Positions 1-64,000 of a DNA stretch of 64,000 nt are shown here, piece after piece. The notes under the pieces are model-generated. The model made no database searches. It was not told the origin of the DNA and worked only from the letters and a program-made list of their open reading frames with translations. The translations under genes were made by a program, and so were the position numbers. Source of the stretch: Candidatus Latescibacterota bacterium (GTDB lineage: Bacteria; Latescibacterota; UBA2968; UBA8231). The stretch covers positions 2,304,001 through 2,368,000 of the forward strand of contig CBDETY010000003.1 in NCBI GenBank assembly GCA_965243025.1. Reading direction: 5' to 3'. Positions within the stretch are counted from its first letter, which is position 1. Each line of letters starts with the position of its first letter.

Positions 1-14
1 GGCCGCAACCACCG

Positions 15-1484
15 ATGCTGTTCATCGACGACTATCACATCCACTCGAGCCAGGGCCTCGAGAGGCGGTTCCACCGCCTCAACAAGCACCCCGGCAACCC
101 GGTGAAGGTATTCACCGACCCCTGGGGCTCGTCGGTCGTCAACCACGGCGGCTTCGAGCGCGATCCGGATACCGGCGAGTTCGTGCTCTGGTACTCGACC
201 GGGCCGGCCGATCCGGCCAGCGTGGTCGAGCGGCGCTTCGTCTGCCAGGGGAGGTCGAGCGACGGCCTGACCTGGGAAACGCCCCCCCTCGGGCTGTACG
301 AGTTCCGCGGCAGCCGCGACAACAACATCTGCATCACCGGCTACACCTACGCGGGGGTCTGCGACGAGCCGCACGAGTTCACCGGTCCGGCGATCCTGCG
401 CGACCCCCTCGACCCGGATCTGTCGGCGCGCTACAAGATGGCCCTGTGGCGCTACAACCGCGGCAGCAACCCCGCCACCGGCGAGCCGCTCTACGAGTCG
501 AAGGACACACCCTACCCGACGGGACTCTACACCGCCACCTCTCCCGACGGCATCCGCTGGCCGGCGCGCGAACGCCTCGTGCACACCCATGCCGACGGCT
601 TCGGCGACACCTGTACCTGGATGCTCGACACCCTGCGCCGGGGGTACCGCCTCTTCGGCAAGCGCCTCTACTGGGACGACCGCTTCGACAGCGGCAAGAT
701 CCGCCATGGCCGCCCGGGAATCTGGGTGCGGCTGCGCCATACCTGCTGGAGCCCGGACTTCGCCTCGTGGTCGCCGCACGTCCCGATCCTGCCGATCGAC
801 GGGGAGGACCGCCCCCATGACCAGATCTACATGAACAACGGCTTCGTGTACGACGACATGTACCTCGGGTTCGCCCAGATCCTGCACGCCCTCGACGACT
901 GGGCCCTCGACATCGACTTCGCCTGCTCCCGGGACGGGGAGGAATGGCAGCGGCCGGCAGCGGCCCGGCGCATCCTGCCGCGGGGCGAGGAAGACGAATG
1001 GGACAGCGGGCGCCTGGCGATGTTCCCGTCGCCCCCGGTGCGGGAGGGAGACGAGCTGTTCTTCTACTACACCGCCGGCTCCCAGTATCACAAGCCGGCC
1101 CCGAAGCGGGAGCTGCCCCCGGGGAGGGAGCGCCCCAACGGCCTCTGCCTGGCCACCCTGCGGGTCGACGGGTTCGCGGGGATGCGCGCCGCGGGTTCGG
1201 GAAAGCTGCGCGCGCGGCCGATGTTCATCCGGCACCGGGACCTGGCGGTCAACGTCGACGCCGCCGGGGGCGCCTGCCGGGTCCGCCTGCTCGACGAAGG
1301 CGGGGTGGAGCTTCCCGGCTTCGGCTTCGACGACATGGAAGCGGTCGCCGCCGACGCGGTGGAGCATCCCCTGCGGTGGCGGGGCGGCGACTCGGTGGCG
1401 GCCCTGCACGGACGCTGGATCACCCTCGAGATCGAGCTGCGGGGAGCGGAGCTGTTCGCCGTGCACAACCGGACGCGGACCTGA
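15..1484 (+). CDS. Five-bladed beta-propeller glycoside hydrolase-like protein (GH32/GH130-like), possibly 5'-truncated by window edge
   Basis: LFIDD start, repeated S-x-DG-x-x-W blades, C-terminal LATLRVDGF and beta-sandwich; frame is open upstream of position 15. Confidence 0.6.
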   Translation: MLFIDDYHIHSSQGLERRFHRLNKHPGNPVKVFTDPWGSSVVNHGGFERDPDTGEFVLWYSTGPADPASVVERRFVCQGRSSDGLTWETPPLGLYEFRGSRDNNICITGYTYAGVCDEPHEFTGPAILRDPLDPDLSARYKMALWRYNRGSNPATGEPLYESKDTPYPTGLYTATSPDGIRWPARERLVHTHADGFGDTCTWMLDTLRRGYRLFGKRLYWDDRFDSGKIRHGRPGIWVRLRHTCWSPDFASWSPHVPILPIDGEDRPHDQIYMNNGFVYDDMYLGFAQILHALDDWALDIDFACSRDGEEWQRPAAARRILPRGEEDEWDSGRLAMFPSPPVREGDELFFYYTAGSQYHKPAPKRELPPGRERPNGLCLATLRVDGFAGMRAAGSGKLRARPMFIRHRDLAVNVDAAGGACRVRLLDEGGVELPGFGFDDMEAVAADAVEHPLRWRGGDSVAALHGRWITLEIELRGAELFAVHNRTRT

Positions 1485-1560
1485 GGGGAATGCCCGGGGA
1501 AGTCGCCGGGAGCCGCGCGATTGCCGACTCGATGGCGAACCGCGAGACAAGGAGATCCAG

Positions 1561-2994
1561 ATGAACAGGGCTGATGCGGCTTCCTTCGACGAGTTCCTCG
1601 CCGGCGGGATCTTCTCCTCGCCGGAAACCCGGATCAACCTCGAGATCCTCTGCGACGACTTCGGCAGCTGTTTCGCCGGCACCCGCGGAGAAGAAGAGGC
1701 GGCCCGCTTCCTCGAGGGCAAGCTGCGCGAGTACGGTCTCGAAAACGTCCGCACCGAGCCGTTCGAGTACAACGGCTGGACGCGGGGAGCCGCCCGCCTG
1801 TCGATGACCTCGCCGCGGCAGCGCGACCTGGAATCCCTGTCGATGCCGATGGCGGCCCCGGGCCTGGTCCGCGGGCGCGTCATCGATCTCGGGTACGGCG
1901 CCCCGGAGGACTTCGAGGCCCGACGCGGCGAGCTCGCCGGCAACATCGCCCTCGTCGCCGGCACCAACCCCCCGGGAGCCGGCCGCTGGATCCACCGCAT
2001 CGAGAAGTACAACCGCTCGGTCCTCGCCGGCGCCGCCGGGTTCATCTGGACCGGGCACAGCGAAGGGGTGGGTCCCTTCACCGGGGCCGTCGGCTTCAAT
2101 CGCTGGGGCCTGATCCCCGCGGTCATGGTCTCCCTGGAGACCGGGCTGCTGCTGCGCCGGCTCATCGGCCGGCACCGGGCGGTCGAGGCGGAAATCGAGA
2201 GCGCCGACGTCCAGGAGCGCAAGACCTCCTGGAACATCATCGGCGACACCGGCGGCGGCGGAGCCGGCGACGACGGGGAGATGGTCGTCATCGGCAACCA
2301 CTACGACGGCCACGACATCTCCCAGGGGGCCGAGGATCCGAAGTCGGGATTGGTGGCCGCCCTCGACATCGCCCGCGCGCTGCCGCAGTGCGCCGGCCGC
2401 CTCGACCGCCGGGTGCGCTTCGTCCTCTTCGGGGTCGAGGAGCTGGGCCTGATCGGGGCGCACGCGTACGTCGACACCCACCCCGCCGACATCGCCCGCA
2501 CCCGCTGCATGTTCAACCTCGATGCCGCGGGCGGACGCGGGACAAAGGGGCTGAGCCTGTACGGTCCCGACACCCTGTCTTTCTTCCAGCCCCTGGCCGC
2601 CGCCCTCGGGGAAGGGCTCCAAGTCGAGAGGGAAACCTCGCCGCTGGCCGAACCGCCGCATCTGTCCGCCGACCACTACCCCTTCGTCGCGCAGGGGATC
2701 CCCTGCGGCTTCATCCGCGACCCCGACCAGGGGGTCATCATCACCCGCTACTACCACACCCCCCACGACACGGTCGACAAGCTGCGGGTCGCCGACATCC
2801 GGCAGGCGGCCTTCCTGTGCGCCCGCCTCGCCTGGAGGGTCGCCAACGCCGGGGACTGGCCCCAAATCAGGCCGGATGCCGCCGGGGTGGCGCGGGCTCA
2901 GGCGGAGTACGACGCCAGCCAGGTCAGCAGGCAGTTGGAGGCGGAGATCGAGGAGCTGAGGAAACGCCGGCAGTCAGACCCCGCGGAGGACTGA
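1561..2994 (+). CDS. M28 family metallopeptidase with PA domain
   Basis: GNHYDGH, GAEDPKSG, EELGLIG, NLD, SADH and YYHT motifs; AGGAG RBS upstream. Confidence 0.85.
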   Translation: MNRADAASFDEFLAGGIFSSPETRINLEILCDDFGSCFAGTRGEEEAARFLEGKLREYGLENVRTEPFEYNGWTRGAARLSMTSPRQRDLESLSMPMAAPGLVRGRVIDLGYGAPEDFEARRGELAGNIALVAGTNPPGAGRWIHRIEKYNRSVLAGAAGFIWTGHSEGVGPFTGAVGFNRWGLIPAVMVSLETGLLLRRLIGRHRAVEAEIESADVQERKTSWNIIGDTGGGGAGDDGEMVVIGNHYDGHDISQGAEDPKSGLVAALDIARALPQCAGRLDRRVRFVLFGVEELGLIGAHAYVDTHPADIARTRCMFNLDAAGGRGTKGLSLYGPDTLSFFQPLAAALGEGLQVERETSPLAEPPHLSADHYPFVAQGIPCGFIRDPDQGVIITRYYHTPHDTVDKLRVADIRQAAFLCARLAWRVANAGDWPQIRPDAAGVARAQAEYDASQVSRQLEAEIEELRKRRQSDPAED

Positions 2995-3166
2995 GACGCT
3001 GCCGGTTCGGTGCGGCCTCCCTCGAATCTGCAAGGATCGAAGCGGAAGGTGGGAAGCACGTCTCCCCAATGCCGGCCTGCCGGACGCAGCAACGGCCGCG
3101 TCAGCCCTGGTGAATCAGCCGGGCGGGGACTGACCGGATCGCAATTCCGTGTACCCAGGGCAGCCT

Positions 3167-4438
3167 CTACCGCGCCTGCTCCCAGGCCGGCCCCGACTCC
3201 GTGGCCGCCCACCAGCGCTCGAAGGCTTCGGGATCCTCCGCCCCGTCCCAGTGGTCGGCGACTACCGGGGCGGCGTAGGAGGGGACGTTCGAGGGGGCGT
3301 CGAGCCCGTGCAGGCGCTCCAGGGAGCGCATGGAGTCGGTTCTGCCCGGCTGGTCGGGGTCGTGGCGGACGTAGACGGCCGTGCCGTCGGCGTAGCGCAC
3401 CCGCACCAGGAAACGCCCCCTGTCCATCGGCTGCTGCGAGGCGCACTTCTCCAGCCTTTCCCGGTCGAGAGTGACCCCGAGACCCGGCCCTTCCGGCACC
3501 TGCACGGTTCCGCCGACCACCGGCATCTCTTCGGCGGTGACGTCCTCCTTCCAAAGGTGGCAGATGTCGACGTGGTCGATGGTCGCCGCGGGAAAGACCG
3601 CGGCCTGGTGGGCGAGGAAGGCCTGGTTGATTACGCCGCCGGCGTTCTGCAGCATCAGCGGCGTGCGCGTCATCTCGGCCACCGCCGCGAGTTTGGCCGC
3701 GCTCCCGACCGGGGCGTGGCCGCTCATGAAGCCGTCGCAGATCCTCCTGACCATGAACTCGGCGGGCCCGTGGTGGGTGATGATCGGCAGCTTGCACTTC
3801 TCCTTGAGCAGTCGGTAGCCGTCCTCGTCCCCGGGATCCATCGGGTCCTCGATGCGGCCGGCCACCGGGAAGCGCTCCAGCTCGAGCAGGATCGGGCAGA
3901 TGGTGTAGAAGGAGAGGTTGGCGTTGAAGTCGTAGTGAACGCGGAACCCTTCCGGGGCGGCCTCCTGCATGGCCGCGGTCTGGTCGAGGATGTTCTGCAC
4001 CTGGTCGAGGTGGAACTTGATCCAGCGGTAGCCCGCGGCCGCGGCGCGGCGCACCTCCTCGGCCATGTCCGCCGGGGGCCGGGCAACCGTCCAGGCCGCC
4101 ACCGGCACCCAGGACCGCACCTTCGGCCCGATCAGCTTCCAGGCCGGCACCCCCAGCATCTTCCCCATCAGGTCGTAGGCGGCCATGCAGATCGGCAGGT
4201 CGACCTGTGAGTTGATCCAGTCGAACGGGTCGGTGCCGACGTAGCGCCGGCGCAGCGCCTCGACGTCGGCGCCCAGGCCCCACTGCTCCCCCAGGCCCTC
4301 CAGGCCGTCGTCGGTGCGGACGATGAAGACGACGCGTCCCTGGGTCTGGCGGCCGTGGGTGCGCGCGAGGTAGAGGCCGTTGAAGTCCTGGTATTCCGGG
4401 TAGATTTCGAAGGCTTCGATCTCGGTTATCCGGGCCAT
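3167..4438 (-). CDS. Mandelate racemase/muconate lactonizing enzyme (enolase superfamily) with C-terminal extension
   Basis: TDDGLEGLGE, MAAYDLMGK, GPGLGVTLD; start MARITEIE after GGAGGGGAG. Confidence 0.8.
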   Translation of the reverse strand: MARITEIEAFEIYPEYQDFNGLYLARTHGRQTQGRVVFIVRTDDGLEGLGEQWGLGADVEALRRRYVGTDPFDWINSQVDLPICMAAYDLMGKMLGVPAWKLIGPKVRSWVPVAAWTVARPPADMAEEVRRAAAAGYRWIKFHLDQVQNILDQTAAMQEAAPEGFRVHYDFNANLSFYTICPILLELERFPVAGRIEDPMDPGDEDGYRLLKEKCKLPIITHHGPAEFMVRRICDGFMSGHAPVGSAAKLAAVAEMTRTPLMLQNAGGVINQAFLAHQAAVFPAATIDHVDICHLWKEDVTAEEMPVVGGTVQVPEGPGLGVTLDRERLEKCASQQPMDRGRFLVRVRYADGTAVYVRHDPDQPGRTDSMRSLERLHGLDAPSNVPSYAAPVVADHWDGAEDPEAFERWWAATESGPAWEQAR

Positions 4439-4520
4439 GCTCCCCTCCTGTCGGTGGCGGGGTAACCTACGCCCCCCGGATTTCACCGTCTACGCGGTGC
4501 AGGCATGGGGCGATCCGTTC

Positions 4521-4549
4521 TTGACAGCTATCGGGGGCGCTACCAACTT
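4521..4549 (+). promoter_or_regulatory. Possible sigma70 promoter for the NHL gene
   Basis: Perfect TTGACA at 4521 in a divergent intergenic region; -10 (CAACTT at 17-bp spacing) is weak. Confidence 0.3.
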
Positions 4550-4643
4550 GCCGGGGTTGCCCGAAACTTCAGCGGCGCCGGGCTGAAAACCCGGCTGTTC
4601 CGCCGCCCATCTTTCGCAAAAGAAATCGAAAAGGAACACAGGT

Positions 4644-5504
4644 TTGAAAACGTTCGGATCCGGCGATCACACCTACAGGGCGGTCGAAGGCTGGGGCCGC
4701 GGACCCGAAGGCTGGGACTTCGGCATCGTCTCGTCGATGGCCACCGACTCCGAGGACAACGTCTACGTCATCGACCGCGAGCCGAACCCCGCCATCGTCG
4801 TCCTCGACCGGAACGGCAGGCTGCTGGCCACCTGGGGCCAGGATTTCTTCAAGGTCCCCCACTCGATATGGATCGGGGGGGGCCGCGTCTACATCACCGA
4901 CTGCACCCTGCACACCGCCACCATCCACACCCTTCAGGGGGAGCTGCTGCGGACCCTGGGCACCCCCGGCGAGCCCGGAGAGCCGGGCAAGCCGTTCAAC
5001 TCCCCCACCTGGATGGTGCCCGGCAACCACAACGACCTCTACGTCACCGACGGGTACCGGCAGAACTACGTGCACCGGTTCTCCAGCGCCGGCGAGCTTC
5101 TGTGCACCTGGGGCGGCGACGGCACCGGGCCGGGTCAGTTCGACACCCCGCACTGCGTCCGCGTCGACAGGAACGACCGCGTCCTCGTCCTCGACCGCAG
5201 CAACTCCCGCGTCCAGATATTCGACGCCGAAGGCGGTTTCCTGGAGGCCTGGACCCACCTGTTTCCGGGCAACGATCTCTTCATCGACGGCGACGACACC
5301 GTCTACCTCGCCGAATCGGAGAAGCGGATCAGCATCCTCGACCTCGGGGGTGCCATCATCTGCCAGTGGGGCGAGGAAGGGGAAGAGCCGGGGCAGATCG
5401 TCGACGCCCCGCACGGCATCTGGGTCGACTCGCGCGGCGACATCTACATGTGCGAGGTCCCCTGGACCCCGAACCGGCTGACCAAGTACGAACGCGTGAG
5501 ATAA
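4644..5504 (+). CDS. NHL-repeat protein (peptidyl-alpha-hydroxyglycine alpha-amidating lyase-like), copy 1
   Basis: GPGQFDTPH, DRSNSRVQIFD, PHGIWVDSRGDIY repeats; TTG start. Confidence 0.85.
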   Translation: MKTFGSGDHTYRAVEGWGRGPEGWDFGIVSSMATDSEDNVYVIDREPNPAIVVLDRNGRLLATWGQDFFKVPHSIWIGGGRVYITDCTLHTATIHTLQGELLRTLGTPGEPGEPGKPFNSPTWMVPGNHNDLYVTDGYRQNYVHRFSSAGELLCTWGGDGTGPGQFDTPHCVRVDRNDRVLVLDRSNSRVQIFDAEGGFLEAWTHLFPGNDLFIDGDDTVYLAESEKRISILDLGGAIICQWGEEGEEPGQIVDAPHGIWVDSRGDIYMCEVPWTPNRLTKYERVR

Positions 5505-5519
5505 GCGGAGGCCGTATCG

Positions 5520-7499
5520 ATGAAGCGCATGCAATGGCTGGCTGCCTGGACCGCGGTCGCCTGCACGGCCTCGGCGAGCGGGGCGCTGACCCTGTTCCGC
5601 GTGGGGGGCGAGGGTCTGCCGGAGCCGGAGCTGGAAGTTCCCTTCGAGTTCGTCCAGCTCTCCTGGGAAGAGCCGGACGCCAACCGCTTCGGCGACGAAA
5701 TCAGCCTCGACCGCCGGCCGGAGTTGATTACACCGGAGGTGAGCGACCCCGGGGTGAACCTGTCCCCCACCATGCTGCAGGGCAACCTGGTCTTCCTGGC
5801 GGGAGGAGACTGGGCGATTCCGGAACGGGTGCCCGGATGGATGGACGTGCGCTTTTCGGTGCGCATGGCCGACGAGGACAGCGAGTCCTACTACACCGAT
5901 CACAACAGCATGATCTACATGTTCGACCTGCAGCGGCAGATCCATCTCCGCCGCGTCCGTTTCTTCACCCGCCCTGACGACGGCAACCTCGTCACCTGCG
6001 GCTTCGGCATGGCCGAAACCCTCACGGTCTGCCGCTCCGGCGGCATCGACCCGGTGCCGCGGTTCCTGATCGCCGTCAGCGACGGCGACCCCGCCAAGGC
6101 AGGGACGCGTCCCTACACCCTGCAGTACAACAACAAGACCCACCCGTCGCGGCGCCACGACTTCGACGTCATCCACGAGGGTACCGGGGGCAAGCTCATC
6201 GACCTCGACTTCCCCTCGGTGCCGACGCGGCGCCTGCTCTTCCGCATCTTCGCCCAGGAAGGGGTGGACTGGGAGATCGCCGAGTTCGAGATCTACGGCA
6301 GCGGGTTCGTCCCCTTCTCCAGGTACACCTCCAACGTCATCGACCTCGGGGAGGTGCTCAGCATCGGCGACCTGACCTGGTCCGGAAGGCAGGGAGAAGA
6401 GGTCGGGACCCGCGTCGACATCACCATGCGCAGCGGCGACGACGACCAGCCCGAGGTCTACTGGCGCTACACCTTCCGCGGGGGCGAGCAGGTGCCGTTC
6501 TCCGAAACCGGGACGCCGCTGACCAAGGCCCAGTACCGGCGCCTCGAAATCCCCGAGCAGGGGGACATCCGCCACGACAAGGACAACTGGCTTACCTGGA
6601 ACACCCCTTACGATTTCACCGCGGGAAGCGGCACCGCCCACGCCGGCAGGCCGCGGCGTTTCGTGCAGTTCGACGTCGCCTTCCACTCGACACCGGAGTC
6701 GGGCAGCGAGGTCGACTACCTGCAGTTCGCCGCCTCTCCTCCCCTGGTCACGGGGGCCGCCGCCGAGATCAACCCCAACACCGCCGCGGCCGGGGAGCTC
6801 ACCACCTTCACCTGCCGCCTGCGCCCCCACCTCGAGCCGGGGGACAACGGCTTCGACCTGATCGCCATCGACACCCCGGCGCAGGTCTCCGGCGTCGACC
6901 CGGTCGCCCGCATCGGCGGAGCGGAGATCGACATCGAAGTGACGCGCATGGACGGGGAAGGCTTCGCGGTGAAAGTTCCCCGCGTCGACCCCGGGAGCAC
7001 AGGCGAGCTGATCGAGCTGACCTTCGAGGCGCGGGTGTTCGAGTACGGAACCCCCTTCATCCCGCGGCTCTCCGACAGCGAGCTCCCCTTCGAGGTGCCC
7101 CAGCCGGTGGTCGAGGGGGAGGCCGACGAAAACAGCGACGGCAAACGCCTGCGGGTCGCCCTGACCTCGATTCCCGAGGACCCGATTCGCAACCTTCGCC
7201 TCTCCTCCCCCGTGGTCACCCCCAACGGCGACGGCGCCAACGACCGCGTCGAGATCGAGTACCAACTGCTCAACCTGACCGGTGAAGTCCCCGCGGCCAT
7301 CGGGATCTACGAGCTGTCGGGGCGGAAGGTGGGTGAGATCGGCGTCGGCGCCGGCCCGGTCAGCGGGCTGTTCCGGGTCGAATGGGACGGCTCCGGGGAG
7401 AGGGGGCTAATGCCTCCCGGGCTCTACCTCCTGCAGGTGGAGGTCGACGCAGACACCGGGCGGAACCAGGCCGGCCGGCTGGTTTCGGTCGCCTACTGA
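5520..7499 (+). CDS. Secreted protein with discoidin-like region and C-terminal FlgD-Ig/TPNGDG domain
   Basis: Signal peptide (..TASASG), WEIAEFEIYGSG, VVTPNGDGAND...WDG...PPGLYLL tail. Confidence 0.65.
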   Translation: MKRMQWLAAWTAVACTASASGALTLFRVGGEGLPEPELEVPFEFVQLSWEEPDANRFGDEISLDRRPELITPEVSDPGVNLSPTMLQGNLVFLAGGDWAIPERVPGWMDVRFSVRMADEDSESYYTDHNSMIYMFDLQRQIHLRRVRFFTRPDDGNLVTCGFGMAETLTVCRSGGIDPVPRFLIAVSDGDPAKAGTRPYTLQYNNKTHPSRRHDFDVIHEGTGGKLIDLDFPSVPTRRLLFRIFAQEGVDWEIAEFEIYGSGFVPFSRYTSNVIDLGEVLSIGDLTWSGRQGEEVGTRVDITMRSGDDDQPEVYWRYTFRGGEQVPFSETGTPLTKAQYRRLEIPEQGDIRHDKDNWLTWNTPYDFTAGSGTAHAGRPRRFVQFDVAFHSTPESGSEVDYLQFAASPPLVTGAAAEINPNTAAAGELTTFTCRLRPHLEPGDNGFDLIAIDTPAQVSGVDPVARIGGAEIDIEVTRMDGEGFAVKVPRVDPGSTGELIELTFEARVFEYGTPFIPRLSDSELPFEVPQPVVEGEADENSDGKRLRVALTSIPEDPIRNLRLSSPVVTPNGDGANDRVEIEYQLLNLTGEVPAAIGIYELSGRKVGEIGVGAGPVSGLFRVEWDGSGERGLMPPGLYLLQVEVDADTGRNQAGRLVSVAY

Positions 7500-7682
7500 G
7501 CCGCGGGCTTCGCCGGCTGCGAACCGCCCCAGTCCGTGCAGGCGACGTTCACCTGCAATCCCGGGCAGGCGATATCGGTCGCTTTTCCGAAGCGCCCTCA
7601 GGCTGCGGCCGCTCCCCAAGCCGGGCAGGGCCCTCCCCTTTACCGGACAGTCAGGAACGGCCCCGGCCTTTGCCCTCGCTGG

Positions 7683-8801
7683 CTAAACACCGTCCTCGCC
7701 GTCGGTCAGCCAGTCGAGCGAGAAGCGGGCGAAGATCGTCCGCGGCCCCATCCACAACCAGTAGAGCAGTCCGATCTCGTTGTTGGCCAGCACGGTCAGG
7801 CAGGAGTAGGCCACCGGCCCCTCGTAGATCAGCCTGGCGACCGGCCACGTCTTCCCCTCGTCGTAGCTGAGCTTGACCGTCATCCTTTCGCGCGCCGTGC
7901 TCGCCGGGTTGGAGAACAGGATGCGGCTCCTGCCGCCGTCTTGTGCGAAGGAGTAGCGGATCGAGCAGCCCTGGCAGTGCGAGTCGACGAGCTCCTCGTT
8001 GCAGACCATCTCCGACCAGGTGTCGCCGCCGTCGCCGCTGTGCGCCATGCCGCGGCACTTGGGCCCGGTGTACTGCCGCATGTTGAGCTGCAGCGAGCCG
8101 TCCTCGAGCTCGACCACGTGGCACTCGTCGGTGTCGGGGGGCAGGCTGCCGCCGACCTTCCAGGTCTCCCCGCGGTCGTCGCTGTAGAAGACGTGCGAGT
8201 GCTGGGCGTGGTGGATGCCGCCGTGCTCGAAGTAGTCGAGGAAGGGCTCGACCCGCTCGCTGTGGTCGCAGGGGATGAGGATGCGGCCCTTGTGCGGCTC
8301 CCGCTGCTTCTGGATTCCCGCCCCGGGACCGCAGGCGTAGAACCCCCAGCCGGGGCGCCTCACCTGCTCGGTGATGTCGCGCGGCGGCGACCAGGTGGCC
8401 CCGTCGTCGTGGTAGTCGCTGTGGATGGCCTTGACCTGGTTGTCGTTTGCGAACACCCCGTCGCGGACCTTCTCCCGCTCCTGGTGGTTGTAGGTCAGCC
8501 AGATGGCCCCGGAGACCCGGTCGACGACGGCGCAGGGGTTGGTGATCTGCTTCCCCCGCGGGGACTCGGCCAGCAGCTGCAGGCCGCCCCAGGTGCGGCC
8601 GTTGTCGAAGCTGCGCTTGAGGACGATGTGGGAGGTGTAGCGCTCCTGCGGGGTCTTGCGGTTCTCCCGCCACGCCGACTCGCAGAAGGCGAGGAGCGTC
8701 CCCTTCCTGCTGGTGACGATGGAGGGGACTCCATACTCATCGAACCCTTCCTCCCCGTCGACGAAGACATCGGTCTCGAAAAGTCCATCTGTCGTGCTCA
8801 T
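7683..8801 (-). CDS. Sialidase-like (GH33/BNR) protein with non-canonical motifs
   Basis: Asp-boxes SFDNGRTW, SDDRGETW, SGDGGDTW, SYDEGKTW; AYS tyrosine; start MSTTDG after GAAAGGA. Confidence 0.8.
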   Translation of the reverse strand: MSTTDGLFETDVFVDGEEGFDEYGVPSIVTSRKGTLLAFCESAWRENRKTPQERYTSHIVLKRSFDNGRTWGGLQLLAESPRGKQITNPCAVVDRVSGAIWLTYNHQEREKVRDGVFANDNQVKAIHSDYHDDGATWSPPRDITEQVRRPGWGFYACGPGAGIQKQREPHKGRILIPCDHSERVEPFLDYFEHGGIHHAQHSHVFYSDDRGETWKVGGSLPPDTDECHVVELEDGSLQLNMRQYTGPKCRGMAHSGDGGDTWSEMVCNEELVDSHCQGCSIRYSFAQDGGRSRILFSNPASTARERMTVKLSYDEGKTWPVARLIYEGPVAYSCLTVLANNEIGLLYWLWMGPRTIFARFSLDWLTDGEDGV

Positions 8802-8986
8802 GGAATCGATCCTTTCAGTTGGTGCCGTGGCAGTCGTCCCAGGGTCGTGCGGAACATCGGGCAAAATACAACCTGATCGGGACGACTCCGACAGTCAGTG
8901 CCCCCGGCGACTCCGGGGCCCACCTCGCATCGTCAGCAGCCGGAAGGGGAAGGGTCGAAGGTTCGTTCCCCGCCGCTTTCATGCGC

Positions 8987-10882
8987 TCAGGCGGCTCGTC
9001 CGTTCTGCACAGGTGAGGCGGTCAGCTCGAGGGCGCCGCCGATCTCGACCTCGATGTCGAGGCTGGCGGCGCCTTTGTCGACGGGAAGCTGCAGGCTCCG
9101 CCGCTCCTCGAGGAAGCGGTCTCGAACCCCCGCCTTCAGCCGCCCGGCCTGCCACCCCTCCAGCCGGCAGCAGAGCCGGGTCCGGCTGCTGCCGTTGAGT
9201 ATCCACAGGCGCCGCACCTGCGGCGGCAGCTCGAAAACCCCGGGTGCATCCGGCGTGAAGATCCCCCACACCCCCTCTTCCCCCTTGCAGATGGAGAACA
9301 GCGAGTGGTGGGCATCGGCCCCCAGAACCCGGTGGCGGCCGAACAGCAGCAGGTCCCGGTGCTCGCGGTACCACCCGAGCCAGGCGCGAACCGCGCGCCG
9401 GTGCTCCCGAGGAAGGGCGCGCAGGTCCATCGACAGCATGGGGACGGCGCTGGTGACCAGGCTGGCCATGAAGCGGGCGACGTTCTCCACCGGCTCCTGC
9501 GGCAGCCAGTAGGCGGGGTCGGTGTGCGGGGCGACGTTGCCTTCGCGGCCGGCCCCGGGATCGAGGATACAGCTCCTCAGGCGGGTGCACATGCGGCGGA
9601 TGTGGTCGCCGTCGAAGGGGGCGTCCTGGGCGCGGTGGCTGGTGGCGAAGGGGCGCGTCGCCAGGGTCGAGTAGTTCATGCGGAACTCGATCAGGGCGTC
9701 GGGGCGCACCGCCGTGATCGAGCGGTGTATCCCCGCGAGCAGCTCCCGCACCGCTTCGCCATACTCCTCGATGTCGTGGGCGTGCGCCCCCTGGCAGGGC
9801 AGGGCGGCGCGCTCCATCAGGGGATCGATGAAGTCGGTCTTGAGGCCGTCGACCGGGTAGGTGCGCAGCAGGTGCCCGACCATGCGGGCGGCATAGGCGC
9901 GCACCCGCGGGCTGCGCGGGCAGAGGAACTGCTCGGGGTTCTCCTGCCCCTGCGGGTGAAACAGGTGCCCGGCCACGAACGGCTCCCCGGCGATCTCGCC
10001 GAGGCGGAAGACCGGCGCGCACCAGAGCAGGATTTTCAGGCCGGCCTCCTGCACCTGGCGGGCGAGCCCGCCCATGTCGGGGAACTTGCTCTCGTCGGCA
10101 ATGTAGTGGCCGGTCTCCTCGTCGAAATGGTCGCGCACGAACCAGCCGTCGTCGACGATGATCGACCCGAACCCCCAGTCCCTCAGCAGCGGCGCCATGC
10201 CGAGGATGTAGGCGGCGTCGACGTTCCCCTTGATCCCGTACCAGGAGCACCAGACCGGGTCCCAGGCCGCCGCCGGTGCCCCGGCGATCCGCACGCGGTG
10301 GAAGCGGTCGTGCTCGCGGGCGAAGGCGCGCACCGCGTCGAAGAGGTGGCGCGGGACACGAGACAGGTAGATGCCGTCCCGCCACTCGGAGGTGCTGAAG
10401 GAAGGGCGCTTCAGCTCCACCGCCGAGTCCTCGTCGTAGCAGCTCTGGCGGATGTCGGCAACGCGGACGTGGTCCATGAAGCCGATGCAGAAGCGGTTGG
10501 CGTCGTCGCGGTTGAGCAGGGCGATGAAGGGGAAGGACCAGGTGGCGAAGGTGCGCTCCTCCACCCCCCAGGGCAGGCTGATCAGGTCGGTCTTGCCGAT
10601 CGCCTCGTGGAGGGCCGGCACGAACACGCGGTGCAGGTCGACCGCCGGCACCCCGGTCGAGACGGTGCAGTCCACGACCTCGAAGGGGGCGCCGTCGCGG
10701 CGGCGCAGCGACCAGCCCAGGAGCCGGCTGTCCGCATCGGGGGCGGCGACCTCGGTTCCCCACTCGTAGAGGCCGCCTGCTCCCTGCCCCGGGGAGACCG
10801 GGTCGAACCCCTCGACGGGGGGATCCGTTTCGATCGATACGGTCAGTGTCAGACCGGCGAAATCGAAGGTGTGGGGCATCAT
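8987..10882 (-). CDS. Alpha-galactosidase (GH36-like)
   Basis: WCSWY, IVDDGWF, KFPD, DGLKTDF, LIEFR. Confidence 0.8.
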   Translation of the reverse strand: MMPHTFDFAGLTLTVSIETDPPVEGFDPVSPGQGAGGLYEWGTEVAAPDADSRLLGWSLRRRDGAPFEVVDCTVSTGVPAVDLHRVFVPALHEAIGKTDLISLPWGVEERTFATWSFPFIALLNRDDANRFCIGFMDHVRVADIRQSCYDEDSAVELKRPSFSTSEWRDGIYLSRVPRHLFDAVRAFAREHDRFHRVRIAGAPAAAWDPVWCSWYGIKGNVDAAYILGMAPLLRDWGFGSIIVDDGWFVRDHFDEETGHYIADESKFPDMGGLARQVQEAGLKILLWCAPVFRLGEIAGEPFVAGHLFHPQGQENPEQFLCPRSPRVRAYAARMVGHLLRTYPVDGLKTDFIDPLMERAALPCQGAHAHDIEEYGEAVRELLAGIHRSITAVRPDALIEFRMNYSTLATRPFATSHRAQDAPFDGDHIRRMCTRLRSCILDPGAGREGNVAPHTDPAYWLPQEPVENVARFMASLVTSAVPMLSMDLRALPREHRRAVRAWLGWYREHRDLLLFGRHRVLGADAHHSLFSICKGEEGVWGIFTPDAPGVFELPPQVRRLWILNGSSRTRLCCRLEGWQAGRLKAGVRDRFLEERRSLQLPVDKGAASLDIEVEIGGALELTASPVQNGRAA

Positions 10883-10990
10883 GCTCCTCCCGGCAGGGGC
10901 CCGGGGTTGGCCACCCGCGCCCCGCTGACATCATCGTTGCGTTCGCCCCCCGGAAAATGCCAAACGGATGTCCATGGGGCGGGACTGCCC

Positions 10991-11776
10991 TCAGCCCACG
11001 ACCGGCCAGGCGCCCCGGATGCTGCCCTCGTGGCGAACCAGGTCCCCGAAACCGTCCGACTGCGGATCGGGCGTCACCGGTTTCTCCCCGTCGAGATAAA
11101 GCATCCCCACCTCCCCGGGAGGCAGGGAATCCACCAGTTCGCGGGCCTCTTCGAGGGCATTCAGCCACTTCCTTTTCAGGATCCCCAGATCGAGGGGCTC
11201 CCGCAGGTCCAGGCGATCGAGGTCGGCCTGGGCGTAGGCCGCGTGGCGCCCCGCGTGCTCGAGCAGGAACCCGGGAGTGAACCCAGGGTCCTTTCCGCAG
11301 GCGGCCCAGGCCAGCGAGCCGAGGTGCAGGTAGGAGCCGTGGAGGTGAAGGATGTCGACGAAGTCGCGGATCTCCTGCCTGCCCGCCAGGGCCAGAACCT
11401 TGTTGACCGCGGCGTCGGCATGGTGCAGGCGGTACCCGCACTGGACGTCTTCCACAACCGGGAAGAAGCGGAAGGCGCTGTCCTGCGCCCACTCGATCCG
11501 CAGCTGCTCCCCTTCCGCCGACAGGACCGCGCGGTAGAAGGCCGGGGTGCGCAGCAGCCACTTCAGCTCGAAACCCGCCTCGCGCAAGGTCGTTGCATCC
11601 GCTTCCGCGCACAGGGCCACGCTGTCGGCGAGGTCGTGGAACAGGTCGAGATCCCCGGAGAAGCGGGGCGTATCCCGTTCCCGATGGAGGACCGTGGCCC
11701 CGGCCAGGTAGCTGTCGGGACTGCGGTTCGCGGCGATGGTCCTGAGCGCCCGCGTCTGGATCGGGGTCAGGGGCAC
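10991..11776 (-). CDS. AbiEii/AbiGii-family nucleotidyltransferase toxin
   Basis: YLAGATVLH..RFSGDLDLF, NKVLALAGR..RDFVD; GTG start overlaps the end of the upstream small ORF. Confidence 0.75.
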   Translation of the reverse strand: MPLTPIQTRALRTIAANRSPDSYLAGATVLHRERDTPRFSGDLDLFHDLADSVALCAEADATTLREAGFELKWLLRTPAFYRAVLSAEGEQLRIEWAQDSAFRFFPVVEDVQCGYRLHHADAAVNKVLALAGRQEIRDFVDILHLHGSYLHLGSLAWAACGKDPGFTPGFLLEHAGRHAAYAQADLDRLDLREPLDLGILKRKWLNALEEARELVDSLPPGEVGMLYLDGEKPVTPDPQSDGFGDLVRHEGSIRGAWPVVG

Positions 11777-12042
11777 AGTCTTGCCGCGAGAAGGAAACCC
11801 CGGCGGCCACCGTGCTGCCGCAGGCCGCGGGCAACCTCGGGTACGTCCTCCAGGGTGACCTTCAAGTCGGATGGCATGTACCAGAAGCATTGCGCGTGGA
11901 AGTCGCGGAAGGCGCGGCGGGCTTCGCGGACCCGGACCATGTCGAGGGCATCCTCCGAGGACAGGTGCCGGCGGCTCTTCCTGCCGCCTTTGCGCCCGAT
12001 CTCCGCCAGCCAGGCGCTCACGTTTGTTGAAGGGGTATCCAT
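11767..12042 (-). CDS. Small putative antitoxin (N-terminal KGG-like motif, C-terminal CFW domain)
   Basis: About 91 aa ORF overlapping the toxin start; AEIGRKGG and AQCFWY motifs; alternative start 12051. Confidence 0.65.
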   Translation of the reverse strand: MDTPSTNVSAWLAEIGRKGGRKSRRHLSSEDALDMVRVREARRAFRDFHAQCFWYMPSDLKVTLEDVPEVARGLRQHGGRRGFLLAARLCP

Positions 12043-12059
12043 TGTCAACATATCCTTAT

Positions 12060-12074
12060 CATAAGCCGCTTATG
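12060..12074. promoter_or_regulatory. Palindromic operator upstream of the TA pair
   Basis: Perfect CATAAGC-C-GCTTATG inverted repeat in an AT-rich stretch just upstream of the antitoxin start. Confidence 0.55.
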
Positions 12075-12189
12075 TTAAAGCAAGCCCAATCCCGTCCCGC
12101 CCGCAAGAGGACCCGATGCAACTGTCCGACCTCGATGCCCGGCGGTTCGCACCGCGAAACCAACCGCCCGGACGGCCGGAGCGCCCCTA

Positions 12190-13074
12190 CTATTCCACCG
12201 AGTTGGCGGCGATGAACGCCTCCATCTCGCGAAATGCCCGGTCGCGCTTCTCCCGCAGATCGTCCCGGGGGCAGATCGCCAGGCAGGTGGTCAATCCGCC
12301 GTCCACGGTGATCTCCTGGCCGGTGACAAAACGGGATTCGTCGGAGGCGAGGTAGACCGCGAGGTAGGCGATGTCGACCGGTTCGCCGACCCTCTCCAGG
12401 GGCTGGAAACTCCAGTGCTCGATGCGGCTGCGGTCCCCGAAGCGCTCGACGAACTCGGCCCGGGCTTCGGGCTTGAGGTTTTCCGGAACCAGGTCGCGGT
12501 CGCCGCCGAGGTAGATGGCCCCGGGACTGATGACGTTGACGCGGATGTTGAAAGGGGCCAGCTCCGCGGCCAGGGCCCGGGTGCCGCCGATGATTCCGGC
12601 CTTTGTGGTGGCGTACACCGTGGCGCCCGGACTGCCCTCGATCCCGTGGACGGAGGCGACGTTGACGATCGCCCCCCGGCCCCGCGCCTTCATCAGGGGG
12701 ACCGCCAGCTGACAGCCGAGGTGCATGCCGCGCAGGTTGGTGTCCATCAGGCGGTCGTAGTCCTCGTCCTTCACCTGCTCGACCGGATCGCCGATGCCGA
12801 TGCCGGCGTTGTTGACGAGGATGTCGAGGCCGCCGAAGCGCTCTTTCACGGCGTCGAACAGGCCCTCCATCTGCCCGCGCACCCCGACATCGGTCGGGAC
12901 CGCCAGGACCTCGCCGCCCGCCTCTTCGATTTCGGATTTCACCCGTTCCAGCTTCTCGGCGGAGCGCGCCGCGATGGCGAGCCTCGCCCCGTGCCCGGCG
13001 AACAGCATGGCGATGCCGCGGCCGATGCCCTGGCCGCCCCCGGTAATGACGGCGATCCTGTCCTTGAGTCTCAT
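12190..13074 (-). CDS. SDR family oxidoreductase
   Basis: [28 protein letters not shown]. Confidence 0.92.
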
Positions 13075-13182
13075 GTGCTCTTGTCTCTGGCTTCGGAAGT
13101 TATGCTTGGGATCCGTCGATCAGAATGATTCTTGGTCTCGAAACTTGCTGCGGAATTTGCAGCCTCGCGCAAGGGCTTCCCG

Positions 13183-14121
13183 TCAGGGCTTCCAGGTCTC
13201 GGCCAACTCCGAGTACTCGCGCGCCTGCCCGGCGATGTCGACCCCCACCTCCCGCGACCAGGCATCGAGCAGCTGTTTGTAAACCGGACCTGGCTTGCCG
13301 TCCCCCACGGGGCGAAAATCGAAGCGGGTGATCGGCACCATGCAGATGGTGGTGCTCGTGAACCAGGCCTCGTCGGCGGCGCGCACGTCGTAGGGTTCGA
13401 TGTCGGCCTCGATCACCGGGTTTCCGAGCTTCTCGGCCAGCTCCATGCAGGCGCCGCGGGAAACGCCGCGCAGGATGTCGTGCGGTTTGGGGGTCAGGAT
13501 GCGGCCGTCCCTGACCATGAAGAAGTTGTTCCCCGTGCCCTCGGTGACGAAGCCGCGCTCGTCGGTGAGCAGGGCCATGGCCCCCTCTTCCATCCGCGCC
13601 ACCTGGGTATCGGCGATCTTGTAGAAAATGCGGCTGCGGTTCTTGGCCTTGGGGTCGATGTAGCGGGCCGGCACCGACTGTTGCCGCGGGATCGCGAAGT
13701 GGGCGCCGGTGTCGAACTTGGCGGCCATCCCCCCGATGTGCCGGACCAGCGGGATGACGTTGATGGTGACGATCGGCGTCTCCCCCTCGCGCACCAGCTC
13801 GGCGTAGAGCCCGAGGACCCCGCGGGTGACGTCGTGCATGATCTGGAAGTCGTAGCCGCCGAGGGCCTCGCGGTTCTTCTCGATGGTCGCGAAGGTCGCC
13901 TCCTCCATCCCGTCGATGGTCATGTCGAGGTCGATCCCGGCGTACTTGATCGATTCGTAGAGGCGCTCGAGGTGGTGGCGCAGCCGATAGGGCTCCTGGT
14001 TGAAGGTCCGCGTCATCTCGAACACCATGTCCCCGAACATCAGGGCCGAGTCGAATATGGAGATGCGCGCTTCGTCTTCGGGGACGAAGTCGCCGTTGAA
14101 GTAGACCAGGCGCTTGGTCAT
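13183..14121 (-). CDS. Aminotransferase class IV (IlvE/D-amino acid/amine transaminase-like)
   Basis: ISIFDSALMFGDMVFE, HLERL, KAKNRSR, TEGTGNNFF, ILRGVSR. Confidence 0.88.
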   Translation of the reverse strand: MTKRLVYFNGDFVPEDEARISIFDSALMFGDMVFEMTRTFNQEPYRLRHHLERLYESIKYAGIDLDMTIDGMEEATFATIEKNREALGGYDFQIMHDVTRGVLGLYAELVREGETPIVTINVIPLVRHIGGMAAKFDTGAHFAIPRQQSVPARYIDPKAKNRSRIFYKIADTQVARMEEGAMALLTDERGFVTEGTGNNFFMVRDGRILTPKPHDILRGVSRGACMELAEKLGNPVIEADIEPYDVRAADEAWFTSTTICMVPITRFDFRPVGDGKPGPVYKQLLDAWSREVGVDIAGQAREYSELAETWKP

Positions 14122-14261
14122 CTGAAATCCCTTTTCGGTTAATGTGCTTGTGACGGCAGCTTCCGGCCGGACCGGCTCGCTGCCGTCCGGTCCTCAGTGG
14201 TTTCGCAACGGCCTCGACCGACCCCGTTCGATGAAGGCCGGGCCCCCCGCGTGAACTCTGC

Positions 14262-15623
14262 TCAGTACCCCAGCTGCCGTCCCACCTCGTCGATGCTCTC
14301 GAGCACGGCCTCGACCGAGCGCCGCACCTCGGCCTCCTCGATGGTGAACGGCGGGCTGACGGCAATGTGGTCGCCGTTGACGCCGTCGATGATGCCGGGC
14401 GCTCCCGGCATGATGAGCACCCCCTTGTCGAAGGCCGCCTTCACCACCGCCGCGGTGACTCCCTCGGCCGGATCGAACGGAGTGCGCAGCTCCTTGTCGC
14501 GCACGAACTCGACCCCGGCCAGCAGCCCGCGGCCGCCGCGCACCTCGCCGACGATCGGCAGGTCGAACCCCTCTTTCAGCAGCTCGAACATCAAATCCCC
14601 CATCTCCGCGCACCGCCGCACCAGGCCGTGGTCGTCGATGTACTTCTGCACCGCCAGCGCCGTGGCGCAGGAGAGCGGGTTGCCGCCGTAGGTGTGGCCG
14701 TGCACGAAGGCCCGGCTCCTGCTGTAGATGGCCTCGTAGATCTCCTCCGTCGCTACGGTCGCGGCGATCGGGGTGTAGCCGCTGCTCAGCCCCTTGCCGG
14801 TGGTCAGGATGTCGGGCACCACCCCCTGCCAGTGCTCGATGCCGAAGTTGAGGCCGGTGCGGCCGAAGCCGGTGACCACCTCGTCGACGATGAACAGGAC
14901 GCCGTAACGGTCGCAGATCTCGCGCACCCGCGGGAAGTAGTCGGGGGGCGGCGCCGCCCCTGCGGCGGACGTGCCGAGGATCGGCTCGGCGATGAAGGCG
15001 GAGATGTTGTGGGCCCCCTCCTGGAGGATGACCCGCTCCAGGGCGTCGGGGGAGCTGAGCGCACACTCGCCGCACTCGCCGCCTTTGTCGCAGCGGTAGG
15101 GGATCGGCGGCGGCAGGTGCGGGAAGTCCATCAGGTAGGGGCCGTAGTCGGCGCGCCAGCTGGTGCGCCCCGACATCGACATCGCCCCGACGGTGTTGCC
15201 GTGCCAGCTCTGCCAGCGGCTGATGACGCGGAACTTTCCCGGGTTGCCGGTCTCGACGTGGTACTTGCGCGCCATCTTCATCGCCGACTCGGTCGCCTCG
15301 GAGCCGCCCGAGGTGAAGAAGACGCGGTTGAGGTCCCCGGGGGCGATGGCGGCGATCCTCTCGGCGAGCTCGATCTGCGGTTCGGTGAGGAACTGCGAGT
15401 AGGTGAAGCAGACCTTGCCCGCCTGCTCGCGCATGGCGTCGGCGACCTCCTGGACCCCGTGGCCGATGCTGATCACGTGCACGCCGGCGCAGGCGTCGAG
15501 ATAGCGCCGGCCTTCGGTGTCGACGAGGTACACCCCCTCGCCGTGCGAAACCACCGGCCAGGACTCCTTCAGCGTCCGGTGGAAGATGCGTTCCCCCGTT
15601 TCCGGGGCTGCTGTAGTCTCCAA
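14262..15623 (-). CDS. Aminotransferase class III
   Basis: SGGSEATE, SWHGNT, FIVDEVVTGFGRTG, GKGLSSGY, HGHTY. Confidence 0.92.
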   Translation of the reverse strand: METTAAPETGERIFHRTLKESWPVVSHGEGVYLVDTEGRRYLDACAGVHVISIGHGVQEVADAMREQAGKVCFTYSQFLTEPQIELAERIAAIAPGDLNRVFFTSGGSEATESAMKMARKYHVETGNPGKFRVISRWQSWHGNTVGAMSMSGRTSWRADYGPYLMDFPHLPPPIPYRCDKGGECGECALSSPDALERVILQEGAHNISAFIAEPILGTSAAGAAPPPDYFPRVREICDRYGVLFIVDEVVTGFGRTGLNFGIEHWQGVVPDILTTGKGLSSGYTPIAATVATEEIYEAIYSRSRAFVHGHTYGGNPLSCATALAVQKYIDDHGLVRRCAEMGDLMFELLKEGFDLPIVGEVRGGRGLLAGVEFVRDKELRTPFDPAEGVTAAVVKAAFDKGVLIMPGAPGIIDGVNGDHIAVSPPFTIEEAEVRRSVEAVLESIDEVGRQLGY

Positions 15624-15647
15624 ATCTCTTTCCCTTCCGATGCTGGA

Positions 15648-16460
15648 TTAATGCTGGTCCCGCCTCGGCGGGATCTCCTGTTGTTTCAGCTCGCGGATCA
15701 GCTCGACGAGGCCGTCGACTGCCGCGGCGAGGAACCTCTCCCCCTTCTCGACGGAGGCTTTGGTGGCGTCCCCCATGACGCCGCTGGCGGTCTGCTGGCT
15801 CCAGTACGGGATCAGCCGCGCCGCCGAGCCCTCGGGGTGCCTGCCCGAGATCAGGTCGGTGCGGAAGCTCGGCGACAGGGGCGAGCGCTCGTCGACCGCC
15901 CTGCTCATGTCGACGAGGTCCGGCTTCAGCGCCAGGTACAGGGAGGTCTCGTACTCGCCGGCGTGGGAGGTGCCGCCGTAGTCGGAGTCGCGGATCTTCT
16001 CCCCTTCCTCCTTGACCCTGCGCACGTCCCAGTGGTTGACCGAGGCGCACAGGATGCCGCCGCCGTACTCGATCACCGACAGCCGCGCAGCCAGGTCGAG
16101 GGGGGAGGTGTTGCTGCCGTGGCCGTTGACGACGAGGATGCGCTTGAAGCCGTGGTGGGCCAGCGAGCAGCAGACGTCCTTCACGTAGCGGATGAAGGTG
16201 TCCCAGCCGATGGTCAGGGTGCCGTGGAAGTCCATGTGGTGGGGGCTGTACCCGTGGGGCACGGACGGAACCAGCACCGCCTCCTCCGGGATACGGGCCA
16301 CCGCCCTCTCGCAGATCCCCGTGCACAGCACCACGTCGGTGTCGACCGGCAGGTGCGGCCCGTGGTCCTCGTAGGTGGCGACCGGCAGCACCGCGACGCG
16401 GTCCTGGGCCGCCGCGTCCCGGATCTCGTACCAGATCATCTCGGCGAAGCGGTATTTCAT
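15648..16460 (-). CDS. Creatininase/MftE-family amidohydrolase
   Basis: EDHGPHLPVDTD, YSPHH, NGHGSN, HAGEYETS. Confidence 0.9.
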   Translation of the reverse strand: MKYRFAEMIWYEIRDAAAQDRVAVLPVATYEDHGPHLPVDTDVVLCTGICERAVARIPEEAVLVPSVPHGYSPHHMDFHGTLTIGWDTFIRYVKDVCCSLAHHGFKRILVVNGHGSNTSPLDLAARLSVIEYGGGILCASVNHWDVRRVKEEGEKIRDSDYGGTSHAGEYETSLYLALKPDLVDMSRAVDERSPLSPSFRTDLISGRHPEGSAARLIPYWSQQTASGVMGDATKASVEKGERFLAAAVDGLVELIRELKQQEIPPRRDQH

Positions 16461-16640
16461 TTTTCCGACTCCTTTTGCAGCGGCGCCGGATCCCCCGGCG
16501 CGCACCATTGCCTGAACCAGGTCGCAGTGCCTGCCCCGGGAACAACGGTTCTCAGGTGCCCTGCGAACCGTGCAGCCCCGGCGCCCCTGCCCGCTGCCCG
16601 CGCCTTCCTCCGGTCCCGTCGCAAACGCGGGACCCCGGAT

Positions 16641-17804
16641 CTACTGGATGCCGAGGTCGGCGTTGATCCCGGCCTGGTACCCCTCGAGCTCGCAGCGTTC
16701 GATCTCCCGCAGGGTCACCGGGCGGCCGTGCCATCCCGACTCGTACACCGCTACGCAGATCGCCTGCGCCTCGAACCCCTCCATGCCGTCGACCTCGGGC
16801 CGGCCCCCGCTGCGCACGGCGCGGGCGAAATCCACCAGCTCGACGGCGACCGGACTGGTCACTCCCCCGGGGAACAGCCGCTCTTCCGCCTCTTCGTCGA
16901 GGCCGGAGCGGAATTCGGCGACGAGCTCCTCGTTCGACAGGTGCTCGCCCTGGCGGGGCCACAGGCCGGTCCCCCAGTCGATGCAGCCCTCGCTGCCGTA
17001 GAGAACGCGGCTCCGAAACCCCTGCCCCGGGGCAGACCCCTGCCACGTCCACTGGACCACGACGTCGTCCTCGAAGGAGACCAGGGCGTGCGACGAGTCC
17101 TCGACGTCGACCGCCCAGGTGCCTGAGCGCGCGGCCACGTCGTCGTAGCGGAACGGCTCGAACTGCCGGGTCACTGCGTACACCTCGCGCGGCTGCAGGC
17201 CGAGGTGGTAGCGGAACATGTCGGCGAAGTGGACGCCGCCGTCGAGCACCCAGCCGCCCCCGGAGTGCTGCCGGAAGCTGCGCCACCCCCACTTTCCCAG
17301 CGACTCGGACACGTCCTGCCAGTAGAAGGTGCGCGGCCTGCCGATGCGGCCGCTGCGGACCGCCCAGTTGCGCGCCCTCTCTTCGGGAGAGCGGCGGTAC
17401 TGCTCGGCAACCGCGAGCAGGCTGCGGCTGCGGGTAGCCGCGTCGAGGATGCGGCGCGCCGCCCGCATCGTCACCCCCAGCGGCTTCTCGATGAGGACGG
17501 CGAGGCCGGCTTCGAGGCAGGGGACGGCGACCTCGTGGTGGGCGGAGTGCAGGGTGCAGATGTCGACGGCCTCGAGCTCCGGGCCGCTCCCCAGCAGGTA
17601 CTCGAGCCGCTCGAACAGGGCCGGCTCCGTGCCCTGGACCTCCGCCACCTGGGCCGCCCGCTGCCGGGCGCGGTCGGTGTCCGGGTCGCAGACGGCGACG
17701 ATTTCGAGGGGGCGGCGGTCAGCCCCGCGCAGCTCCTCGAGCCCGCTCACGTGGGCGGAGGACATGCCGCCGCATCCGACCAGCGCAGTCCGTACCGGTT
17801 CCAT
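16641..17804 (-). CDS. Gfo/Idh/MocA oxidoreductase
   Basis: VGCGGM, EKP, LDGGVHFAD. Confidence 0.9.
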   Translation of the reverse strand: MEPVRTALVGCGGMSSAHVSGLEELRGADRRPLEIVAVCDPDTDRARQRAAQVAEVQGTEPALFERLEYLLGSGPELEAVDICTLHSAHHEVAVPCLEAGLAVLIEKPLGVTMRAARRILDAATRSRSLLAVAEQYRRSPEERARNWAVRSGRIGRPRTFYWQDVSESLGKWGWRSFRQHSGGGWVLDGGVHFADMFRYHLGLQPREVYAVTRQFEPFRYDDVAARSGTWAVDVEDSSHALVSFEDDVVVQWTWQGSAPGQGFRSRVLYGSEGCIDWGTGLWPRQGEHLSNEELVAEFRSGLDEEAEERLFPGGVTSPVAVELVDFARAVRSGGRPEVDGMEGFEAQAICVAVYESGWHGRPVTLREIERCELEGYQAGINADLGIQ

Positions 17805-17811
17805 GGCGGGG

Positions 17812-18912
17812 TCAGTTCCCCGCGCGCTGATCGGCGATCCAGGTCATGCTCTCGCCGCGCACCAGGAAGGAGCGCTCGTCCCATATTCCGGGCCGCTCCA
17901 CCGGGATCCTCCCCTCTTCCACGGCGACGTCCAGCGGGTTGTCGCGGGTCTTCAGGGGCAGGTCGACGCGTTCGTGCATGCGCGCCGACTCGTACACCGC
18001 CATCATCACCTCGAGCGTCGCCTTGCCGACCTCCCCGGTGTTGCGGTAGCTCTCGACCTTGCCCTCGATCCAGTCGACGATGCCGTTGGCCTGGTCGGTG
18101 AAGGCGTCCCCGTAGCCGCCTCGCGCCTCTTCCACCGGATCGAACTCCTGCCACCCCGCGGCCCTGGCGGTCATGTACTTCAGGCTGTTGTCGTCGACCA
18201 CCATCATGCCGTCGGTGCCGTAGACCGTGGCTCCGACATTGTAGTTGCCGCTGAGCTCGTTCTCGATCACCCCGGTGGCGCCGCCCTCGTACCCGATCAG
18301 GCCGCAGCAGCGGTCCTCGACCCGGTGGCCGAAGATGTGGTGGTCGGTCTTGCGCTCCACCCCTCCCATGACCCACAGCGCCTTCGGGTCGCCGAGCAGG
18401 CAGAACTGGCAGTCGATGCCGTGGGTGCCGGTGTTCATCATGCCGGCGCGCACACCCGTCCACAGCCGCTCCACCTCGCCGATGGCGCCGTCGGCGATCA
18501 GCCGGGCCGCCTCGTTCCAGGAGGAGTAGAAGCGGCGCTGGTGGCCGATGGCCAGCTTCACGTTGTTGCGCTCGCAGGCGATGATCATCGCCTCCCCCTC
18601 GCCGAGGGAGGTCGCCATCGGCTTCTCGCACACCACCGCCTTCGGCTTGCCGGCCGCCGCGGCGATCGTCATCTCGGCGTGCTGCGGGTCCCAGGAGCAG
18701 ACGCTGACGATGTCGAGCTCCTCCTTGGCCATCATCTCGCGGTAGTCGGGGTAGGTCGATTCCACCCCGAAGTCCCCGGCGTAGCTGGCCAGGGCTTCCG
18801 GGTGGGAGTCGGCGATGGCGACGATCTCGGTCCGTTCACACCGGGTCCAGCCGCGGCCGTGCTCGCGGGCGATGCGTCCGCTGGCGATGACCCCTACGCG
18901 ATACTTTGCCAC
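17812..18912 (-). CDS. Gfo/Idh/MocA oxidoreductase
   Basis: CEKPM, IGHQRRF, NTGTHGID. Confidence 0.9.
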   Translation of the reverse strand: MAKYRVGVIASGRIAREHGRGWTRCERTEIVAIADSHPEALASYAGDFGVESTYPDYREMMAKEELDIVSVCSWDPQHAEMTIAAAAGKPKAVVCEKPMATSLGEGEAMIIACERNNVKLAIGHQRRFYSSWNEAARLIADGAIGEVERLWTGVRAGMMNTGTHGIDCQFCLLGDPKALWVMGGVERKTDHHIFGHRVEDRCCGLIGYEGGATGVIENELSGNYNVGATVYGTDGMMVVDDNSLKYMTARAAGWQEFDPVEEARGGYGDAFTDQANGIVDWIEGKVESYRNTGEVGKATLEVMMAVYESARMHERVDLPLKTRDNPLDVAVEEGRIPVERPGIWDERSFLVRGESMTWIADQRAGN

Positions 18913-18913
18913 T

Positions 18914-20770
18914 TCATGCCTCCTTGCTGGTTAGCGCGCTTTTACCGCTGCGCAACGGGTTGTCTTTCGAAAATGGAGTTTTGCTGCTGTTGCGGACCCG
19001 CAGCCAGGACAGGTAGGGGGAGCCCCCTTCCCCGGCGCTGGCGAAGTCGCACAGGCGCACCCTGCCTCCCCCGGCCCCTTCCATGTCGACGGCGACGACC
19101 GGGTCCGACCCGTCGATTTCGGCCAGCTCCGGGTGCGTCTCCTCGGCGTCGAGCTCGGGAAGCCCGGCCGGGTCGAGGCTGTTGAGGCGGCGGTCGTATG
19201 CAAGCAGGACCGGTCCCCGGTACAATGAGGTCTTGCCGCGGCACTGCTTCTCGCCGCGCCAGAAATGGAGGGAGAAGTCGAGGTCGAGGTCGACCCGGTC
19301 CCCCCGCCTCCAGGTGCGGCGGATCTCCGCGTAGGAGCCGGCTTCGGCGGCAACCGGCTCGCCGTTGACGCGCAGGGAGGTCTGCTTCGACCAGTGGGGA
19401 ATGCGCAGCTTGAGGGCGAACTCCGCCGCCCTTGCGGGGCTGACCCGAAGCCGCACCGAGCCCTGTCGCGGGTACTCCGTCTCCTGCTTCAAATCCACGG
19501 AGGTGCCGCCGGCCCGAACCGTCATCGACCCGGGGCCGTACCAGTTGAGGATCAGCCCTCCCCGCTCCCTCATCAGCGCCCAGTCGCCGATCATGCCCAG
19601 CGCCCGCGGGCCGTTGACGCTGCAGCAGTTGAGCTCCGGGCTGCCGGCGCGCGCCTGGAAGACGATGTCGTGGGCGCTGGCGTTGCGCACCCCGTCCATC
19701 GGGGTGTTGTAGGTCACCCAGCGGCCGGAGCGGGAGTGCAGGCCGAAGCCGGAGTTCAGCGTCGCCAGCTCGATCTCGTCGGCGACGACGGAGCTGCCGG
19801 TCACGCGCAGCATCTCGACGCTCATCGCCAGCCAGGCGACCGTGCAGCAGGTCTCGATGGCGGCCCGGTGGTAGGGGTTGCCCTGCGCCTTCTCCCCGGA
19901 AGTGAAGCCGCCGTTGTTGTGGCGGTCGAGCTTGACGATGCTCCACCAGATGTGCTCGAAGGCGGTGCGGAAATCCTCCTCCCCGGTGAGCCAGTAGAGC
20001 TCGGCCATGCCCATGATCGGATGCAGGCTCTCCCAGCGCGGCTTCGGGGTGGCGTAGAACTCCTCTCCGGCCAGGGCGGTGCGCAGGTAGTCCCCGGCGG
20101 GGCCGTCCGGCCCTCTGGCGCCGAACTCGCCGGCGATCTGCAGGGCCATGTCGAGGTAGCGCTGCTCGGGGATCTTGCGGTAGAGCAGGCAGAGGGAGTG
20201 GATGACGGCGAGGTTCATCTCGCTGCTGCCGGTGTCGACGAGGCGCCTGCCGCGCCCCTTGCGGCCGAGGAACTTGCCGCAGACCAGGTCGCCGATGTCC
20301 CGGGCGCACTCGAGGGCCTGGCCGCTGCCGCTCTCCTCGTGCCAGAGCAGCAGCCCGAGCATGGCGTGGTAGTGGCCCCAGGCGTCCCACGTTCTCATGC
20401 CGCGGCGGTTCGGGGCCTTTCCGGTCAGCCGGAAGGCGCGCGGCCAGGGGCCGAGGTACCCGTCCTCCGCCTGCAGCGATGCCAGCTCCGAGGCGAAGCG
20501 CCCGAGGTGGCGGCGCAGGCCGCTCTCCCCGGTGAGCCGCAGGATCTGCACCGAGCTGGTCAGGTACTTGCCGGCGAACTCCCCGGCCCAGGGGACCATG
20601 TCGCGCAGCGGGTAGCGGTCGCGGTCCCGGAACATGTCGAGCATCGCCGGGTTGGCCGCCGGGGCCGGCTTCACCCACTGCTCGGTGACGTTGGCGAGGT
20701 ACTCGGCGGCGAATCCCTCGAGGCGGTAGGCCGTCCTGGCGGGGCGGGTGCAGACAGGTGTGGCGGTCAT
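18914..20770 (-). CDS. GH127 beta-L-arabinofuranosidase-like glycoside hydrolase
   Basis: GEFAGK, GGFTSGE, ETCCT and NCCSVN (Zn/Cys catalytic motifs), LRIPHW, YRGPVLLA. Confidence 0.85.
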   Translation of the reverse strand: MTATPVCTRPARTAYRLEGFAAEYLANVTEQWVKPAPAANPAMLDMFRDRDRYPLRDMVPWAGEFAGKYLTSSVQILRLTGESGLRRHLGRFASELASLQAEDGYLGPWPRAFRLTGKAPNRRGMRTWDAWGHYHAMLGLLLWHEESGSGQALECARDIGDLVCGKFLGRKGRGRRLVDTGSSEMNLAVIHSLCLLYRKIPEQRYLDMALQIAGEFGARGPDGPAGDYLRTALAGEEFYATPKPRWESLHPIMGMAELYWLTGEEDFRTAFEHIWWSIVKLDRHNNGGFTSGEKAQGNPYHRAAIETCCTVAWLAMSVEMLRVTGSSVVADEIELATLNSGFGLHSRSGRWVTYNTPMDGVRNASAHDIVFQARAGSPELNCCSVNGPRALGMIGDWALMRERGGLILNWYGPGSMTVRAGGTSVDLKQETEYPRQGSVRLRVSPARAAEFALKLRIPHWSKQTSLRVNGEPVAAEAGSYAEIRRTWRRGDRVDLDLDFSLHFWRGEKQCRGKTSLYRGPVLLAYDRRLNSLDPAGLPELDAEETHPELAEIDGSDPVVAVDMEGAGGGRVRLCDFASAGEGGSPYLSWLRVRNSSKTPFSKDNPLRSGKSALTSKEA

Positions 20771-21039
20771 GCGGTATTCCTGTTGGATGGTGGGGCTGAT
20801 TCGGGGCAACCGCTGCGGGCGGTGAAAGTCGCGACAACGGCGCGGGGGAAGCAATCGGGCCGGCAGCAAGGCGCAAGCGAGCCGAAAAGATAAGGCGGGC
20901 AACGGCAACTGGAGAGAAGGAGGCAGCCGCAACCCTGAGAAATGGCAGCACCGCCCGGGTTTATGAAGACACTACCCGGCGGAGGAGCCTGTTGGAAAGG
21001 AGATCTCCGGATTGGTCAGTTTGCTGCCCGGTCTCGCGA

Positions 21040-21180
21040 TCAGGGCGTTTCTTCGATGTCGTCGACCGCCTCTCCCACCACCTCCATGCCGTCCTGCCCG
21101 GCAAGGAACTCCCTGACGGTTTCCCGCAGCATTTCATGGTCGTCTTCCAGTACTACTCGGATGGTCGTGATTCGGGTCAC
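21040..21180 (-). pseudogene. Truncated NarL-family response-regulator fragment (46 aa)
   Basis: VTRITTIRVVLEDDHEMLRETVREFLAGQDGMEVVGEA then stop; aligns to the N-terminus of the regulator at 28461-29096; GAAGGA RBS. Confidence 0.7.
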
Positions 21181-21239
21181 TCCTTCGCCGCGGCAACAGA
21201 GGCAATATCGGGCACGCCACTCCTGCCCGGGAACTCTCA

Positions 21240-23984
21240 TCAGTGCCGCACGAGCTGATAATCCCGCGCGTACACGAAGTCGTCGTCGTGGTCGCTGTTG
21301 TGACATTCCAGACAGGTCCGTTCCGACGGAAGGCGCCGGACCGTCTCGCTGGAAGGACGCTCGATATGGATGCTTCCAGGTCCGTGACAGACCTCGCACT
21401 GCACGTTTGCCAGGCTGCGGTCCGGTTCGAGAATCGAGAACCCGCTGTCGCGGTTCAGCCCGGCCACGTGGCATTTCACGCACTTGGAAAACTGGTGGCG
21501 GTGCGCGTCGAGCAGGGTCGTATAGGCATCGGCGTGCCGGGTCGACTGCCACTGTTCCCACTGCGCCGAGTGGCAGGTACGGCATTCCTGCGTCCCCACG
21601 TACTTCCTCTCGTCGTGAACCGGGTCCCACTCGAAGAGCGGCGGGATGTTTCCTTCCAGCAGCTCCTCCTGTTCGGCCACGGACCGGTAGTAGGAATCGA
21701 GGTAGGCTTTCATGTCCTCGTCTTCGCGCATCTCGTACAAGGCCAGCAGGTAGTTGCCCTCGAACGAGGTGAATCGGCCCTCTCCATCTATGCCGATATC
21801 GACGTGATGCAGGCCGTACACGTCTGCGTTCGCGTAGATGACCAGCACGTCGTCGAGGAAGCCGTACATCGATTCAGTCCGCTTTCCCCCCTGGCCGTCG
21901 GCGCGTATCACGTCGAGGGCGGGGGCGTGGTGCCCGGTGGTGATGACCAGGTCCAGGGCCGGGAACTCCTGCACCAGGTCATGGACGAGGCCGGTGTTCA
22001 GCTCGCCGATGACCCCGACGAAGTCCGCCTGCTCCCTCAGCCCGGGCAGGTATTCCCGTACCGTCTCCTTCGGGTCGGCTGTCTCCAGGTCCCGGGTGTT
22101 GTCTTCATACAGCGAGGGCTCGATGGCCACCGTCGCCTGCAGCAGACCAATGAAAGCGATCGTGTACGGTCCCACCTCGATGGCGTACGTCGGCGCGCCG
22201 ACGAGGGAACCCTCGTGGTACAGGTTGGCGTTTATCAGGGGCACGGGACTGTTGCGGGCCTGGGTCCGAAGAAACTCGCTGCCGTGGTAGGTCTCGTTGC
22301 GCGCGATGACGGAAAAGCCGTACTCCATCCGCCTCAGCCCTCCGAGGTAGGTCGCCAATTCGCTTTCCGTCAGGGCGTCCATTGCCGGAACGTCCTGTTC
22401 GTGGGGAAAGGCGTTTCCGGCATCGATGACGGCCACGCTCCTGCGCCTTTGTTTTATCTGGTCGATGAGGGTGGCGCGGCGGGTGATCCCGCCCGACATG
22501 TTGGACTTGCAGCCGCAGGCTTCGAGAAAGCTCCTCGTTTTTCCGGTCACGATCAGGGTGATCGTGTCTACCGCGGTCTCCGACCGCGACCACGGCAGGC
22601 GGGGCGGTTGATCACCGGGCACCGGACCGTCGGCGTGCCACAGAGGCTCCGGAGGAGGCGAACCGGGGCCGGGGTTGGTGCGTTCGTACAGCGCCGACAG
22701 AAGATCGGCGCCGGCGACCCGCTCGATCGCGCCTCCCAGATCGACGCCCTCCCGTCGCCAGTAGGCGTACTCCAGAACGTCCTGCAGATCCTGTTCCCCG
22801 TCCGTGCTCCTGGAGATCTGCATATCGAGGTAATGGGCGAGGGCCAGGCCGCTGTGCCTTATCAGCGACTCTTTGGCGGCGCTGTGCGTGTAGTAAGTCT
22901 CCGGGACGATTCCCTTGCTGAAGTGGGACACCCGGAAGCGGTTGTGATTCCTGTACGCTTCGTACAGGTACGGCTCCAGATCGGAAATGACCCCGTGCTT
23001 CCGCAGGCCCTGGAGACCCAGGTACATGCTGGCCCCTTCCACGAACCAGAAGTCGGATGCCTGGGCCAGTTCCATGCGGTGGGGGGCGTGCCGCAGCCAT
23101 CGGTAGGCGATGCGGGTGGCCACCGAGAGCCACCTTCCCGGGGTGGCCGGCTCCATTTCCCCGGCTTGGCCATAAGACGTGCTTGGAATGTGAATGCTCA
23201 TTCCATCCGCCGTCTTGGGGGTCAGAATGACCGTGTACGGTTCTGGAACCGGCGCCTGCAGGGCCCTCGTCATGTACTCGTAGAGGCTCCATGCTCTTCT
23301 GGCCAGCTCCTCCTGCCGTGCGCTCGACCACCCGTCGTACAGCACAACGCGCACGGGAGCCGTCCCGATGGTCATCTCTCGCGCGGTCAATGCGCCCAGG
23401 GCTACTGCGCCGTTGACCAGATCCTCCAGGCCGGTGCCGTACAGGCGCGGTTCGTACGTGCCGGCTTCACCCTTGGCCGGGATCCAGGTGGTCTCGACGG
23501 CCCAGCCTCCGGGTCCCTGGATCGAAACCGCAATGTGATCGAACTGCCCATAGGGAACGAGGAAGAGGTTGCGGCCGGAAACGAGATGGAAATCCTCCCC
23601 CAGGTAGCCGCTGACCTCGGTGGAATGGCGCCCGTGCCCGCCGCCGATCGGCCGTCCCGGCCGCACCCGGTACTCGGCGCGCAGCTCGCTGCCCGGCGCC
23701 TTCACGCGGTAGGTCGTCCGGCCGGTGGCCGATACCCGTTGCGCATGCGGAACGGGCCTGGCCTCGGAGTCGCGGAGTTGCAGCCCCGTAACGCCGATGT
23801 ACGGGTCGGCCTCGAAGGCCTGCAGAAAAACGGAATCGGCCTCGATGCCGCTGATCCTCAACCCGACCGCTACCGACTCCGCGTCAGGCGATTCTACTTG
23901 CACTTGGTACGCGAGCCGCAGGCCCGGGTCCGAGCAGGCGGAGAAAAGCAGCACGGCTGCGGGGAGGAAGCGAGAAAGGATCAT
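21240..23984 (-). CDS. Lipoprotein fusion: M61/gluzincin-like domain lacking HExxH, 5'-nucleotidase/metallophosphoesterase-like domain with CGC motif, and tetraheme cytochrome c (c554-like)
   Basis: LFSAC lipobox; WFVEGASMY; LEACGC..SGGITRRAT..DAGN; CRTCH, CVKCH, CEVCHGPGS, CLECH. Confidence 0.75.
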   Translation of the reverse strand: MILSRFLPAAVLLFSACSDPGLRLAYQVQVESPDAESVAVGLRISGIEADSVFLQAFEADPYIGVTGLQLRDSEARPVPHAQRVSATGRTTYRVKAPGSELRAEYRVRPGRPIGGGHGRHSTEVSGYLGEDFHLVSGRNLFLVPYGQFDHIAVSIQGPGGWAVETTWIPAKGEAGTYEPRLYGTGLEDLVNGAVALGALTAREMTIGTAPVRVVLYDGWSSARQEELARRAWSLYEYMTRALQAPVPEPYTVILTPKTADGMSIHIPSTSYGQAGEMEPATPGRWLSVATRIAYRWLRHAPHRMELAQASDFWFVEGASMYLGLQGLRKHGVISDLEPYLYEAYRNHNRFRVSHFSKGIVPETYYTHSAAKESLIRHSGLALAHYLDMQISRSTDGEQDLQDVLEYAYWRREGVDLGGAIERVAGADLLSALYERTNPGPGSPPPEPLWHADGPVPGDQPPRLPWSRSETAVDTITLIVTGKTRSFLEACGCKSNMSGGITRRATLIDQIKQRRRSVAVIDAGNAFPHEQDVPAMDALTESELATYLGGLRRMEYGFSVIARNETYHGSEFLRTQARNSPVPLINANLYHEGSLVGAPTYAIEVGPYTIAFIGLLQATVAIEPSLYEDNTRDLETADPKETVREYLPGLREQADFVGVIGELNTGLVHDLVQEFPALDLVITTGHHAPALDVIRADGQGGKRTESMYGFLDDVLVIYANADVYGLHHVDIGIDGEGRFTSFEGNYLLALYEMREDEDMKAYLDSYYRSVAEQEELLEGNIPPLFEWDPVHDERKYVGTQECRTCHSAQWEQWQSTRHADAYTTLLDAHRHQFSKCVKCHVAGLNRDSGFSILEPDRSLANVQCEVCHGPGSIHIERPSSETVRRLPSERTCLECHNSDHDDDFVYARDYQLVRH

Positions 23985-24016
23985 GCCGGTTTTCTCCTGC
24001 GTTCTCTTTTCCCGTT

Positions 24017-24601
24017 CTATATGGATGGACCGAGAAGCGCTTCGATCACCGCGGCCACACTGTCCGCGGCGGTCACCACCCCGCGCTGCTCCAGGTGGAT
24101 CGTCCCATCGCGAGCGACGAGCACCGACAGGGGAATTCCCTTGTCGACGCCATACTGTCGCAAGAGGCTGGTGTCCGCGGTGGCGGGCATCAGGATCGGG
24201 TAGGGGACCTCGAGGTTCTCGACCCACAGCTCCACCGCGAGACGGGTGGAGGATACGGCTATCCCCCATACATCCAGCCCGCGTTCCCGGTACCGGGTGT
24301 AAAGGTCGTTGAGGACCGGCTGTTCCTCCCGGCAGGGACCGCACCAGGTAGCCCAGAAGTTCAGGAGCAGCACCTTGTCCCGTTGCGCCGGGACCTTCAG
24401 GGTGTCGCCGCCAAGCGAGGCAATAGCAAAGCCGGGAGCTGTTTTGCCGGGCGCTGATTTAGCCGGCGCGGGTGGCTCCTCGGCAGCGGGTGCGCAGGAA
24501 TGCAAACAGGCCGCCAACCCCAGGCATGAGAACGCACGGGCGATTCTGCCGAGCTTTATCCAGGCGGTGTTTCGGGGCGGCCTGTTTTGGCGCGTCTTCA
24601 T
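24017..24601 (-). CDS. TlpA/ResA-family thiol-disulfide oxidoreductase lipoprotein
   Basis: LLNFWATWCGPC, GIP cis-Pro, LHSC lipobox. Confidence 0.88.
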   Translation of the reverse strand: MKTRQNRPPRNTAWIKLGRIARAFSCLGLAACLHSCAPAAEEPPAPAKSAPGKTAPGFAIASLGGDTLKVPAQRDKVLLLNFWATWCGPCREEQPVLNDLYTRYRERGLDVWGIAVSSTRLAVELWVENLEVPYPILMPATADTSLLRQYGVDKGIPLSVLVARDGTIHLEQRGVVTAADSVAAVIEALLGPSI

Positions 24602-24603
24602 TC

Positions 24604-24693
24604 TCAGAACGGATACACCCGGTCGCCGCCATGCCCGAGGACGGAGTCCATGCCGAACAAGGCGATTACGGCTGAAAGAAGGACCACATGCAT
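24604..24693 (-). pseudogene. Truncated fourth copy of the tandem paralog (29 aa)
   Basis: MHVVLLSAVIALFGMDSVLGHGGDRVYPF* near-identical to the starts of the adjacent copies; GGAGG RBS lost. Confidence 0.85.
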
Positions 24694-24701
24694 GGTCAAA
24701 C

Positions 24702-25652
24702 CTATTGCGAGAAACTCGCCTTGATGCGCGCCCACGAGTCGGGTGCGACCGCGGTACCACCACCACCACCACTGTCGACGCCGTTCGCCGAAAGCAGAAT
24801 GCCATCCATCATGACAACGTGGTCCCTAATACGACCCTCATCGTAGTGCCCGACCATATGAGTTTCTCGCGCCCTATTGCTGCCCGGCCCATGGGTGGCA
24901 GGCTCATCGAAATCGCCTACAAACACCTGAAACCCGACAATCCGTCCCGCACTCAGATCCGAGACGACGCTGTTTTCCGGCTCCCTCCGGATCAACAGGT
25001 CGAACGGGGTGACGAAGAACTCGGTGATCCAGACAACTGGATTTTCCCCGACTACGGAGCCGCCACCGTCTCCATAGGGAGGATATCCCCACCAGTTCTC
25101 ATCCCACCACATTTCCAAAACAGACAGGCCAACGTGGGAAGTCTCTCGACGAAGCGGCACAGCGCTGTAGAATTGGGACCCTTGACCCATCAGTCCGGAA
25201 TCTTCCCCCTTGTCGTCACGTCTGGCAACGCTTTCATCCCATCCCGGTGAACCGTCATGATCACCATCGACTTCAATGGAGAGATGATCCTCGCCCTCTC
25301 GGTCAAAATAATTGTCAGACTTTTCATCCTCTCCCACATAAACGTCATCTATGCAGATGGCGCCTACATAGATCCGGTTGGAAGCGTCGTTCCATCCCAG
25401 CCAGATTCGAAAATCGAGGTCGGACGGATTGTATCCCGTCACCCATTTGTCTCGGTCGAACGCCGTGAAGTCCAAGCTCGTGAGGGAAGGCTCCCCGAAC
25501 AGCTCCTCCCAGTCTTCTATGGATCCATCGGTCACGTCGATCGCGTTCTCGTCGGTTATCTCGTAGAACGGATACACCCGGTCGCCCCCGTGCCCGAGGA
25601 CGGGGTCCATGCCGAACAAGGCGATTACGGCTGAAAGAAGGATCACATGCAT
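24702..25652 (-). CDS. Secreted CBM9/DOMON-like protein with C-terminal TAV..SWARIK motif, copy A
   Basis: Signal peptide, DGSIEDW, WLGWN..IYVG, IEVDGDHDG, TAVAPDSWARIKASF. Confidence 0.7.
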   Translation of the reverse strand: MHVILLSAVIALFGMDPVLGHGGDRVYPFYEITDENAIDVTDGSIEDWEELFGEPSLTSLDFTAFDRDKWVTGYNPSDLDFRIWLGWNDASNRIYVGAICIDDVYVGEDEKSDNYFDREGEDHLSIEVDGDHDGSPGWDESVARRDDKGEDSGLMGQGSQFYSAVPLRRETSHVGLSVLEMWWDENWWGYPPYGDGGGSVVGENPVVWITEFFVTPFDLLIRREPENSVVSDLSAGRIVGFQVFVGDFDEPATHGPGSNRARETHMVGHYDEGRIRDHVVMMDGILLSANGVDSGGGGGTAVAPDSWARIKASFSQ

Positions 25653-25661
25653 GACAGCCTC

Positions 25662-26621
25662 CTATTGCGAGAAGCTCGCCTTGATGCGCGCCCACGAGTC
25701 GGGTGCGACCGCGGTACCACCACCACTGTCGATGCCGTTCGCCGAAAGCAGAATGCCATCCATCCAAGTATCGGTGTCACCAATAACGTCACGAAGAGTG
25801 CCTCCGTAATAGCTACCCAACACATGAAGTTTTCCCGCTCTATTTCCACCAGGCCCACTGATTGCCGGCTCGTCGAAATCTCCGATTGACACACGGAACC
25901 CGACAATCTGCTCCGCACCCAGATCCGAGACGAGGCTGTTTTCCGGTTCCTTGCGAATCAACATGTCGAACGGGGTGACGTAGAACTCCGTGACCCAGAC
26001 CACGGGATTTTCTCCGGCGACCGAGCCGCCACCGTTCCCGTATGGAGGGTATCCCCACCAGCTCTCACCTTCAAAAAAGGTCTCGAAAAAAGGAATTCCG
26101 ACGTTTGACGCTTCACGGCGAACCGGTACCCCCGAATAGACTTGCGCCGCCTGACCGTATTTTCCGGAATCGTCGCCTTCGTCAAGATTGACCTCATCCC
26201 ATTGCGGGAAACCGTCATGATCGCCATCAATCATAAGAGTCACCGAATCCTCACCCTGACGCTCCAGGTACTTAAAAGATCTTTCCTCCTCGCCTATGTA
26301 CCTGTCGTCAATGCAGATAGCGCCTATGTAGATGCGGTCGGAAGCCCCGTTCCAGCCCAGATAGATGCGGAAGTCGAGATCGGACGGGTTGTATCCCATG
26401 CTCTCACCACTAAGGAAGTAGGAGTCGAACCCGGTGAAATCCAGGCTCGTGAGGGAAGGCTCCCCGAACAGCTCCTCCCAGTCTTCTATTGTTCCATCGG
26501 TCACGTCGATCGCGTTCTCGTCGGGTATCTCGTAGAACGGATACACCCGGTCGCCCCCATGCCCGAGGACGGGGTCCATGCCGAATAAGGCGATTACGGC
26601 TGAAAGAAGGATCACATGCAT
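25662..26621 (-). CDS. Secreted CBM9/DOMON-like protein, copy B
   Basis: Same motifs as copy A; TAGGAGG stop/RBS coupling. Confidence 0.7.
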   Translation of the reverse strand: MHVILLSAVIALFGMDPVLGHGGDRVYPFYEIPDENAIDVTDGTIEDWEELFGEPSLTSLDFTGFDSYFLSGESMGYNPSDLDFRIYLGWNGASDRIYIGAICIDDRYIGEEERSFKYLERQGEDSVTLMIDGDHDGFPQWDEVNLDEGDDSGKYGQAAQVYSGVPVRREASNVGIPFFETFFEGESWWGYPPYGNGGGSVAGENPVVWVTEFYVTPFDMLIRKEPENSLVSDLGAEQIVGFRVSIGDFDEPAISGPGGNRAGKLHVLGSYYGGTLRDVIGDTDTWMDGILLSANGIDSGGGTAVAPDSWARIKASFSQ

Positions 26622-26630
26622 GGCAGCCTC

Positions 26631-27587
26631 CTATTGCGAGAAGCTCGCCTTGATGCGCGCCCACGAGTCGGGCTTGACCGCGGTGCCACCGCCGTCGATG
26701 CCGTTCGCAGGGAGCAGAATGCCATCCATCCAAGTATCGGTGTCACCTAAAGCGTCACGAACAGTGCTTCCGTGATGGCTACCCAACACATGAGGTTTTC
26801 CCGCAAAGTTTCCACCCGGCCCATTGACAGCCGGCTCGTCGAAATCTCCGATTGTCACTCGGAACCCGACAATCTGCTCCGCACCCAGATCCGAGACGAG
26901 GCTGTTTTCCGGTTCCTTGCGAATCAACATGTCGAACGGGGTGACGAAGAACTCCGTGACCCAGACCACGGGGTTTTCGCCGGCGACCGAGCCGCCACCG
27001 TTCCCGTACGGAGGGTATCCCCACCAGTTCTCACCTTCGAAATAGGTCTCGAAAAAAGGAATTCCGACGGTTGACGTTTCACGGCGGACCGGTACCCCCG
27101 AATAAATTTGCGCCGCCTGATCATGTTTTCCGGAATCGTCGCCTTCGTCAAGATTGACTTTATCCCATTGTGAAGAACCGTCGTGATCGCCGTCAATCAA
27201 AAGAGTCACCGAATCCTCACCCTGACGCTCCAGGTAGCCGAAAGATCTTTCCTCCTCACCTATGTACTCGTCGTCGATGCAGATGGCGCCTATGTAGATT
27301 TGGTCGGAAGCCCCGTTCCAGCCCAGATAAATGCGGAAGTCGAGATCGGACGGGTTGTAATCCATGCTCTCCCCGGAACTCTGGTAAGAGGTAAAACCGG
27401 TAAAATCCAGGCTCGTGAGAGACGGCTCTCCGAAAAGCTCTTCCCAGTCTTCTATCGATCCATCGGTCACGTCGATCGCGTTCTGGTCGGGTATCTCGTA
27501 GAACGGATACACCCGGTCGCCGCCATGTCCGTGGGCGGCGCCGAAGCCGAATAAGGCGATTACGGCTGAAAACAATATGATGCCCAT
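26631..27587 (-). CDS. Secreted CBM9/DOMON-like protein, copy C
   Basis: Start MGIILFSAV after AGGAGG; TAVKPDSWARIKASF. Confidence 0.7.
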   Translation of the reverse strand: MGIILFSAVIALFGFGAAHGHGGDRVYPFYEIPDQNAIDVTDGSIEDWEELFGEPSLTSLDFTGFTSYQSSGESMDYNPSDLDFRIYLGWNGASDQIYIGAICIDDEYIGEEERSFGYLERQGEDSVTLLIDGDHDGSSQWDKVNLDEGDDSGKHDQAAQIYSGVPVRRETSTVGIPFFETYFEGENWWGYPPYGNGGGSVAGENPVVWVTEFFVTPFDMLIRKEPENSLVSDLGAEQIVGFRVTIGDFDEPAVNGPGGNFAGKPHVLGSHHGSTVRDALGDTDTWMDGILLPANGIDGGGTAVKPDSWARIKASFSQ

Positions 27588-27625
27588 GGCTCCTCCTCGT
27601 CTGGTGTTTAGGACTCGGGAAATGG

Positions 27626-27657
27626 AAGCAGGGGGCGCTGCGCGGCGCCCCCTGCTT
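27626..27657 (-). terminator. Strong hairpin (terminator/attenuator or mRNA-stabilising stem) downstream of the peptide gene
   Basis: AAGCAGGGGGCGC-6 nt-GCGCCCCCTGCTT perfect 13-bp stem; T-run on plus strand, partial U-tract on minus strand. Confidence 0.7.
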
Positions 27658-27735
27658 TTGTGTGCAGGCGATCCAATCATCAGAGGGTCCGAACCCTCAC
27701 CGATCATTGAATCGGCTTGCTTCGTCGCTCTCTTG

Positions 27736-28026
27736 CTAATCGCAGAGGCTGTCGTGGCAACCACCACCACCACCATCGCAAGGCTGGCAGTTCAATGCGA
27801 GAGTCTCGGGGATGCAATCTCCGCTACCTGCGCAGATCTGGTAGTCGCAGGAGGCCGCCGCCGGGGGCACCAGCAAGGGCTCCAGGGCTGCGTACGGCCC
27901 CGAGTTGGTCTCCGTCCCGGTGAACGGGATGAAGGCGAACACCACCCACACGGCCAAGGTGGCGACGAACGCCGCCAGACTGCGCGGCAGGATGAGCCGC
28001 GGCAACGTCGCGATGAGGTCTTTCAT
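27736..28026 (-). CDS. Small membrane-targeted precursor with Cys-rich C-terminal core (7 Cys in 38 aa); possible longer start at 28224
   Basis: MKDLIA.. hydrophobic helix, LLVPPAAA|SCDYQICAGSGDCIPETLALNCQPCDGGGGGCHDSLCD*; in-frame GTG at 28224 has AAGGAGGT SD. Confidence 0.7.
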   Translation of the reverse strand: MKDLIATLPRLILPRSLAAFVATLAVWVVFAFIPFTGTETNSGPYAALEPLLVPPAAASCDYQICAGSGDCIPETLALNCQPCDGGGGGCHDSLCD

Positions 28027-28308
28027 GGTCTTTCGTTCTCCAGTTGAGAATGATTGCGAGTTTTGGCTCCTCTTGGGTGCCCACGGGGCAGCGGCGTGCG
28101 CGTTACCGTTTTTCTTCTCCTTTCCCATGCCCTGGATTTTCTCCCTCCCAGCTCCCGGTGTAGCCTTCGGGATGCCGCGTCGTATCGCGGTGCGGTGTAC
28201 TTCCTGTCGGGCGTTGACGGCCACGGGACGTGACCTCCTTTCCGAGAGCCTTTGGGGGCCTTTCGTTTGTCTGAGAACGAAGATCGCACCGGACAGACGG
28301 CTCCGGTA

Positions 28309-28352
28309 TCACCCGAACGGGTACATTTTTGTCACCCGAAAGGGTACATTTT
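28309..28352. promoter_or_regulatory. Tandem 21-bp direct repeats, each with an ACCC-N4-GGGT palindrome; likely response-regulator boxes
   Basis: TCACCCGAACGGGTACATTTT (28309) and TCACCCGAAAGGGTACATTTT (28332), 20/21 identical, 23-bp period. Confidence 0.7.
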
Positions 28353-28460
28353 CCGAAAAATGGGGGGATTTGCCCGGAAAAACCGGGTTTGCGGGGCTCG
28401 GGACTGCCTGCGGAATTGGCGCCGAACCCGGAAAGGGAGTGACTGCCGCGAAGAGGGCAG

Positions 28461-29096
28461 CTACAGCGAGGTGAGCCCGGTGCTGATCGCGTACCTGGTC
28501 AAAGCGGCAATGCTGTGCAGGTCGAGCTTGTCCATGATGCGTTTCCGGTACGTGTTGACGGTGTTATCGCTCAAGTTCAGTCGTTTGGCAATTTCCGCTG
28601 TCTTCAAGCCCTTGCTGATGAGCCGTACCACCTCGCGCTCCTGCGCGCTCAGTTTCGGGTGGCCGGCAAGGGTCTGCACCTGGTCGTACACGGCCCCGGC
28701 CAACTCCGGGCTCAGGTAGGTGCCGCCGGCGAGGGCCGCCCGGGCGGCCCGCATCACCTCGGCCCCGGTCCGGGCGGCCCCTTTGACCACGTACCCCGAG
28801 GCCCCCGCCTCCAGCATGCCGGCGACGAAGTGCGGTTCTTCGTGCATCGACAGGGCTACCACCTTCACCTCCGGGGCCTGGGCGAGGATCTGGCGCGTCG
28901 CCTCCACCCCGCTCAGGTCGGGCAGGGCTACGTCCATGACCACGATGTCGGGCCGGCAGGCCGCGGCCTGCTCCACCGCGGTGCGCGCGTCCCCGGCTTC
29001 GCCCACCACCTCGAACCCGTCGTCCTGCGCGAACCTGGCCCTCAACGCCTCGCGCATCAGCTCGTGATCGTCCACCAGCAAAACCCGGATCGTCAT
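28461..29096 (-). CDS. NarL/LuxR-family response regulator
   Basis: LLVDDH, VMDVALP, LSMH, GYVVK, C-terminal LuxR HTH (LSAQERE..IAKRLNLSDNTV). Confidence 0.95.
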   Translation of the reverse strand: MTIRVLLVDDHELMREALRARFAQDDGFEVVGEAGDARTAVEQAAACRPDIVVMDVALPDLSGVEATRQILAQAPEVKVVALSMHEEPHFVAGMLEAGASGYVVKGAARTGAEVMRAARAALAGGTYLSPELAGAVYDQVQTLAGHPKLSAQEREVVRLISKGLKTAEIAKRLNLSDNTVNTYRKRIMDKLDLHSIAALTRYAISTGLTSL

Positions 29097-30145
29097 CGGG
29101 AACTCTCCTTTTTCTCGAGCAGCGAGGAAGGAATCGCCAGCACGCAACGCGTGCCCTGCCCCGGCGTCGATTCGATGTCGAAGGAGCCGCCGGCCTGCCT
29201 CAGGCACTCGCCGATGCTGAACAGGCCGAAACCGGTCCCCTGCCGGGGGTCCTCCGGAGAAGGATCGAAGCCGCGGCCGCGGTCGGCGACCGCCAGGCTC
29301 AGTCCGGTCCCGTCGCGGCGCAGGGACACCGCGGCCGCGTCCGTGCCGGCGTGCCGGACGACGTTGAGCAACAGCTCGCGAAGGCAGCGGAACAGCGTAG
29401 CTCGCAGACCTTCCTCCGCCACCTCGCAGTCCCCCTCGCATACCAGGCTGACCCGCAGCCCGTGCTCCTTCTCGAGCTGCCCGGCCAGCGAGTGCAGAGC
29501 GGCGACGAGCCCGTAGTAGTGGAGCTCGGGCGGACTGAGATCGAAAACCAGCGTGCGCAGTTCTTCCATCGTCCGCTCGAGCAGGCCGTCTATGTCGTGG
29601 AGCAGGGTCTGGCGTTCCTTCTCGTCCGCCTGCCGCAGGTCCTCGATCTTCATCCGCGACGCGGCCAGGGTCTGGCCGGCGCGGTCGTGCAAGTCGGCGG
29701 CAATGCGGCGGCGCTCGCGGTCTTCGACGGCGACCAACTCCGCCACCATGCGCCTTGCCTCGGTGACGTCGCGGACGATGCTCTGGTAGCCGCGGACGCT
29801 GCCGTCGGCGGCGCGCCGCACCACGTTGGTCAACAGGCAGTCGAGGCGGCGCCCGTCCCGGGTTACGAAAACGACCTCGTAGTCGCGGACGTACCCTTCG
29901 CGCTCGATCCTTTCCTGGTAGCGGGCGCGGTCTTCGGGATTGGCGTAGACGCCGAGGATGTTCATGCCGAGGAACCGTTCATGGGGCCAGTCGAACATTT
30001 CGCTCGCCGCGTGGTTGGCTTCGAGGATGGTCCCGTCGCGCGCGGTGACTATCATGGCGTCGTGGCACTCCTCGAACAGCTGGCGGTAATCCTCCGCGTT
30101 CAGCCGACCGCTCCCTTTACTCCGCTGTCGCTTCTGCCCACTCAT
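29093..30145 (-). CDS. Cytoplasmic PAS-domain sensor histidine kinase (HisKA_3 type)
   Basis: PAS/PAC (..RDVTE), ERRRIAADLHD H-box, ELLLNVVRHA, DRGRGF, GFGL; no transmembrane segment. Confidence 0.92.
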   Translation of the reverse strand: MSGQKRQRSKGSGRLNAEDYRQLFEECHDAMIVTARDGTILEANHAASEMFDWPHERFLGMNILGVYANPEDRARYQERIEREGYVRDYEVVFVTRDGRRLDCLLTNVVRRAADGSVRGYQSIVRDVTEARRMVAELVAVEDRERRRIAADLHDRAGQTLAASRMKIEDLRQADEKERQTLLHDIDGLLERTMEELRTLVFDLSPPELHYYGLVAALHSLAGQLEKEHGLRVSLVCEGDCEVAEEGLRATLFRCLRELLLNVVRHAGTDAAAVSLRRDGTGLSLAVADRGRGFDPSPEDPRQGTGFGLFSIGECLRQAGGSFDIESTPGQGTRCVLAIPSSLLEKKESSR

Positions 30146-30212
30146 ACGTGTCGTGCCCCAAGTTGACTTGTGATCTCCCGGGGCCGGAATACGGGGTTTT
30201 TTTGAGCAGCCG

Positions 30213-31706
<1,494 letters not shown>

Positions 31707-31729
31707 TTTATAGCTCCGTGCCTGCCGCC

Positions 31730-32620
31730 TCAGGGGAGCCCGGCGGCCCGCCTGGCGGCGAGAATGGTGTTGAAGAGCAGCATCGCGATGGTCATCGGCC
31801 CCACCCCTCCCGGGACCGGGGTGATGGCGCCCGCCTTCTCGCGGACGCGGTCGAAGTCGACGTTCCCGACCAGGCGATGGCCGCTGCGGCGCGTGGAATC
31901 CTCGACGCGCACCACCCCGACGTCGATCACCACGGCGCCCTCGGCGACCATGTCCGCGCTGATGATGTGGGGGCGGTCGGCCGCGGCGATGAGGATGTCG
32001 GCGGCGCGGGTGTGGGCGCCGATGTCGCGGGTGCCGGTGTGGCAGACCGTCACCGTGGCGTTGGCCCCCGGCCCCTTCTGCGCCAGCATGTTGGCCAGCG
32101 GCCTGCCGACCAGGGTGCTGCGCCCGACGACGACGACGTGCTTTCCCGCCACCTCGATGCCGCTGCGGCTCAGCATCTGCACCACCCCGTGCGGGGTGCA
32201 GGGGAGGAAGCCCTCCTCCTGGCGCACCATGCGGCCGAGGTTCACCGGGTGCAGGCCGTCGACGTCCTTGGCCGGAGCGACGGCGTTGAGGACGAGGCTC
32301 TCGTCGAGGCCGTTCGGCAGGGGCAGCTGCACGAGGATTCCGTGGACGGCCTCGTCGGCGTTGAGGGCGGCGATCAGTTCCAGCAGCTCCTCCTGCGGGA
32401 CATCGCCGGGAAGCCGGTGCTCGCGCGAGTGGACGGCGATCTTCCCGCATGCCCGGCGCTTCCCCTTGACGTAGGAGAGCGACGCCGGATCGTCGCCGGC
32501 CAGCACCACCGCCAGCCCGGGGACGAGGCCGTGCCGGGCCTGGAGGTCGGCGACCTCCCGCCGCATCTCCTCCCCCATCCCCGCGGCTATCTCGTTTCCG
32601 TCCAGGATTCGCGCCGTCAT
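31730..32620 (-). CDS. folD: Bifunctional methylenetetrahydrofolate dehydrogenase/cyclohydrolase
   Basis: YVKGK, GILVQLPLP, KDVDGLHP, PCTP, TPVPGGVGPMT. Confidence 0.97.
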   Translation of the reverse strand: MTARILDGNEIAAGMGEEMRREVADLQARHGLVPGLAVVLAGDDPASLSYVKGKRRACGKIAVHSREHRLPGDVPQEELLELIAALNADEAVHGILVQLPLPNGLDESLVLNAVAPAKDVDGLHPVNLGRMVRQEEGFLPCTPHGVVQMLSRSGIEVAGKHVVVVGRSTLVGRPLANMLAQKGPGANATVTVCHTGTRDIGAHTRAADILIAAADRPHIISADMVAEGAVVIDVGVVRVEDSTRRSGHRLVGNVDFDRVREKAGAITPVPGGVGPMTIAMLLFNTILAARRAAGLP

Positions 32621-32734
32621 CGGGTCATCGGGGGCAGTGGTGAATCGCAGGCATCGGGAAACTGTCGGTTGGCTGTTGCTCGACCCGGGCGGAAGCGGTC
32701 ATCGCTCGGCTGCGGGCGCCGCCGGCATGGGGCT

Positions 32735-34087
32735 TCAGCCCGCGGCGGTCGAGTCCCTGCCGACGGCGTCGCGGAGCGCCGCGGGGACCTTCACCGAACC
32801 GTCGGCCTGCTGGTAGTTCTCGACGATGGAGATCAGCATCCGCCCCATGGCGCAGCCGGTGTCGTTGACGGTGTGGCAGAACCTCGGCCCGCCCTGTTTC
32901 CCCTTGCAGCGGATGTTGAGGCGGCGGGCCTGGTAGTCGGTGGTGTTGGTGTCGGTCATGACCTCCATGAATTCGCCGCTGCCCGGCAGCCAGACCTCGA
33001 AGTCGCGCTGCCGGTGGCTGGCGAGGTAGCCGGCGTCGCCGCCGCACTTGTCGACCGACCGGTAGGGGAGCTCGAGGGTCTGCAGCAGCCACTCGTTGAT
33101 CTCGCCGAACTCCTCGTACATCTGCTCCGACTGCTCCGGGGCGCAGACCGAGTTCATCTCGATCTTGTCGAACTGGTGCACCCGCTTGATCCCCTTGACG
33201 TCCCTGCCCCAGGAGCCGGCCTCGGAGCGGAAGCAGGTGGTGGCGGCGAACACCCGGACCGGCAGCTCTTCCTCGGTCAGGGTGCGGTCCATGAAGTAGC
33301 TGAAGTTGGCCGGCTCCGAGGAGCCGACGAGGAACAGCTCCGTACCCTCCTCGACGTTGTGGGTTTCGATGGCGTACACCTGGTCGCGGCCCTCGGGGAA
33401 GTGGGAGGTCCCGTAGAGGGAGCGCTCGCGCACCAGCAGCGGCGGCACCATCATCTCGTAGCCGCGGCGCAGCAGCTCTCCGGACAGCAGCTGCTGCAGG
33501 CCGAACTGCATCAGGGCCGCGCCCCCGCGGATATAGGCGAAGCGGGAGCCGGAGACCTCGGAGGCCTGGGCGGTCTCCATGCCGATGGCAGGGCCGAGGT
33601 CGGCGTGCTGCCGCGGCGCGAACTCTTCCTCGGCGTGCACCGGCATCGCCGGCATGGAGGCGGCGCTGTGGTTGCCGCTTCCCAGCTCCTCGCCGGGACG
33701 GTACCCGGCACCCGGGATCCACACCTTCTCCTCGGGGTTGTCGGACTCGTCGTCGCCGTCGGGCATGTCGGGGTGGGGCCAGTTGGGGAACCAGTCGAGG
33801 ATCTGCTGCCACTCGCCGCTGACCTCGCCGAGTCCGGCCTCGAGCAGGCGCCCCTTCTCGCGCAGCTCCTGCCCCTTGCTGCGGGCGGCCTCGGGGTCGG
33901 TCCTGCCGAGCCGGGCGAGCTGCTTTTTCTCGCCGTTTACCTCGTCGATCTCCCCCTGCAACCGGCGGCGCTCCCCGTCGAGGGCGAGCCAGCGGTCGAC
34001 GTCGGCCTTGCCCGGGTCGACGCGGCGCAGGCGGATCGCCCGGCGCAGAGAATCGGGGTCGCGGCGTATGGTCCGTACGTCGATCAC
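32735..34087 (-). CDS. serS: Serine--tRNA ligase (atypical motifs)
   Basis: N-terminal coiled coil, FRSEAGS..RVHQFDKIE, TDYQARRLNIR, ENYQQADG. Confidence 0.95.
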   Translation of the reverse strand: MIDVRTIRRDPDSLRRAIRLRRVDPGKADVDRWLALDGERRRLQGEIDEVNGEKKQLARLGRTDPEAARSKGQELREKGRLLEAGLGEVSGEWQQILDWFPNWPHPDMPDGDDESDNPEEKVWIPGAGYRPGEELGSGNHSAASMPAMPVHAEEEFAPRQHADLGPAIGMETAQASEVSGSRFAYIRGGAALMQFGLQQLLSGELLRRGYEMMVPPLLVRERSLYGTSHFPEGRDQVYAIETHNVEEGTELFLVGSSEPANFSYFMDRTLTEEELPVRVFAATTCFRSEAGSWGRDVKGIKRVHQFDKIEMNSVCAPEQSEQMYEEFGEINEWLLQTLELPYRSVDKCGGDAGYLASHRQRDFEVWLPGSGEFMEVMTDTNTTDYQARRLNIRCKGKQGGPRFCHTVNDTGCAMGRMLISIVENYQQADGSVKVPAALRDAVGRDSTAAG

Positions 34088-34214
34088 TTAGATTTCACGG
34101 GCTGCTGAAAAGCGTTTCCGCCGGCTGCTCGAGGGGGCCGGATCGCGTCCCGGCGGCCGCGGATTGAGCCGGCAGGAGGGTGGTCGCGCGGCCGCTGCAA
34201 ACTTAGGAGTTGCC

Positions 34215-34862
34215 TTGTACGCTGTCATCTTCGACGTCGACGGAGTGCTCGTCGACAGCGAGGGGATGAGCTGCGGCGCCTGGCTGCCGGTGCTGGGGCG
34301 CCGCGGAATCGCGGTCCGGCTCGCGGAAATCGAGGTTTTCATCGGCCGTAGCGACCGCGCCGTCCTCGATCACTTCCGGCGGCTGCACCCCGCCGCCGAT
34401 CTCGGGGATCACCTGATCGACGAGAAGGAGCAGGAGTTCTTCGCGGCCGCCCGCGGCCGCCTGCGGGCCTTTGCCGGGCTGAAGCGGGTGCTGCGAAGGC
34501 TCGAATCCGGGGGCGTGCCCATGGCCGTCGCCTCCTCCGGGCGCCACCGGAAGATCCGCTTCTCCCTGAAGACCGCCGGCCTCGGGGGGTTCTTCGACGC
34601 GGTCTGCAGCGCCTCCGACGTCGCGCGGGGCAAGCCGGCCCCGGACCTGTTCCTGCGCGCCGCCGGCCTCCTCGGGGCAGACCCGGGTATCTGCCGCGTC
34701 GTCGAGGACTCGGTGCCCGGGATCGCCGCGGCGAAGGCCGCGGGCATGAAGGCCCTGGGGTTCACCTCGTCGCACCCCGCCCGGGTGCTTCTCGATGCCG
34801 GCGCCGACGCCGTCTTCTCCCGCTACGAAGAGCTGCCGGACCTGCTGCCCGGGGAGAGTTAG
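34215..34862 (+). CDS. HAD-family phosphatase (beta-PGM/CbbY-like)
   Basis: FDVDGVLVDSE, GKPAPD, VEDS; TTG start after AGGAG. Confidence 0.88.
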   Translation: MYAVIFDVDGVLVDSEGMSCGAWLPVLGRRGIAVRLAEIEVFIGRSDRAVLDHFRRLHPAADLGDHLIDEKEQEFFAAARGRLRAFAGLKRVLRRLESGGVPMAVASSGRHRKIRFSLKTAGLGGFFDAVCSASDVARGKPAPDLFLRAAGLLGADPGICRVVEDSVPGIAAAKAAGMKALGFTSSHPARVLLDAGADAVFSRYEELPDLLPGES

Positions 34863-34992
34863 TGCCCGGCGCGTGGTTCCGCGTCAATTCGGAAGCTCCA
34901 TAACGCCCCTGCGGCGAGCTCCCTGCTCTGCTGCTCTGGGAGAGTCGGCCCCGGGGGCAACCCCGAGCAGGTCCGGCCAATCCGCCGGCGCC

Positions 34993-35799
34993 CTACCGGA
35001 CCCAGTGGCGGAACAGGGGCTTGACGTCGTCGGGGAGCCCCTCGAACACCCCGCGAGGCACCGGGGGAACCAGGTTCTCCTTCAGTCCCCTTTCGTCGGC
35101 GAGCCGCCGGCGCTCGTCGCTGCCCGGCATCAGGCTGTCGAGGTTGAGCCACCAGGGGGCGAAGCGGATCGCCAGGCCGACCCGGGGCTCGTCCGACCGG
35201 TTGGGGGCGGCCGCGTGCCACAGCCGGCTGTCGAGCACGGCCACCGTGCCGGCCTCCCCGGTGAGGGCGGTCTCCCCCTCGAGAACGGCCTGCGGATCGA
35301 CGCCGTTGCCGCCGCTGGGGTTGTCCGGCCTGCGGTGGCTTCCCGGGGCCACGAGGGTGCCGCCGTTCTCCCGGGTGAACGGGGACAGCATCCACAGGGT
35401 CGTCAGGTGCATGACCATGTCGGGGTACGGCTGCTCTATGTGCCCGCCGTTGCGCTGGTTGAACGGCCAGTCGGCGTGCCAGTCGCCGCGGTCGTTGCCC
35501 GGGTAGTTGACGATCGAGGAGGTGTAGGAGACCCGGTAATGCTCCCCCAGCAGGTCCAGACAGAGGCCGGCGAGCCTAGCATCGATAAGGTAGGGGGTGA
35601 AGGACTGGCTGTAGCGGATCAGCCCGGAGACCGCGCCGATGTTGGGCGGCGCGTCCCGGCGCTCCTGCCGGTGGATGTCGACGGCGCCCAGGACATCGGC
35701 GCGCACCGCCCCGACCTCGTCCGTCGGAATCACCCCTTCGAGGAGGCAGAACCCCCGCTCTGCCAGCTGGCCGCGGAGTTCATCAGGGATCCGGTTCAT
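34993..35799 (-). CDS. PhyH-family Fe(II)/2OG dioxygenase
   Basis: WHADW, PGSH, LWHAAAPN..R. Confidence 0.88.
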   Translation of the reverse strand: MNRIPDELRGQLAERGFCLLEGVIPTDEVGAVRADVLGAVDIHRQERRDAPPNIGAVSGLIRYSQSFTPYLIDARLAGLCLDLLGEHYRVSYTSSIVNYPGNDRGDWHADWPFNQRNGGHIEQPYPDMVMHLTTLWMLSPFTRENGGTLVAPGSHRRPDNPSGGNGVDPQAVLEGETALTGEAGTVAVLDSRLWHAAAPNRSDEPRVGLAIRFAPWWLNLDSLMPGSDERRRLADERGLKENLVPPVPRGVFEGLPDDVKPLFRHWVR

Positions 35800-35917
35800 C
35801 TTGGAATCGCCAAACTGAGGCGGCTTTGCTGCCCCATGTGCTCACAATGTATGAACATGACTTGCTCCAATGGTTGAAACCCCACTGATGCTCCGGACCT
35901 GGTTCGCCCGCGGCGGG

Positions 35918-37183
35918 TCATGCCGGCTGCGCCGCGGCTCCCTTGAGCTCCGCGATGCGGGCGGGCCGGAAGTACGCTGAGAACAGCGCGGTCCCCAGGA
36001 CACTGGCGACCGCGGCAATCGCGAACAAGGTCCCGTACCCGGAAGCGGCGATCACCTGCCCCCCGAAGCCCCCGGTCAGCATGAAGGAGAACCCCATCGC
36101 CATCGAGCTGACCGCGGCCATCCCCGGCCGCCAGCGCGCCTCCACGATCTCCTGCTGGAAGACGGTCAGGACCGGCAGGCGGATCGCCGACAGCGCATGC
36201 ACGAGAAAGACGGTGCAGGCCGCCCCCGCCCAGTTGCCCGACAGCATGACCGGCAGCAGCGCGGCCCCCGCAAGCAGCGAGGTGGCGGCGATGGTCGTCC
36301 GCTGGCCCCGCGAGGCGACGATCAGCGGCGTCGACAGGGCGGCCAGTCCGCTCACCAGCATGGCGGTCGCGGAGACGGCTCCGATCAGCGCCGTCGGCTC
36401 CCCGAGGAAGTCGTCCATGTAGACGTTGAAGAAGGTCTGCTGGGTCGCCATGGAGATGGCGCAGAGGAAGCCGGCCCCCGCCACCGCGGCCATGGGACCG
36501 CGGGGACGCGGCGATACCCCACGCGCGCCCGCGCCTGCGGGCAAGTCCTCCGCCTGTCTGGTGGCGGCGACGGCGAGAGCGGCCGGGACGATCATGGCCG
36601 CGGCGAAAAACAGCGGATACCGGTAGGGAGCCGGCGCGTCGAGGGAGGTCCCGGTCAGGGCGGCGATGGTCCCGGGAAGCACCCCTCCGACGAGGTTGCC
36701 GGCAAACCCGGCGATCGGCCACATCGCCGCCTGCACCGAGAACACGTGGGTGCGCTCGACCCGGGTCGTGATGGACAGCAGAAAGGGGCCGGCGTTGACG
36801 ATGGAGAGGGCGAAACCGAAGGCCCGCGGCAGGCGGGCCAATATCAGCCAGTGCGCCTGCCATTCGCGCGGCATGAACTCGGCGAAGGGCAGCATCGAGT
36901 TGCCGACGGCGATGAGCGCCAGGCCGAGGACGATCATCCGGCGCGGGCCCCAGCGTCTTCCCATCGCCCCGGCCGGAAGGCAGAGGAGGGCGTAGGAGGC
37001 CGCCCCTGTGGCGTTGACGAAGCCGACGAACCCGATGTCGTACCCGAGGCGCAGCAGGTAGATGTTGAGAAGCAGGTTGTAGATGCCGCTGGAGGAGGCG
37101 AACCCCACCAGGGCGCCGCTCAGCAGGTAGAGGCGTACGTCGCGGTTGAACGAGCGGACGATCTCTAGGTATTCGCGCAGCAA
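35918..37183 (-). CDS. MFS transporter
   Basis: About 12 hydrophobic helices, GAMGRRWGPRR motif A. Confidence 0.85.
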   Translation of the reverse strand: MLREYLEIVRSFNRDVRLYLLSGALVGFASSSGIYNLLLNIYLLRLGYDIGFVGFVNATGAASYALLCLPAGAMGRRWGPRRMIVLGLALIAVGNSMLPFAEFMPREWQAHWLILARLPRAFGFALSIVNAGPFLLSITTRVERTHVFSVQAAMWPIAGFAGNLVGGVLPGTIAALTGTSLDAPAPYRYPLFFAAAMIVPAALAVAATRQAEDLPAGAGARGVSPRPRGPMAAVAGAGFLCAISMATQQTFFNVYMDDFLGEPTALIGAVSATAMLVSGLAALSTPLIVASRGQRTTIAATSLLAGAALLPVMLSGNWAGAACTVFLVHALSAIRLPVLTVFQQEIVEARWRPGMAAVSSMAMGFSFMLTGGFGGQVIAASGYGTLFAIAAVASVLGTALFSAYFRPARIAELKGAAAQPA

Positions 37184-37435
37184 CTAATGCCCTGTCCCAT
37201 CGATATCTTCCGCCGATCCACCCCGCCCTGGCGGCCGAATTGTTGCAGTCTGTTCCGTGAGCGGATCGCAGCTTCCCGGCTCTGAACAGGCTGCGGGGGA
37301 GATTCCGCGGCAGAGTTTCCCGGCTCGCAAGTGCCGTCGAGGATGGATTCGCGAAATGGCCGGGAGGATTCAGGCGGGACGACACCGGGTGGCAGCGCGA
37401 GGCCGCTGTTCCCGCCCCGCGGCTGCCCGCTGCCC

Positions 37436-38293
37436 CTATCTCGCGAAGGTCGAGCTCTTCAGGACGGTCTGGGTCTCGTAGATCGAGCCGGGCCTCTGGG
37501 CGGGGGGAAGGGGCAGGCGCCATGGGACCTCTTCCATGCGCGGCTCCAGGACCGGCTCGCCGCGCACGTACGAGGCGCAGTATTGATCCCAGTCGAGCTG
37601 CTGGCAGAGGGGCCAGGAGTCCCCGGCGCAGTACTGGAGCAGCAGCAGGCGCCGGGGATTGGCCGAGGAGTTGGGCAGCGAAGCGTGCAGGGCGCGCACG
37701 TGGTGGAGGGAGATGCCGCCGGCCTCCACCTCGATCAGCTCGGCCTTCGAATCGTCGAACCCGGCCTCGGTGACGGCGCCGGCGAAGCAGCCGTCCTGGT
37801 GGTGGTCCCGGATCTTCCCCTTGTGGGAGCCGGGGATGACCATCAGGCAGCCGTTCTGCTCGGTCATGTCGTCGATGGCCACGCCGACGGCGAGCAGGTC
37901 GTCGTTGGTGTGCGGGTAGAAGGCCCAGTCCTGGTGCCAGTGGACGGGGCTGCCGAACTCCCCCGACTTCATGTTGAGTTTGTCGCCGTTGGTGCGGATC
38001 GCGTCCCCCCCGATCAGCTGGGCGACGATGTCGAGGATGCGGTCGTTGCGCAGGGCCCCGTCGTACGCCGGATGCGCCTTCACCGGGCTCTTGAGGCGGC
38101 GCAGCCTGGGGAACTCCGGGGTGTGGTCGGGCTCGAGGTCGAAGACCCCGTCGTGCTCGGTCACTTCCCGCGACTTCTCGACGAACTCGTCGGTGACCCG
38201 GCGCAGCCCGGCGACTTCGGCCGCGGTCAGGACCCCTTCGACGCTGCAGTATCCCTTTTCGTGGTACGCTTCGATTTCCTGTCGGGAAAGCAT
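37436..38293 (-). CDS. PhyH-family dioxygenase
   Basis: KLNMK..WHQDW, IPGSH, LHASLPN..R. Confidence 0.9.
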   Translation of the reverse strand: MLSRQEIEAYHEKGYCSVEGVLTAAEVAGLRRVTDEFVEKSREVTEHDGVFDLEPDHTPEFPRLRRLKSPVKAHPAYDGALRNDRILDIVAQLIGGDAIRTNGDKLNMKSGEFGSPVHWHQDWAFYPHTNDDLLAVGVAIDDMTEQNGCLMVIPGSHKGKIRDHHQDGCFAGAVTEAGFDDSKAELIEVEAGGISLHHVRALHASLPNSSANPRRLLLLQYCAGDSWPLCQQLDWDQYCASYVRGEPVLEPRMEEVPWRLPLPPAQRPGSIYETQTVLKSSTFAR

Positions 38294-38303
38294 CTCTTCT
38301 CAC

Positions 38304-39047
38304 CTATTTGAGTTTGACGATTTCGCGCTGCGCGGCGCTCAGACGAGCGTCGAGGCCGGGGCTGAAGCGCAGCCCCTGGCCCCCCCAGTCGGGCATGTAA
38401 CCCGTGCTGTAACAATAATAAAGGGTCCGTCTCGGACGGCGGGAAGTGTTGACGGTGGAACCGTGCGTCAGGGCTTCGGTGAAGACGATGGCGTCCCCGG
38501 CCTTGGCCGGCAGCGGCACCAGGGCCGGGTCCTCGTCCGGGTGCGGTCCCCAGGGCCGCGGGAAGTTCGCCTTGTGGGTGCCGGGAACCACGGCGAAGCA
38601 GCCGTCTTCCGGCCCGCAGTCGACGGCGGGGAACACCGCCTTGGTCAGCGTCGACACCATCTGCCCGTTGTGGCAGCGGTACTGGCACTTCGGGTTGACC
38701 GGGGTGCCGTGCATGTGCATGTGCGTGAACCCGCCTCCCCAGCGATAGATGGCGTAGGTGTGGTTCAGGCGCCAGGGGCCCCCGGTGACGGCTTCGACCA
38801 CGTCGAGGACCTCGGGAAGCTCCATCAGCGGCAGCATGGCCGCGTCCGCTTCCATGATGTTGGAGATGTAGAGCTCCTGCCCGGTCTTATCCGTGCCGAG
38901 GACCAGGGGCTCGGGGTACTCCTCCGGGTCCATCCCCTCGAAGCGGTCGAGCACCTCGTTGGCGGCGGCTACCAGCTCGGGCGGGACCACCTGCTCGAGC
39001 AGGATGTAGCCGTTGAGGTCGAACAGGTAGGTCTGCTCCGCGTTCAT
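38304..39047 (-). CDS. PhyH-family dioxygenase lacking canonical HxD
   Basis: YLFDLNGY, HMHMHGTP, VPGTHK, TEALTHG..RR. Confidence 0.8.
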   Translation of the reverse strand: MNAEQTYLFDLNGYILLEQVVPPELVAAANEVLDRFEGMDPEEYPEPLVLGTDKTGQELYISNIMEADAAMLPLMELPEVLDVVEAVTGGPWRLNHTYAIYRWGGGFTHMHMHGTPVNPKCQYRCHNGQMVSTLTKAVFPAVDCGPEDGCFAVVPGTHKANFPRPWGPHPDEDPALVPLPAKAGDAIVFTEALTHGSTVNTSRRPRRTLYYCYSTGYMPDWGGQGLRFSPGLDARLSAAQREIVKLK

Positions 39048-39118
39048 TTCGGTTTCCGGGCTCCTCTCCGGTTGAAGGTCATTCCCCGCTCTCGCAACCC
39101 GGCAGCCGGACGGGCTTT

Positions 39119-40351
39119 TCACTCGGCTGCCAGGTCCCCCTCCAGGCCGGCCCCCCAGGCGAGCAGCTCCTCGTCGCGGCCCATGGGAGCGATGAACTGG
39201 ATCCCCAGGGGCATGCCCGAATCCGAGGACTCTCCCGCGGGCAGCCCCAGCACCGGCATCCCGGCGTGGGTCCAGGGCAGGTTCATGCTCGGGTCTCCGG
39301 TGGTCGCCAGTCCCTTCGGGGCCGGTCCGGTGGCCGCCGGACAGGCCCAGAGGTCGACCCCTTCCGCGGCCATCAGGGCCTCGAGCTCCTGGCGCAGCCC
39401 GCCTCTGCCGCGGCGGGCGTTTTCGAGCGCCGCCCGCGGCACGGAGCGGCCCTGCTCGACCAGGGCGGCGGTGCCCTCGTCGTAGAGGCCGGCGTGCTCG
39501 TCGAACCAGGGCTCGTGGACCCGGGCCATCTCCGCGGCCATCATCTGCCGGTGGCGGTAGTCGATCTCCTCGATGTCCGCCAACGCCGGCACCTCGGCGA
39601 CTTCGTACCCGGCACCCCGCAGGAGCTCCAGCTGGTTCTCGAAATCCTCCCGGGCAGCCGGCTCGGTCTGGTCGAGATAGGGGCCCTCCGGAATCCCGAG
39701 GACCGGCCGGCCCGGGGCGGAAACGCCCGCCCGCCACTCGCCGCATAGGACGGAAGCGGCCCGTCCCGCGGTTGCCGCGTCCCGGGTGAAGGTGCCGATG
39801 GTGTCGACCGACGGCGAGCAGTGGATGAACCCGGAGATGTCGATGCGGCCGTAGCCCGGCTTGAAGCCGGCGATCCCGCAGAAAGCCGCCGGCCGCACGA
39901 TCGAACCGATGGTTTGCGAGCCGAGCGCCAGCGGGCAGTACCCGGCGGCAACGGCCGCGGCCGAACCGCTGCTCGAGCCTCCGGGGGTGTGCTCGAGGTT
40001 GATGGGATTGCGCGTCGCCGCCGGCTTGAAGCAGGCGAACTCCGTGGTCACCGACTTGCCGAGCACCAGGGCCCCCGCCCGCCGCAGCGCCCGGATGCAC
40101 CCGGCTTCCGGTCCGGCGAGCACCCCGGCGGGCAGCTGCGAGCCGGCGCGGGTCTCGAACCCGTCGACGTGGATGATGTCCTTGACGGCGACCAGCCTGC
40201 CGTACAGGGGCATGCCGGCGCCGGCTTCCGCGGGCAGCCGGGCGGCCTCCTCCAGCAGGCGGGAGCGGCGGTCCGCCTCGGGCAGCAGCGCGCGGATGTC
40301 GCTGTCGAGCGCCTCTATGCGGCTGCAGGCCTCACCTATCTCTTCCCTCAT
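39119..40351 (-). CDS. Amidase signature family protein
   Basis: VKDII, PGGSSSGSAAAV, LGSQTIGSIVRPA. Confidence 0.92.
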   Translation of the reverse strand: MREEIGEACSRIEALDSDIRALLPEADRRSRLLEEAARLPAEAGAGMPLYGRLVAVKDIIHVDGFETRAGSQLPAGVLAGPEAGCIRALRRAGALVLGKSVTTEFACFKPAATRNPINLEHTPGGSSSGSAAAVAAGYCPLALGSQTIGSIVRPAAFCGIAGFKPGYGRIDISGFIHCSPSVDTIGTFTRDAATAGRAASVLCGEWRAGVSAPGRPVLGIPEGPYLDQTEPAAREDFENQLELLRGAGYEVAEVPALADIEEIDYRHRQMMAAEMARVHEPWFDEHAGLYDEGTAALVEQGRSVPRAALENARRGRGGLRQELEALMAAEGVDLWACPAATGPAPKGLATTGDPSMNLPWTHAGMPVLGLPAGESSDSGMPLGIQFIAPMGRDEELLAWGAGLEGDLAAE

Positions 40352-40433
40352 GCCCGGCCTCCCCCGCAAGCCTGCGGAATCCGCGCCCGGTTCCACGCGC
40401 CCGTTGGAGTATCCCATCCGTCCTGCCTCCGCG

Positions 40434-41330
40434 TCACTTCTTCCGGGGGCGTTTCTTCGCCGCCTTCTTCGGCGGTTTCCATTTCGCGAGGTGGCCCTGC
40501 CAGCTTTTCTCCAGCTCCCCCCTGATCGCCTTGACGTCGCGGAAGCGGTCGCCGAACACCGACAGGTGGTAGCCGCCGGGGATCTGCTCCGGGCAGACGA
40601 ACAGCTCGCGGCCCGGTGTCGCCGCCTTGAGCCAGAGCGCCAGCAGCTTGTCGGCGAACTCCATGCAGTCGATGAACTCCGGTGTCAGCCTGCCCCCCGG
40701 GCCGAGGGCGGGGATCATCGCGTGGTGCCCGTTGAAGGGGCGGAAGTGGATCTGGTTGGCGAGCTGCACGAGGTCGGGGCGCTCGACGAGGCGCTTGAAG
40801 TAGGGGGGCGACAGGTGCTTGACGACCGCGGGGTGGGAGAAATCCCAGGTCATCTTCAACGGCCGCTTCTCCTCCTTCTCGAACCCCTCGGCCAGGGCGT
40901 AGGTCTTCTCCGGGGTCTCCGTGCAGGTGTCGCGGTGGACCTCGATCGACACATCCATTTCGAGCTCGTCGGCGACGCGCATGACCTCGCGGGCGCAGGC
41001 GACCGCCTCCGCGGTGCCGGTGTCGTGGTCGAGCATCTGCACGTTGACGACGCGGGCGTTGTACTTCCTGATCCGCTTGAGCTTGCGCTCCACCTCCTTC
41101 GGCCCGCCCATGTCGGTGGTGCAGGCGAAGATGAGCCCTGACTCGGCGACCACTTCGGGCGGGAACATGATGACGCGCCCGAGGAAGCCGTCGAAGCCGG
41201 CGTTCTTTATGCGCTTCAGCTTCTGGGGGAACGTCCATTCCACCCCCTTGGTGCCGTACCCGAGCAGGGTGCCGACCGAGCACATGTGGCGCAGGACCGG
41301 GGGTTCGGCCTGCTGTTTCGATTTTGCCAT
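40434..41330 (-). CDS. Xylose isomerase-like TIM-barrel (sugar phosphate isomerase/epimerase family)
   Basis: IEVHRD, WDFSH, IHFR, CPE. Confidence 0.75.
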   Translation of the reverse strand: MAKSKQQAEPPVLRHMCSVGTLLGYGTKGVEWTFPQKLKRIKNAGFDGFLGRVIMFPPEVVAESGLIFACTTDMGGPKEVERKLKRIRKYNARVVNVQMLDHDTGTAEAVACAREVMRVADELEMDVSIEVHRDTCTETPEKTYALAEGFEKEEKRPLKMTWDFSHPAVVKHLSPPYFKRLVERPDLVQLANQIHFRPFNGHHAMIPALGPGGRLTPEFIDCMEFADKLLALWLKAATPGRELFVCPEQIPGGYHLSVFGDRFRDVKAIRGELEKSWQGHLAKWKPPKKAAKKRPRKK

Positions 41331-41660
41331 GAGATCTCCTTCCCTGTGTGAACCCGCCGGCGCCCGGCATGCGAAGCGCAGCGGGGGCGACCTGAATGGT
41401 ATTGGTACTTGTCAGTTGGTTAAAGGTTGAAGCAACAGCAGCAGCACTGATCCGGCACCGGGCGCGACGACTCCTGCCCGGAAATCTACATCAATGCCGC
41501 ACGAGCCGATAATCATGCACGTACAGTAATCCGTCGCAGTGATCATTTACCCGACTCTGTTCGAGCTGTACCGCCAGCATCTCAAGGGAGGGTTGCGGGA
41601 GCCAGGCGTGCGCGCGATGATCCTCTACTCTACAAACCCGCGGCTGCAAACTCACCAGCT

Positions 41661-42044
41661 TCAGGCGCCGCCACCAATCGTAAACTGCCGTAACGGAATC
41701 GACCTGTAACGCTTGTCGCCTTCCGCGATTTCAATCGACTGGTCCATCGGCACATCAGAGAAGGTCTGAGTCAAATCAGATGTGGGCCAGTACACTTCGA
41801 TCGACTCGATCCGTTCAGCTTTTCCCAGACCAATGTTCTGACGCAGCGGATTGCACCCGAAGCTGCCGCCACTGTTGACGTATCGGTAAATCGATCGCTC
41901 GCGGCTGTCTTCGACGATCCTGACGTGAATACGTGCACCGATCGCAGAACGGTTCGATTGCCGACCCGTAAGTTTGACCGTGATCCAGTGGTGGTTGAAC
42001 CCTGGATTCTCGAACAGCGCGTCGTGATAGTGGTCACCTGTCAA
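41661..42044 (-). pseudogene. ASPIC/UnbV C-terminal fragment of a CRTAC1/FG-GAP protein
   Basis: SNRSAIGARI, SGGSFG, IGLGK..IEVYWP; FG-GAP repeats absent upstream. Confidence 0.7.
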
Positions 42045-42192
42045 TTGCCCGCGGGGCGCCTCGGCATCCCGATTTTGTCAATCTATCTCTGCGACGGGAC
42101 ACTAGCCGTCCGAACCGGGCAACTGAAGGCATGGGGATTTTCACCCCACAAAATGCGCGGCCTTGTCGGCCGCTCCTGCAACGTTATGGTTG

Positions 42193-42201
42193 TGCTATAT
42201 T
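42193..42201 (+). promoter_or_regulatory. Extended -10 promoter for the NHL-GH95 operon
   Basis: TGCTATATT about 50 bp upstream of 42254. Confidence 0.35.
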
Positions 42202-42253
42202 CTGGAACTGAAAATACTGACACTGGAACTACAGAAAAAGGGGCGCTACGAGA

Positions 42254-43114
42254 GTGAAGAAATTCGGATCAGGCGACTACACTTACAGAGCCGTGGAGGG
42301 ATGGGGCCTTGGGCCGGAAGGGTGGGATTTCGGCGTCGTGTCGTCTATGGCGACCGACTCACAGGATCGCGTCTACATCATCGACCGGGAGCCGAACCCG
42401 GCGATCGTCGTGCTGGACCGATCCGGCAAACTGCTGAACAGCTGGGGGCAGGATTTCTTCAAGGTCCCGCACTCAATTTGGATCAGTCCCGATGACATCG
42501 CTTACATAACGGACTGTGAGTTGCACACGGCAACCGTCCATACCCTGGAGGGAGAGCTGGTTGCAACGCTGGGTACGCCGGGCACAGCTGGAGAGCCCGG
42601 CAAGCCTTTCAACCGTCCAACCTGGGCCGTCCTTGGAAATAACGATGATCTCTATGTGAGTGATGGTTATGGACAGAATCTCGTTCATCGCTTTTCCACG
42701 GATGGAGAATTGCTGCGCACGTGGGGTGGAGATGGCACGGATCCGGGACAGTTCGATACCCCGCATTGCCTTCGCGTGGACAAAGACGACCGGGTGCTCG
42801 TCCTCGATCGCACCAATGCGCGAATTCAGATATTCGACGCCGAGGGGAATTTCCAACAGCAGTGGACGCACTTGTTTGACGCCAACGATCTCTTCATCGA
42901 CAGCGATGATGTCGTCTATCTCGCCGAGTCCCCGCGGCGAATCAGTATCCTCGATCTCGAAGGGAACGTAATCACCCAGTTTGGAGAAGAAGGTGAGGGG
43001 CCTGGTCAGATGGTCGATCATCCCCACGGTATCTGGGTGGACTCCCGCGGCGATATCTACATGTGTGAGGTCCCCCGCACGCCGAATCGGCTGACGAAGT
43101 ATGAGCGCGTGTAA
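42254..43114 (+). CDS. NHL-repeat protein, copy 2
   Basis: Colinear paralog of 4644-5504 with lower-GC codon usage. Confidence 0.88.
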   Translation: MKKFGSGDYTYRAVEGWGLGPEGWDFGVVSSMATDSQDRVYIIDREPNPAIVVLDRSGKLLNSWGQDFFKVPHSIWISPDDIAYITDCELHTATVHTLEGELVATLGTPGTAGEPGKPFNRPTWAVLGNNDDLYVSDGYGQNLVHRFSTDGELLRTWGGDGTDPGQFDTPHCLRVDKDDRVLVLDRTNARIQIFDAEGNFQQQWTHLFDANDLFIDSDDVVYLAESPRRISILDLEGNVITQFGEEGEGPGQMVDHPHGIWVDSRGDIYMCEVPRTPNRLTKYERV

Positions 43115-43136
43115 ATGACAAGGGAATGACACCACC

Positions 43137-45461
43137 GTGACGGAGATGAAGCTCTGGCACCGGAATCCGGCGCGCGATTACATCGCCGGCTTGCCAATCG
43201 GCACGGGCAGACTGGCGGCCATGGTCCTGGGCGATCCGGCCACCGAGCGAGTCGCTCTCAACCACGAATGGCTGTGGCGCGGCGAGAGCCGGTGCCGCGA
43301 CACCCAGCCGCGCGCCCACCTGCTGGCCGAGGTGAGACAGCTCCTGCTGGAGGGGCGCTATGAGGAGGGAACGATACTGGGCACCGAGGCCTTTGGCAAC
43401 ATCAGCGGCGATCGCGACGAGCCGATCCATCTCGATCCCTACCAGCCGGCCGGGGATCTGTTTTTTCAGCCGGATCATGGAGAGGTGGCGGGCTATCGGC
43501 GCGAGCTCGATCTGCGCAACGGAGTGGTCTCGGTCCAGTACGAAGCAGAAGGCACCCACTTCACCAGGCAGTACCTGGCGCACATCCCGAGCGACTTGAT
43601 TCTGGTGCGTCTGATGGCAAACCGGCGCTTCGGTGTTCGGGTGTGGCTCGACCGGGTAGCAGACGAGCACTGTCTCGTGCGGCGGGAACGCTTGATCCTC
43701 GACGGGGTTTTCAACGCCGGCATCTCCTTTCGGATCCAGGTGCGACACCACTTGCGCGGCGGGTCTGCGCACTGGGAAGATGACGTGCTCGTTATCGACG
43801 AAGCGGACGAGCTTCTGCTAGGCACCGACATCGGCACCTCGGCCACCGGGCGATCTCCTCAGCAGGAGTGCCGGGTGCGGCGGCTGGAAACAACGAACTG
43901 GGAGGAGTTGGTACGGGATCACGAGCGGGCATACCAAGAGCTGTACGGGAAGCTGCAACTGGACGTGGACGTGGCGGAATCGGATCGACCCACCGACGAG
44001 CGGCTCGAAGCGCTTCGCCAGGGAGTCGAGGACCCGGGCCTCCCGCTTCTCTTTTTCAACTACGGGCGCTACCTGCACGTCGCATCTACGGCGACCGCAG
44101 AACTGCCCCCCAATCTTCAGGGCAAGTGGAATGAGGAACTGGAGCCATCCTTCCGCTGCGACTACCACCACAATGTCAATCTGGAGATGAACTACTGGCA
44201 CGCCGAGGCTGGTCACCTCCACTGGACTGCGGAACTGCTGTTCGATCACATGGAACGATTTCTGACGCACGGGCGCAAGGCTGCCCGCGACCTGTACGGT
44301 TGTGATGGTGTGCTGGTGCCGCTGCAGACCGACCCCTGGGGGCGAGCGACGCCCCAGTGGTTCGGCTGGGATGTGTGGATCGGGGGAGCCGCCTGGCTGG
44401 CTCAGCACCTGTGGTGGCACTACGAGTACGGGTTGGACATGGAGTTTCTGCGGGAGCGCGCCTACCCGTTTTTCAAGGAAGTAGCGGCGTTCTATGAAAC
44501 CTACCTCATCGAGGACGAGGCAGGGATCCTGCAGATCGTGCCCTCACAGTCGCCTGAAAACCGCTTTGTCGGCGGCGGCGATCTACCGGTCAGCCTGTGC
44601 GTGTCGGCCACCATGGATGTGCTCCTTGCCCGGCAGGCCCTGGAGTACGCCCGGCGCTCGGCCGAGCTGCTCGGCCTGGACGAGGAGAAGCGGCAGATGT
44701 GGGCGGGGCTGGTGGAGAGACTGCCGCACATCGGCACAGGTCGATTCGGCCAGCTGATGGAATGGAACGAGGATTTCGATGAGGTCGAGCCCGGCCACAG
44801 GCACTATTCGCATCTCATCGGCATGTATCCAGGCGACCAGCTGGACCCGGAAAACACACCGGAGCTGTGGGAATCCGCCCGAGTGTCGCTGGAGCGGCGA
44901 CTGGCTCACGGCGGCGGTCATGCTCCCTGGAGCCGGGTCTGGACTTCCTGCCTCTTCGCGCGCATGGGCGATTCTCAGCAGGCGTGGCACCACTTGATGC
45001 TGCAGCTGGAGGAGTTTGCGGGGGAAAGCTTGCTGAGCCTGCATACGGGTGTACAACCGCCCCGGCTCTTCCAGATCGACGGCAACCTCGGGGGAGCGGC
45101 GGCAGTCCTGGAGATGCTCCTCCAGAGCTATCGCAGTGAGCTGCATCTGCTACCGGCTCTCCCGGCAGCCTGGCCGGACGGGAGAGCTCACGGTCTGCGC
45201 GCCCGGGGGGGGTATGAGATCGACCTTGCTTGGGCACGGGGAACGCTGAGGCGGGCCGAAATCAGGCCGAGCGTCAGCGGCACCTGCACCATCCTGCACA
45301 CTGACGGCCGCTACCGTATCGCAGACGACCACGGGGTGCCGGTGGACACCAGACGGGGTGGACATCGGCTGGCCTTCGAAGTGTCAAACGAGAGAAGCTA
45401 TGTCGTGAGCCTTACGCAGGAGAATGTGGGCGAGTTGCTGGCAAGTTCGCCTGCTCAATGA
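43137..45461 (+). CDS. GH95 alpha-L-fucosidase/galactosidase
   Basis: [41 protein letters not shown]. Confidence 0.92.
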
Positions 45462-45742
45462 GATTGGGCGCCCGCCTGTCCAGCCCTGGGGATCGTCCGG
45501 CTCAGGCCCGATATCCCGAGGTGTTTGCGGGCTCCGCGAGTCGTTTGGCGGGTGAAGCAGAGTACTGGGGGCTGTGTCTCTGCTAGGTATCCCCCCCTCA
45601 AAAAAAAAGCAGGTAGTCAAGAGGTTTTTTCGAGCGAGTCAAACTCCCCCACCGGAACAGGATGTCGAGGCTCGAACTTTTATTGAAGCCCCTGTCGCCA
45701 TGGAGCTCGACCAGACGCTTCAGGAACTGAAGCCCCGCCTCC

Positions 45743-45772
45743 TTGACTCGCGGATTTCGTCGCTCGTAACTT
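45743..45772 (+). promoter_or_regulatory. Putative sigma70 promoter of the mrp operon
   Basis: TTGACT-N18-TAACTT upstream of mnhE. Confidence 0.35.
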
Positions 45773-45796
45773 AGGGGAAAACAAGTTGTTAGATCA

Positions 45797-46294
45797 TTGA
45801 ACCGGGGAGCGGTCATGAGGCGAACGATCAGTCTTTTTGCGGTGATGATGGCGGTGTGGCTGCTGTGGTCGGGGCAGTACACCTGGCTGCTCGTCGGCTT
45901 CGGCCTGCTCTCCTGTCTGCTGGTCGCCGTTATCGCCCGCCGCATGCGCATCCTCGATTTCGAAGGCCACCCCGTTCACCTGGCGCGGCGGCTGCCGGCA
46001 TACTGCCTGTGGCTGCTCCTGGCGATCGTCCGCTCCAACCTCGACGTCGCCCGCCGCATTCTCCATCCGCGCCTTCCGGTCAGCCCCCGGATCGTCCGCG
46101 TCAAGGCGAGCCAGCGCACCGATCTCGGCAAGGTCGTCTTCGCCAACTCCATCACCCTGACCCCGGGGACGCTGACGCTCGAGGTCGAAGGGGACGAGAT
46201 CGAGGTGCACGCCCTGACCCGGGAGAGCGCCGCCGACCTCGAGTCGGGTGAGATGGACCGCCGCGTGACCTGGGTCGAGGGGGAGGAAGACTGA
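45797..46294 (+). CDS. mnhE: Na+/H+ antiporter subunit E
   Basis: ANSITLTPGT, VHAL; true start may be the ATG at 45815. Confidence 0.92.
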   Translation: MNRGAVMRRTISLFAVMMAVWLLWSGQYTWLLVGFGLLSCLLVAVIARRMRILDFEGHPVHLARRLPAYCLWLLLAIVRSNLDVARRILHPRLPVSPRIVRVKASQRTDLGKVVFANSITLTPGTLTLEVEGDEIEVHALTRESAADLESGEMDRRVTWVEGEED

Positions 46295-46572
46295 TGTTCG
46301 CCGCCGCGGCGGCCGCGATCATCTTCACCCTCGTGCTCGCCCTGGCGCGGGCGGCTCTCGGGCCGACGGCCTACGACCGCATCCTCGCCGTCAACATGGC
46401 GGCGACCAAGACCGTGCTCCTGATCGCGGTGGCCGGCTTTCTCACCGGCCGCCCCGACTTCCTCGACCTCGCCCTCGCCTGCGTGCTCCTCAACTTCATC
46501 GCCGCGGTCGCCGTCCTGAAATTCGTCGACCGCGGGGATTTCTCCGTATCGGGAGAGGCCGGCAATGGCTGA
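46294..46572 (+). CDS. mnhF: Na+/H+ antiporter subunit F
   Basis: GPTAYDRILA, LDLAL. Confidence 0.9.
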   Translation: MFAAAAAAIIFTLVLALARAALGPTAYDRILAVNMAATKTVLLIAVAGFLTGRPDFLDLALACVLLNFIAAVAVLKFVDRGDFSVSGEAGNG

Positions 46573-46945
46573 GGCGGTCGCCGCCTGCTGCTGGGTCCTG
46601 CTGCTGTCCGGGTCGCTGTTCTGCGCCGTCGGCGGCGTCGGCCTTATGCGGCTCCCCGACTTCTTCACCCGCGCCCACGGCGCCGGAATCACCGACACCC
46701 TCGGAACCGGGCTGCTGATCGCCGGCATGGCCGTCTACCACGAGGGGGGCCTGTTGCTTCAGTACCTCGACGGGGCCATCGCCGCCGGGGAGCTGTTCCG
46801 GGGCTCGCTGGTCACCTTCAAGCTGATTCTCATCCTCCTGATCCTGTGGCTGTCGAGCCCGACCGCCACCCACGCCATCGCCAAGGCGGCGCGCCTGTCC
46901 GGCCTCGAGCCGCTGGCCGGCGGGGCCGAAGGAAAATCCCCGTGA
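46565..46945 (+). CDS. mnhG: Na+/H+ antiporter subunit G
   Basis: RLPDFFTRAH, PTATHAIAKAA. Confidence 0.9.
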   Translation: MAEAVAACCWVLLLSGSLFCAVGGVGLMRLPDFFTRAHGAGITDTLGTGLLIAGMAVYHEGGLLLQYLDGAIAAGELFRGSLVTFKLILILLILWLSSPTATHAIAKAARLSGLEPLAGGAEGKSP

Positions 46946-47487
46946 CCGAGCTGCTCAACGTCTGCCTGCTCGCCTTCATGGCAGTCGTCGCCCTCGTCGT
47001 CCTGCGCCTGCGCAACCTGTTCGCCGCAGCGATGGTGGCGAGCTTCTTCAGCCTGCTTTCGGCCGGGATGTTCGTGGTCCTCGACGCCGTCGACGTCGCC
47101 TTCACCGAGGTCGCCGTCGGCGCCGGGGTGACGACCGTCATCATGCTCGGCACCCTGCTCCTGACCAGGACGGAGGAGAAGGCCGCGGCCTTCTGGTCCC
47201 CGTGGCCCCTGCTCGCGGTGCTGGCGCTGGGCGGGCTGCTGGTCTACGGCACCCTCGACATGCCCCGCTACGGCGATCCGGCCTCGGCGGTGCACACCCA
47301 CGTCGGCCCCCGCTACATCGAGGAGTCCCCCGCCGAAACCGGGGTGCCGAACATGGTGACCTCGGTGCTGGCGAGCTACCGCGGCTACGACACCCTCGGG
47401 GAGACCGCGGTGATCTTCACCGCCGGCATCGGCCTGCTGCTGCTGATCGGGGCCGGGTTCGGCGGGCGCCGGGAGGAGGGTCCGTGA
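46942..47487 (+). CDS. MnhB-related subunit (DUF4040-type, equivalent to the MrpA C-terminal part)
   Basis: DVAFTEVAVGAG, NMVTSVLASYRGYDTLGE. Confidence 0.85.
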   Translation: MTELLNVCLLAFMAVVALVVLRLRNLFAAAMVASFFSLLSAGMFVVLDAVDVAFTEVAVGAGVTTVIMLGTLLLTRTEEKAAAFWSPWPLLAVLALGGLLVYGTLDMPRYGDPASAVHTHVGPRYIEESPAETGVPNMVTSVLASYRGYDTLGETAVIFTAGIGLLLLIGAGFGGRREEGP

Positions 47488-47921
47488 GCGACCACCTGAT
47501 CCTGCGCGTCGTCGCCAAGCTGTTCATCCCCTTCATCCTGCTGTTCGCCCTCTACGTGCAGTTCCACGGCGACTTCGGGCCGGGGGGCGGCTTCCAGGCC
47601 GGGGTGATCTTCGCCGCGGCCTTCGCCCTCCACTGCCTGGTGTTCGGCATCGACCGGGTCCGCCGCGCCTTCCCGCCGCGCCTGGTCGAGTTCTGCGCCG
47701 CCTTCGGCGTGCTCCTCTACATCGGCACCGGGGTCGCCGGGATCCTGCTCGGGGGGGCCTTCCTCGACTACAACGTCCTCGGCAGCGACCCGGTGAAGGG
47801 GCAGCACCTCGGCATCCTGCTGGTCGAGCTGGGGGTCGGGATCACCGTCGCCGCGGTGATGGTGGCGCTGTTCTACTGCTTCTGCGGGAGGTCGCCGGAA
47901 GGAAGGGGCGGGAAGCAGTGA
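47484..47921 (+). CDS. mnhB: Na+/H+ antiporter subunit B
   Basis: HGDFGPGGGFQAG, ELGVG. Confidence 0.9.
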   Translation: MSDHLILRVVAKLFIPFILLFALYVQFHGDFGPGGGFQAGVIFAAAFALHCLVFGIDRVRRAFPPRLVEFCAAFGVLLYIGTGVAGILLGGAFLDYNVLGSDPVKGQHLGILLVELGVGITVAAVMVALFYCFCGRSPEGRGGKQ

Positions 47922-48340
47922 GCGGCTGGTCCGGCCTCTACAACTACTGGGCCGTCATCTTCCTGATGATGACCGGCCTCTACACCGTGATCTCGCGCCA
48001 CAACCTCGTCAAGAAGGTGATCGGGCTGACGGTCTTCCAGACCTCGGTGTTCCTGCTCTACATCACCATGGGCAAGGTCGCCGGCGGCACGGCGCCGATC
48101 GTCGCCGCGGGCGGGGCGGCGTACGCCAATCCCCTGCCCCACGCCCTCATCCTGACCGCCATCGTCGTCGGCATCTCCACGACCGCGGTCGGACTCGCCC
48201 TGATCATCCGCATCCACCAGGCCTACGGCACCCTGGAGGAGGACGAGATCGCCGCCCTGGACCATCCCCCGACGGACGGACCGCCCCCGGACGATTTCCC
48301 CCCGGATCGCAATTGCTCGGCCACCTCCCGATCCTGCTGA
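47918..48340 (+). CDS. mnhC: Na+/H+ antiporter subunit C
   Basis: NLVKKVIGL, NPLPHALILTAIVVG. Confidence 0.92.
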   Translation: MSGWSGLYNYWAVIFLMMTGLYTVISRHNLVKKVIGLTVFQTSVFLLYITMGKVAGGTAPIVAAGGAAYANPLPHALILTAIVVGISTTAVGLALIIRIHQAYGTLEEDEIAALDHPPTDGPPPDDFPPDRNCSATSRSC

Positions 48341-49788
48341 TCGCCCTGCCGCTGGTCTCGGCCCCGCTCTGCGTGCTCCTGCGCCGGCGCGCCCCGGCAT
48401 GGGTGCTGTCGGCCGTGGTCAGCTGGCTGACCCTGGGGATGGCCGGCGCCCTGCTCGCCGAGGTGCTGCAGTCCGGCCCGGTCAGCTACGCCCTCGGGAG
48501 CTGGAGCGCCCCCTGGGGGATCGAGTACCGCGTCGACGCCGTCAACGCCTTCGTGCTCATGCTGGTGTCGCTGATCGGCGCCGTGGTCGTCCTCGGGGCG
48601 CCGGCGAGCATCGCCGGGGAGCTTCCCGGGATGCGCGGCAACCTCTTCTACGCCGCCTGGCTGCTCTGCCTGTCGGGCCAGCTCGGCATCGTCGCCACCG
48701 GCGACGCCTTCAACGTCTTCGTCTTCCTCGAGATCTCCTCGCTGTCGTCGTACGCCCTGGTCGGTATGGGGCCGGACCGCCGCGCCCTGTCCGCCTCGTT
48801 CCGCTACCTCGTCATGGGCACCATCGGGGGGACCTTCTTCGTCACCGGGGTCGGCCTCCTCTACATGATGACGGGCACCCTCAACATGGCCGACATGGCC
48901 GGGCGCCTGCCGGCGGTGATGGACACCCGCACGGTGCTGGCGGCCTTCGCCTTCCTCAGCATCGGCCTGGGGCTCAAGCTGGCGCTGTTCCCCATGCACC
49001 TGTGGCTGCCGGACGCGTACGCGTACGCCCCCTCGGCCGTCACCCCGTTCCTCGCGGCCACCGCGACCAAGGTCGCCGTGTACGTTTACCTGCGCTTCTT
49101 CTTCACCATCTTCGGCGGCGACTACGCCTTCGCCAGCCTCAACCTCGACTACCTGCTCGTTCCCCTTGCCCTCGCCGGGGTCTTCGCCGGCTCGCTGGCC
49201 GCCCTGTTCCAGCACGACGTCAAGCGCATGCTCGCCTACTCCAGCGTCGCCCAGGTCGGGTACATGATGCTGGGGATCGGGCTGTTCTCGGTCACCGGGC
49301 TCACCGCCACCCTCGTGCACCTGTTCAACCACGCCCTGATGAAGGGGGCTCTGTTCCTGGCAATGGGATGCGTCGCCTTGCGGATCGGATCGGTCGAGTT
49401 GGAGGACCTGCGCGGCCTCGGCAAGCGGATGCCGCTGACCGCGGCCGCCTTCGTCGCCGGGGGGCTGAGCCTGATCGGGGTGCCCCTGACCGCGGGCTTC
49501 ATCAGCAAGTGGTACCTGGTGCTGGCGGCGCTGGAGCGCGGCATGTGGCCGGTCGCCGCGCTCGTGCTGGCCGGCTCCCTGATCGCCGTCGCCTACGTCT
49601 GGCGGGTGGTCGAGGCCGCCTACTTCCGCGAACCGGAAGGTGAGGCCGTCACCGGGGAGGCGCCGCTGTCGATGCAGATCCCGATGTGGATCCTGGTCGC
49701 CGCCAACTTCTACTTCGGGCTGGCGACGGAGACGACGGCCGGGATCGCCGGGCAGGCAGCCCGGCTGCTGATGGGGACCGCCCCGTGA
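48313..49788 (+). CDS. mnhD: Na+/H+ antiporter subunit D (copy 1)
   Basis: FVFLEI, HLWLPDAY, KRMLAYSS, GFISKW. Confidence 0.9.
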   Translation: MLGHLPILLIALPLVSAPLCVLLRRRAPAWVLSAVVSWLTLGMAGALLAEVLQSGPVSYALGSWSAPWGIEYRVDAVNAFVLMLVSLIGAVVVLGAPASIAGELPGMRGNLFYAAWLLCLSGQLGIVATGDAFNVFVFLEISSLSSYALVGMGPDRRALSASFRYLVMGTIGGTFFVTGVGLLYMMTGTLNMADMAGRLPAVMDTRTVLAAFAFLSIGLGLKLALFPMHLWLPDAYAYAPSAVTPFLAATATKVAVYVYLRFFFTIFGGDYAFASLNLDYLLVPLALAGVFAGSLAALFQHDVKRMLAYSSVAQVGYMMLGIGLFSVTGLTATLVHLFNHALMKGALFLAMGCVALRIGSVELEDLRGLGKRMPLTAAAFVAGGLSLIGVPLTAGFISKWYLVLAALERGMWPVAALVLAGSLIAVAYVWRVVEAAYFREPEGEAVTGEAPLSMQIPMWILVAANFYFGLATETTAGIAGQAARLLMGTAP

Positions 49789-49870
49789 AACCCGTAGTGG
49801 TTCTGCTTGCCGTTGCGTTACCGGGCGGCTCCGGGGCCCGGGGGTCCTGGCTGCCGATTGGAGCCGCCCC

Positions 49871-51403
49871 GTGAGCCCGGCCGCCCTCATCCTGGCAGCC
49901 GTCTTCCTGCCGCTGGCCGCCTGCCCCCTGATCGCCCTCGCCGGCGGCCGCCCCAACCTGCGCGAGGCGGTGACGCTGGCCGCCGGGGTCCTGACCTTCG
50001 GCGCGGTGCTTCAGCTGCTGCCGCTGGTGACCGCGGGGGAACGGCCCGGGGCAAGCCTCATGCAGGTGCTGCCCGGCATCGAGCTCGCCTTCGAGGTCGA
50101 GCCGCTCGGCATGCTGTTCGCCATGGTCGCCTCCGGCCTGTGGATCGTCACCTCCTGCTACTCGATCGGGTACATGCGCGGCCACCGCGAGACCTCGCAG
50201 ACCCGCTTCTTCTTCTTCTTCGCCGTCGCCGTCGGCGCCGCCCTGGCCGTCGCCTTCGCGCGCAACCTGTTCACCCTGTTCCTCGCCTACGAGGTGCTGA
50301 CCTTCTCGACCTACCCGCTGGTGACCCACGCGCGCACCCCCGCCGCCCGCCGCGGCGGCCGCGTCTATCTCGGCATCCTGCTCGGCACCTCGTTCTTCTT
50401 CCTGCTGCCGGCCCTGCTGTGGACCTGGCACCTGACCGGAACCCTCGAGTTCGCCGTGGGGGGCATCCTCGAGGGAAGCAGCGGCACCGCGGTCGCGGGC
50501 CTGCTCCTGCTCTACGCCTTCGGGACCGGCAAGGCGGCGCTCATCCCCTTTCACCGCTGGCTTCCCGCGGCCATGGTCGCCCCGGCCCCGGTCAGCGCCC
50601 TGCTGCACGCGGTGGCCGTGGTCAAGGCCGGGGTCTTCACGGTGCTGAAGGTCATCCTCTACGTCTTCGGGCTCGACCTGCTGCGGGAAACCTCGGCCGG
50701 CGTCTGGCTGATGTACGCCGCCGGGGCCACGGTCCTGATCGCCTCGCTGGTGGCGATGACGAAGGACAACCTCAAGGCGCGGCTCGCGTACTCCACGGTG
50801 AGCCAGCTCTCCTACATCCTGCTCGGCGGCGCCCTCGCCAGCTCCTGGGGGATCGTCGGCGGCGGCATGCACATCGCCATGCACGCCTTCGGCAAGATCA
50901 CCCTTTTCTTCTGCGCCGGCGCCATCGACGTCGCCCTGCACAAGACCGAGATCAGCGACATGCGCGGCATCGGCAGGCAGATGCCGGTGACGATGTCCTG
51001 CTTTCTCGTCGGCGCCCTGAGCGTCATCGGCCTGCCCCCGCTGGGGGGGGCGTGGAGCAAGTGGTACCTCGCCCTGGGGGCGGTCGACGCCGGACAGCTG
51101 CTGTTCCTCGCGGTGCTGATGGTCAGCACCCTGCTCAACATCGCCTACCTGATGCCGATCCCGATCCGGGCCTTCTTTCCCCGGGAAGAACCCGCGCCGG
51201 CCGGAGAGACGCCAAGCGGCGCAGGGGCCGCTTCGAGCGGTGCAATGGCGGCAACGGGCAGCGGTTCCGGAAGCAGCGGCGGCATCCGCGAGGCCCCGGC
51301 CTTCATGCTGGCGCCGATCTGCTTCACCGCCCTGGGATGCCTCGTTCTCTTCTTCTGCGCCGGCGGCCTCTACCGGCTGCTGCTGCCGCTGGCCGGCAGG
51401 TGA
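49871..51403 (+). CDS. Na+/H+ antiporter subunit D-like (copy 2)
   Basis: FHRWLPAAMVAP, LHAVAVVKAG, RLAYSTVSQ. Confidence 0.88.
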   Translation: MSPAALILAAVFLPLAACPLIALAGGRPNLREAVTLAAGVLTFGAVLQLLPLVTAGERPGASLMQVLPGIELAFEVEPLGMLFAMVASGLWIVTSCYSIGYMRGHRETSQTRFFFFFAVAVGAALAVAFARNLFTLFLAYEVLTFSTYPLVTHARTPAARRGGRVYLGILLGTSFFFLLPALLWTWHLTGTLEFAVGGILEGSSGTAVAGLLLLYAFGTGKAALIPFHRWLPAAMVAPAPVSALLHAVAVVKAGVFTVLKVILYVFGLDLLRETSAGVWLMYAAGATVLIASLVAMTKDNLKARLAYSTVSQLSYILLGGALASSWGIVGGGMHIAMHAFGKITLFFCAGAIDVALHKTEISDMRGIGRQMPVTMSCFLVGALSVIGLPPLGGAWSKWYLALGAVDAGQLLFLAVLMVSTLLNIAYLMPIPIRAFFPREEPAPAGETPSGAGAASSGAMAATGSGSGSSGGIREAPAFMLAPICFTALGCLVLFFCAGGLYRLLLPLAGR

Positions 51404-51419
51404 CTCCGGCATCGGCGAG

Positions 51420-51776
51420 ATGGAAATGAAGCGAACGAACGACAGCGGCCGGGGCTGGATCGAAAGACCGGGAAACGCCGGCAAGCTCTATCGCCTGCTG
51501 CTGGCGGTCTGCGGCCTGCTCCTCGCACTGGACCTCCTCGATGTCCTCGGGATCTTCCACAAGCACGTCCATCACGACGCCGAGGGCTGGCTCGGCTTCT
51601 ACAGCTTCTTCGGGTTCGCCGCCTACGCCTTCATCGTCGGGGCCGGGTGGGTCTGGCGCGCCGTCGTGGGGCGCGGCCCCGACTACTACGACCAGGGTTC
51701 GTCCGGGGAGACCGGAGGCAGCGAGGTTTCCACTTCCGGTGAGGACTCATCCTCAGGTGAGGACCCGTCCCGATGA
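51420..51776 (+). CDS. Small two-TM membrane protein within the mrp operon
   Basis: Two hydrophobic helices, GFYSFFGF, R..DYYD; overlaps the next start. Confidence 0.7.
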   Translation: MEMKRTNDSGRGWIERPGNAGKLYRLLLAVCGLLLALDLLDVLGIFHKHVHHDAEGWLGFYSFFGFAAYAFIVGAGWVWRAVVGRGPDYYDQGSSGETGGSEVSTSGEDSSSGEDPSR

Positions 51777-53551
51777 GCACCCCGGTCCGCTTCCTGCTGG
51801 CCGCGGCGGCCCTGGCGCCGCTCGCGGCGGTCCCCGCCTCCGGGGGGGACCTCCCTCCCGGGGCCGTCATGATCCTCGGGGCGCCCCTGCTCGCTGTGCT
51901 GCGGGGGCGGCTGCAGCAGCTCTGGCTGCTCGCCCTGCCGGTCCTCAGCTGCGCCCACCTGTTCGCCCTCGAACCGGGATCGTCCGCACAGCTCGCCCTC
52001 TTCGACTACAGCCTCACCGCCGCCCGCGTCGACAAGCTCAGCCTCGCCTTCGGGTACATCTTCGGCATGGCCGCGGTCATCGCGGCGATCTACGCCCTCC
52101 ACCTCAGGGACAGCCTGCAGCACACCTGCGGCGCCATCTACATCGGGGCGGCCACCGGCGCCGTGTTCGCCGGGGACCTGCTCACCCTCTTCGTTTACTG
52201 GGAGCTCACCTCGGTCGCCTCGGTCTTCCTGGTCTGGGCCGGCGGCGGCGAGCGCGCCTTCCGCGCCGGCATGCGCTACCTCCTCGTCCAGGTCGGCTCC
52301 GGCGTGCTGCTGCTGGCCGGCCTTCTGGTCCGTTACGGCGCCACCGGGTCGCTCGCCTTCGACCACCTCGGCGACCCGGGGCCCGGCAACCTCGGCGGCA
52401 CCCTGATCTTCCTCGCCTTCGGCATCAAGTGCGCCTTCCCGTTGCTGCACAACTGGCTGCAGGACGCCTACCCCGAGGCCTCGGTCACCGGCACCGTCGT
52501 CCTCAGCGCCTTCACCACCAAGCTCGCGGTGTACAGCCTCGCCCGCGGCTTCGCCGGCGTCGAGATCCTGGTGCCGATCGGGACGGCGATGACGGTGTTC
52601 CCCGTCTTCTTCGCCGTCATCGAGAACGACCTGCGCCGGGTGCTGGCGTACAGCCTCAACAACCAGCTCGGGTTCATGGTCGTCGGGATCGGCATCGGCA
52701 CCGGGCTGGCCCTGAACGGGGCGGTCTCGCACGCCTTCGTCCACATCATCTACAAGGCGCTGCTGTTCATGTCCGTGGGGGCGGTGCTCTTCCGCACGGG
52801 CACGGCGAAGGCCTCGGAGCTCGGGATGCTCTACAAGTCGATGCCCTGGACCGCGTTCTTCTGCCTGATCGGGGCCGCCTCGATCTCGGCCTTTCCCCTG
52901 TTCAGCGGGTTCGTCACCAAGTCGATGACCCTGGGCGCCGCCGCACAGGAGGGCTGGACGGTCTGCTGGTTCCTGCTCCTCTTCGCCTCGGCGGGGGTGC
53001 TCCACCACTCGGGGATCAAGATCCCCTTCTACGGTTTCTTCGGCCTGCGCGACTCCGGGATCCGCTGCCGGGAAGCCCCTTTCAACATGCTGCTGGCGAT
53101 GGGAATCGCCGCCTTTCTGTGCGTCGCCATCGGCGTGTACCCGCAGCCGCTCTACGACATCCTGCCGTACGAAGTCGAGCATTTCCATGCCTACACCAAA
53201 AGCCACGTGATCACGCAGCTGCAGCTGCTCTTCTTCGCCATGCTCGCCTTCGCCTTCCTGGCGCGGCGCCACCTCGAGACGCCGGAGCTGCCGTCGGTCA
53301 ACCTCGATTTCGACTGGACCTACCGGAAGCTGCTGCCCGGAGCGGTCAGGGGGCTGGCGAAGGCCATGGTCCCGGTGCGGAACCGCCTTCGCGACAACGC
53401 CGGGACGACCGTCCTGGAGCTGACCGCCTTCCTGCAGGAGCACCACGGCCCGGCCGGCATCCTGGGACGCACCTCGCATACGAGCGCCGCGGTCCTCATC
53501 GTCGGGCTGCTGCTGGCGCTGTCGCTGATCCTCTATTTCTCGGGTTCGTAG
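51773..53551 (+). CDS. Na+/H+ antiporter subunit D-like (copy 3)
   Basis: HNWLQDAYPEA, FTTK, IENDLRRVLAYS, NLDFDW. Confidence 0.88.
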   Translation: MSTPVRFLLAAAALAPLAAVPASGGDLPPGAVMILGAPLLAVLRGRLQQLWLLALPVLSCAHLFALEPGSSAQLALFDYSLTAARVDKLSLAFGYIFGMAAVIAAIYALHLRDSLQHTCGAIYIGAATGAVFAGDLLTLFVYWELTSVASVFLVWAGGGERAFRAGMRYLLVQVGSGVLLLAGLLVRYGATGSLAFDHLGDPGPGNLGGTLIFLAFGIKCAFPLLHNWLQDAYPEASVTGTVVLSAFTTKLAVYSLARGFAGVEILVPIGTAMTVFPVFFAVIENDLRRVLAYSLNNQLGFMVVGIGIGTGLALNGAVSHAFVHIIYKALLFMSVGAVLFRTGTAKASELGMLYKSMPWTAFFCLIGAASISAFPLFSGFVTKSMTLGAAAQEGWTVCWFLLLFASAGVLHHSGIKIPFYGFFGLRDSGIRCREAPFNMLLAMGIAAFLCVAIGVYPQPLYDILPYEVEHFHAYTKSHVITQLQLLFFAMLAFAFLARRHLETPELPSVNLDFDWTYRKLLPGAVRGLAKAMVPVRNRLRDNAGTTVLELTAFLQEHHGPAGILGRTSHTSAAVLIVGLLLALSLILYFSGS

Positions 53552-53611
53552 TACCTGCTTGCGCAGTCCGCGCGAGTTTCGGCCGCCAGGGCCGGCCGCA
53601 GTCGGGACCAC

Positions 53612-54193
53612 CTATTGGCGGGACCGCAAACCGGGCGGAAGCACCTCCGGGTTGCGCTGGCGGTAGAGCTCGAGCCAGTAGAACCCGGCGACGACCAGGG
53701 CGTGGTCGATGTCGCCGCTGCGGATCAGGGTCTCGACCTCTGCCAGGTCCACCTCCTCGACGGCGATCTCCTCGGCGGCGTCGAGCCTGGGCTCCCGCTC
53801 GCGGCGCGCGCCCAGGGCGAGGAAGGTGTGCATGTGGTTGTCCTGGATCGCCGGGTTGGCCGCCACCCTGCCGATGGGGATGATCTCGCCGGCGGCGTAC
53901 CCGGTCTCCTCGAGCAGCTCGCGGCGCGCCGTTTCCCCGTGCGACTCCCCGGCGTCGACCACGCCGCCCGGGATCTCCAGGCTGACCTCCCCGGTACCGT
54001 GGCGGTACTGCCTGATGACGACCACCTTCCCCTCCGGGGTCACCGGGACGACGTTGACCCAGTCCGGCATGCCCAGGACGTAGAAGTCGTGCACGGCCCC
54101 GGTGCGCGGGGACCGGCGCCGCTCCCGGCGGAGGTTGAAGACGCGGAAATCCCCGAGGTCCTCGCTGTCGGTCGTCGGCCAGTGCCCGGTCAT
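53612..54193 (-). CDS. NUDIX hydrolase (ADP-ribose pyrophosphatase-like)
   Basis: RQYRH, EIPGG..GE...ARRELLEETG. Confidence 0.9.
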   Translation of the reverse strand: MTGHWPTTDSEDLGDFRVFNLRRERRRSPRTGAVHDFYVLGMPDWVNVVPVTPEGKVVVIRQYRHGTGEVSLEIPGGVVDAGESHGETARRELLEETGYAAGEIIPIGRVAANPAIQDNHMHTFLALGARREREPRLDAAEEIAVEEVDLAEVETLIRSGDIDHALVVAGFYWLELYRQRNPEVLPPGLRSRQ

Positions 54194-54202
54194 CGGACCG
54201 GC

Positions 54203-55621
54203 TCAGACATCGAGGGCCTCGCGCAGCTGCCTGAGCGCCGCTTCCGGGGTCGACGACACGTCGACGGCGATCGCCCCGGCAGGCATCTCGAGGGTCTCGA
54301 ACTGGCTGCGCAGCAGGCTCTGCGGCATGTAGCGGTGCACGCGCACCGCGAGGCGGGAGGCGATCACCTCTTCGGCGGCGTGCAGGTGGGCGAAGCGGAC
54401 CTCGCCGCGGCCCGCGGCTAGCAGGTCGCGGTACTGCTGCTTCAGGGCGGAGCAGGCGAGGATGCAGCTCTGGCCGCGGTCGATCCGCTCCCCGAGCATG
54501 GCGGCGAGGTGCTCGAGCCAGGGCCGCCGGTCGTCGTCGTCGAGCGGCATTCCGGAGGCCATCTTGGCGACGTTCGCCTCGGGGTGAAAGTCGTCGCCGT
54601 CGAGGAACGGCCATCCGAGCTCGGCCGCCAGCAGCTCCCCTATCGTCGTCTTGCCGCTTCCGGTGACCCCCATCAGCACGAGCGCCACCGGGGGCCCCGG
54701 CGCCTGCAGTACCCTTCGGAAAAACAGTTGCAGCACACGCTGTCCGGCGGCCGACACCGCGCACTCCACCGGGAAACCCGCTCCCTTTTCAAGGCCGAAT
54801 GTTACCCGGCCGCGCGCCTCCCCGGAGGTCTCGACGTCGATCCGGTGGACCTCGGTCTCGCAGAGAGAGCTGTCGATGGCGAAAGCGACGGCGAGCAGGT
54901 CGTGAAGGTGGATGACCGCCCTGCCATGAGTCTCTTCCATGCGCGCCATGCCGGTGCCCGCCGCGGCCTTGCAGAAAACAGCGGCCGGCTTGGGATCGGC
55001 TCCCAGCCGCCGCTGCAGGGCGGGGCGCGACAGCTCGACCTGGCGGGTGGCGTCGAGCGGAACGAGGGTCAGGCGGGCGCCTGAGCGGACGACCGCCTGC
55101 GCCGCCTCCGGGTCGGCGTAGAAGTTGAACTCCGCGCTTGCGGTGACGTTTCCCGGTTCCGCGAGAGCCCCGCCCATGACGACGATCCTTCCGGCGCGCT
55201 TCAGCAGGCCCGGCTCGCGGGCTTCGGCGAGGGCGAGATTGGTCAGGGGGGCCACCGCGATCAGGGTGATCCCGGGCTCCTCCCGCAGGCGGCCCACCAG
55301 GTAGTCGACCGCGTCTCCGGAAGCCCGTCCCATGGGTGGGGCCAGCTCGGCTTCTCCGAGACCTCCGGTCCCGTGGAAGTGCGTGGCGCGCAGGGGCCGG
55401 CGGCGCAGCGGCCTTGCCGCGCCGGCGTACACCGGGATATCGCCGCGGCCGGCCAGCTCGGCGATCCTGAGGGCGTTGGCGACCCCGGCGGACAGGGGCA
55501 CGTTGCCGCTGGCCACGGTAATCCCCCCGACCTCGAGCTCGTGAGAGGCGAGGGCGAGGAGGATGGCCATGGCGTCGTCGACTCCCGGGTCGACGTCGAG
55601 AATTACTTCTTCAGGCGGCAT
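54203..55621 (-). CDS. Fusion of nucleoside hydrolase (IU-NH) and gluconokinase (GntK/IdnK)
   Basis: DVDPGVDD, AEFNFYADP, HD; then MGVTGSGKTT, DGDDFH, PLDDDDRRPWL, CSALK, SQFETLE. Confidence 0.85.
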   Translation of the reverse strand: MPPEEVILDVDPGVDDAMAILLALASHELEVGGITVASGNVPLSAGVANALRIAELAGRGDIPVYAGAARPLRRRPLRATHFHGTGGLGEAELAPPMGRASGDAVDYLVGRLREEPGITLIAVAPLTNLALAEAREPGLLKRAGRIVVMGGALAEPGNVTASAEFNFYADPEAAQAVVRSGARLTLVPLDATRQVELSRPALQRRLGADPKPAAVFCKAAAGTGMARMEETHGRAVIHLHDLLAVAFAIDSSLCETEVHRIDVETSGEARGRVTFGLEKGAGFPVECAVSAAGQRVLQLFFRRVLQAPGPPVALVLMGVTGSGKTTIGELLAAELGWPFLDGDDFHPEANVAKMASGMPLDDDDRRPWLEHLAAMLGERIDRGQSCILACSALKQQYRDLLAAGRGEVRFAHLHAAEEVIASRLAVRVHRYMPQSLLRSQFETLEMPAGAIAVDVSSTPEAALRQLREALDV

Positions 55622-55817
55622 TGGGAAGAGGCTGTTCTGGCTTGCGCACGACCCTGGCCGCGGGCTCGAACAGCGGCAAGGGAGGGGTCATTTGGGGAAG
55701 ATTCCCGAAGTTCGGGACCGGGCGAACCAGGGGCCCGCGCTGCGACCCTGGGGGACCTGCCAATCCGCGGCGGGGCCGTCCGTCGGTCCTGCACCTGAAT
55801 CCCCGGTCCCGGGAATC

Positions 55818-57050
55818 CTATCCCCCGCCCCGGCGAGGGTCAAGCGCCCGCGCCCCCCTGCTGCGATCGAGGGTCTCGGGAACCCAGACCAGCAGGATCG
55901 CCGCCGCCGCCACCCCGACCCCGGAGACGGCGACCGGGGCCGCGGTCAGGCCGAGGAGGTCGGCTACCGGGCCGACGAAAAGGGGGCTGCCGGCGTTGCC
56001 GGCGTCGCCGATGAAGCGCCACACCCCGAGGAACTCGCCGCGGGCATTCCCGGGAGCCAGGTCGGAGCCGAGGGTAAGCATGGTGCCCGAACCGATGCCG
56101 TTGCCGAAGCCGATCAGGACCGCAACCGCGGCGAGGCCGGCGAAGCTGCCGGTCAGGGGAATCGCCGCGATCCCCACGGCCTGCACGAGAAAGCTCGGAA
56201 CCGAGGCGAACTTGCGGCCGAAGCGGTCCATCAGCAGCCCGGCCGGGTAGAACATCAGCATGTCGACGCTGTACGAGAGGCTGGTGACCACCCCGATGTC
56301 GGCGGCGCCGAGGCCGAGCTGGTCGGCGCCGTACAGGGGGATCAGCACGTTGCGGGCCGAGCGGATCAGCGACACGCAGAGGTGGGCGGCGCAGGCCGGC
56401 GCGATGGCGTGGTGCTCCCGGATCATCCGCAGCAGGATCCCCCGGCGGCCCCCACCGCGCTCCCGGCCCGGAGGCTCCGGCCCGTCCCCGGGGATCCACC
56501 GGGCCGCGGCCAGCAGCGCCAGGAAGGTGAGGCCGGCGCAGGCGAGGAAGGGGACGCGCAGGCCGAACGCCGAGGCGAGGAACCCCCCGGCGGCGGGGGT
56601 GAAGAAGGAGGTCACCCGGTTGATCCCCCCCATGAAGGCGCTGGCGCGGCCGCGGCGGTCGCTGCGGATCGCCTCGGCGAGAAAGGAGTGGCGGGAGACG
56701 TTCCACATCGCCGTTCCTATGCCGCCGGCGAACTGCACGGCCACCGCCTCGAAGACCGATTGCACCCACCACAGCGCCAGCAGCGACAGCGAGACGAGCA
56801 GGCCGCCGGCGAGCATGACCCGCTTGCGCCCGAGGCGCCGGATCAGCACCCCGACGGGGAGGTCGGCGGCGAGGTTGCCGCCGGCGCCGGCCGCCAGGAT
56901 CAGGCCGACGGTGGCGTAGGAGTCGGAAAACTCCCCGGCGAACAGGGGCAGAACCGGCAGCAGCAGGCCCCGCGCCAGGCCGTTGATGATCGTGGGGACG
57001 TAGAGGGCCAGCAGCAGCGAGCCGCGGGTCGGGGTACGGCTCCCCGTCAT
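55818..57050 (-). CDS. MFS transporter
   Basis: GLLMDRFGRK, about 12 TM helices. Confidence 0.88.
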   Translation of the reverse strand: MTGSRTPTRGSLLLALYVPTIINGLARGLLLPVLPLFAGEFSDSYATVGLILAAGAGGNLAADLPVGVLIRRLGRKRVMLAGGLLVSLSLLALWWVQSVFEAVAVQFAGGIGTAMWNVSRHSFLAEAIRSDRRGRASAFMGGINRVTSFFTPAAGGFLASAFGLRVPFLACAGLTFLALLAAARWIPGDGPEPPGRERGGGRRGILLRMIREHHAIAPACAAHLCVSLIRSARNVLIPLYGADQLGLGAADIGVVTSLSYSVDMLMFYPAGLLMDRFGRKFASVPSFLVQAVGIAAIPLTGSFAGLAAVAVLIGFGNGIGSGTMLTLGSDLAPGNARGEFLGVWRFIGDAGNAGSPLFVGPVADLLGLTAAPVAVSGVGVAAAAILLVWVPETLDRSRGARALDPRRGGG

Positions 57051-57276
57051 CGACCGCGGATCGCCTCAGACACCAGTGCGGGGCGCCGGGGCCGGTTTCC
57101 TGTCCCCCTGATAAAACCGGTCGATGCAGCCGCCTGGCCCGGCCTGCCGGCAGCCGGTGGAATCAGCCCATCCGGTCGGCCGCGCCTGCGGGGAAACTGT
57201 ATCGACCACCTGCAAAGCCCGGCGCCCTCCCCTTCCTGGAGTTCAGCCCGGGAACGGGCAGGGCCGCTGGACCGGC

Positions 57277-57669
57277 TCAAGCCATCGGCTCGCGGCGTTC
57301 GCACAGCTGCAGGGCGAGCCCCCAGGGGTCGCGCAGCATCGCCATGCGGTCCCCGGAGGCGTTCTCCGAGACCCCGCCGAGAGCGGTGGCCCCGGCCGCG
57401 GTCAGGCGCTCGTGGTCGGCGCGGGCGTCGTCGCTGGCGAAGGCGATGTGCAGCAGCAGCGGGTTCATCGACCCGTAGTCGGGGACCTCGTCCGGCAGGG
57501 CGCGGTAGATCTCGAGCATCAGGCGGCCGCTGCTGTCGGCGAGGAAACGGGTGTCGGCGGGCGGGTCTCCGGCGCGCACGACCTGCATGCCGAGGTGGCG
57601 GCAGTACCAGTCGGTCATGGCGACGGGGTCCTCTACGTTGAGAGCGAAGTGCTCGACGTGAAGTGCCAT
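57277..57669 (-). CDS. VOC/glyoxalase family protein
   Basis: EHFALNV, LHIAF, RDPWG. Confidence 0.88.
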   Translation of the reverse strand: MALHVEHFALNVEDPVAMTDWYCRHLGMQVVRAGDPPADTRFLADSSGRLMLEIYRALPDEVPDYGSMNPLLLHIAFASDDARADHERLTAAGATALGGVSENASGDRMAMLRDPWGLALQLCERREPMA

Positions 57670-57904
57670 GGAACGGCTCCTCTGAAGGGATAAGGGAAAC
57701 TCCAACAGCCCGCTGAAAAAAACCCATCCGGGATGCCTGCCTGCGGCGGGCAGGCGGCCGGCCCCGGGGGTCCCGCCTGCAAGCGCGACGCGTCAACGGG
57801 ATGACATGCGTTGTCGGTGGAATCGGCGGGCGCTACGTTCTTTTCGATCTCAGGCCGCACGCCTGCGCTGTGTCCGAAAATATAGAAAACCCGCCCCCCG
57901 CCTC

Positions 57905-58951
57905 GTGAAGACCGCCGTACTGCTCTCGGGAGGAGTCGACAGCTCCGTCGCCCTGCGCCTGCTCGTGGAGGAGGGGAAGCACGACCTGCGCGCCTGCTAC
58001 CTGAAGGTCTGGCTCGAGGACGACGCGGTGCTCGCCGGCGGCTGCCCCTGGGAGGAGGACGTCCGCTACGCCCGCGCCGTCTGCGAGCAGCTCGGCGTCC
58101 CCCTCGAGATCGTGCCCCTCCAGGCGGAGTACCTCGAACGCGTTGTCGGCCACGCCCTCGGCGAGCTGAAGGCCGGGCGCACCCCGAGCCCGGACATCCT
58201 CTGCAACCAGCGCATCAAGTTCGGGGCCTTCCTCGAGCGGGTGGGAGACTGCGGCGCGGTCGCCTCCGGGCATTACGCGCGCCTCGGCCGGGAGAACGGC
58301 CGGACCGTCCTGCTGCGCGCCGCCGACCCGGTCAAGGACCAGACCTACTTCCTGTCGAACCTCCGCCAGAACCAAGTGCAGCGACTGCTCTTCCCGATAG
58401 GCCACCTCCAGAAACAGGAAGTCCGGGAACTGGCCGCCCGGTTCGGACTGCCTACGAAGGACCGCAAGGACAGCCAGGGTATCTGCTTCCTCGGCAAGAT
58501 CGACTACCGCGAATTCGTCGCCCGCCGCCTCGGGGAAAGGGAGGGAGCCATCCTCGAGAAGGGGAGCGGCCGCGAGCTGGGCAGGCACCGGGGATTCTGG
58601 TTCTACACCATCGGCCAGCGCTTCGGCCTCGGCCTCGGGGGCGGCCCGTGGTACGTCGTCGCCAAGGACCTCGAGCGCAACCTCGTGTACGTCGCCCACC
58701 GCGACGCCGCCGAAACCCGCCAGCGCCGGCAGTTCCGCGTCGAGCGCCTCAACTGGATTTCCGGGCCGCCGCAGGGGACCGACCTGCAGTGCAAGCTGCG
58801 CCACGGCCCCGGGACGACCGGCTGCCGCATAGATCCCGGGGGCGAGCCGATCGCGGTGACCCTTCAGCGTCCCGACCCGGGGATCGCCAGCGGCCAGCAC
58901 GCCGTGTTCTACGACGGCGAGCGCTGCCTCGGCGGCGGGGTCATCATCTAG
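57905..58951 (+). CDS. mnmA: tRNA 2-thiouridine(34) synthase
   Basis: SGGVDS, TPSPDILCN, GHYA, KDQTYFL, DSQGICF, YTIGQR. Confidence 0.96.
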   Translation: MKTAVLLSGGVDSSVALRLLVEEGKHDLRACYLKVWLEDDAVLAGGCPWEEDVRYARAVCEQLGVPLEIVPLQAEYLERVVGHALGELKAGRTPSPDILCNQRIKFGAFLERVGDCGAVASGHYARLGRENGRTVLLRAADPVKDQTYFLSNLRQNQVQRLLFPIGHLQKQEVRELAARFGLPTKDRKDSQGICFLGKIDYREFVARRLGEREGAILEKGSGRELGRHRGFWFYTIGQRFGLGLGGGPWYVVAKDLERNLVYVAHRDAAETRQRRQFRVERLNWISGPPQGTDLQCKLRHGPGTTGCRIDPGGEPIAVTLQRPDPGIASGQHAVFYDGERCLGGGVII

Positions 58952-58960
58952 TGCAGAAAC

Positions 58961-59749
58961 GTGACTGAGCCCCATCCCAAACTCCTCGAGCTGCTAGAGG
59001 GGGCTTCCGACATCCTCGTCTTCACCGGCGCCGGAATCTCGACGGTGAGCGGCATCTCGGATTTCCGCGGCCCCCGGGGGGTCTGGAAGACGCGCCGGCC
59101 GGTGTACTACCAGGACTTCATGACCTCGGAACGGGCGCGGGTCGAGGCGTGGGAGTTCAAGCTCGAGAGCTGGGAGCAGTTCCGCGACGCCAGGCCGACC
59201 CCGACCCACGAGGCGATCGTCGAGCTCGAGCGCGCCGGCAAGCTGCTGATGGTGGTGACCCAGAACATCGACGGGCTGCACGGCAAGGCAGGCACCTCCC
59301 GCGGCAAGCTGATCGAGATCCACGGGACCAACTCCGAGATCGAGTGCCAGACCTGCGGCGAACGCTCCGATCCGGAGCCTCACTTCGACCTCTTCAGGGA
59401 AACCGGCCGTCCTCCGCCCTGTCCCTGCGGCGGTTTCCTGAAGTCGGCGACGATCAGCTTCGGCCAGGACCTGGTCGCAGCCGACCTGCGGCGGGCCGCG
59501 GAGATGGCGGCCAGGACCGATCTCGCAGTCGCCCTCGGATCGACCCTGGGAGTGTACCCCGCCGCTTCCATTCCCCTGATGGCCGCCGAACGCGGGGCGC
59601 CCTACGTTATCGTCAATCGCGGCGAGACCGATCAGGACGCGCACCCGGGGGTAACCCTGCGGCTCGAGGGCAGCGTCGACGAGCTGTTCGCGCCTGCGTG
59701 CCGCGAGGCGTGCCGGCAACCCCGGCAGACCGACCGGAAATCGAAATGA
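58961..59749 (+). CDS. Sir2-family NAD-dependent deacylase (CobB-like)
   Basis: TGAGIS..GISDFRG, TQNIDGLH, IHG, Cys zinc ribbon. Confidence 0.93.
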   Translation: MTEPHPKLLELLEGASDILVFTGAGISTVSGISDFRGPRGVWKTRRPVYYQDFMTSERARVEAWEFKLESWEQFRDARPTPTHEAIVELERAGKLLMVVTQNIDGLHGKAGTSRGKLIEIHGTNSEIECQTCGERSDPEPHFDLFRETGRPPPCPCGGFLKSATISFGQDLVAADLRRAAEMAARTDLAVALGSTLGVYPAASIPLMAAERGAPYVIVNRGETDQDAHPGVTLRLEGSVDELFAPACREACRQPRQTDRKSK

Positions 59750-60510
59750 CCGAACCCGACCTGAAGTCCCTGACCCGGATCCAGCTGGACCAGTTCCACC
59801 AGAAAGGCTTCCTGGTGGCCGGTCCCCTGCTGGAGGAAGGGGAAGTGCGCGAGCTGAGGGAGGAGTACGACCGCCTGTTCGCCGAGGCCCGCGAGACCGC
59901 GAGGATGCGCAACCTCTCCAGCGCCGACGGAGAGGCGACCACCGGGGCGGACGAGGAGATGCTGCAGATCATGCAGATGTGCGAGCGCAGCATCCTCTAC
60001 CGCCGGCTCCTGTACGACGACCGCCTCCTCGACATCGCCGAAGACCTGATCGGCCCCAACCTGCAGCTGTTTCACGACCAGGCCCTGTACAAGCCTCCCC
60101 GCCACGGCGGCCCCATCCACTGGCACCAGGACAACGGCTACTGGAAGTGCCTGCCGGCGAACCTCGTCAGCTGCTGGCTGACCCTCGACGACGTCGACGT
60201 CCACAACGGCGCCATGCACCTGATCCCCGGATCGCACCTGCGGCCGGAACGGCACGAGCGCCAGGAGGGGACGCCGCTGTTCGACCTCGGCGGCCAGGTC
60301 GACGCGGAGCGGGCCGAGGTGGTCGAGCTGCCGGCGGGAGGGGTGATGTTCCACCACTGCCAGGCCCTGCACCACACCCCGCGCAACAGAACCGACCGCG
60401 AGCGCCGCGCCTTCGCCATTCACTACATGAACCCGGGAACCCGCTCCCTCAGGGACGGCGAGTACATGCCGGTGAGCTTCTCGCGGCCGCTGCTCAGGAG
60501 CCGCATGTAG
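59746..60510 (+). CDS. PhyH-family dioxygenase
   Basis: KPP..WHQDN, IPGSH, LHHT..N..RR. Confidence 0.9.
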   Translation: MTEPDLKSLTRIQLDQFHQKGFLVAGPLLEEGEVRELREEYDRLFAEARETARMRNLSSADGEATTGADEEMLQIMQMCERSILYRRLLYDDRLLDIAEDLIGPNLQLFHDQALYKPPRHGGPIHWHQDNGYWKCLPANLVSCWLTLDDVDVHNGAMHLIPGSHLRPERHERQEGTPLFDLGGQVDAERAEVVELPAGGVMFHHCQALHHTPRNRTDRERRAFAIHYMNPGTRSLRDGEYMPVSFSRPLLRSRM

Positions 60511-60521
60511 AGGGGGACGGC

Positions 60522-61019
60522 ATGAAACAGTACCACTCCCGCATGGACTTCCTGACCGTCCTGATCAACCTGCTGGCGGTCTTCATCATCGACGCGGCGG
60601 CCCTGTTCGCCTCGTCGAAGGCGCTGGTGCGGGAAACCGGGCTCACCTCGTTCGGCCTCTTCATCGGGGCGGTCGCCGCGCCGGTCGCCCTGCTGCTCTT
60701 CTTCTTCCCGGTGCGCTACTTCCTCGGCGATTCCCAGCTCGTCGTCCGCAGCGGTATCCTGCGCTGGCGCATCCCGGTCGAGAACATCCTCCGCGCCGTG
60801 CGCCTGCGCAGCATCGTTCCGTCTCCGGCGCTGTCGCTGGAACGGATCCGCGTCGACTACTCGAAGGGGAGCCGCGTCCGGCGGATCTTCCTGTCGCCGG
60901 CGGACCGCACCGGGTTCCTCAACGACCTCGCCATGCTCGACCGCGGGCTCCACCACGACCAGAACGGCCTCGTGAGACTGGCAGGCAGGATCATGCCGCT
61001 CCAGGGCCGGGCCCGCTGA
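60522..61019 (+). CDS. Bacterial PH-domain membrane protein
   Basis: Two TM helices, SPALSLERI, LSPAD motif. Confidence 0.7.
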   Translation: MKQYHSRMDFLTVLINLLAVFIIDAAALFASSKALVRETGLTSFGLFIGAVAAPVALLLFFFPVRYFLGDSQLVVRSGILRWRIPVENILRAVRLRSIVPSPALSLERIRVDYSKGSRVRRIFLSPADRTGFLNDLAMLDRGLHHDQNGLVRLAGRIMPLQGRAR

Positions 61020-61034
61020 ACCCCGCCTGTTCCC

Positions 61035-61871
61035 CTACCCGGGCAGCTGCGCCCAGGCGGTCACGTGAACCGGCAGGGCGAGCGGGCATTTCGACGCCGC
61101 CACTTCCCGACGCACCCGGTCCGCCAGGGTGTCGACATCGACCTCCTCCGCGGTGGCGATCCCGAACTGCACGAGGAGCGGCAGCAGGCTGCCGAAACTG
61201 GCCGCGGCGTACGGAAACCCGGCCCAGCTCTCCGGACCCCCGACCGGGGCTTCGAAATGCATGAACGGCGCCGGCAGGCCGGCATCGACGAAGGTGCGGT
61301 ACAGGTCGAACCCCATGCCGACATGCGCCCCGGAACGCTCGAACACCTCGATAACCCAGTCGATCAGCTTGTTGGCCACGGGGGTCTCGGGACGATGCAT
61401 GCTCCGGTAGATGTTGAAGTCCGCCTCCTGGAAGGCGGCGACCCCGCCCGGGCGCACGCGGGCGGCGAGCTGTTTCAGGGCCTCGGCCGGATCGGCCATG
61501 TACATCAGGACCAGGCGGCCGATCAGGGCGTCGAAGCCGTCCCCGAGATCGAGGGTGCGGGCGTCCCCGGCGATGAACTCGACGTTCTCCAATCCGGCTG
61601 CACCCGCCCGCTCCCGGGCCGTCTCGAGGATTCCCGGGTTGACGTCGACGCCGACGACCGAGCCTTGCGGGCCGACCAGGTCCGCGGCCGCAGTCGCCAC
61701 CTCCCCGGTGCCGCTGCCGACGTCGAGCACCCTCATGCCGCTGCGCAGGCCCGCCTCCCTGAGAAAGCGCCGGGTCACGGCGTCGTAGAGCTGGGACTGC
61801 TGAATCAGGCGATCCTCCTCCTCCTTGCTGCGTCCCATCGTATATATCGCATCGTTTTTCGACTCGCTCAT
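61035..61871 (-). CDS. Class I SAM-dependent methyltransferase
   Basis: RVLDVGSGTG, VGVD, RLVLMY, RPGG. Confidence 0.9.
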   Translation of the reverse strand: MSESKNDAIYTMGRSKEEEDRLIQQSQLYDAVTRRFLREAGLRSGMRVLDVGSGTGEVATAAADLVGPQGSVVGVDVNPGILETARERAGAAGLENVEFIAGDARTLDLGDGFDALIGRLVLMYMADPAEALKQLAARVRPGGVAAFQEADFNIYRSMHRPETPVANKLIDWVIEVFERSGAHVGMGFDLYRTFVDAGLPAPFMHFEAPVGGPESWAGFPYAAASFGSLLPLLVQFGIATAEEVDVDTLADRVRREVAASKCPLALPVHVTAWAQLPG

Positions 61872-62101
61872 CGGCTCGATCCTTCTCCTTTTTCCGGCGG
61901 TATTCCGCAGTTGGTGGGTACGGTGAGCGGCTTGGCTGTCCAAGGAATGATCGGGCAGGATCAGCAGCCAGCGGCTCCCGGGAATGGTCCGGTATTGTTA
62001 CTATCCCGCGGCCGGGAGTCAAACCCCTCGGCTCCCCCGGAAGCGTCTCGCTCACGCCTCGAACCGGATACCGGATGCGGCACCACTTCAGGAGATGATG
62101 C

Positions 62102-62578
62102 GTGACCGGCGCGAAGATCGACAGCGTTACCATTAGTCTCGAAGACCCCGCATGGCTGAAGTGGACCCTTCTCCTGTCCGTTCTGGCCTGGGCTGTTGTT
62201 TCCGTCCTCCAGTACGCTACGGGACAGCACCCGGTGCTGTGGCTTCTCACCACCGCCCTCTCGCTGCTGAGCATTCTCTTCGGTATGCTGCGCCGTGTGA
62301 AGTCGGGGCAGGGGATGTCGGACGCCTATCTCCGCGTCGACCCGGAGGGGATCCGGATCAAGCGGCTTCTGTCCCGGCCCCGGCGCTTCCCCTGGGAGCA
62401 GGTGCAGCGGGTGTGGCTGCGAGATGTCGTCGTCGAGGTGAACCTGCGGGGAGGCCGGCGCGAGCGCTGCCTGCTCAACCCCCGGCTGCACGCGGCTGCA
62501 CGCATGGAGGAGCTGCGCGACCTGCTCGGGCGGTACCGGGACCGCCACGAGTTCCCGCTGGCTGTGGATGAGGTTTGA
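62102..62578 (+). CDS. Hypothetical two-TM protein with PH-like C-terminus
   Basis: Two TM helices, LRVDPEGIRI..FPWEQV; AGGAG RBS. Confidence 0.55.
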   Translation: MTGAKIDSVTISLEDPAWLKWTLLLSVLAWAVVSVLQYATGQHPVLWLLTTALSLLSILFGMLRRVKSGQGMSDAYLRVDPEGIRIKRLLSRPRRFPWEQVQRVWLRDVVVEVNLRGGRRERCLLNPRLHAAARMEELRDLLGRYRDRHEFPLAVDEV

Positions 62579-62891
62579 AGCCGGGAGCGGAGGCGCCCGG
62601 TCGACGGGCGGCTGGGTCAGCGGCCGACAGCATCCGCTGCGATACCGCCGACAGCACCGACCTGATTTGTTGCCGGAGGCTGCCGGTGGGAGAAACTGCC
62701 TGGATGGCTGGCCTTCTTCGATGAAACCAAGGACCGGCCGCCGGGGTATGCGACACCAGACACCAGTTTAAAACAAGGACACCGGGAAACTTTGGTCCCC
62801 GGAGTTTCAATCCCGTCTTTGCCATCTCCAGGGACTTTCCCGAAAGGCGGGACCACATCGAGACTTTCAACCTGTTCTCCGGCTGAAAGTT

Positions 62892-64000
62892 TCACGACCT
62901 GCCCCTTATTCGAGTCCGGTAAATGTCCAAGGCTCTATTGCGCGCCAGGACATGGTCTATAATGGGACCCGGATAGTCCCTTCCCAGTCGGACACCCGCT
63001 TCGGCGAGGGCTGTCGGGGGAACCTCCCAGGGAGCGTGGATCAGCCCGTCCGGCAACCGCCGCAGCTCCGGGAGCCAGGTCCTCAGGTACCGTCCAGAGG
63101 CATCGAAACGCCGCGATTGAGCGACGGGGTTGAAGATCCGGAAGTAGGGTGCCGCATCCGCCCCGCAGCCGGCGGTCCATTGCCAGCCGGCGCTGTTGTT
63201 TGCCCAGTCGGCGTCGACCAGGGTGTCCCAGAACCAGTCCGCTCCGAGGCGCCAGTCGATCAGCAGGTGCTTGGTCAGGAAGGAGGCGGCGACCATGCGC
63301 ACCCGGTTGTGCATCCAGCCCCTCGCCCAGAGCTCGCGCATGCCGGCGTCCACCAGCGGGTAGCCGGTCAGGCCGCGCTGCCAGCGCCGCAGTCCATCCG
63401 CATCCTCCCGCCACGGCATGCGGTCGAACTCCTGCCGCAGGTTGGCTGTCCCCATGTCGGGGTTGTGGTACAGCAGGTGGTGGCTGAACTCGCGCCAGCC
63501 GAGCTCGCGCAGAAAGCTGTCCCTGCCGGGTCCTGGCTCGAGGGCGGCGAGCGCCGCGGCGACCTGGCGCGGACCGATCTCGCCGAAATGCAGGTGCGGG
63601 GACAGCCTGCTGGTTCCCGGGTCCCCCGGGTGCTCCCGGTCTTCGCGGTACCTGGCGACCCGGTCCTGCAGAAAGCGGTCGAACCTCTGGCGCGCGCCCG
63701 ATTCCCCCGGCTGCCAAACCTCGCGGAAACCCGCGGCCCAATCCGGGTTTTTGCACCGCAGGCCCCAGGATTCGAGGGATTCGCTGGCGGGCCACGAGGC
63801 CGGAGCTGCAAGTGAGGTCACGGGGCCTGCCGGATCTTCGAAACCCCGTTTCAGGCACTGGCGCCAGAAAGGGGTGAACACCCGGTAGGGGGAACCGCTG
63901 CCGGTACGGACCTCCCAGGGCTCGAACAGCAGGGAGGCATTGAAGGAACGGGGCTCCACTCCCGACTCCCTGCATTTCGCCTCGACTTCGATGTCGCGCC
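62892..64000 (-). CDS. phrB: Deoxyribodipyrimidine photolyase (5' end outside window)
   Basis: SRLSPHLHFGEI, TGYPLVDAGMREL, WMHNRVRM, WQWTAGCGADAAPYFRIFNP. Confidence 0.93.
   Translation of the reverse strand, partial: RDIEVEAKCRESGVEPRSFNASLLFEPWEVRTGSGSPYRVFTPFWRQCLKRGFEDPAGPVTSLAAPASWPASESLESWGLRCKNPDWAAGFREVWQPGESGARQRFDRFLQDRVARYREDREHPGDPGTSRLSPHLHFGEIGPRQVAAALAALEPGPGRDSFLRELGWREFSHHLLYHNPDMGTANLRQEFDRMPWREDADGLRRWQRGLTGYPLVDAGMRELWARGWMHNRVRMVAASFLTKHLLIDWRLGADWFWDTLVDADWANNSAGWQWTAGCGADAAPYFRIFNPVAQSRRFDASGRYLRTWLPELRRLPDGLIHAPWEVPPTALAEAGVRLGRDYPGPIIDHVLARNRALDIYRTRIRGRS

What the first reader, a model, noticed from the sequence alone, without database searches (positions are those of the whole stretch)
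21040..30145. Candidate undescribed system: regulated Cys-rich peptide with paralog array, TlpA and pseudo-peptidase/CGC/tetraheme lipoprotein
Seen: one co-directional block in the order PAS kinase, NarL regulator, tandem palindromic boxes, 7-Cys peptide gene, hairpin, three secreted paralogs plus a stub, TlpA lipoprotein, tri-domain multiheme lipoprotein, regulator relic. All intact genes downstream of the boxes encode exported products, and three carry thiol or heme redox motifs (7-Cys core, WCGPC, CGC plus four CxxCH). Inference: an extracytoplasmic pathway that folds, binds, oxidises or senses a disulfide- or metal-rich peptide. TlpA would handle thiols, the dead peptidase domain would bind the peptide, and the hemes would act as an electron sink. 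I do not recognise this architecture as a described RiPP or redox system.
Basis: partly seen in the sequence, partly recalled or inferred. Interest (0 to 1): 0.85.

Follow-up and report, generated by a model that had tools for sequence, protein, structure and literature searches.

The report
Cys-rich peptide with heme-thiol lipoprotein partner
A small exported six-cysteine peptide gene sits beside a large lipoprotein made of a dead peptidase, a Cys-Gly-Cys redox motif and four hemes in bacteria of several phyla, which points to an undescribed peptide-handling redox pair, while the neighbouring regulator and paralog array are local additions.

Summary
The parts do not belong together equally.

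**Core pair.** The 96-aa peptide (27736-28026) and the 914-aa lipoprotein (21240-23984) form a conserved pair. The lipoprotein has an M61-fold domain without HExxH, an invariant E-x-CGC in a degenerate 5'-nucleotidase fold, and four CxxCH.
- A peptide-family HMM hits next to 18 of 30 tri-domain loci, or 20 counting two same-genus cassettes (6 of 12 clusters at 50% identity).
- It hits 0 of 98 loci that hold only the CGC-nucleotidase-tetraheme module.
- In 84,010 ORFs of the own genome it hits only the window peptide.

**What is already known.** The C-terminal module is the Cys form of the known but uncharacterised UshA-like CxU selenoprotein family (NF041198).

**Local additions.**
- TlpA accompanies only 5 of 31 tri-domain loci.
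- The three paralogs belong to a CBM9-fold family of about 100 copies in this genome.
- The NarL-type system became a neighbour through a recent rearrangement.

**Most likely function (inferred).** The dead peptidase docks the peptide, and CGC plus the hemes carry out thiol-disulfide chemistry on its cysteines. Binding, cleavage, redox direction and expression are untested.

The parts
29093..30145 (-). Cytoplasmic PAS-HisKA_3-HATPase histidine kinase. A local neighbour, not part of the conserved core.
   Evidence: Pfam PAS 5.4e-18, HisKA_3 9.3e-12, HATPase_c 1.9e-13. The ortholog in G002 is 74-77% identical and lies beside the same aldehyde dehydrogenase gene.
28461..29096 (-). NarL/GerE-type response regulator.
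   Evidence: Response_reg 1.7e-24, GerE 2.2e-17. ATG at 29096, preceded by GGAG.
28309..28349 (.). Two tandem 18-nt inverted-repeat boxes, likely the operator of the regulator.
   Evidence: Unique in the genome at up to 2 mismatches. The syntenic G002 locus has two perfect 16-nt palindromes at the same place. That the regulator binds them is inferred.
28082..28106 (-). GTAAC-N16-CGTG element, conserved upstream of the peptide gene in three cassettes. A candidate promoter.
   Evidence: Conserved block in alignment A2 of the window and the two G002 cassettes. The resemblance to an ECF-type promoter is recalled, not tested.
27736..28026 (-). Precursor of a small exported or membrane-anchored peptide: hydrophobic N-terminus, (P/A)YxxL, AxA, then a 6-Cys core (7 Cys here).
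   Evidence: Alignment A5 of 37 sequences has invariant Y45, L48, C65, C71, C80 and C90. The HMM hits next to tri-domain genes. It is the only hit in the own genome.
27626..27657 (-). G+C-rich hairpin after the peptide gene. A possible terminator or attenuator.
   Evidence: 13-bp stem; region z = -4.28. The simple terminator scan did not report it.
24702..27587 (-). Three tandem CBM9-fold secreted paralogs (26631-27587, 25662-26621, 24702-25652).
   Evidence: AF2 model with pLDDT 83.7. Foldseek finds CBM9 1i82 at 7.7e-8. No Pfam hit. The family has about 100 copies in the genome.
24604..24693 (-). 29-codon stub of a fourth paralog, ending just before the TlpA start.
   Evidence: 90% identical to the N-termini of P2 and P3 over 31 residues; repeat family D3.
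24017..24601 (-). TlpA/ResA-like thioredoxin-fold lipoprotein (WCGPC). A lineage-specific accessory.
   Evidence: AhpC-TSA 1.8e-17, Redoxin 1e-16. ResA subfamily 2.2e-26, but 92.8 bits is below the cut-off of 170. Adjacent to the big gene in G002 (twice), G004 and L001.
21240..23984 (-). Tri-domain lipoprotein: dead M61-fold domain, CGC in a degenerate 5'-nucleotidase fold, tetraheme c554-like domain.
   Evidence: NF041198 1.4e-63 (215 bits, below the cut-off of 275) and Cytochrome_C554 5.4e-16. PDB profile and Foldseek matches to M61, 5'-nucleotidase and c554. Invariant residues in A1.
21040..21171 (-). Remnant of a stand-alone receiver gene. Marks the far edge of the rearrangement.
   Evidence: Weak matches to NarL-family N-termini. 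An intact 140-aa counterpart lies in G002 at L181 9206-9628.

Best explanation
The conserved unit is a two-gene extracytoplasmic pair.

- **Gene 1** encodes a small pre-peptide. It has an N-terminal signal or anchor helix, a conserved pro-segment ((P/A)YxxL, then AxA) and a hypervariable core held by six conserved cysteines.
- **Gene 2** encodes a lipoprotein. An M61-type aminopeptidase fold that has lost its zinc site is joined to a Cys-Gly-Cys centre, which sits in a degenerate 5'-nucleotidase fold, and to a tetraheme c554-type domain.

**Proposed mechanism (inferred).**
1. The dead peptidase domain docks the peptide's conserved pro-segment.
2. The CGC centre exchanges disulfide and thiol with the core cysteines.
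3. The hemes pass the electrons to, or take them from, the respiratory chain.

This would be heme-coupled oxidative folding, or the reverse reduction, of a dedicated peptide.

**Other parts of the block.**
- TlpA is an optional thioredoxin-fold helper. It may act as a relay or as a reductant for the CGC or heme-binding cysteines.
- The CBM9-like array and the NarL-type system are local additions in this genus and this genome.

**Shown:** the domain make-up, the conservation, and the specific co-occurrence. **Inferred:** binding, cleavage, and the direction of electron flow.
For: **Co-occurrence.**
- The peptide HMM (E < 1e-3) lies within 1.5 kb on the same strand in 18 of 30 tri-domain loci. 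L093 and L094, where the peptide lies 1.6-1.9 kb upstream, bring this to 20 of 30.
- L096 has a weak hit (E 0.014).
- L007/L117 and L043/L118 have other small exported Cys-rich ORFs directly upstream.
- At 50% identity the tri-domain proteins form 12 clusters. Six have the HMM peptide, one has a weak hit, two have a divergent peptide and three have none.

**Controls.**
- 0 of 98 loci with the C-terminal module alone have any hit.
- 1 of 84,010 own-genome ORFs is hit at E <= 10, and it is the window peptide.

**Family features.**
- HExxH is absent in 31 of 31 aligned proteins and CGC is present in 31 of 31. Thirty have 4 CxxCH and one has 5.
- E-x-CGC is present in 30 of 31 locus ORFs.

**Folds.**
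- M61 peptidases 4fgm (4.9e-20) and 7xyo (3.6e-18); 5'-nucleotidases at about 1e-16.
- c554 1bvb at 4.4e-19.

**Redox nature of the CGC site.**
- In relatives without the M61-like domain, the second Cys is a TGA codon in 72 of 131 loci that show a CG(C/TGA) motif.
- This matches the listed CxU selenoprotein family.
- Some relatives fuse the module to DsbA/Thioredoxin_4 domains: L009 at 27.5 bits and L086 at 28.6 bits, both over the Pfam cut-offs.

**Precedent.** A CGC loop is the disulfide-forming active site of MauE (preprint 10.64898/2026.03.05.709764, passages read).
Against: - No result here shows contact between the two proteins, peptide cleavage, or expression.
- Pairwise dN/dS of the peptide against the two G002 copies is 0.62 and 0.72. 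It is 0.97 over the first 55 codons against L094, which is not clear purifying selection.
- Five of 30 tri-domain loci show no small Cys-rich ORF. Three of these (L002, L097, L115) have short flanks; L005 and L113 do not.
- The pair is dispensable. One same-genus genome (G001, 93% complete) has no match. Both G002 copies of the big gene are interrupted in frame, which may be decay or assembly error.
- TlpA-family proteins are usually reductants (recalled). This fits poorly with a purely oxidative reading.
- The genome already has a MauE-family gene for general disulfide formation.
- The metal ligands of the nucleotidase fold are degenerate, so what the fold contributes is unknown.
Confidence: 0.45

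Rival explanations
1. The peptide is not a substrate that is released. It is a permanent small subunit of the heme lipoprotein: a membrane tether, or a cross-linked or cofactor-bearing chain. This would resemble the small Cys-rich subunits of methylamine dehydrogenase or quinohemoprotein amine dehydrogenase.
For: - Tight adjacency, often within 0-180 nt or overlapping, in 18 loci.
- The N-terminal helix is long (about 19 residues in the window peptide) and lacks a clear cleavage site right after it.
- The MADH small subunit needs thioredoxin-fold MauD and heme MauG (passages; the QHNDH comparison is recalled).
Against: - The core between the cysteines is hypervariable, and some loci carry two different tandem copies: L100, L103 and L110. 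This is unusual for a catalytic subunit.
- No amine-dehydrogenase-like large subunit is seen in the loci.
Confidence: 0.2
2. The pair handles inorganic sulfur, selenium or a thiophilic metal. The CGC/CGU centre and the SoxB-related fold act on a chalcogen or metal species, and the Cys-rich peptide serves as carrier or chelator.
For: - The module is a relative of SoxB: TIGR04486 at 8e-18 for L009.
- Sec forms are common.
- The hemes would suit electron removal, as in Sox systems (recalled).
Against: - The SoxB match for the tri-domain profile is weak, E 0.077.
- The dimetal ligands that SoxB and UshA need are replaced.
- No other sulfur-oxidation genes recur beside tri-domain genes.
- Carrier proteins are usually conserved, not hypervariable.
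Confidence: 0.15
3. One reading: the whole block, from kinase to lipoprotein, is one regulated pathway in which the regulator, the paralog array and TlpA are all integral.
For: - All genes point the same way with short gaps.
- The boxes now lie upstream of the peptide gene.
- G002 cassettes keep the order peptide, CBM9-like, TlpA, big gene.
- In both genomes the regulator and boxes are followed by a small Cys-rich peptide gene, a hairpin and a CBM9-like gene.
Against: - The G002 cassettes have no kinase or regulator beside them and no box at up to 4 mismatches.
- Homology between the two regulator loci stops near window 28260, upstream of the cassette's own conserved element.
- CBM9-like genes are absent from the G004 locus and from all distant loci.
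- TlpA is present in 5 of 31 loci.
Confidence: 0.08
4. The genes are neighbours without a shared function. TlpA serves general cytochrome maturation, and the small ORF is unrelated or not a real gene.
For: - Expression was not shown.
- dN/dS is not clearly low.
Against: - The same peptide family recurs beside the same protein architecture in 6 of 12 clusters at 50% identity.
- It does not occur in 98 control loci or elsewhere in the genome.
Confidence: 0.03

Closest known systems
UshA-like (seleno)protein family NF041198 (COG0737 'UshA-like', CxU motif), listed in selenoproteome surveys
   Same: - CG(C/U) motif at the start of a 5'-nucleotidase-like fold, followed by a c554-type multiheme domain.
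- The window protein scores 1.4e-63 against the model.
- Relatives carry TGA at the second Cys.
   Different: - The score of 215 bits is below the curated cut-off of 275.
- The window protein has an extra N-terminal dead M61-fold domain of about 450 residues and always has Cys, not Sec.
- The papers list the family in tables only, without a function (passages read; supplements not seen).
MauE / MauD / MauG maturation of the six-disulfide small subunit of methylamine dehydrogenase
   Same: - A CGC loop as a disulfide-forming centre.
- A thioredoxin-fold helper.
- A c-type heme protein and a small Cys-rich periplasmic target (passages of preprint 10.64898/2026.03.05.709764).
   Different: - MauE is a quinone-linked membrane protein with no homology to this lipoprotein.
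- Here the CGC sits on a soluble lipoprotein wired to hemes.
- The target is a hypervariable peptide of about 40 residues, not an enzyme subunit.
- The genome has a separate MauE gene elsewhere.
Dedicated thiol-disulfide oxidoreductases encoded with Cys-rich bacteriocins (for example bdbA/bdbB in the sublancin operon). Recalled, not checked here.
   Same: A small secreted Cys-rich peptide encoded beside its own disulfide catalyst.
   Different: Those catalysts are DsbA/DsbB homologs. No heme, no CxC centre and no peptidase-fold recognition domain is involved.
Peptidase family M61 (glycyl aminopeptidase)
   Same: The fold of residues about 20-440: Foldseek 4fgm, 7xyo and 8j9c at 1e-17 to 1e-20; profile match to 7xyo at 1.9e-5.
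   Different: - The zinc-binding HExxH is absent in 31 of 31 relatives.
- Only the N-terminal Pfam model matches, and below its cut-off.

Membership tests
NF041198 UshA-like (seleno)protein | Whole-protein score at or above the curated cut-off (275 bits) | tested here: not met
   215.3 bits, E 1.4e-63. L009, a relative without the M61 domain, also falls just short at 256.6 bits.
NF041198 UshA-like (seleno)protein | CG(U/C) motif ahead of a 5'-nucleotidase-like fold, plus a C-terminal multiheme domain | tested here: met
   CGC at residue 490 and 4 CxxCH. 5'-nucleotidase matches at about 1e-18 and c554 at 4.4e-19.
Peptidase M61 | M61/M1 aminopeptidase fold | tested here: met
   Foldseek 4fgm 4.9e-20, 7xyo 3.6e-18.
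Peptidase M61 | HExxH zinc-binding motif | tested here: not met
   Absent in 31 of 31 aligned family members and in 31 of 31 locus ORFs.
5'-nucleotidase / UshA / SoxB metallophosphoesterases | Dimetal ligands (DxH, GD, GNHE motifs; the motifs themselves are recalled) | tested here: not met
   The aligned positions read TGKTR (TGDTN in others), DAGN and xNEx.
TlpA / ResA thiol-disulfide oxidoreductases | Thioredoxin fold with a CxxC motif, exported | tested here: met
   AhpC-TSA 1.8e-17, Redoxin 1e-16. WCGPC and an LAAC lipobox are read in the sequence.
TlpA / ResA thiol-disulfide oxidoreductases | Equivalog-level score (ResA 170 bits, TlpA 230 bits) | tested here: not met
   92.8 and 52.3 bits.
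CBM9 carbohydrate-binding module | CBM9/DOMON-type beta-sandwich fold | tested here: met
   Foldseek 1i82 at 7.7e-8, TM-score on target 0.66. The atlas's nearest clusters carry PF06452 in 13-100% of members.
CBM9 carbohydrate-binding module | Pfam PF06452 match | tested here: not met
   No Pfam family at E <= 0.01 for any of the three paralogs.
RiPP biosynthetic clusters | A modifying enzyme of a known RiPP class, a leader protease or a dedicated exporter beside the precursor | tested here: not met
   None among the Pfam or NCBIfam hits of the nine ORFs. No recurrent neighbour other than the tri-domain gene.
RiPP biosynthetic clusters | Precursor with a conserved leader and a variable core | tested here: inconclusive
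   A conserved (P/A)YxxL...AxA segment and a variable 6-Cys core are seen in A5. Cleavage is not shown.
NarL-type two-component system | HisKA_3 kinase with a REC-GerE regulator | tested here: met

The most novel reading that the evidence does not exclude
This is a previously unrecognised class of extracytoplasmic thiol catalyst. A Cys-Gly-Cys (elsewhere Cys-Gly-Sec) centre is wired to four c-type hemes. In one branch it has recruited a dead aminopeptidase as a peptide-recognition domain, to mature a new, hypervariable six-cysteine peptide family found in at least five bacterial phyla. The peptides may be secreted effectors or signals whose cores diversify.
Probability: 0.35. Interest if true: 0.85.

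Novelty: new variant of a known kind. Interest (0 to 1): 0.7.

Why it matters
- The UshA-like CxU/CxC multiheme proteins have been listed as selenoproteins since 2008 without a function. A fixed partnership with a defined Cys-rich peptide, and fusions to DsbA-like domains, give that family its first testable substrate and chemistry.
- If the mechanism holds, it adds a heme-linked route for forming or breaking disulfides outside the cytoplasm, beside DsbB, VKOR and MauE.
- It would also show a dead aminopeptidase reused as a peptide-docking domain.
- It defines a new family of small disulfide-rich bacterial peptides in uncultured lineages, sponge-associated ones included.

Tried and rejected
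**Complex prediction.** The lipoprotein (residues 18-914) was folded with the peptide ectodomain (residues 38-96). The tool gave no verdict: scores 0.00 and 0.02 against a mark of 0.32. This counts neither for nor against binding.

**RNA evidence.** One sponge metatranscriptome (X1) holds contig pieces 90-97% alike over parts of the big gene (21069-21505, 22701-22918), the kinase and one paralog. None covers the peptide gene. These are contigs of a relative, DNA carry-over is possible, and nothing can be said about expression or co-transcription.

**Searches that found little.**
- The first genome-contig scan with the single protein found nothing. The alignment-based scan worked.
- tblastn of the window's peptide, paralogs and TlpA against 80 distant loci found only two TlpA hits. 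The peptide family became visible only after an ORF screen and an HMM.
- The representative-library search with the peptide also returned two giant adhesin-like proteins (Big_9/cadherin repeats) and one 603-aa protein. I read these as chance Cys-repeat matches.
- Earlier-findings look-ups returned nothing.

**Weak or unfinished analyses.**
- dN/dS on two pairs was too weak to help.
Its true frequency stays open.

**Literature.**
- No paper holds M61 + multiheme + peptidase.
- NF041198 occurs in one review table.
- A CBM9/sponge search gave nothing relevant.
Full report
**1. What is there**

| Feature | Window coordinates | Notes |
|---|---|---|
| Histidine kinase | 29093-30145 | PAS, HisKA_3, HATPase |
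| Response regulator | 28461-29096 | REC, GerE |
| Box 1 and box 2 | 28332-28349, 28309-28326 | ATGTACCCnTTCGGGTGA; unique in the 6.8-Mb genome at up to 2 mismatches |
| Peptide gene | 27736-28026 | 96 aa |
| Hairpin | 27626-27657 | 13-bp G+C stem; region z = -4.28 |
| Three paralogs | 26631-27587, 25662-26621, 24702-25652 | Repeat period 966 nt |
| Stub of a fourth paralog | 24604-24693 | 29 codons |
| TlpA/ResA-like lipoprotein | 24017-24601 | WCGPC |
| Tri-domain lipoprotein | 21240-23984 | 914 aa |
| Receiver-gene remnant | 21040-21171 | No start codon |

**2. The large lipoprotein**

- NCBIfam places residues about 470-914 in NF041198, 'UshA-like (seleno)protein'. The match is E 1.4e-63 at 215 bits, below the cut-off of 275.
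- Pfam finds Cytochrome_C554 and, weakly, Peptidase_M61_N.
- A profile of 31 full-length relatives matches three kinds of solved structure: M61 aminopeptidase 7xyo (1.9e-5), 5'-nucleotidases (about 1e-18) and cytochrome c554 (4.4e-19).
- The AF2 model has pLDDT 80.9 and is low only at the CGC loop and the heme-free C-terminus. Foldseek gives M61 peptidases (4fgm 4.9e-20, 7xyo, 8j9c) and 5'-nucleotidases.
- Across the 31 proteins, HExxH is absent in all and CGC is present in all. Thirty have 4 CxxCH and one has 5. A lipobox-like Cys is found in 24 of 31.
- The positions that hold the dimetal ligands in 5'-nucleotidases read TGKTR/TGDTN, DAGN and xNEx.

The protein is therefore a dead peptidase fold, followed by a dead nucleotidase fold that carries a Cys-Gly-Cys, followed by four hemes.

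**3. The C-terminal module is a known family and looks redox-active**

- Scans with the alignment found 476 of 586 candidate stretches in species genomes and 505 of 600 in metagenomes that encode a relative. The best 80 of each were kept.
- Most kept loci hold only the CGC-nucleotidase-heme module.
- In 142 loci without the M61-like domain, the motif is CG-TGA in 72, CGC in 55 and something else in 4. In 11 the match starts after the motif.
- This agrees with the 'UshA-like, CxU' selenoprotein entry in three papers (tables read). None of them gives a function. Their supplements were not seen and may hold more.
- A third architecture adds about 500 C-terminal residues with DsbA/Thioredoxin_4 matches:

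| Locus | Match | Against Pfam cut-off |
|---|---|---|
| L009 | 27.5 bits | Over |
| L086 | 28.6 bits | Over |
| L010 | Weak | Under |
| L091 | None | - |

Selenocysteine at the site and fusion to DsbA-like domains both point to thiol-disulfide chemistry.

**4. The peptide is the conserved partner**

*Close relatives.*
- Six clusters are 68-86% identical.
- Eight further short proteins of 83-97 aa came from the representative library.

*Same-genus genome G002.* It has two cassettes in the order peptide, one CBM9-like gene, TlpA, big gene.

*Distant loci.* A screen for small Cys-rich ORFs beside tri-domain genes found the same design in Poribacteria (L001), Acidobacteriota (L003) and Eisenbacteria (L004). 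The design is:
- a hydrophobic N-terminus;
- (P/A)YxxL;
- AxA;
- six cysteines.

*HMM search over all 176 loci.*
- Four duplicate loci (L081-L084) were dropped.
- 18 of 30 tri-domain loci have a hit at E < 1e-3 within 1.5 kb on the same strand: 13 downstream and 5 upstream.
- L093 and L094 bring this to 20 of 30.
- L100, L103 and L110 carry two tandem copies.
- L096 has a weak hit (E 0.014).
- L007/L117 and L043/L118 carry two other kinds of small exported Cys-rich ORF directly upstream.
- L002, L097 and L115 have short flanks. L005 and L113 show nothing.
- Of 44 truncated or ambiguous loci, 7 have a hit.

*Controls.*
- 0 of 98 module-only loci with at least 1500 nt upstream have any hit.
- In 84,010 stop-to-stop ORFs of the own genome, only the window peptide is hit at E <= 10.

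*Independence.* At 50% identity the tri-domain proteins form 12 clusters. Six have the HMM peptide, one has a weak hit, two have a divergent peptide and three have none.

*Alignment.* The 37-sequence alignment A5 has invariant Y45, L48, C65, C71, C80 and C90, and nearly invariant A56, C60 and C95.

*Caveat.* The HMM was seeded from hits found beside tri-domain genes. The control loci and the genome scan are what give it weight.

**5. What is not core**

*TlpA.* A TlpA HMM finds a copy beside tri-domain genes only in the window, L093, L094, L095 and L001, which is 5 of 31. No other neighbour recurs across lineages.

*The paralogs.*
- They have a CBM9/DOMON-type fold: AF2 pLDDT 83.7, Foldseek 1i82 at 7.7e-8, with NxrC and ethylbenzene dehydrogenase gamma further down the list. 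The atlas's nearest clusters agree.
- They belong to a family with 109 matching places in this genome, 88 of them at least 700 nt long, often in arrays of 2-4.

*The two-component system.*
- Its orthologs in G002 lie beside the same aldehyde dehydrogenase gene and are followed by two perfect palindromes.
- After the palindromes come a different small Cys/His-rich secreted peptide gene, a hairpin, a CBM9-like gene, a PD40 propeller gene, an intact 140-aa receiver and the GH127-like gene.
- In the window, the stretch between about 28260 and 21172 has been replaced by the cassette. The cassette brings its own conserved upstream element, GTAAC-N16-CGTG at 28082-28106.

The kinase, regulator and boxes are therefore recent neighbours. 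They may now influence the cassette, but that is not shown.

**6. Mechanism**

*Shown.*
- A specific, recurrent pairing of the peptide with proteins that carry the dead M61 domain.
- A CGC/CGU site.
- Four heme-binding motifs.

*Inferred.*
- The dead peptidase domain docks the conserved pro-segment.
- CGC exchanges disulfides with the core cysteines.
- The hemes link this to the electron-transport chain.

*Precedent.* A CGC loop is the active site of the disulfide generator MauE, which works with thioredoxin-fold MauD on the six-disulfide small subunit of methylamine dehydrogenase (preprint 10.64898/2026.03.05.709764; abstract and passages read).

*Other disulfide pathways in this genome.* The genome is 96% complete. 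It has no DsbB or VKOR match and one MauE-family gene elsewhere. The pair is therefore more likely a dedicated system than the general one.

*Open points.* The direction of electron flow, cleavage at AxA, and whether the N-terminal helix is a signal peptide or an anchor.

**7. Results against this reading**

- dN/dS of 0.62-0.97 for the peptide against the G002 copies.
- No tri-domain gene in one same-genus genome, and frame interruptions in both G002 copies.
- Five loci without a visible peptide.
- TlpA proteins are usually reductants (recalled).
- No evidence of expression.

**8. Verdict**

The real finding is narrower and broader at once. It is narrower because it is a two-gene pair rather than a nine-gene system. 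It is broader because the pair is conserved across phyla.

No description of the pairing was found in the searches. The C-terminal module is a known, uncharacterised family.

Noticed in passing
window 24702-27587; own genome C3, for example 494965-499061 and 5164904-5168855: A secreted CBM9-fold family of about 300 aa has 109 matching places (88 near full length) in this one genome, often in tandem arrays. Its members end in a conserved DSW(A/G)RIKASL-type C-terminus. There is no Pfam hit. The conserved tail may be a sorting signal.
   Followed up: partly
own genome C3 upstream of 116852-119805, 458760, 494965, 3346604, 5255357, 6065649; G002 locus L181 about 12900-13100: A second kind of small secreted Cys/His-rich peptide gene (CAYxC...GH...CxC) lies upstream of 6 of 64 CBM9-like arrays or singletons. 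It also lies between the regulator boxes and the CBM9-like gene in G002. Small Cys-rich peptide genes ahead of CBM9-like genes may be a recurrent unit.
   Followed up: partly
window 28082-28106; L093 and L094 upstream of their peptide genes: A GTAAC-N16-CGTG block is conserved about 56 nt upstream of the peptide start in three cassettes. It resembles ECF-sigma promoters (recalled).
   Followed up: no
L009 9830-12805, L086, L010, L008, L085-L092: Relatives of the CGC-nucleotidase-tetraheme module carry a C-terminal extension of about 500 aa with DsbA/Thioredoxin_4-like domains.
   Followed up: partly
72 loci among L006-L176: In-frame TGA at the second Cys of the CG(C/U) motif, in 72 of 142 loci without the M61-like domain. 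All 31 aligned tri-domain proteins have Cys.
   Followed up: partly
G002 loci L093 (near 12600) and L094 (near 9380); L093 peptide 8082-8363: Both copies of the tri-domain gene in the sister genome are interrupted in frame, and one peptide copy loses its last cysteines. This may be decay or an assembly error; it was not resolved.
   Followed up: no
own genome C3 1859772-1860170: A single MauE-family gene is present (74 bits). No DsbB or VKOR match was found in the 96%-complete genome.
   Followed up: yes
window 42254-45461: A lower-GC stretch (0.60-0.63 against about 0.70) holds an NHL-repeat propeller gene and a GH95 glycosidase gene. The CBM9-like array is also lower in GC (0.58-0.59).
   Followed up: partly
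L095 12718-12945 and 16548-16769: In G004 the order is TlpA, big gene, peptide. A second peptide copy lies 3.8 kb further on.
   Followed up: no

Follow-up and report, generated by a model that had tools for sequence, protein, structure and literature searches.

The locus analyzed here raises the question of whether a 96-codon open reading frame, in which a hydrophobic N-terminal part is joined to a short cysteine-rich tail, is a genuine gene and, if so, what becomes of its product. The frame lies within a 64,000-nt stretch of the genome of a Candidatus Latescibacterota bacterium (hereafter, the window, to which all positions refer).

Build of the Small Gene and Its Product

The small gene starts with an ATG at 28026-28024, ends with a TAG at 27738-27736 and encodes, on the minus strand, a protein of 96 aa (MKDLIATLPRLILPRSLAAFVATLAVWVVFAFIPFTGTETNSGPYAALEPLLVPPAAASCDYQICAGSGDCIPETLALNCQPCDGGGGGCHDSLCD). 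The following parts were distinguished:

27736-28026, minus strand: whole small gene, 96 codons plus TAG (homologs exist)
28037-28041, minus strand: GGAGA, a Shine-Dalgarno-like candidate 10 nt ahead of the ATG (read from the sequence)
27922-27981, minus strand: hydrophobic signal-anchor or h-region, codons 16-35 (SLAAFVATLAVWVVFAFIPF), preceded by positive charges (AF2 helix 17-31)
27853-27921, minus strand: conserved linker or pro-region, codons 36-58, G-x-Y-[SA]-x-L-[DE]-x-L-V ... A-x-A (alignment)
27739-27852, minus strand: acidic, Gly-rich Cys core, codons 59-96, with the family framework C-x4-C-x5-C-x8-C-x6-9-C-x4-C (alignment, GC3)

A longer frame from a GTG at 28224 was dropped, since every homolog begins with MK(D/E). 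The preliminary description had reported a hydrophobic N-terminal stretch, a spacer, a PPAAA-SC site and a 38-aa acidic, Gly-rich tail with seven Cys, and all of these are present as stated. The basic residues K2, R10, and R15 lie ahead of the hydrophobic stretch (approximately residues 16-35, i.e., 20 residues), which is followed by the spacer and then by PPAAA-SC. The tail (SCDYQICAGSGDCIPETLALNCQPCDGGGGGCHDSLCD) has its seven Cys spaced 4-5-8-2-6-4, includes six acidic residues and seven Gly, and is devoid of Lys and Arg. The lower-GC codon usage claimed for the core relative to the leader is likewise found, as GC3 falls from 0.95 (codons 1-58) to 0.63 (codons 59-96) in a genome with 65.4% G+C. 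This shift of composition at the leader/core boundary is compatible with recombination there, or with a separate history of the whole block at about 21000-28500. AF2 models the small protein poorly (overall pLDDT 54.5, near 70-79 in helix 17-31 only), and for this reason neither a fold nor a disulfide map can be derived from it.

A Genuine Gene of a Rare Family

High-GC DNA yields many long spurious frames, and it might be argued that this ORF arose by chance or is non-coding. The GC3 of its frame (0.82) is the highest on that strand, the other two frames having 0.54-0.60, and its homologs are conserved, with invariant Cys columns, in-frame indels and, in one related genome (G004), a leader dN/dS of 0.08. 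The chance-ORF reading is effectively refuted by the homologs, the profile matches and the dN/dS.

A BLASTP-type word-indexed search gave six proteins at E ≤ 1 among eight candidates, all of them of 91-97 aa and 68-86% identical to the query. A nine-sequence profile was then compared with 1.84 billion representative proteins, resulting in 17 matches at E ≤ 1e-3 (six of them at E ≤ 1e-10), among which P0130, P0139, and P0143 are shortened forms. One candidate, P0132, a 2962-aa Ig/cadherin-repeat protein that matched profile positions 58-81 fifteen times, was judged spurious. Within the phylum, five of 168 genomes gave a match at E ≤ 1e-3; four are convincing (G000, which is the genome of the window, G001, G002, and G004), as in the fifth (G143, E 8.2e-4) the frame reading shows neither the leader nor the Cys pattern. 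Copies are thus present in same-genus and same-family genomes as well, while G000 itself carries a single one, and separate leader-only and core-only HMMs retrieved nothing further from it.

Related copies were also found on contigs of four further sequencing runs, and the labels of runs with related contigs include sponge and marine metagenome. Those of run X12, a sponge metagenome by its label, are approximately 88-94% alike over the ORF, which may serve as a lead. In X12, the gaps listed within the ORF total 3 nt for the core and 6 nt for the N-terminus; the listed gaps of run X7 sum to 3 and 4 nt, the piece concerned having six gap letters altogether. Among the variant places listed inside the ORF, 8 of 15 fall on codon position 3 (a manual count and a weak indicator, as the region 27400-28500 has 151 variant places beyond those listed).

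The small protein has no match in Pfam, NCBIfam or PADLOC, and the profile search of PDB sequences gave just three antibody matches at chance level (E 2.9-5). In the Protein Atlas, it reaches unnamed clusters only, with a best score of 0.86, which is a lead at most. No description of such a bacterial family, including the combination of Latescibacteria, sponges and cysteine-rich proteins, was found in the literature searched. The small ORF is, therefore, a genuine gene of a rare, unannotated family.

A Conserved Leader and a Variable Core

It had been proposed that a conserved leader is combined here with a hypervariable core, and the pairwise identities of the homologs bear on this directly. 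Among 208 pairs with less than 60% overall identity, the identity was 0.37 for the N-terminus with the hydrophobic segment, 0.41 for the linker, 0.26 for the core and 0.12 for the core without its Cys columns. In 23 pairs with at least 60% overall identity, the corresponding values were 0.83, 0.83, 0.62, and 0.55. The proposal therefore holds at a distance and only weakly among close relatives: hypervariability of the core is seen at greater distance only, because the closest homologs keep a non-Cys core identity of 0.55. With this limit, the small protein has the conserved leader and variable core that are expected of RiPP precursors.

The same asymmetry is visible in the nucleotide sequences. 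In the paralog pair of G004, the leaders are 0.87 identical (dS 0.53, with the low dN/dS given above), and the cores are 0.47 identical, with synonymous sites saturated. The leader pair of the window and G002 is unlike the G004 pair, as its dN/dS of 0.86, obtained on few sites, speaks against simple purifying selection. A sliding comparison of the window with the same-genus G002 locus L002 showed 73-85% nucleotide identity across 28028-27882. Both the core with the intergenic spacer behind it and the region upstream are only about 40% identical; in the downstream gene, the identity was mostly 30-63%, with one stretch of 75-82% at 27023-26874.

In the alignment of 22 sequences, L48 of the linker is invariant, and Y45 and A58 are conserved in at least 90%. 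Just before the first Cys, an A/V/G-x-A/S motif (AAA, AEA, VEA, ADA, ASA, or GKA) was read by eye in 20 of the 22 sequences, the two exceptions being PATHN and VANSN. The boundary between conserved and variable parts, this small-x-small motif and the drop in GC3 all coincide.

Genes in the Neighborhood

Downstream of the small gene, on the same strand, five genes follow:

26631-27590, minus strand: exported CBM9/DOMON-fold paralog 1, 319 aa, ending in DSWARIKASFSQ (fold evidence from paralog 2)
25662-26621, minus strand: CBM9/DOMON-fold paralog 2, 319 aa (AF2 pLDDT 80.9; Foldseek)
24702-25652, minus strand: CBM9/DOMON-fold paralog 3, 316 aa (ORF list, family scans)
24017-24601, minus strand: TlpA/ResA-like thiol:disulfide oxidoreductase with WCGPC and a lipobox-like LAAC, start chosen by us (Pfam, NCBIfam)
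21240-23963, minus strand: 907-aa lipoprotein with an M61-N-like region, an UshA-like part with CGC and four CxxCH hemes of cytochrome c554 type (Pfam, NCBIfam)

The three proteins of about 318 aa have no match in Pfam or NCBIfam. By fold, they are similar to CBM9 and to two heme-b DOMON subunits, NxrC and EbdC: the best Foldseek match of paralog 2 was 1i82_A (CBM9; E 2e-7), and further ones were 7nwo (2.7e-6), NxrC 7b04 (4.5e-5), and EbdC 2ivf_C (3e-3). This family is subject to a very large paralog expansion in its own genome, where its profile matches 118 stop-to-stop ORFs (60 aa or longer) at E ≤ 1e-5. Moreover, a C-terminal [ST]W[AGS]x[ILVM]K[AS]x... tail, for which SAVESVSWGRIKASLE is typical, is present in 85 ORFs, of which 80 match the CBM9/DOMON-fold family. 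The tail, modeled as a short helix after a Gly-rich, low-confidence linker, looks like a sorting or anchoring tag, although it fits no known class.

The TlpA-like protein matches Pfam AhpC-TSA (1.8e-17) and Redoxin (1e-16), as well as NCBIfam ResA (2.2e-26, below the cut-off). In the lipoprotein, the M61-N-like region lacks HExxH, with A-Y-R-W-L at that position, and the UshA-like part carries an invariant E-A-C-G-C-K motif, in which C-G-C corresponds to the CxU motif of selenoproteins with Cys in place of selenocysteine; the match of the lipoprotein to NCBIfam NF041198 is strong (1.4e-63), yet below the cut-off. UshA-like CxU proteins and TlpA-family UGC proteins appear in selenoprotein tables contained in PMC13188914 and PMC9312934, and the two genes of this locus are Cys versions of these types. 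A complex predicted for lipoprotein residues 11-907 and small-protein residues 36-96 scored 0.01 against a mark of 0.32, which is evidence neither way.

The G+C content of the 21-28.5 kb block is 0.52-0.66 (single 300-nt windows reach 0.70) and that of its flanks is 0.70-0.75. Outside the block, there are genes for a GH127 glycosidase, oxidoreductases, aminotransferases, an aldehyde dehydrogenase, FolD, and SerRS, and none for peptide maturation or export among the flanking genes.

This gene content bears on the RiPP-like reading of the preliminary description, according to which, in its enzymatic sense, the core would be modified (with thioether, sactionine, heterocycle etc.) by a dedicated maturase. 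The leader/core architecture with its hypervariable core would suit a RiPP precursor, and so would the six conserved Cys in a short core: SCIFF/ranthipeptide precursors also have six Cys in a short C-terminal stretch. These precursors, to our knowledge, have no signal peptide and always lie beside a radical-SAM maturase, whereas Pfam scans of the ORFs at 12.2-34.1 kb revealed no radical-SAM, YcaO, LanB/C/M, RRE or C39/ABC genes. None appeared in the ORF listings of the related loci either (where the Pfam scan covered selected ORFs of L017 and L018). Furthermore, a hydrophobic Sec-type leader would carry the core away from cytoplasmic maturases. The enzymatic RiPP reading is, consequently, highly improbable.

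Genes That Travel with the Small Gene

The seven copies read in their genomic context show the following orders:

Window: small gene, three CBM9-like paralogs, TlpA-like, lipoprotein, all on the same strand
G002, loci L002/L020: small gene, CBM9-like, TlpA-like, lipoprotein
G002, locus L016: shortened small gene, CBM9-like, TlpA-like, lipoprotein
G002, locus L017: small gene amid four CBM9-like genes, redox pair absent
G004, locus L018: TlpA-like, lipoprotein, small gene, 1025-aa protein, IS fragment, second small gene, 988-aa protein
G001, locus L021: small gene isolated amid mobile-element remnants

The neighborhood is conserved: the genes for the TlpA-like protein and the CGC/tetraheme lipoprotein lie within a few kb of five of the seven copies, namely those of the window, G002 L002/L020, G002 L016, and both copies of G004 L018 (where the gene order differs), the copies without redox neighbors being G002 L017 and G001 L021. 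It should be stressed that, because the genomes are related, these linkage counts are not independent. A CBM9-like gene is located directly downstream of the small gene in four of the seven copies; as the genome of the window contains about 118 such ORFs and one small gene, the CBM9-like family is not a general partner.

Viewed from the side of the lipoprotein, full-length orthologs within the genome family f1 were found, among 41 relatives, only in G000, G002 (two copies), and G004. A further full-length lipoprotein, 30% identical, is encoded in G035, at a locus without the small gene or a TlpA gene. In the large protein collection, 6 of 12 full-length lipoprotein homologs come from contigs equal in size to those of small-protein homologs (2376817, 26435, 10252, 7950, 10211, and 366143), which we take to be identical contigs; they include four distant pairs, i.e., P0137/P0147, P0135/P0148, P0138/P0150, and P0140/P0155.

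The proteins of about 1000 aa in G004 (L018, G004:C1:2474000-2489000, at 5964-9038 and 10016-12979) are each preceded by a small gene, and the two units are split by a transposase-like fragment. They show weak matches to SlpA beta-barrels (E 6.8e-5 and 3.7e-3, below the cut-off). Look-alikes of one of them in the Atlas are found in unnamed clusters, mostly labeled Candidatus Latescibacterota (a lead). The idea that the 1025-aa protein is a relative of the CBM9-like family was rejected, as hhalign found no relation (probability 0.6%). The second lipoprotein copy of G002 (G002:C1:2859019-2861735) consists of overlapping pieces in different frames, covering residues 1-122 and 103-907, possibly owing to a frameshift or an assembly error.

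The Cysteine Framework

The framework of the core comprises six cysteines. In the seven closest sequences, C60, C65, C71, C80, C90, and C95 are invariant, and C83 (of CQPC) occurs in three of them. Throughout the alignment of 22 sequences, there are six Cys in 16 members, seven in 4, five in 1 and four in 1. The most frequent spacing, 4-5-8-7-4, is shown exactly by 3 of the 22. Between the fourth and fifth conserved Cys, the members with six or seven Cys (20 in all) have a gap of 6-10, when sub-gaps are summed where a seventh Cys intervenes. The odd Cys number and the free thiol that had been deduced from this one sequence are thus not a trait of the family, since C83 is present in only three of the seven closest sequences, and the idea applies to this lineage alone. 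A knottin-like fold had been suggested too. Canonical knottins have the spacing C-x3-7-C-x3-8-C-x0-7-C-x1-4-C-x4-13-C, for which the C3-C4 and C4-C5 gaps found here are too long.

Six thiols could also ligate Cu, Zn or Fe, e.g., in a mini-protein acting as a chaperone that feeds the heme/CGC lipoprotein, with the TlpA-like protein keeping the thiols reduced. TlpA-family proteins are reductants for copper-site assembly (TlpA-ScoI/CoxB), the core is acidic and Cys-rich, and in some members a His precedes or follows a Cys, all of which would agree with metal binding. On the other hand, CxxC/CxC pairs, the usual metal spacing, occur in 4 of the 22 members only, so that conserved pairs of the metallothionein type are lacking, and the core alignment has no conserved His or Met column. 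An even number of conserved Cys in an exported domain favors disulfides, and we consider a metal-binding role very unlikely.

The Transcription Unit and Its Upstream Region

Several features surround the small gene:

27664-27720, minus strand: first RNA hairpin 3′ of the stop codon (156-nt fold, z -4.31)
27626-27657, minus strand: second hairpin with a 13-bp G+C stem and a 6-nt loop, terminator-like though lacking a clean U run (inverted repeat and fold)
28309-28352, plus strand: tandem pair of 21-nt repeats, both containing a CCCGAAnGGG palindrome, located between the genes for the regulator and the small protein (repeat scan)
28461-29093, minus strand: NarL/LuxR-type response regulator, start chosen by us (Pfam)
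29093-30145, minus strand: soluble PAS-HisKA_3 histidine kinase (Pfam)

The 21-nt motif has two matches in the window against 0.21 expected, and it is absent from the 28 other loci compared. It may be the binding site of the adjacent LuxR-type regulator. A peptide-pheromone reading was rejected: by its Pfam domains, the kinase has no membrane segment, and the kinase/regulator pair is absent upstream of the G002 copies.

On the 3′ side, 145 nt separate the small gene from the next one, and the two hairpins formed by this spacer are strong (z -4.31); UCCAUUUCC comes after the second one (27657-27626). The consensus scan of 27300-28600 called neither a promoter nor a terminator. At the equivalent place, the L002 copy of G002 has a canonical terminator with a U run (z -3.29), and strong hairpins also occur 3′ of the copies in L017 (z -6.20), L018a (z -3.25), and L021 (z -4.54), with none after L018b (z 0.13) or the shortened L016 copy (z -0.09), which makes five of seven copies with a strong 3′ hairpin. 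Judging from these folds, the small gene probably yields a small transcript of its own that ends by termination or attenuation, a pattern often seen in small structural or precursor genes with abundant products.

Probable Export, Topology, and Possible Processing

The small protein has the basic n-region and the hydrophobic h-region of a Sec signal peptide; the h-region has 20 residues in this member and 15-23 across the family. Because positive charges precede and acidic residues follow this segment, an N-in/C-out topology with a periplasmic Cys domain is the natural reading. The product is very likely exported, in agreement with the secreted product proposed before.

The fate of the exported protein is less evident. 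Signal peptidase I acts at small-x-small sites located 3-7 residues past the h-region. Here, 22-25 residues separate the h-region from the conserved A-x-A, too many for cleavage to be predicted by the usual rule, and an h-region of 20 residues would be just as suitable for a permanent membrane anchor. Nor does the h-region lead straight into a lipobox (L-[AS]-[GA]-C): the first Cys comes about 25 residues later, and the residue before it varies among members (S, A, H, N, T, D, P, V, G, or I). Neither a protease nor an exporter dedicated to this protein was identified. Release or retention of the core is the main difference between the two readings weighed below.

The explanation that we place first, albeit tentatively and a little short of calling it probable, is that of a Sec-exported, disulfide-bonded mini-protein of the precursor type, which is released at the A-x-A site and works with the TlpA-like protein and the CGC/tetraheme lipoprotein. 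The basic N-terminus and the hydrophobic segment would insert the protein N-in/C-out via Sec, followed by the conserved 23-residue linker (GxYSxLDxLLV...AxA), and the six conserved Cys in the C-terminal 35-40 residues would most likely make three periplasmic disulfides. The leader, serving export and recognition, would be strongly constrained, and the core would be free to vary between its Cys until it is, probably, released at the A-x-A boundary. The leader/core asymmetry, the six-Cys framework, the boundary motif and the small, apparently terminated transcript all match the build of a secreted disulfide-rich precursor, and the released core may have a biological activity. The TlpA-like thioredoxin and the CGC-motif lipoprotein would oxidize or proofread the core disulfides; such a role is proposed because both conserved neighbors are of thiol/selenol redox types, and it is deduced from the neighborhood only.

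Alternatively, the protein may never be cleaved and may stay as a bitopic inner-membrane protein, whose helix and linker dock or tether the periplasmic lipoprotein or the CBM9-like proteins, with the disulfide knob as a tolerant cap or as a thiol partner or substrate that undergoes redox cycling with the TlpA-like and CGC/heme proteins. The h-region of 20 residues is the best-modeled part of the protein, the distance of the A-x-A from the membrane exceeds the usual signal-peptidase geometry, and the helix with the linker is the most conserved part of the locus, as an interface would be. An anchor would also accord with the tight association with the redox lipoprotein and with the position directly upstream of a CBM9-like gene (in four of seven copies), although a single small gene among some 118 CBM9-like ORFs in the genome argues against the latter partner. 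Against an anchor, six Cys kept amid an otherwise random core would rather be expected in the precursor of a secreted peptide, an uncleaved protein would have no obvious reason to keep the boundary A-x-A in 20 of 22 members, and the core has been lost in two lineages (G002 L016 and P0143/run X5) with the downstream genes remaining. We regard an uncleaved anchor as a serious, if somewhat unlikely, alternative; if the core were merely an anchored cap, the locus would represent a modest new membrane-protein family.

The preferred reading of a released mini-protein can be extended to a pathway in which a bacterial cysteine-bridged peptide is folded oxidatively under the guidance of its leader: the degenerate, peptide-binding M61-like part of the lipoprotein would hold the leader, CGC would oxidize the thiols and pass the electrons to the four hemes, the TlpA-like protein would proofread the product and an acidic core of about 38 aa would be released. 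As a whole, this pathway seems quite unlikely. If true, bacteria would have a route of their own to the kind of disulfide-rich peptides that have been isolated from sponges so far and credited to the animal, given that related contigs occur in the runs labeled sponge and marine metagenome. The TlpA-like gene may, instead, serve only the tetraheme lipoprotein.

Relation to Known Systems

Exported disulfide-rich mini-proteins with a leader are, as a general kind, already known. New are the bacterial setting, the long, anchor-like leader with its distant A-x-A and the coupling to a CxC/tetraheme lipoprotein. Precursors composed of a signal, a leader and a hypervariable Cys core are well known in animals and plants and have hardly been described in Gram-negative-type bacteria; here, this architecture is present in a rare bacterial family covered by no domain library.

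In Sec-dependent unmodified (class II-type) bacteriocins, small exported peptides need only leader removal and disulfides. The small exported build is common to both; however, the scans of the ORFs at 12.2-34.1 kb showed neither an immunity gene nor an ABC/C39 exporter nor a double-glycine leader, and an unusually long distance would separate the h-region from the cut site.

There is an architectural likeness to animal cysteine-bridged prepropeptides (sponge barrettides, cone-snail toxins), which show the same order of signal, conserved leader and hypervariable core with a fixed Cys framework. For barrettides, a recent review (PMC12426817) describes precursors with a signal peptide, a leader and a Cys-rich core, in which the discarded parts are conserved and the cores hypervariable. 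The likeness concerns architecture alone, and sequence similarity is not claimed. Those precursors are eukaryotic and have ER signals, whereas the protein analyzed here is bacterial and has a 20-residue h-region, a 23-residue linker and thiol/heme redox neighbors.

With TlpA/ResA/CcmG and their clients (ScoI, CoxB, and apocytochrome c), the locus shares a gene for a membrane-tethered thioredoxin-fold protein that adjoins a gene for an exported Cys protein, and the multi-heme protein encoded in the same cluster also needs such a reductant. The difference lies in the putative client, here a six-Cys mini-protein outside the known families. If the coupling is functional, it would provide the first client or function for the UshA-like redox family, and it would amount to a compact, genetically encoded system for producing disulfide-rich peptides.

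Loss of the Core in Two Lineages

The Cys core was lost independently twice, i.e., in G002 L016 and in P0143/run X5, with the start of the leader kept and the neighbors staying in place. In G002 L016 (G002:C1:3473000-3483000, at about 5086-5360), the deletion of the core extends into the spacer. In run X5, position 27551 is joined to 27946, and the 33 intervening letters (minus strand, by eye) spell the junction of P0143. In this 60-aa protein, leader codons 1-27 run into the signal peptide of a CBM9-like gene.
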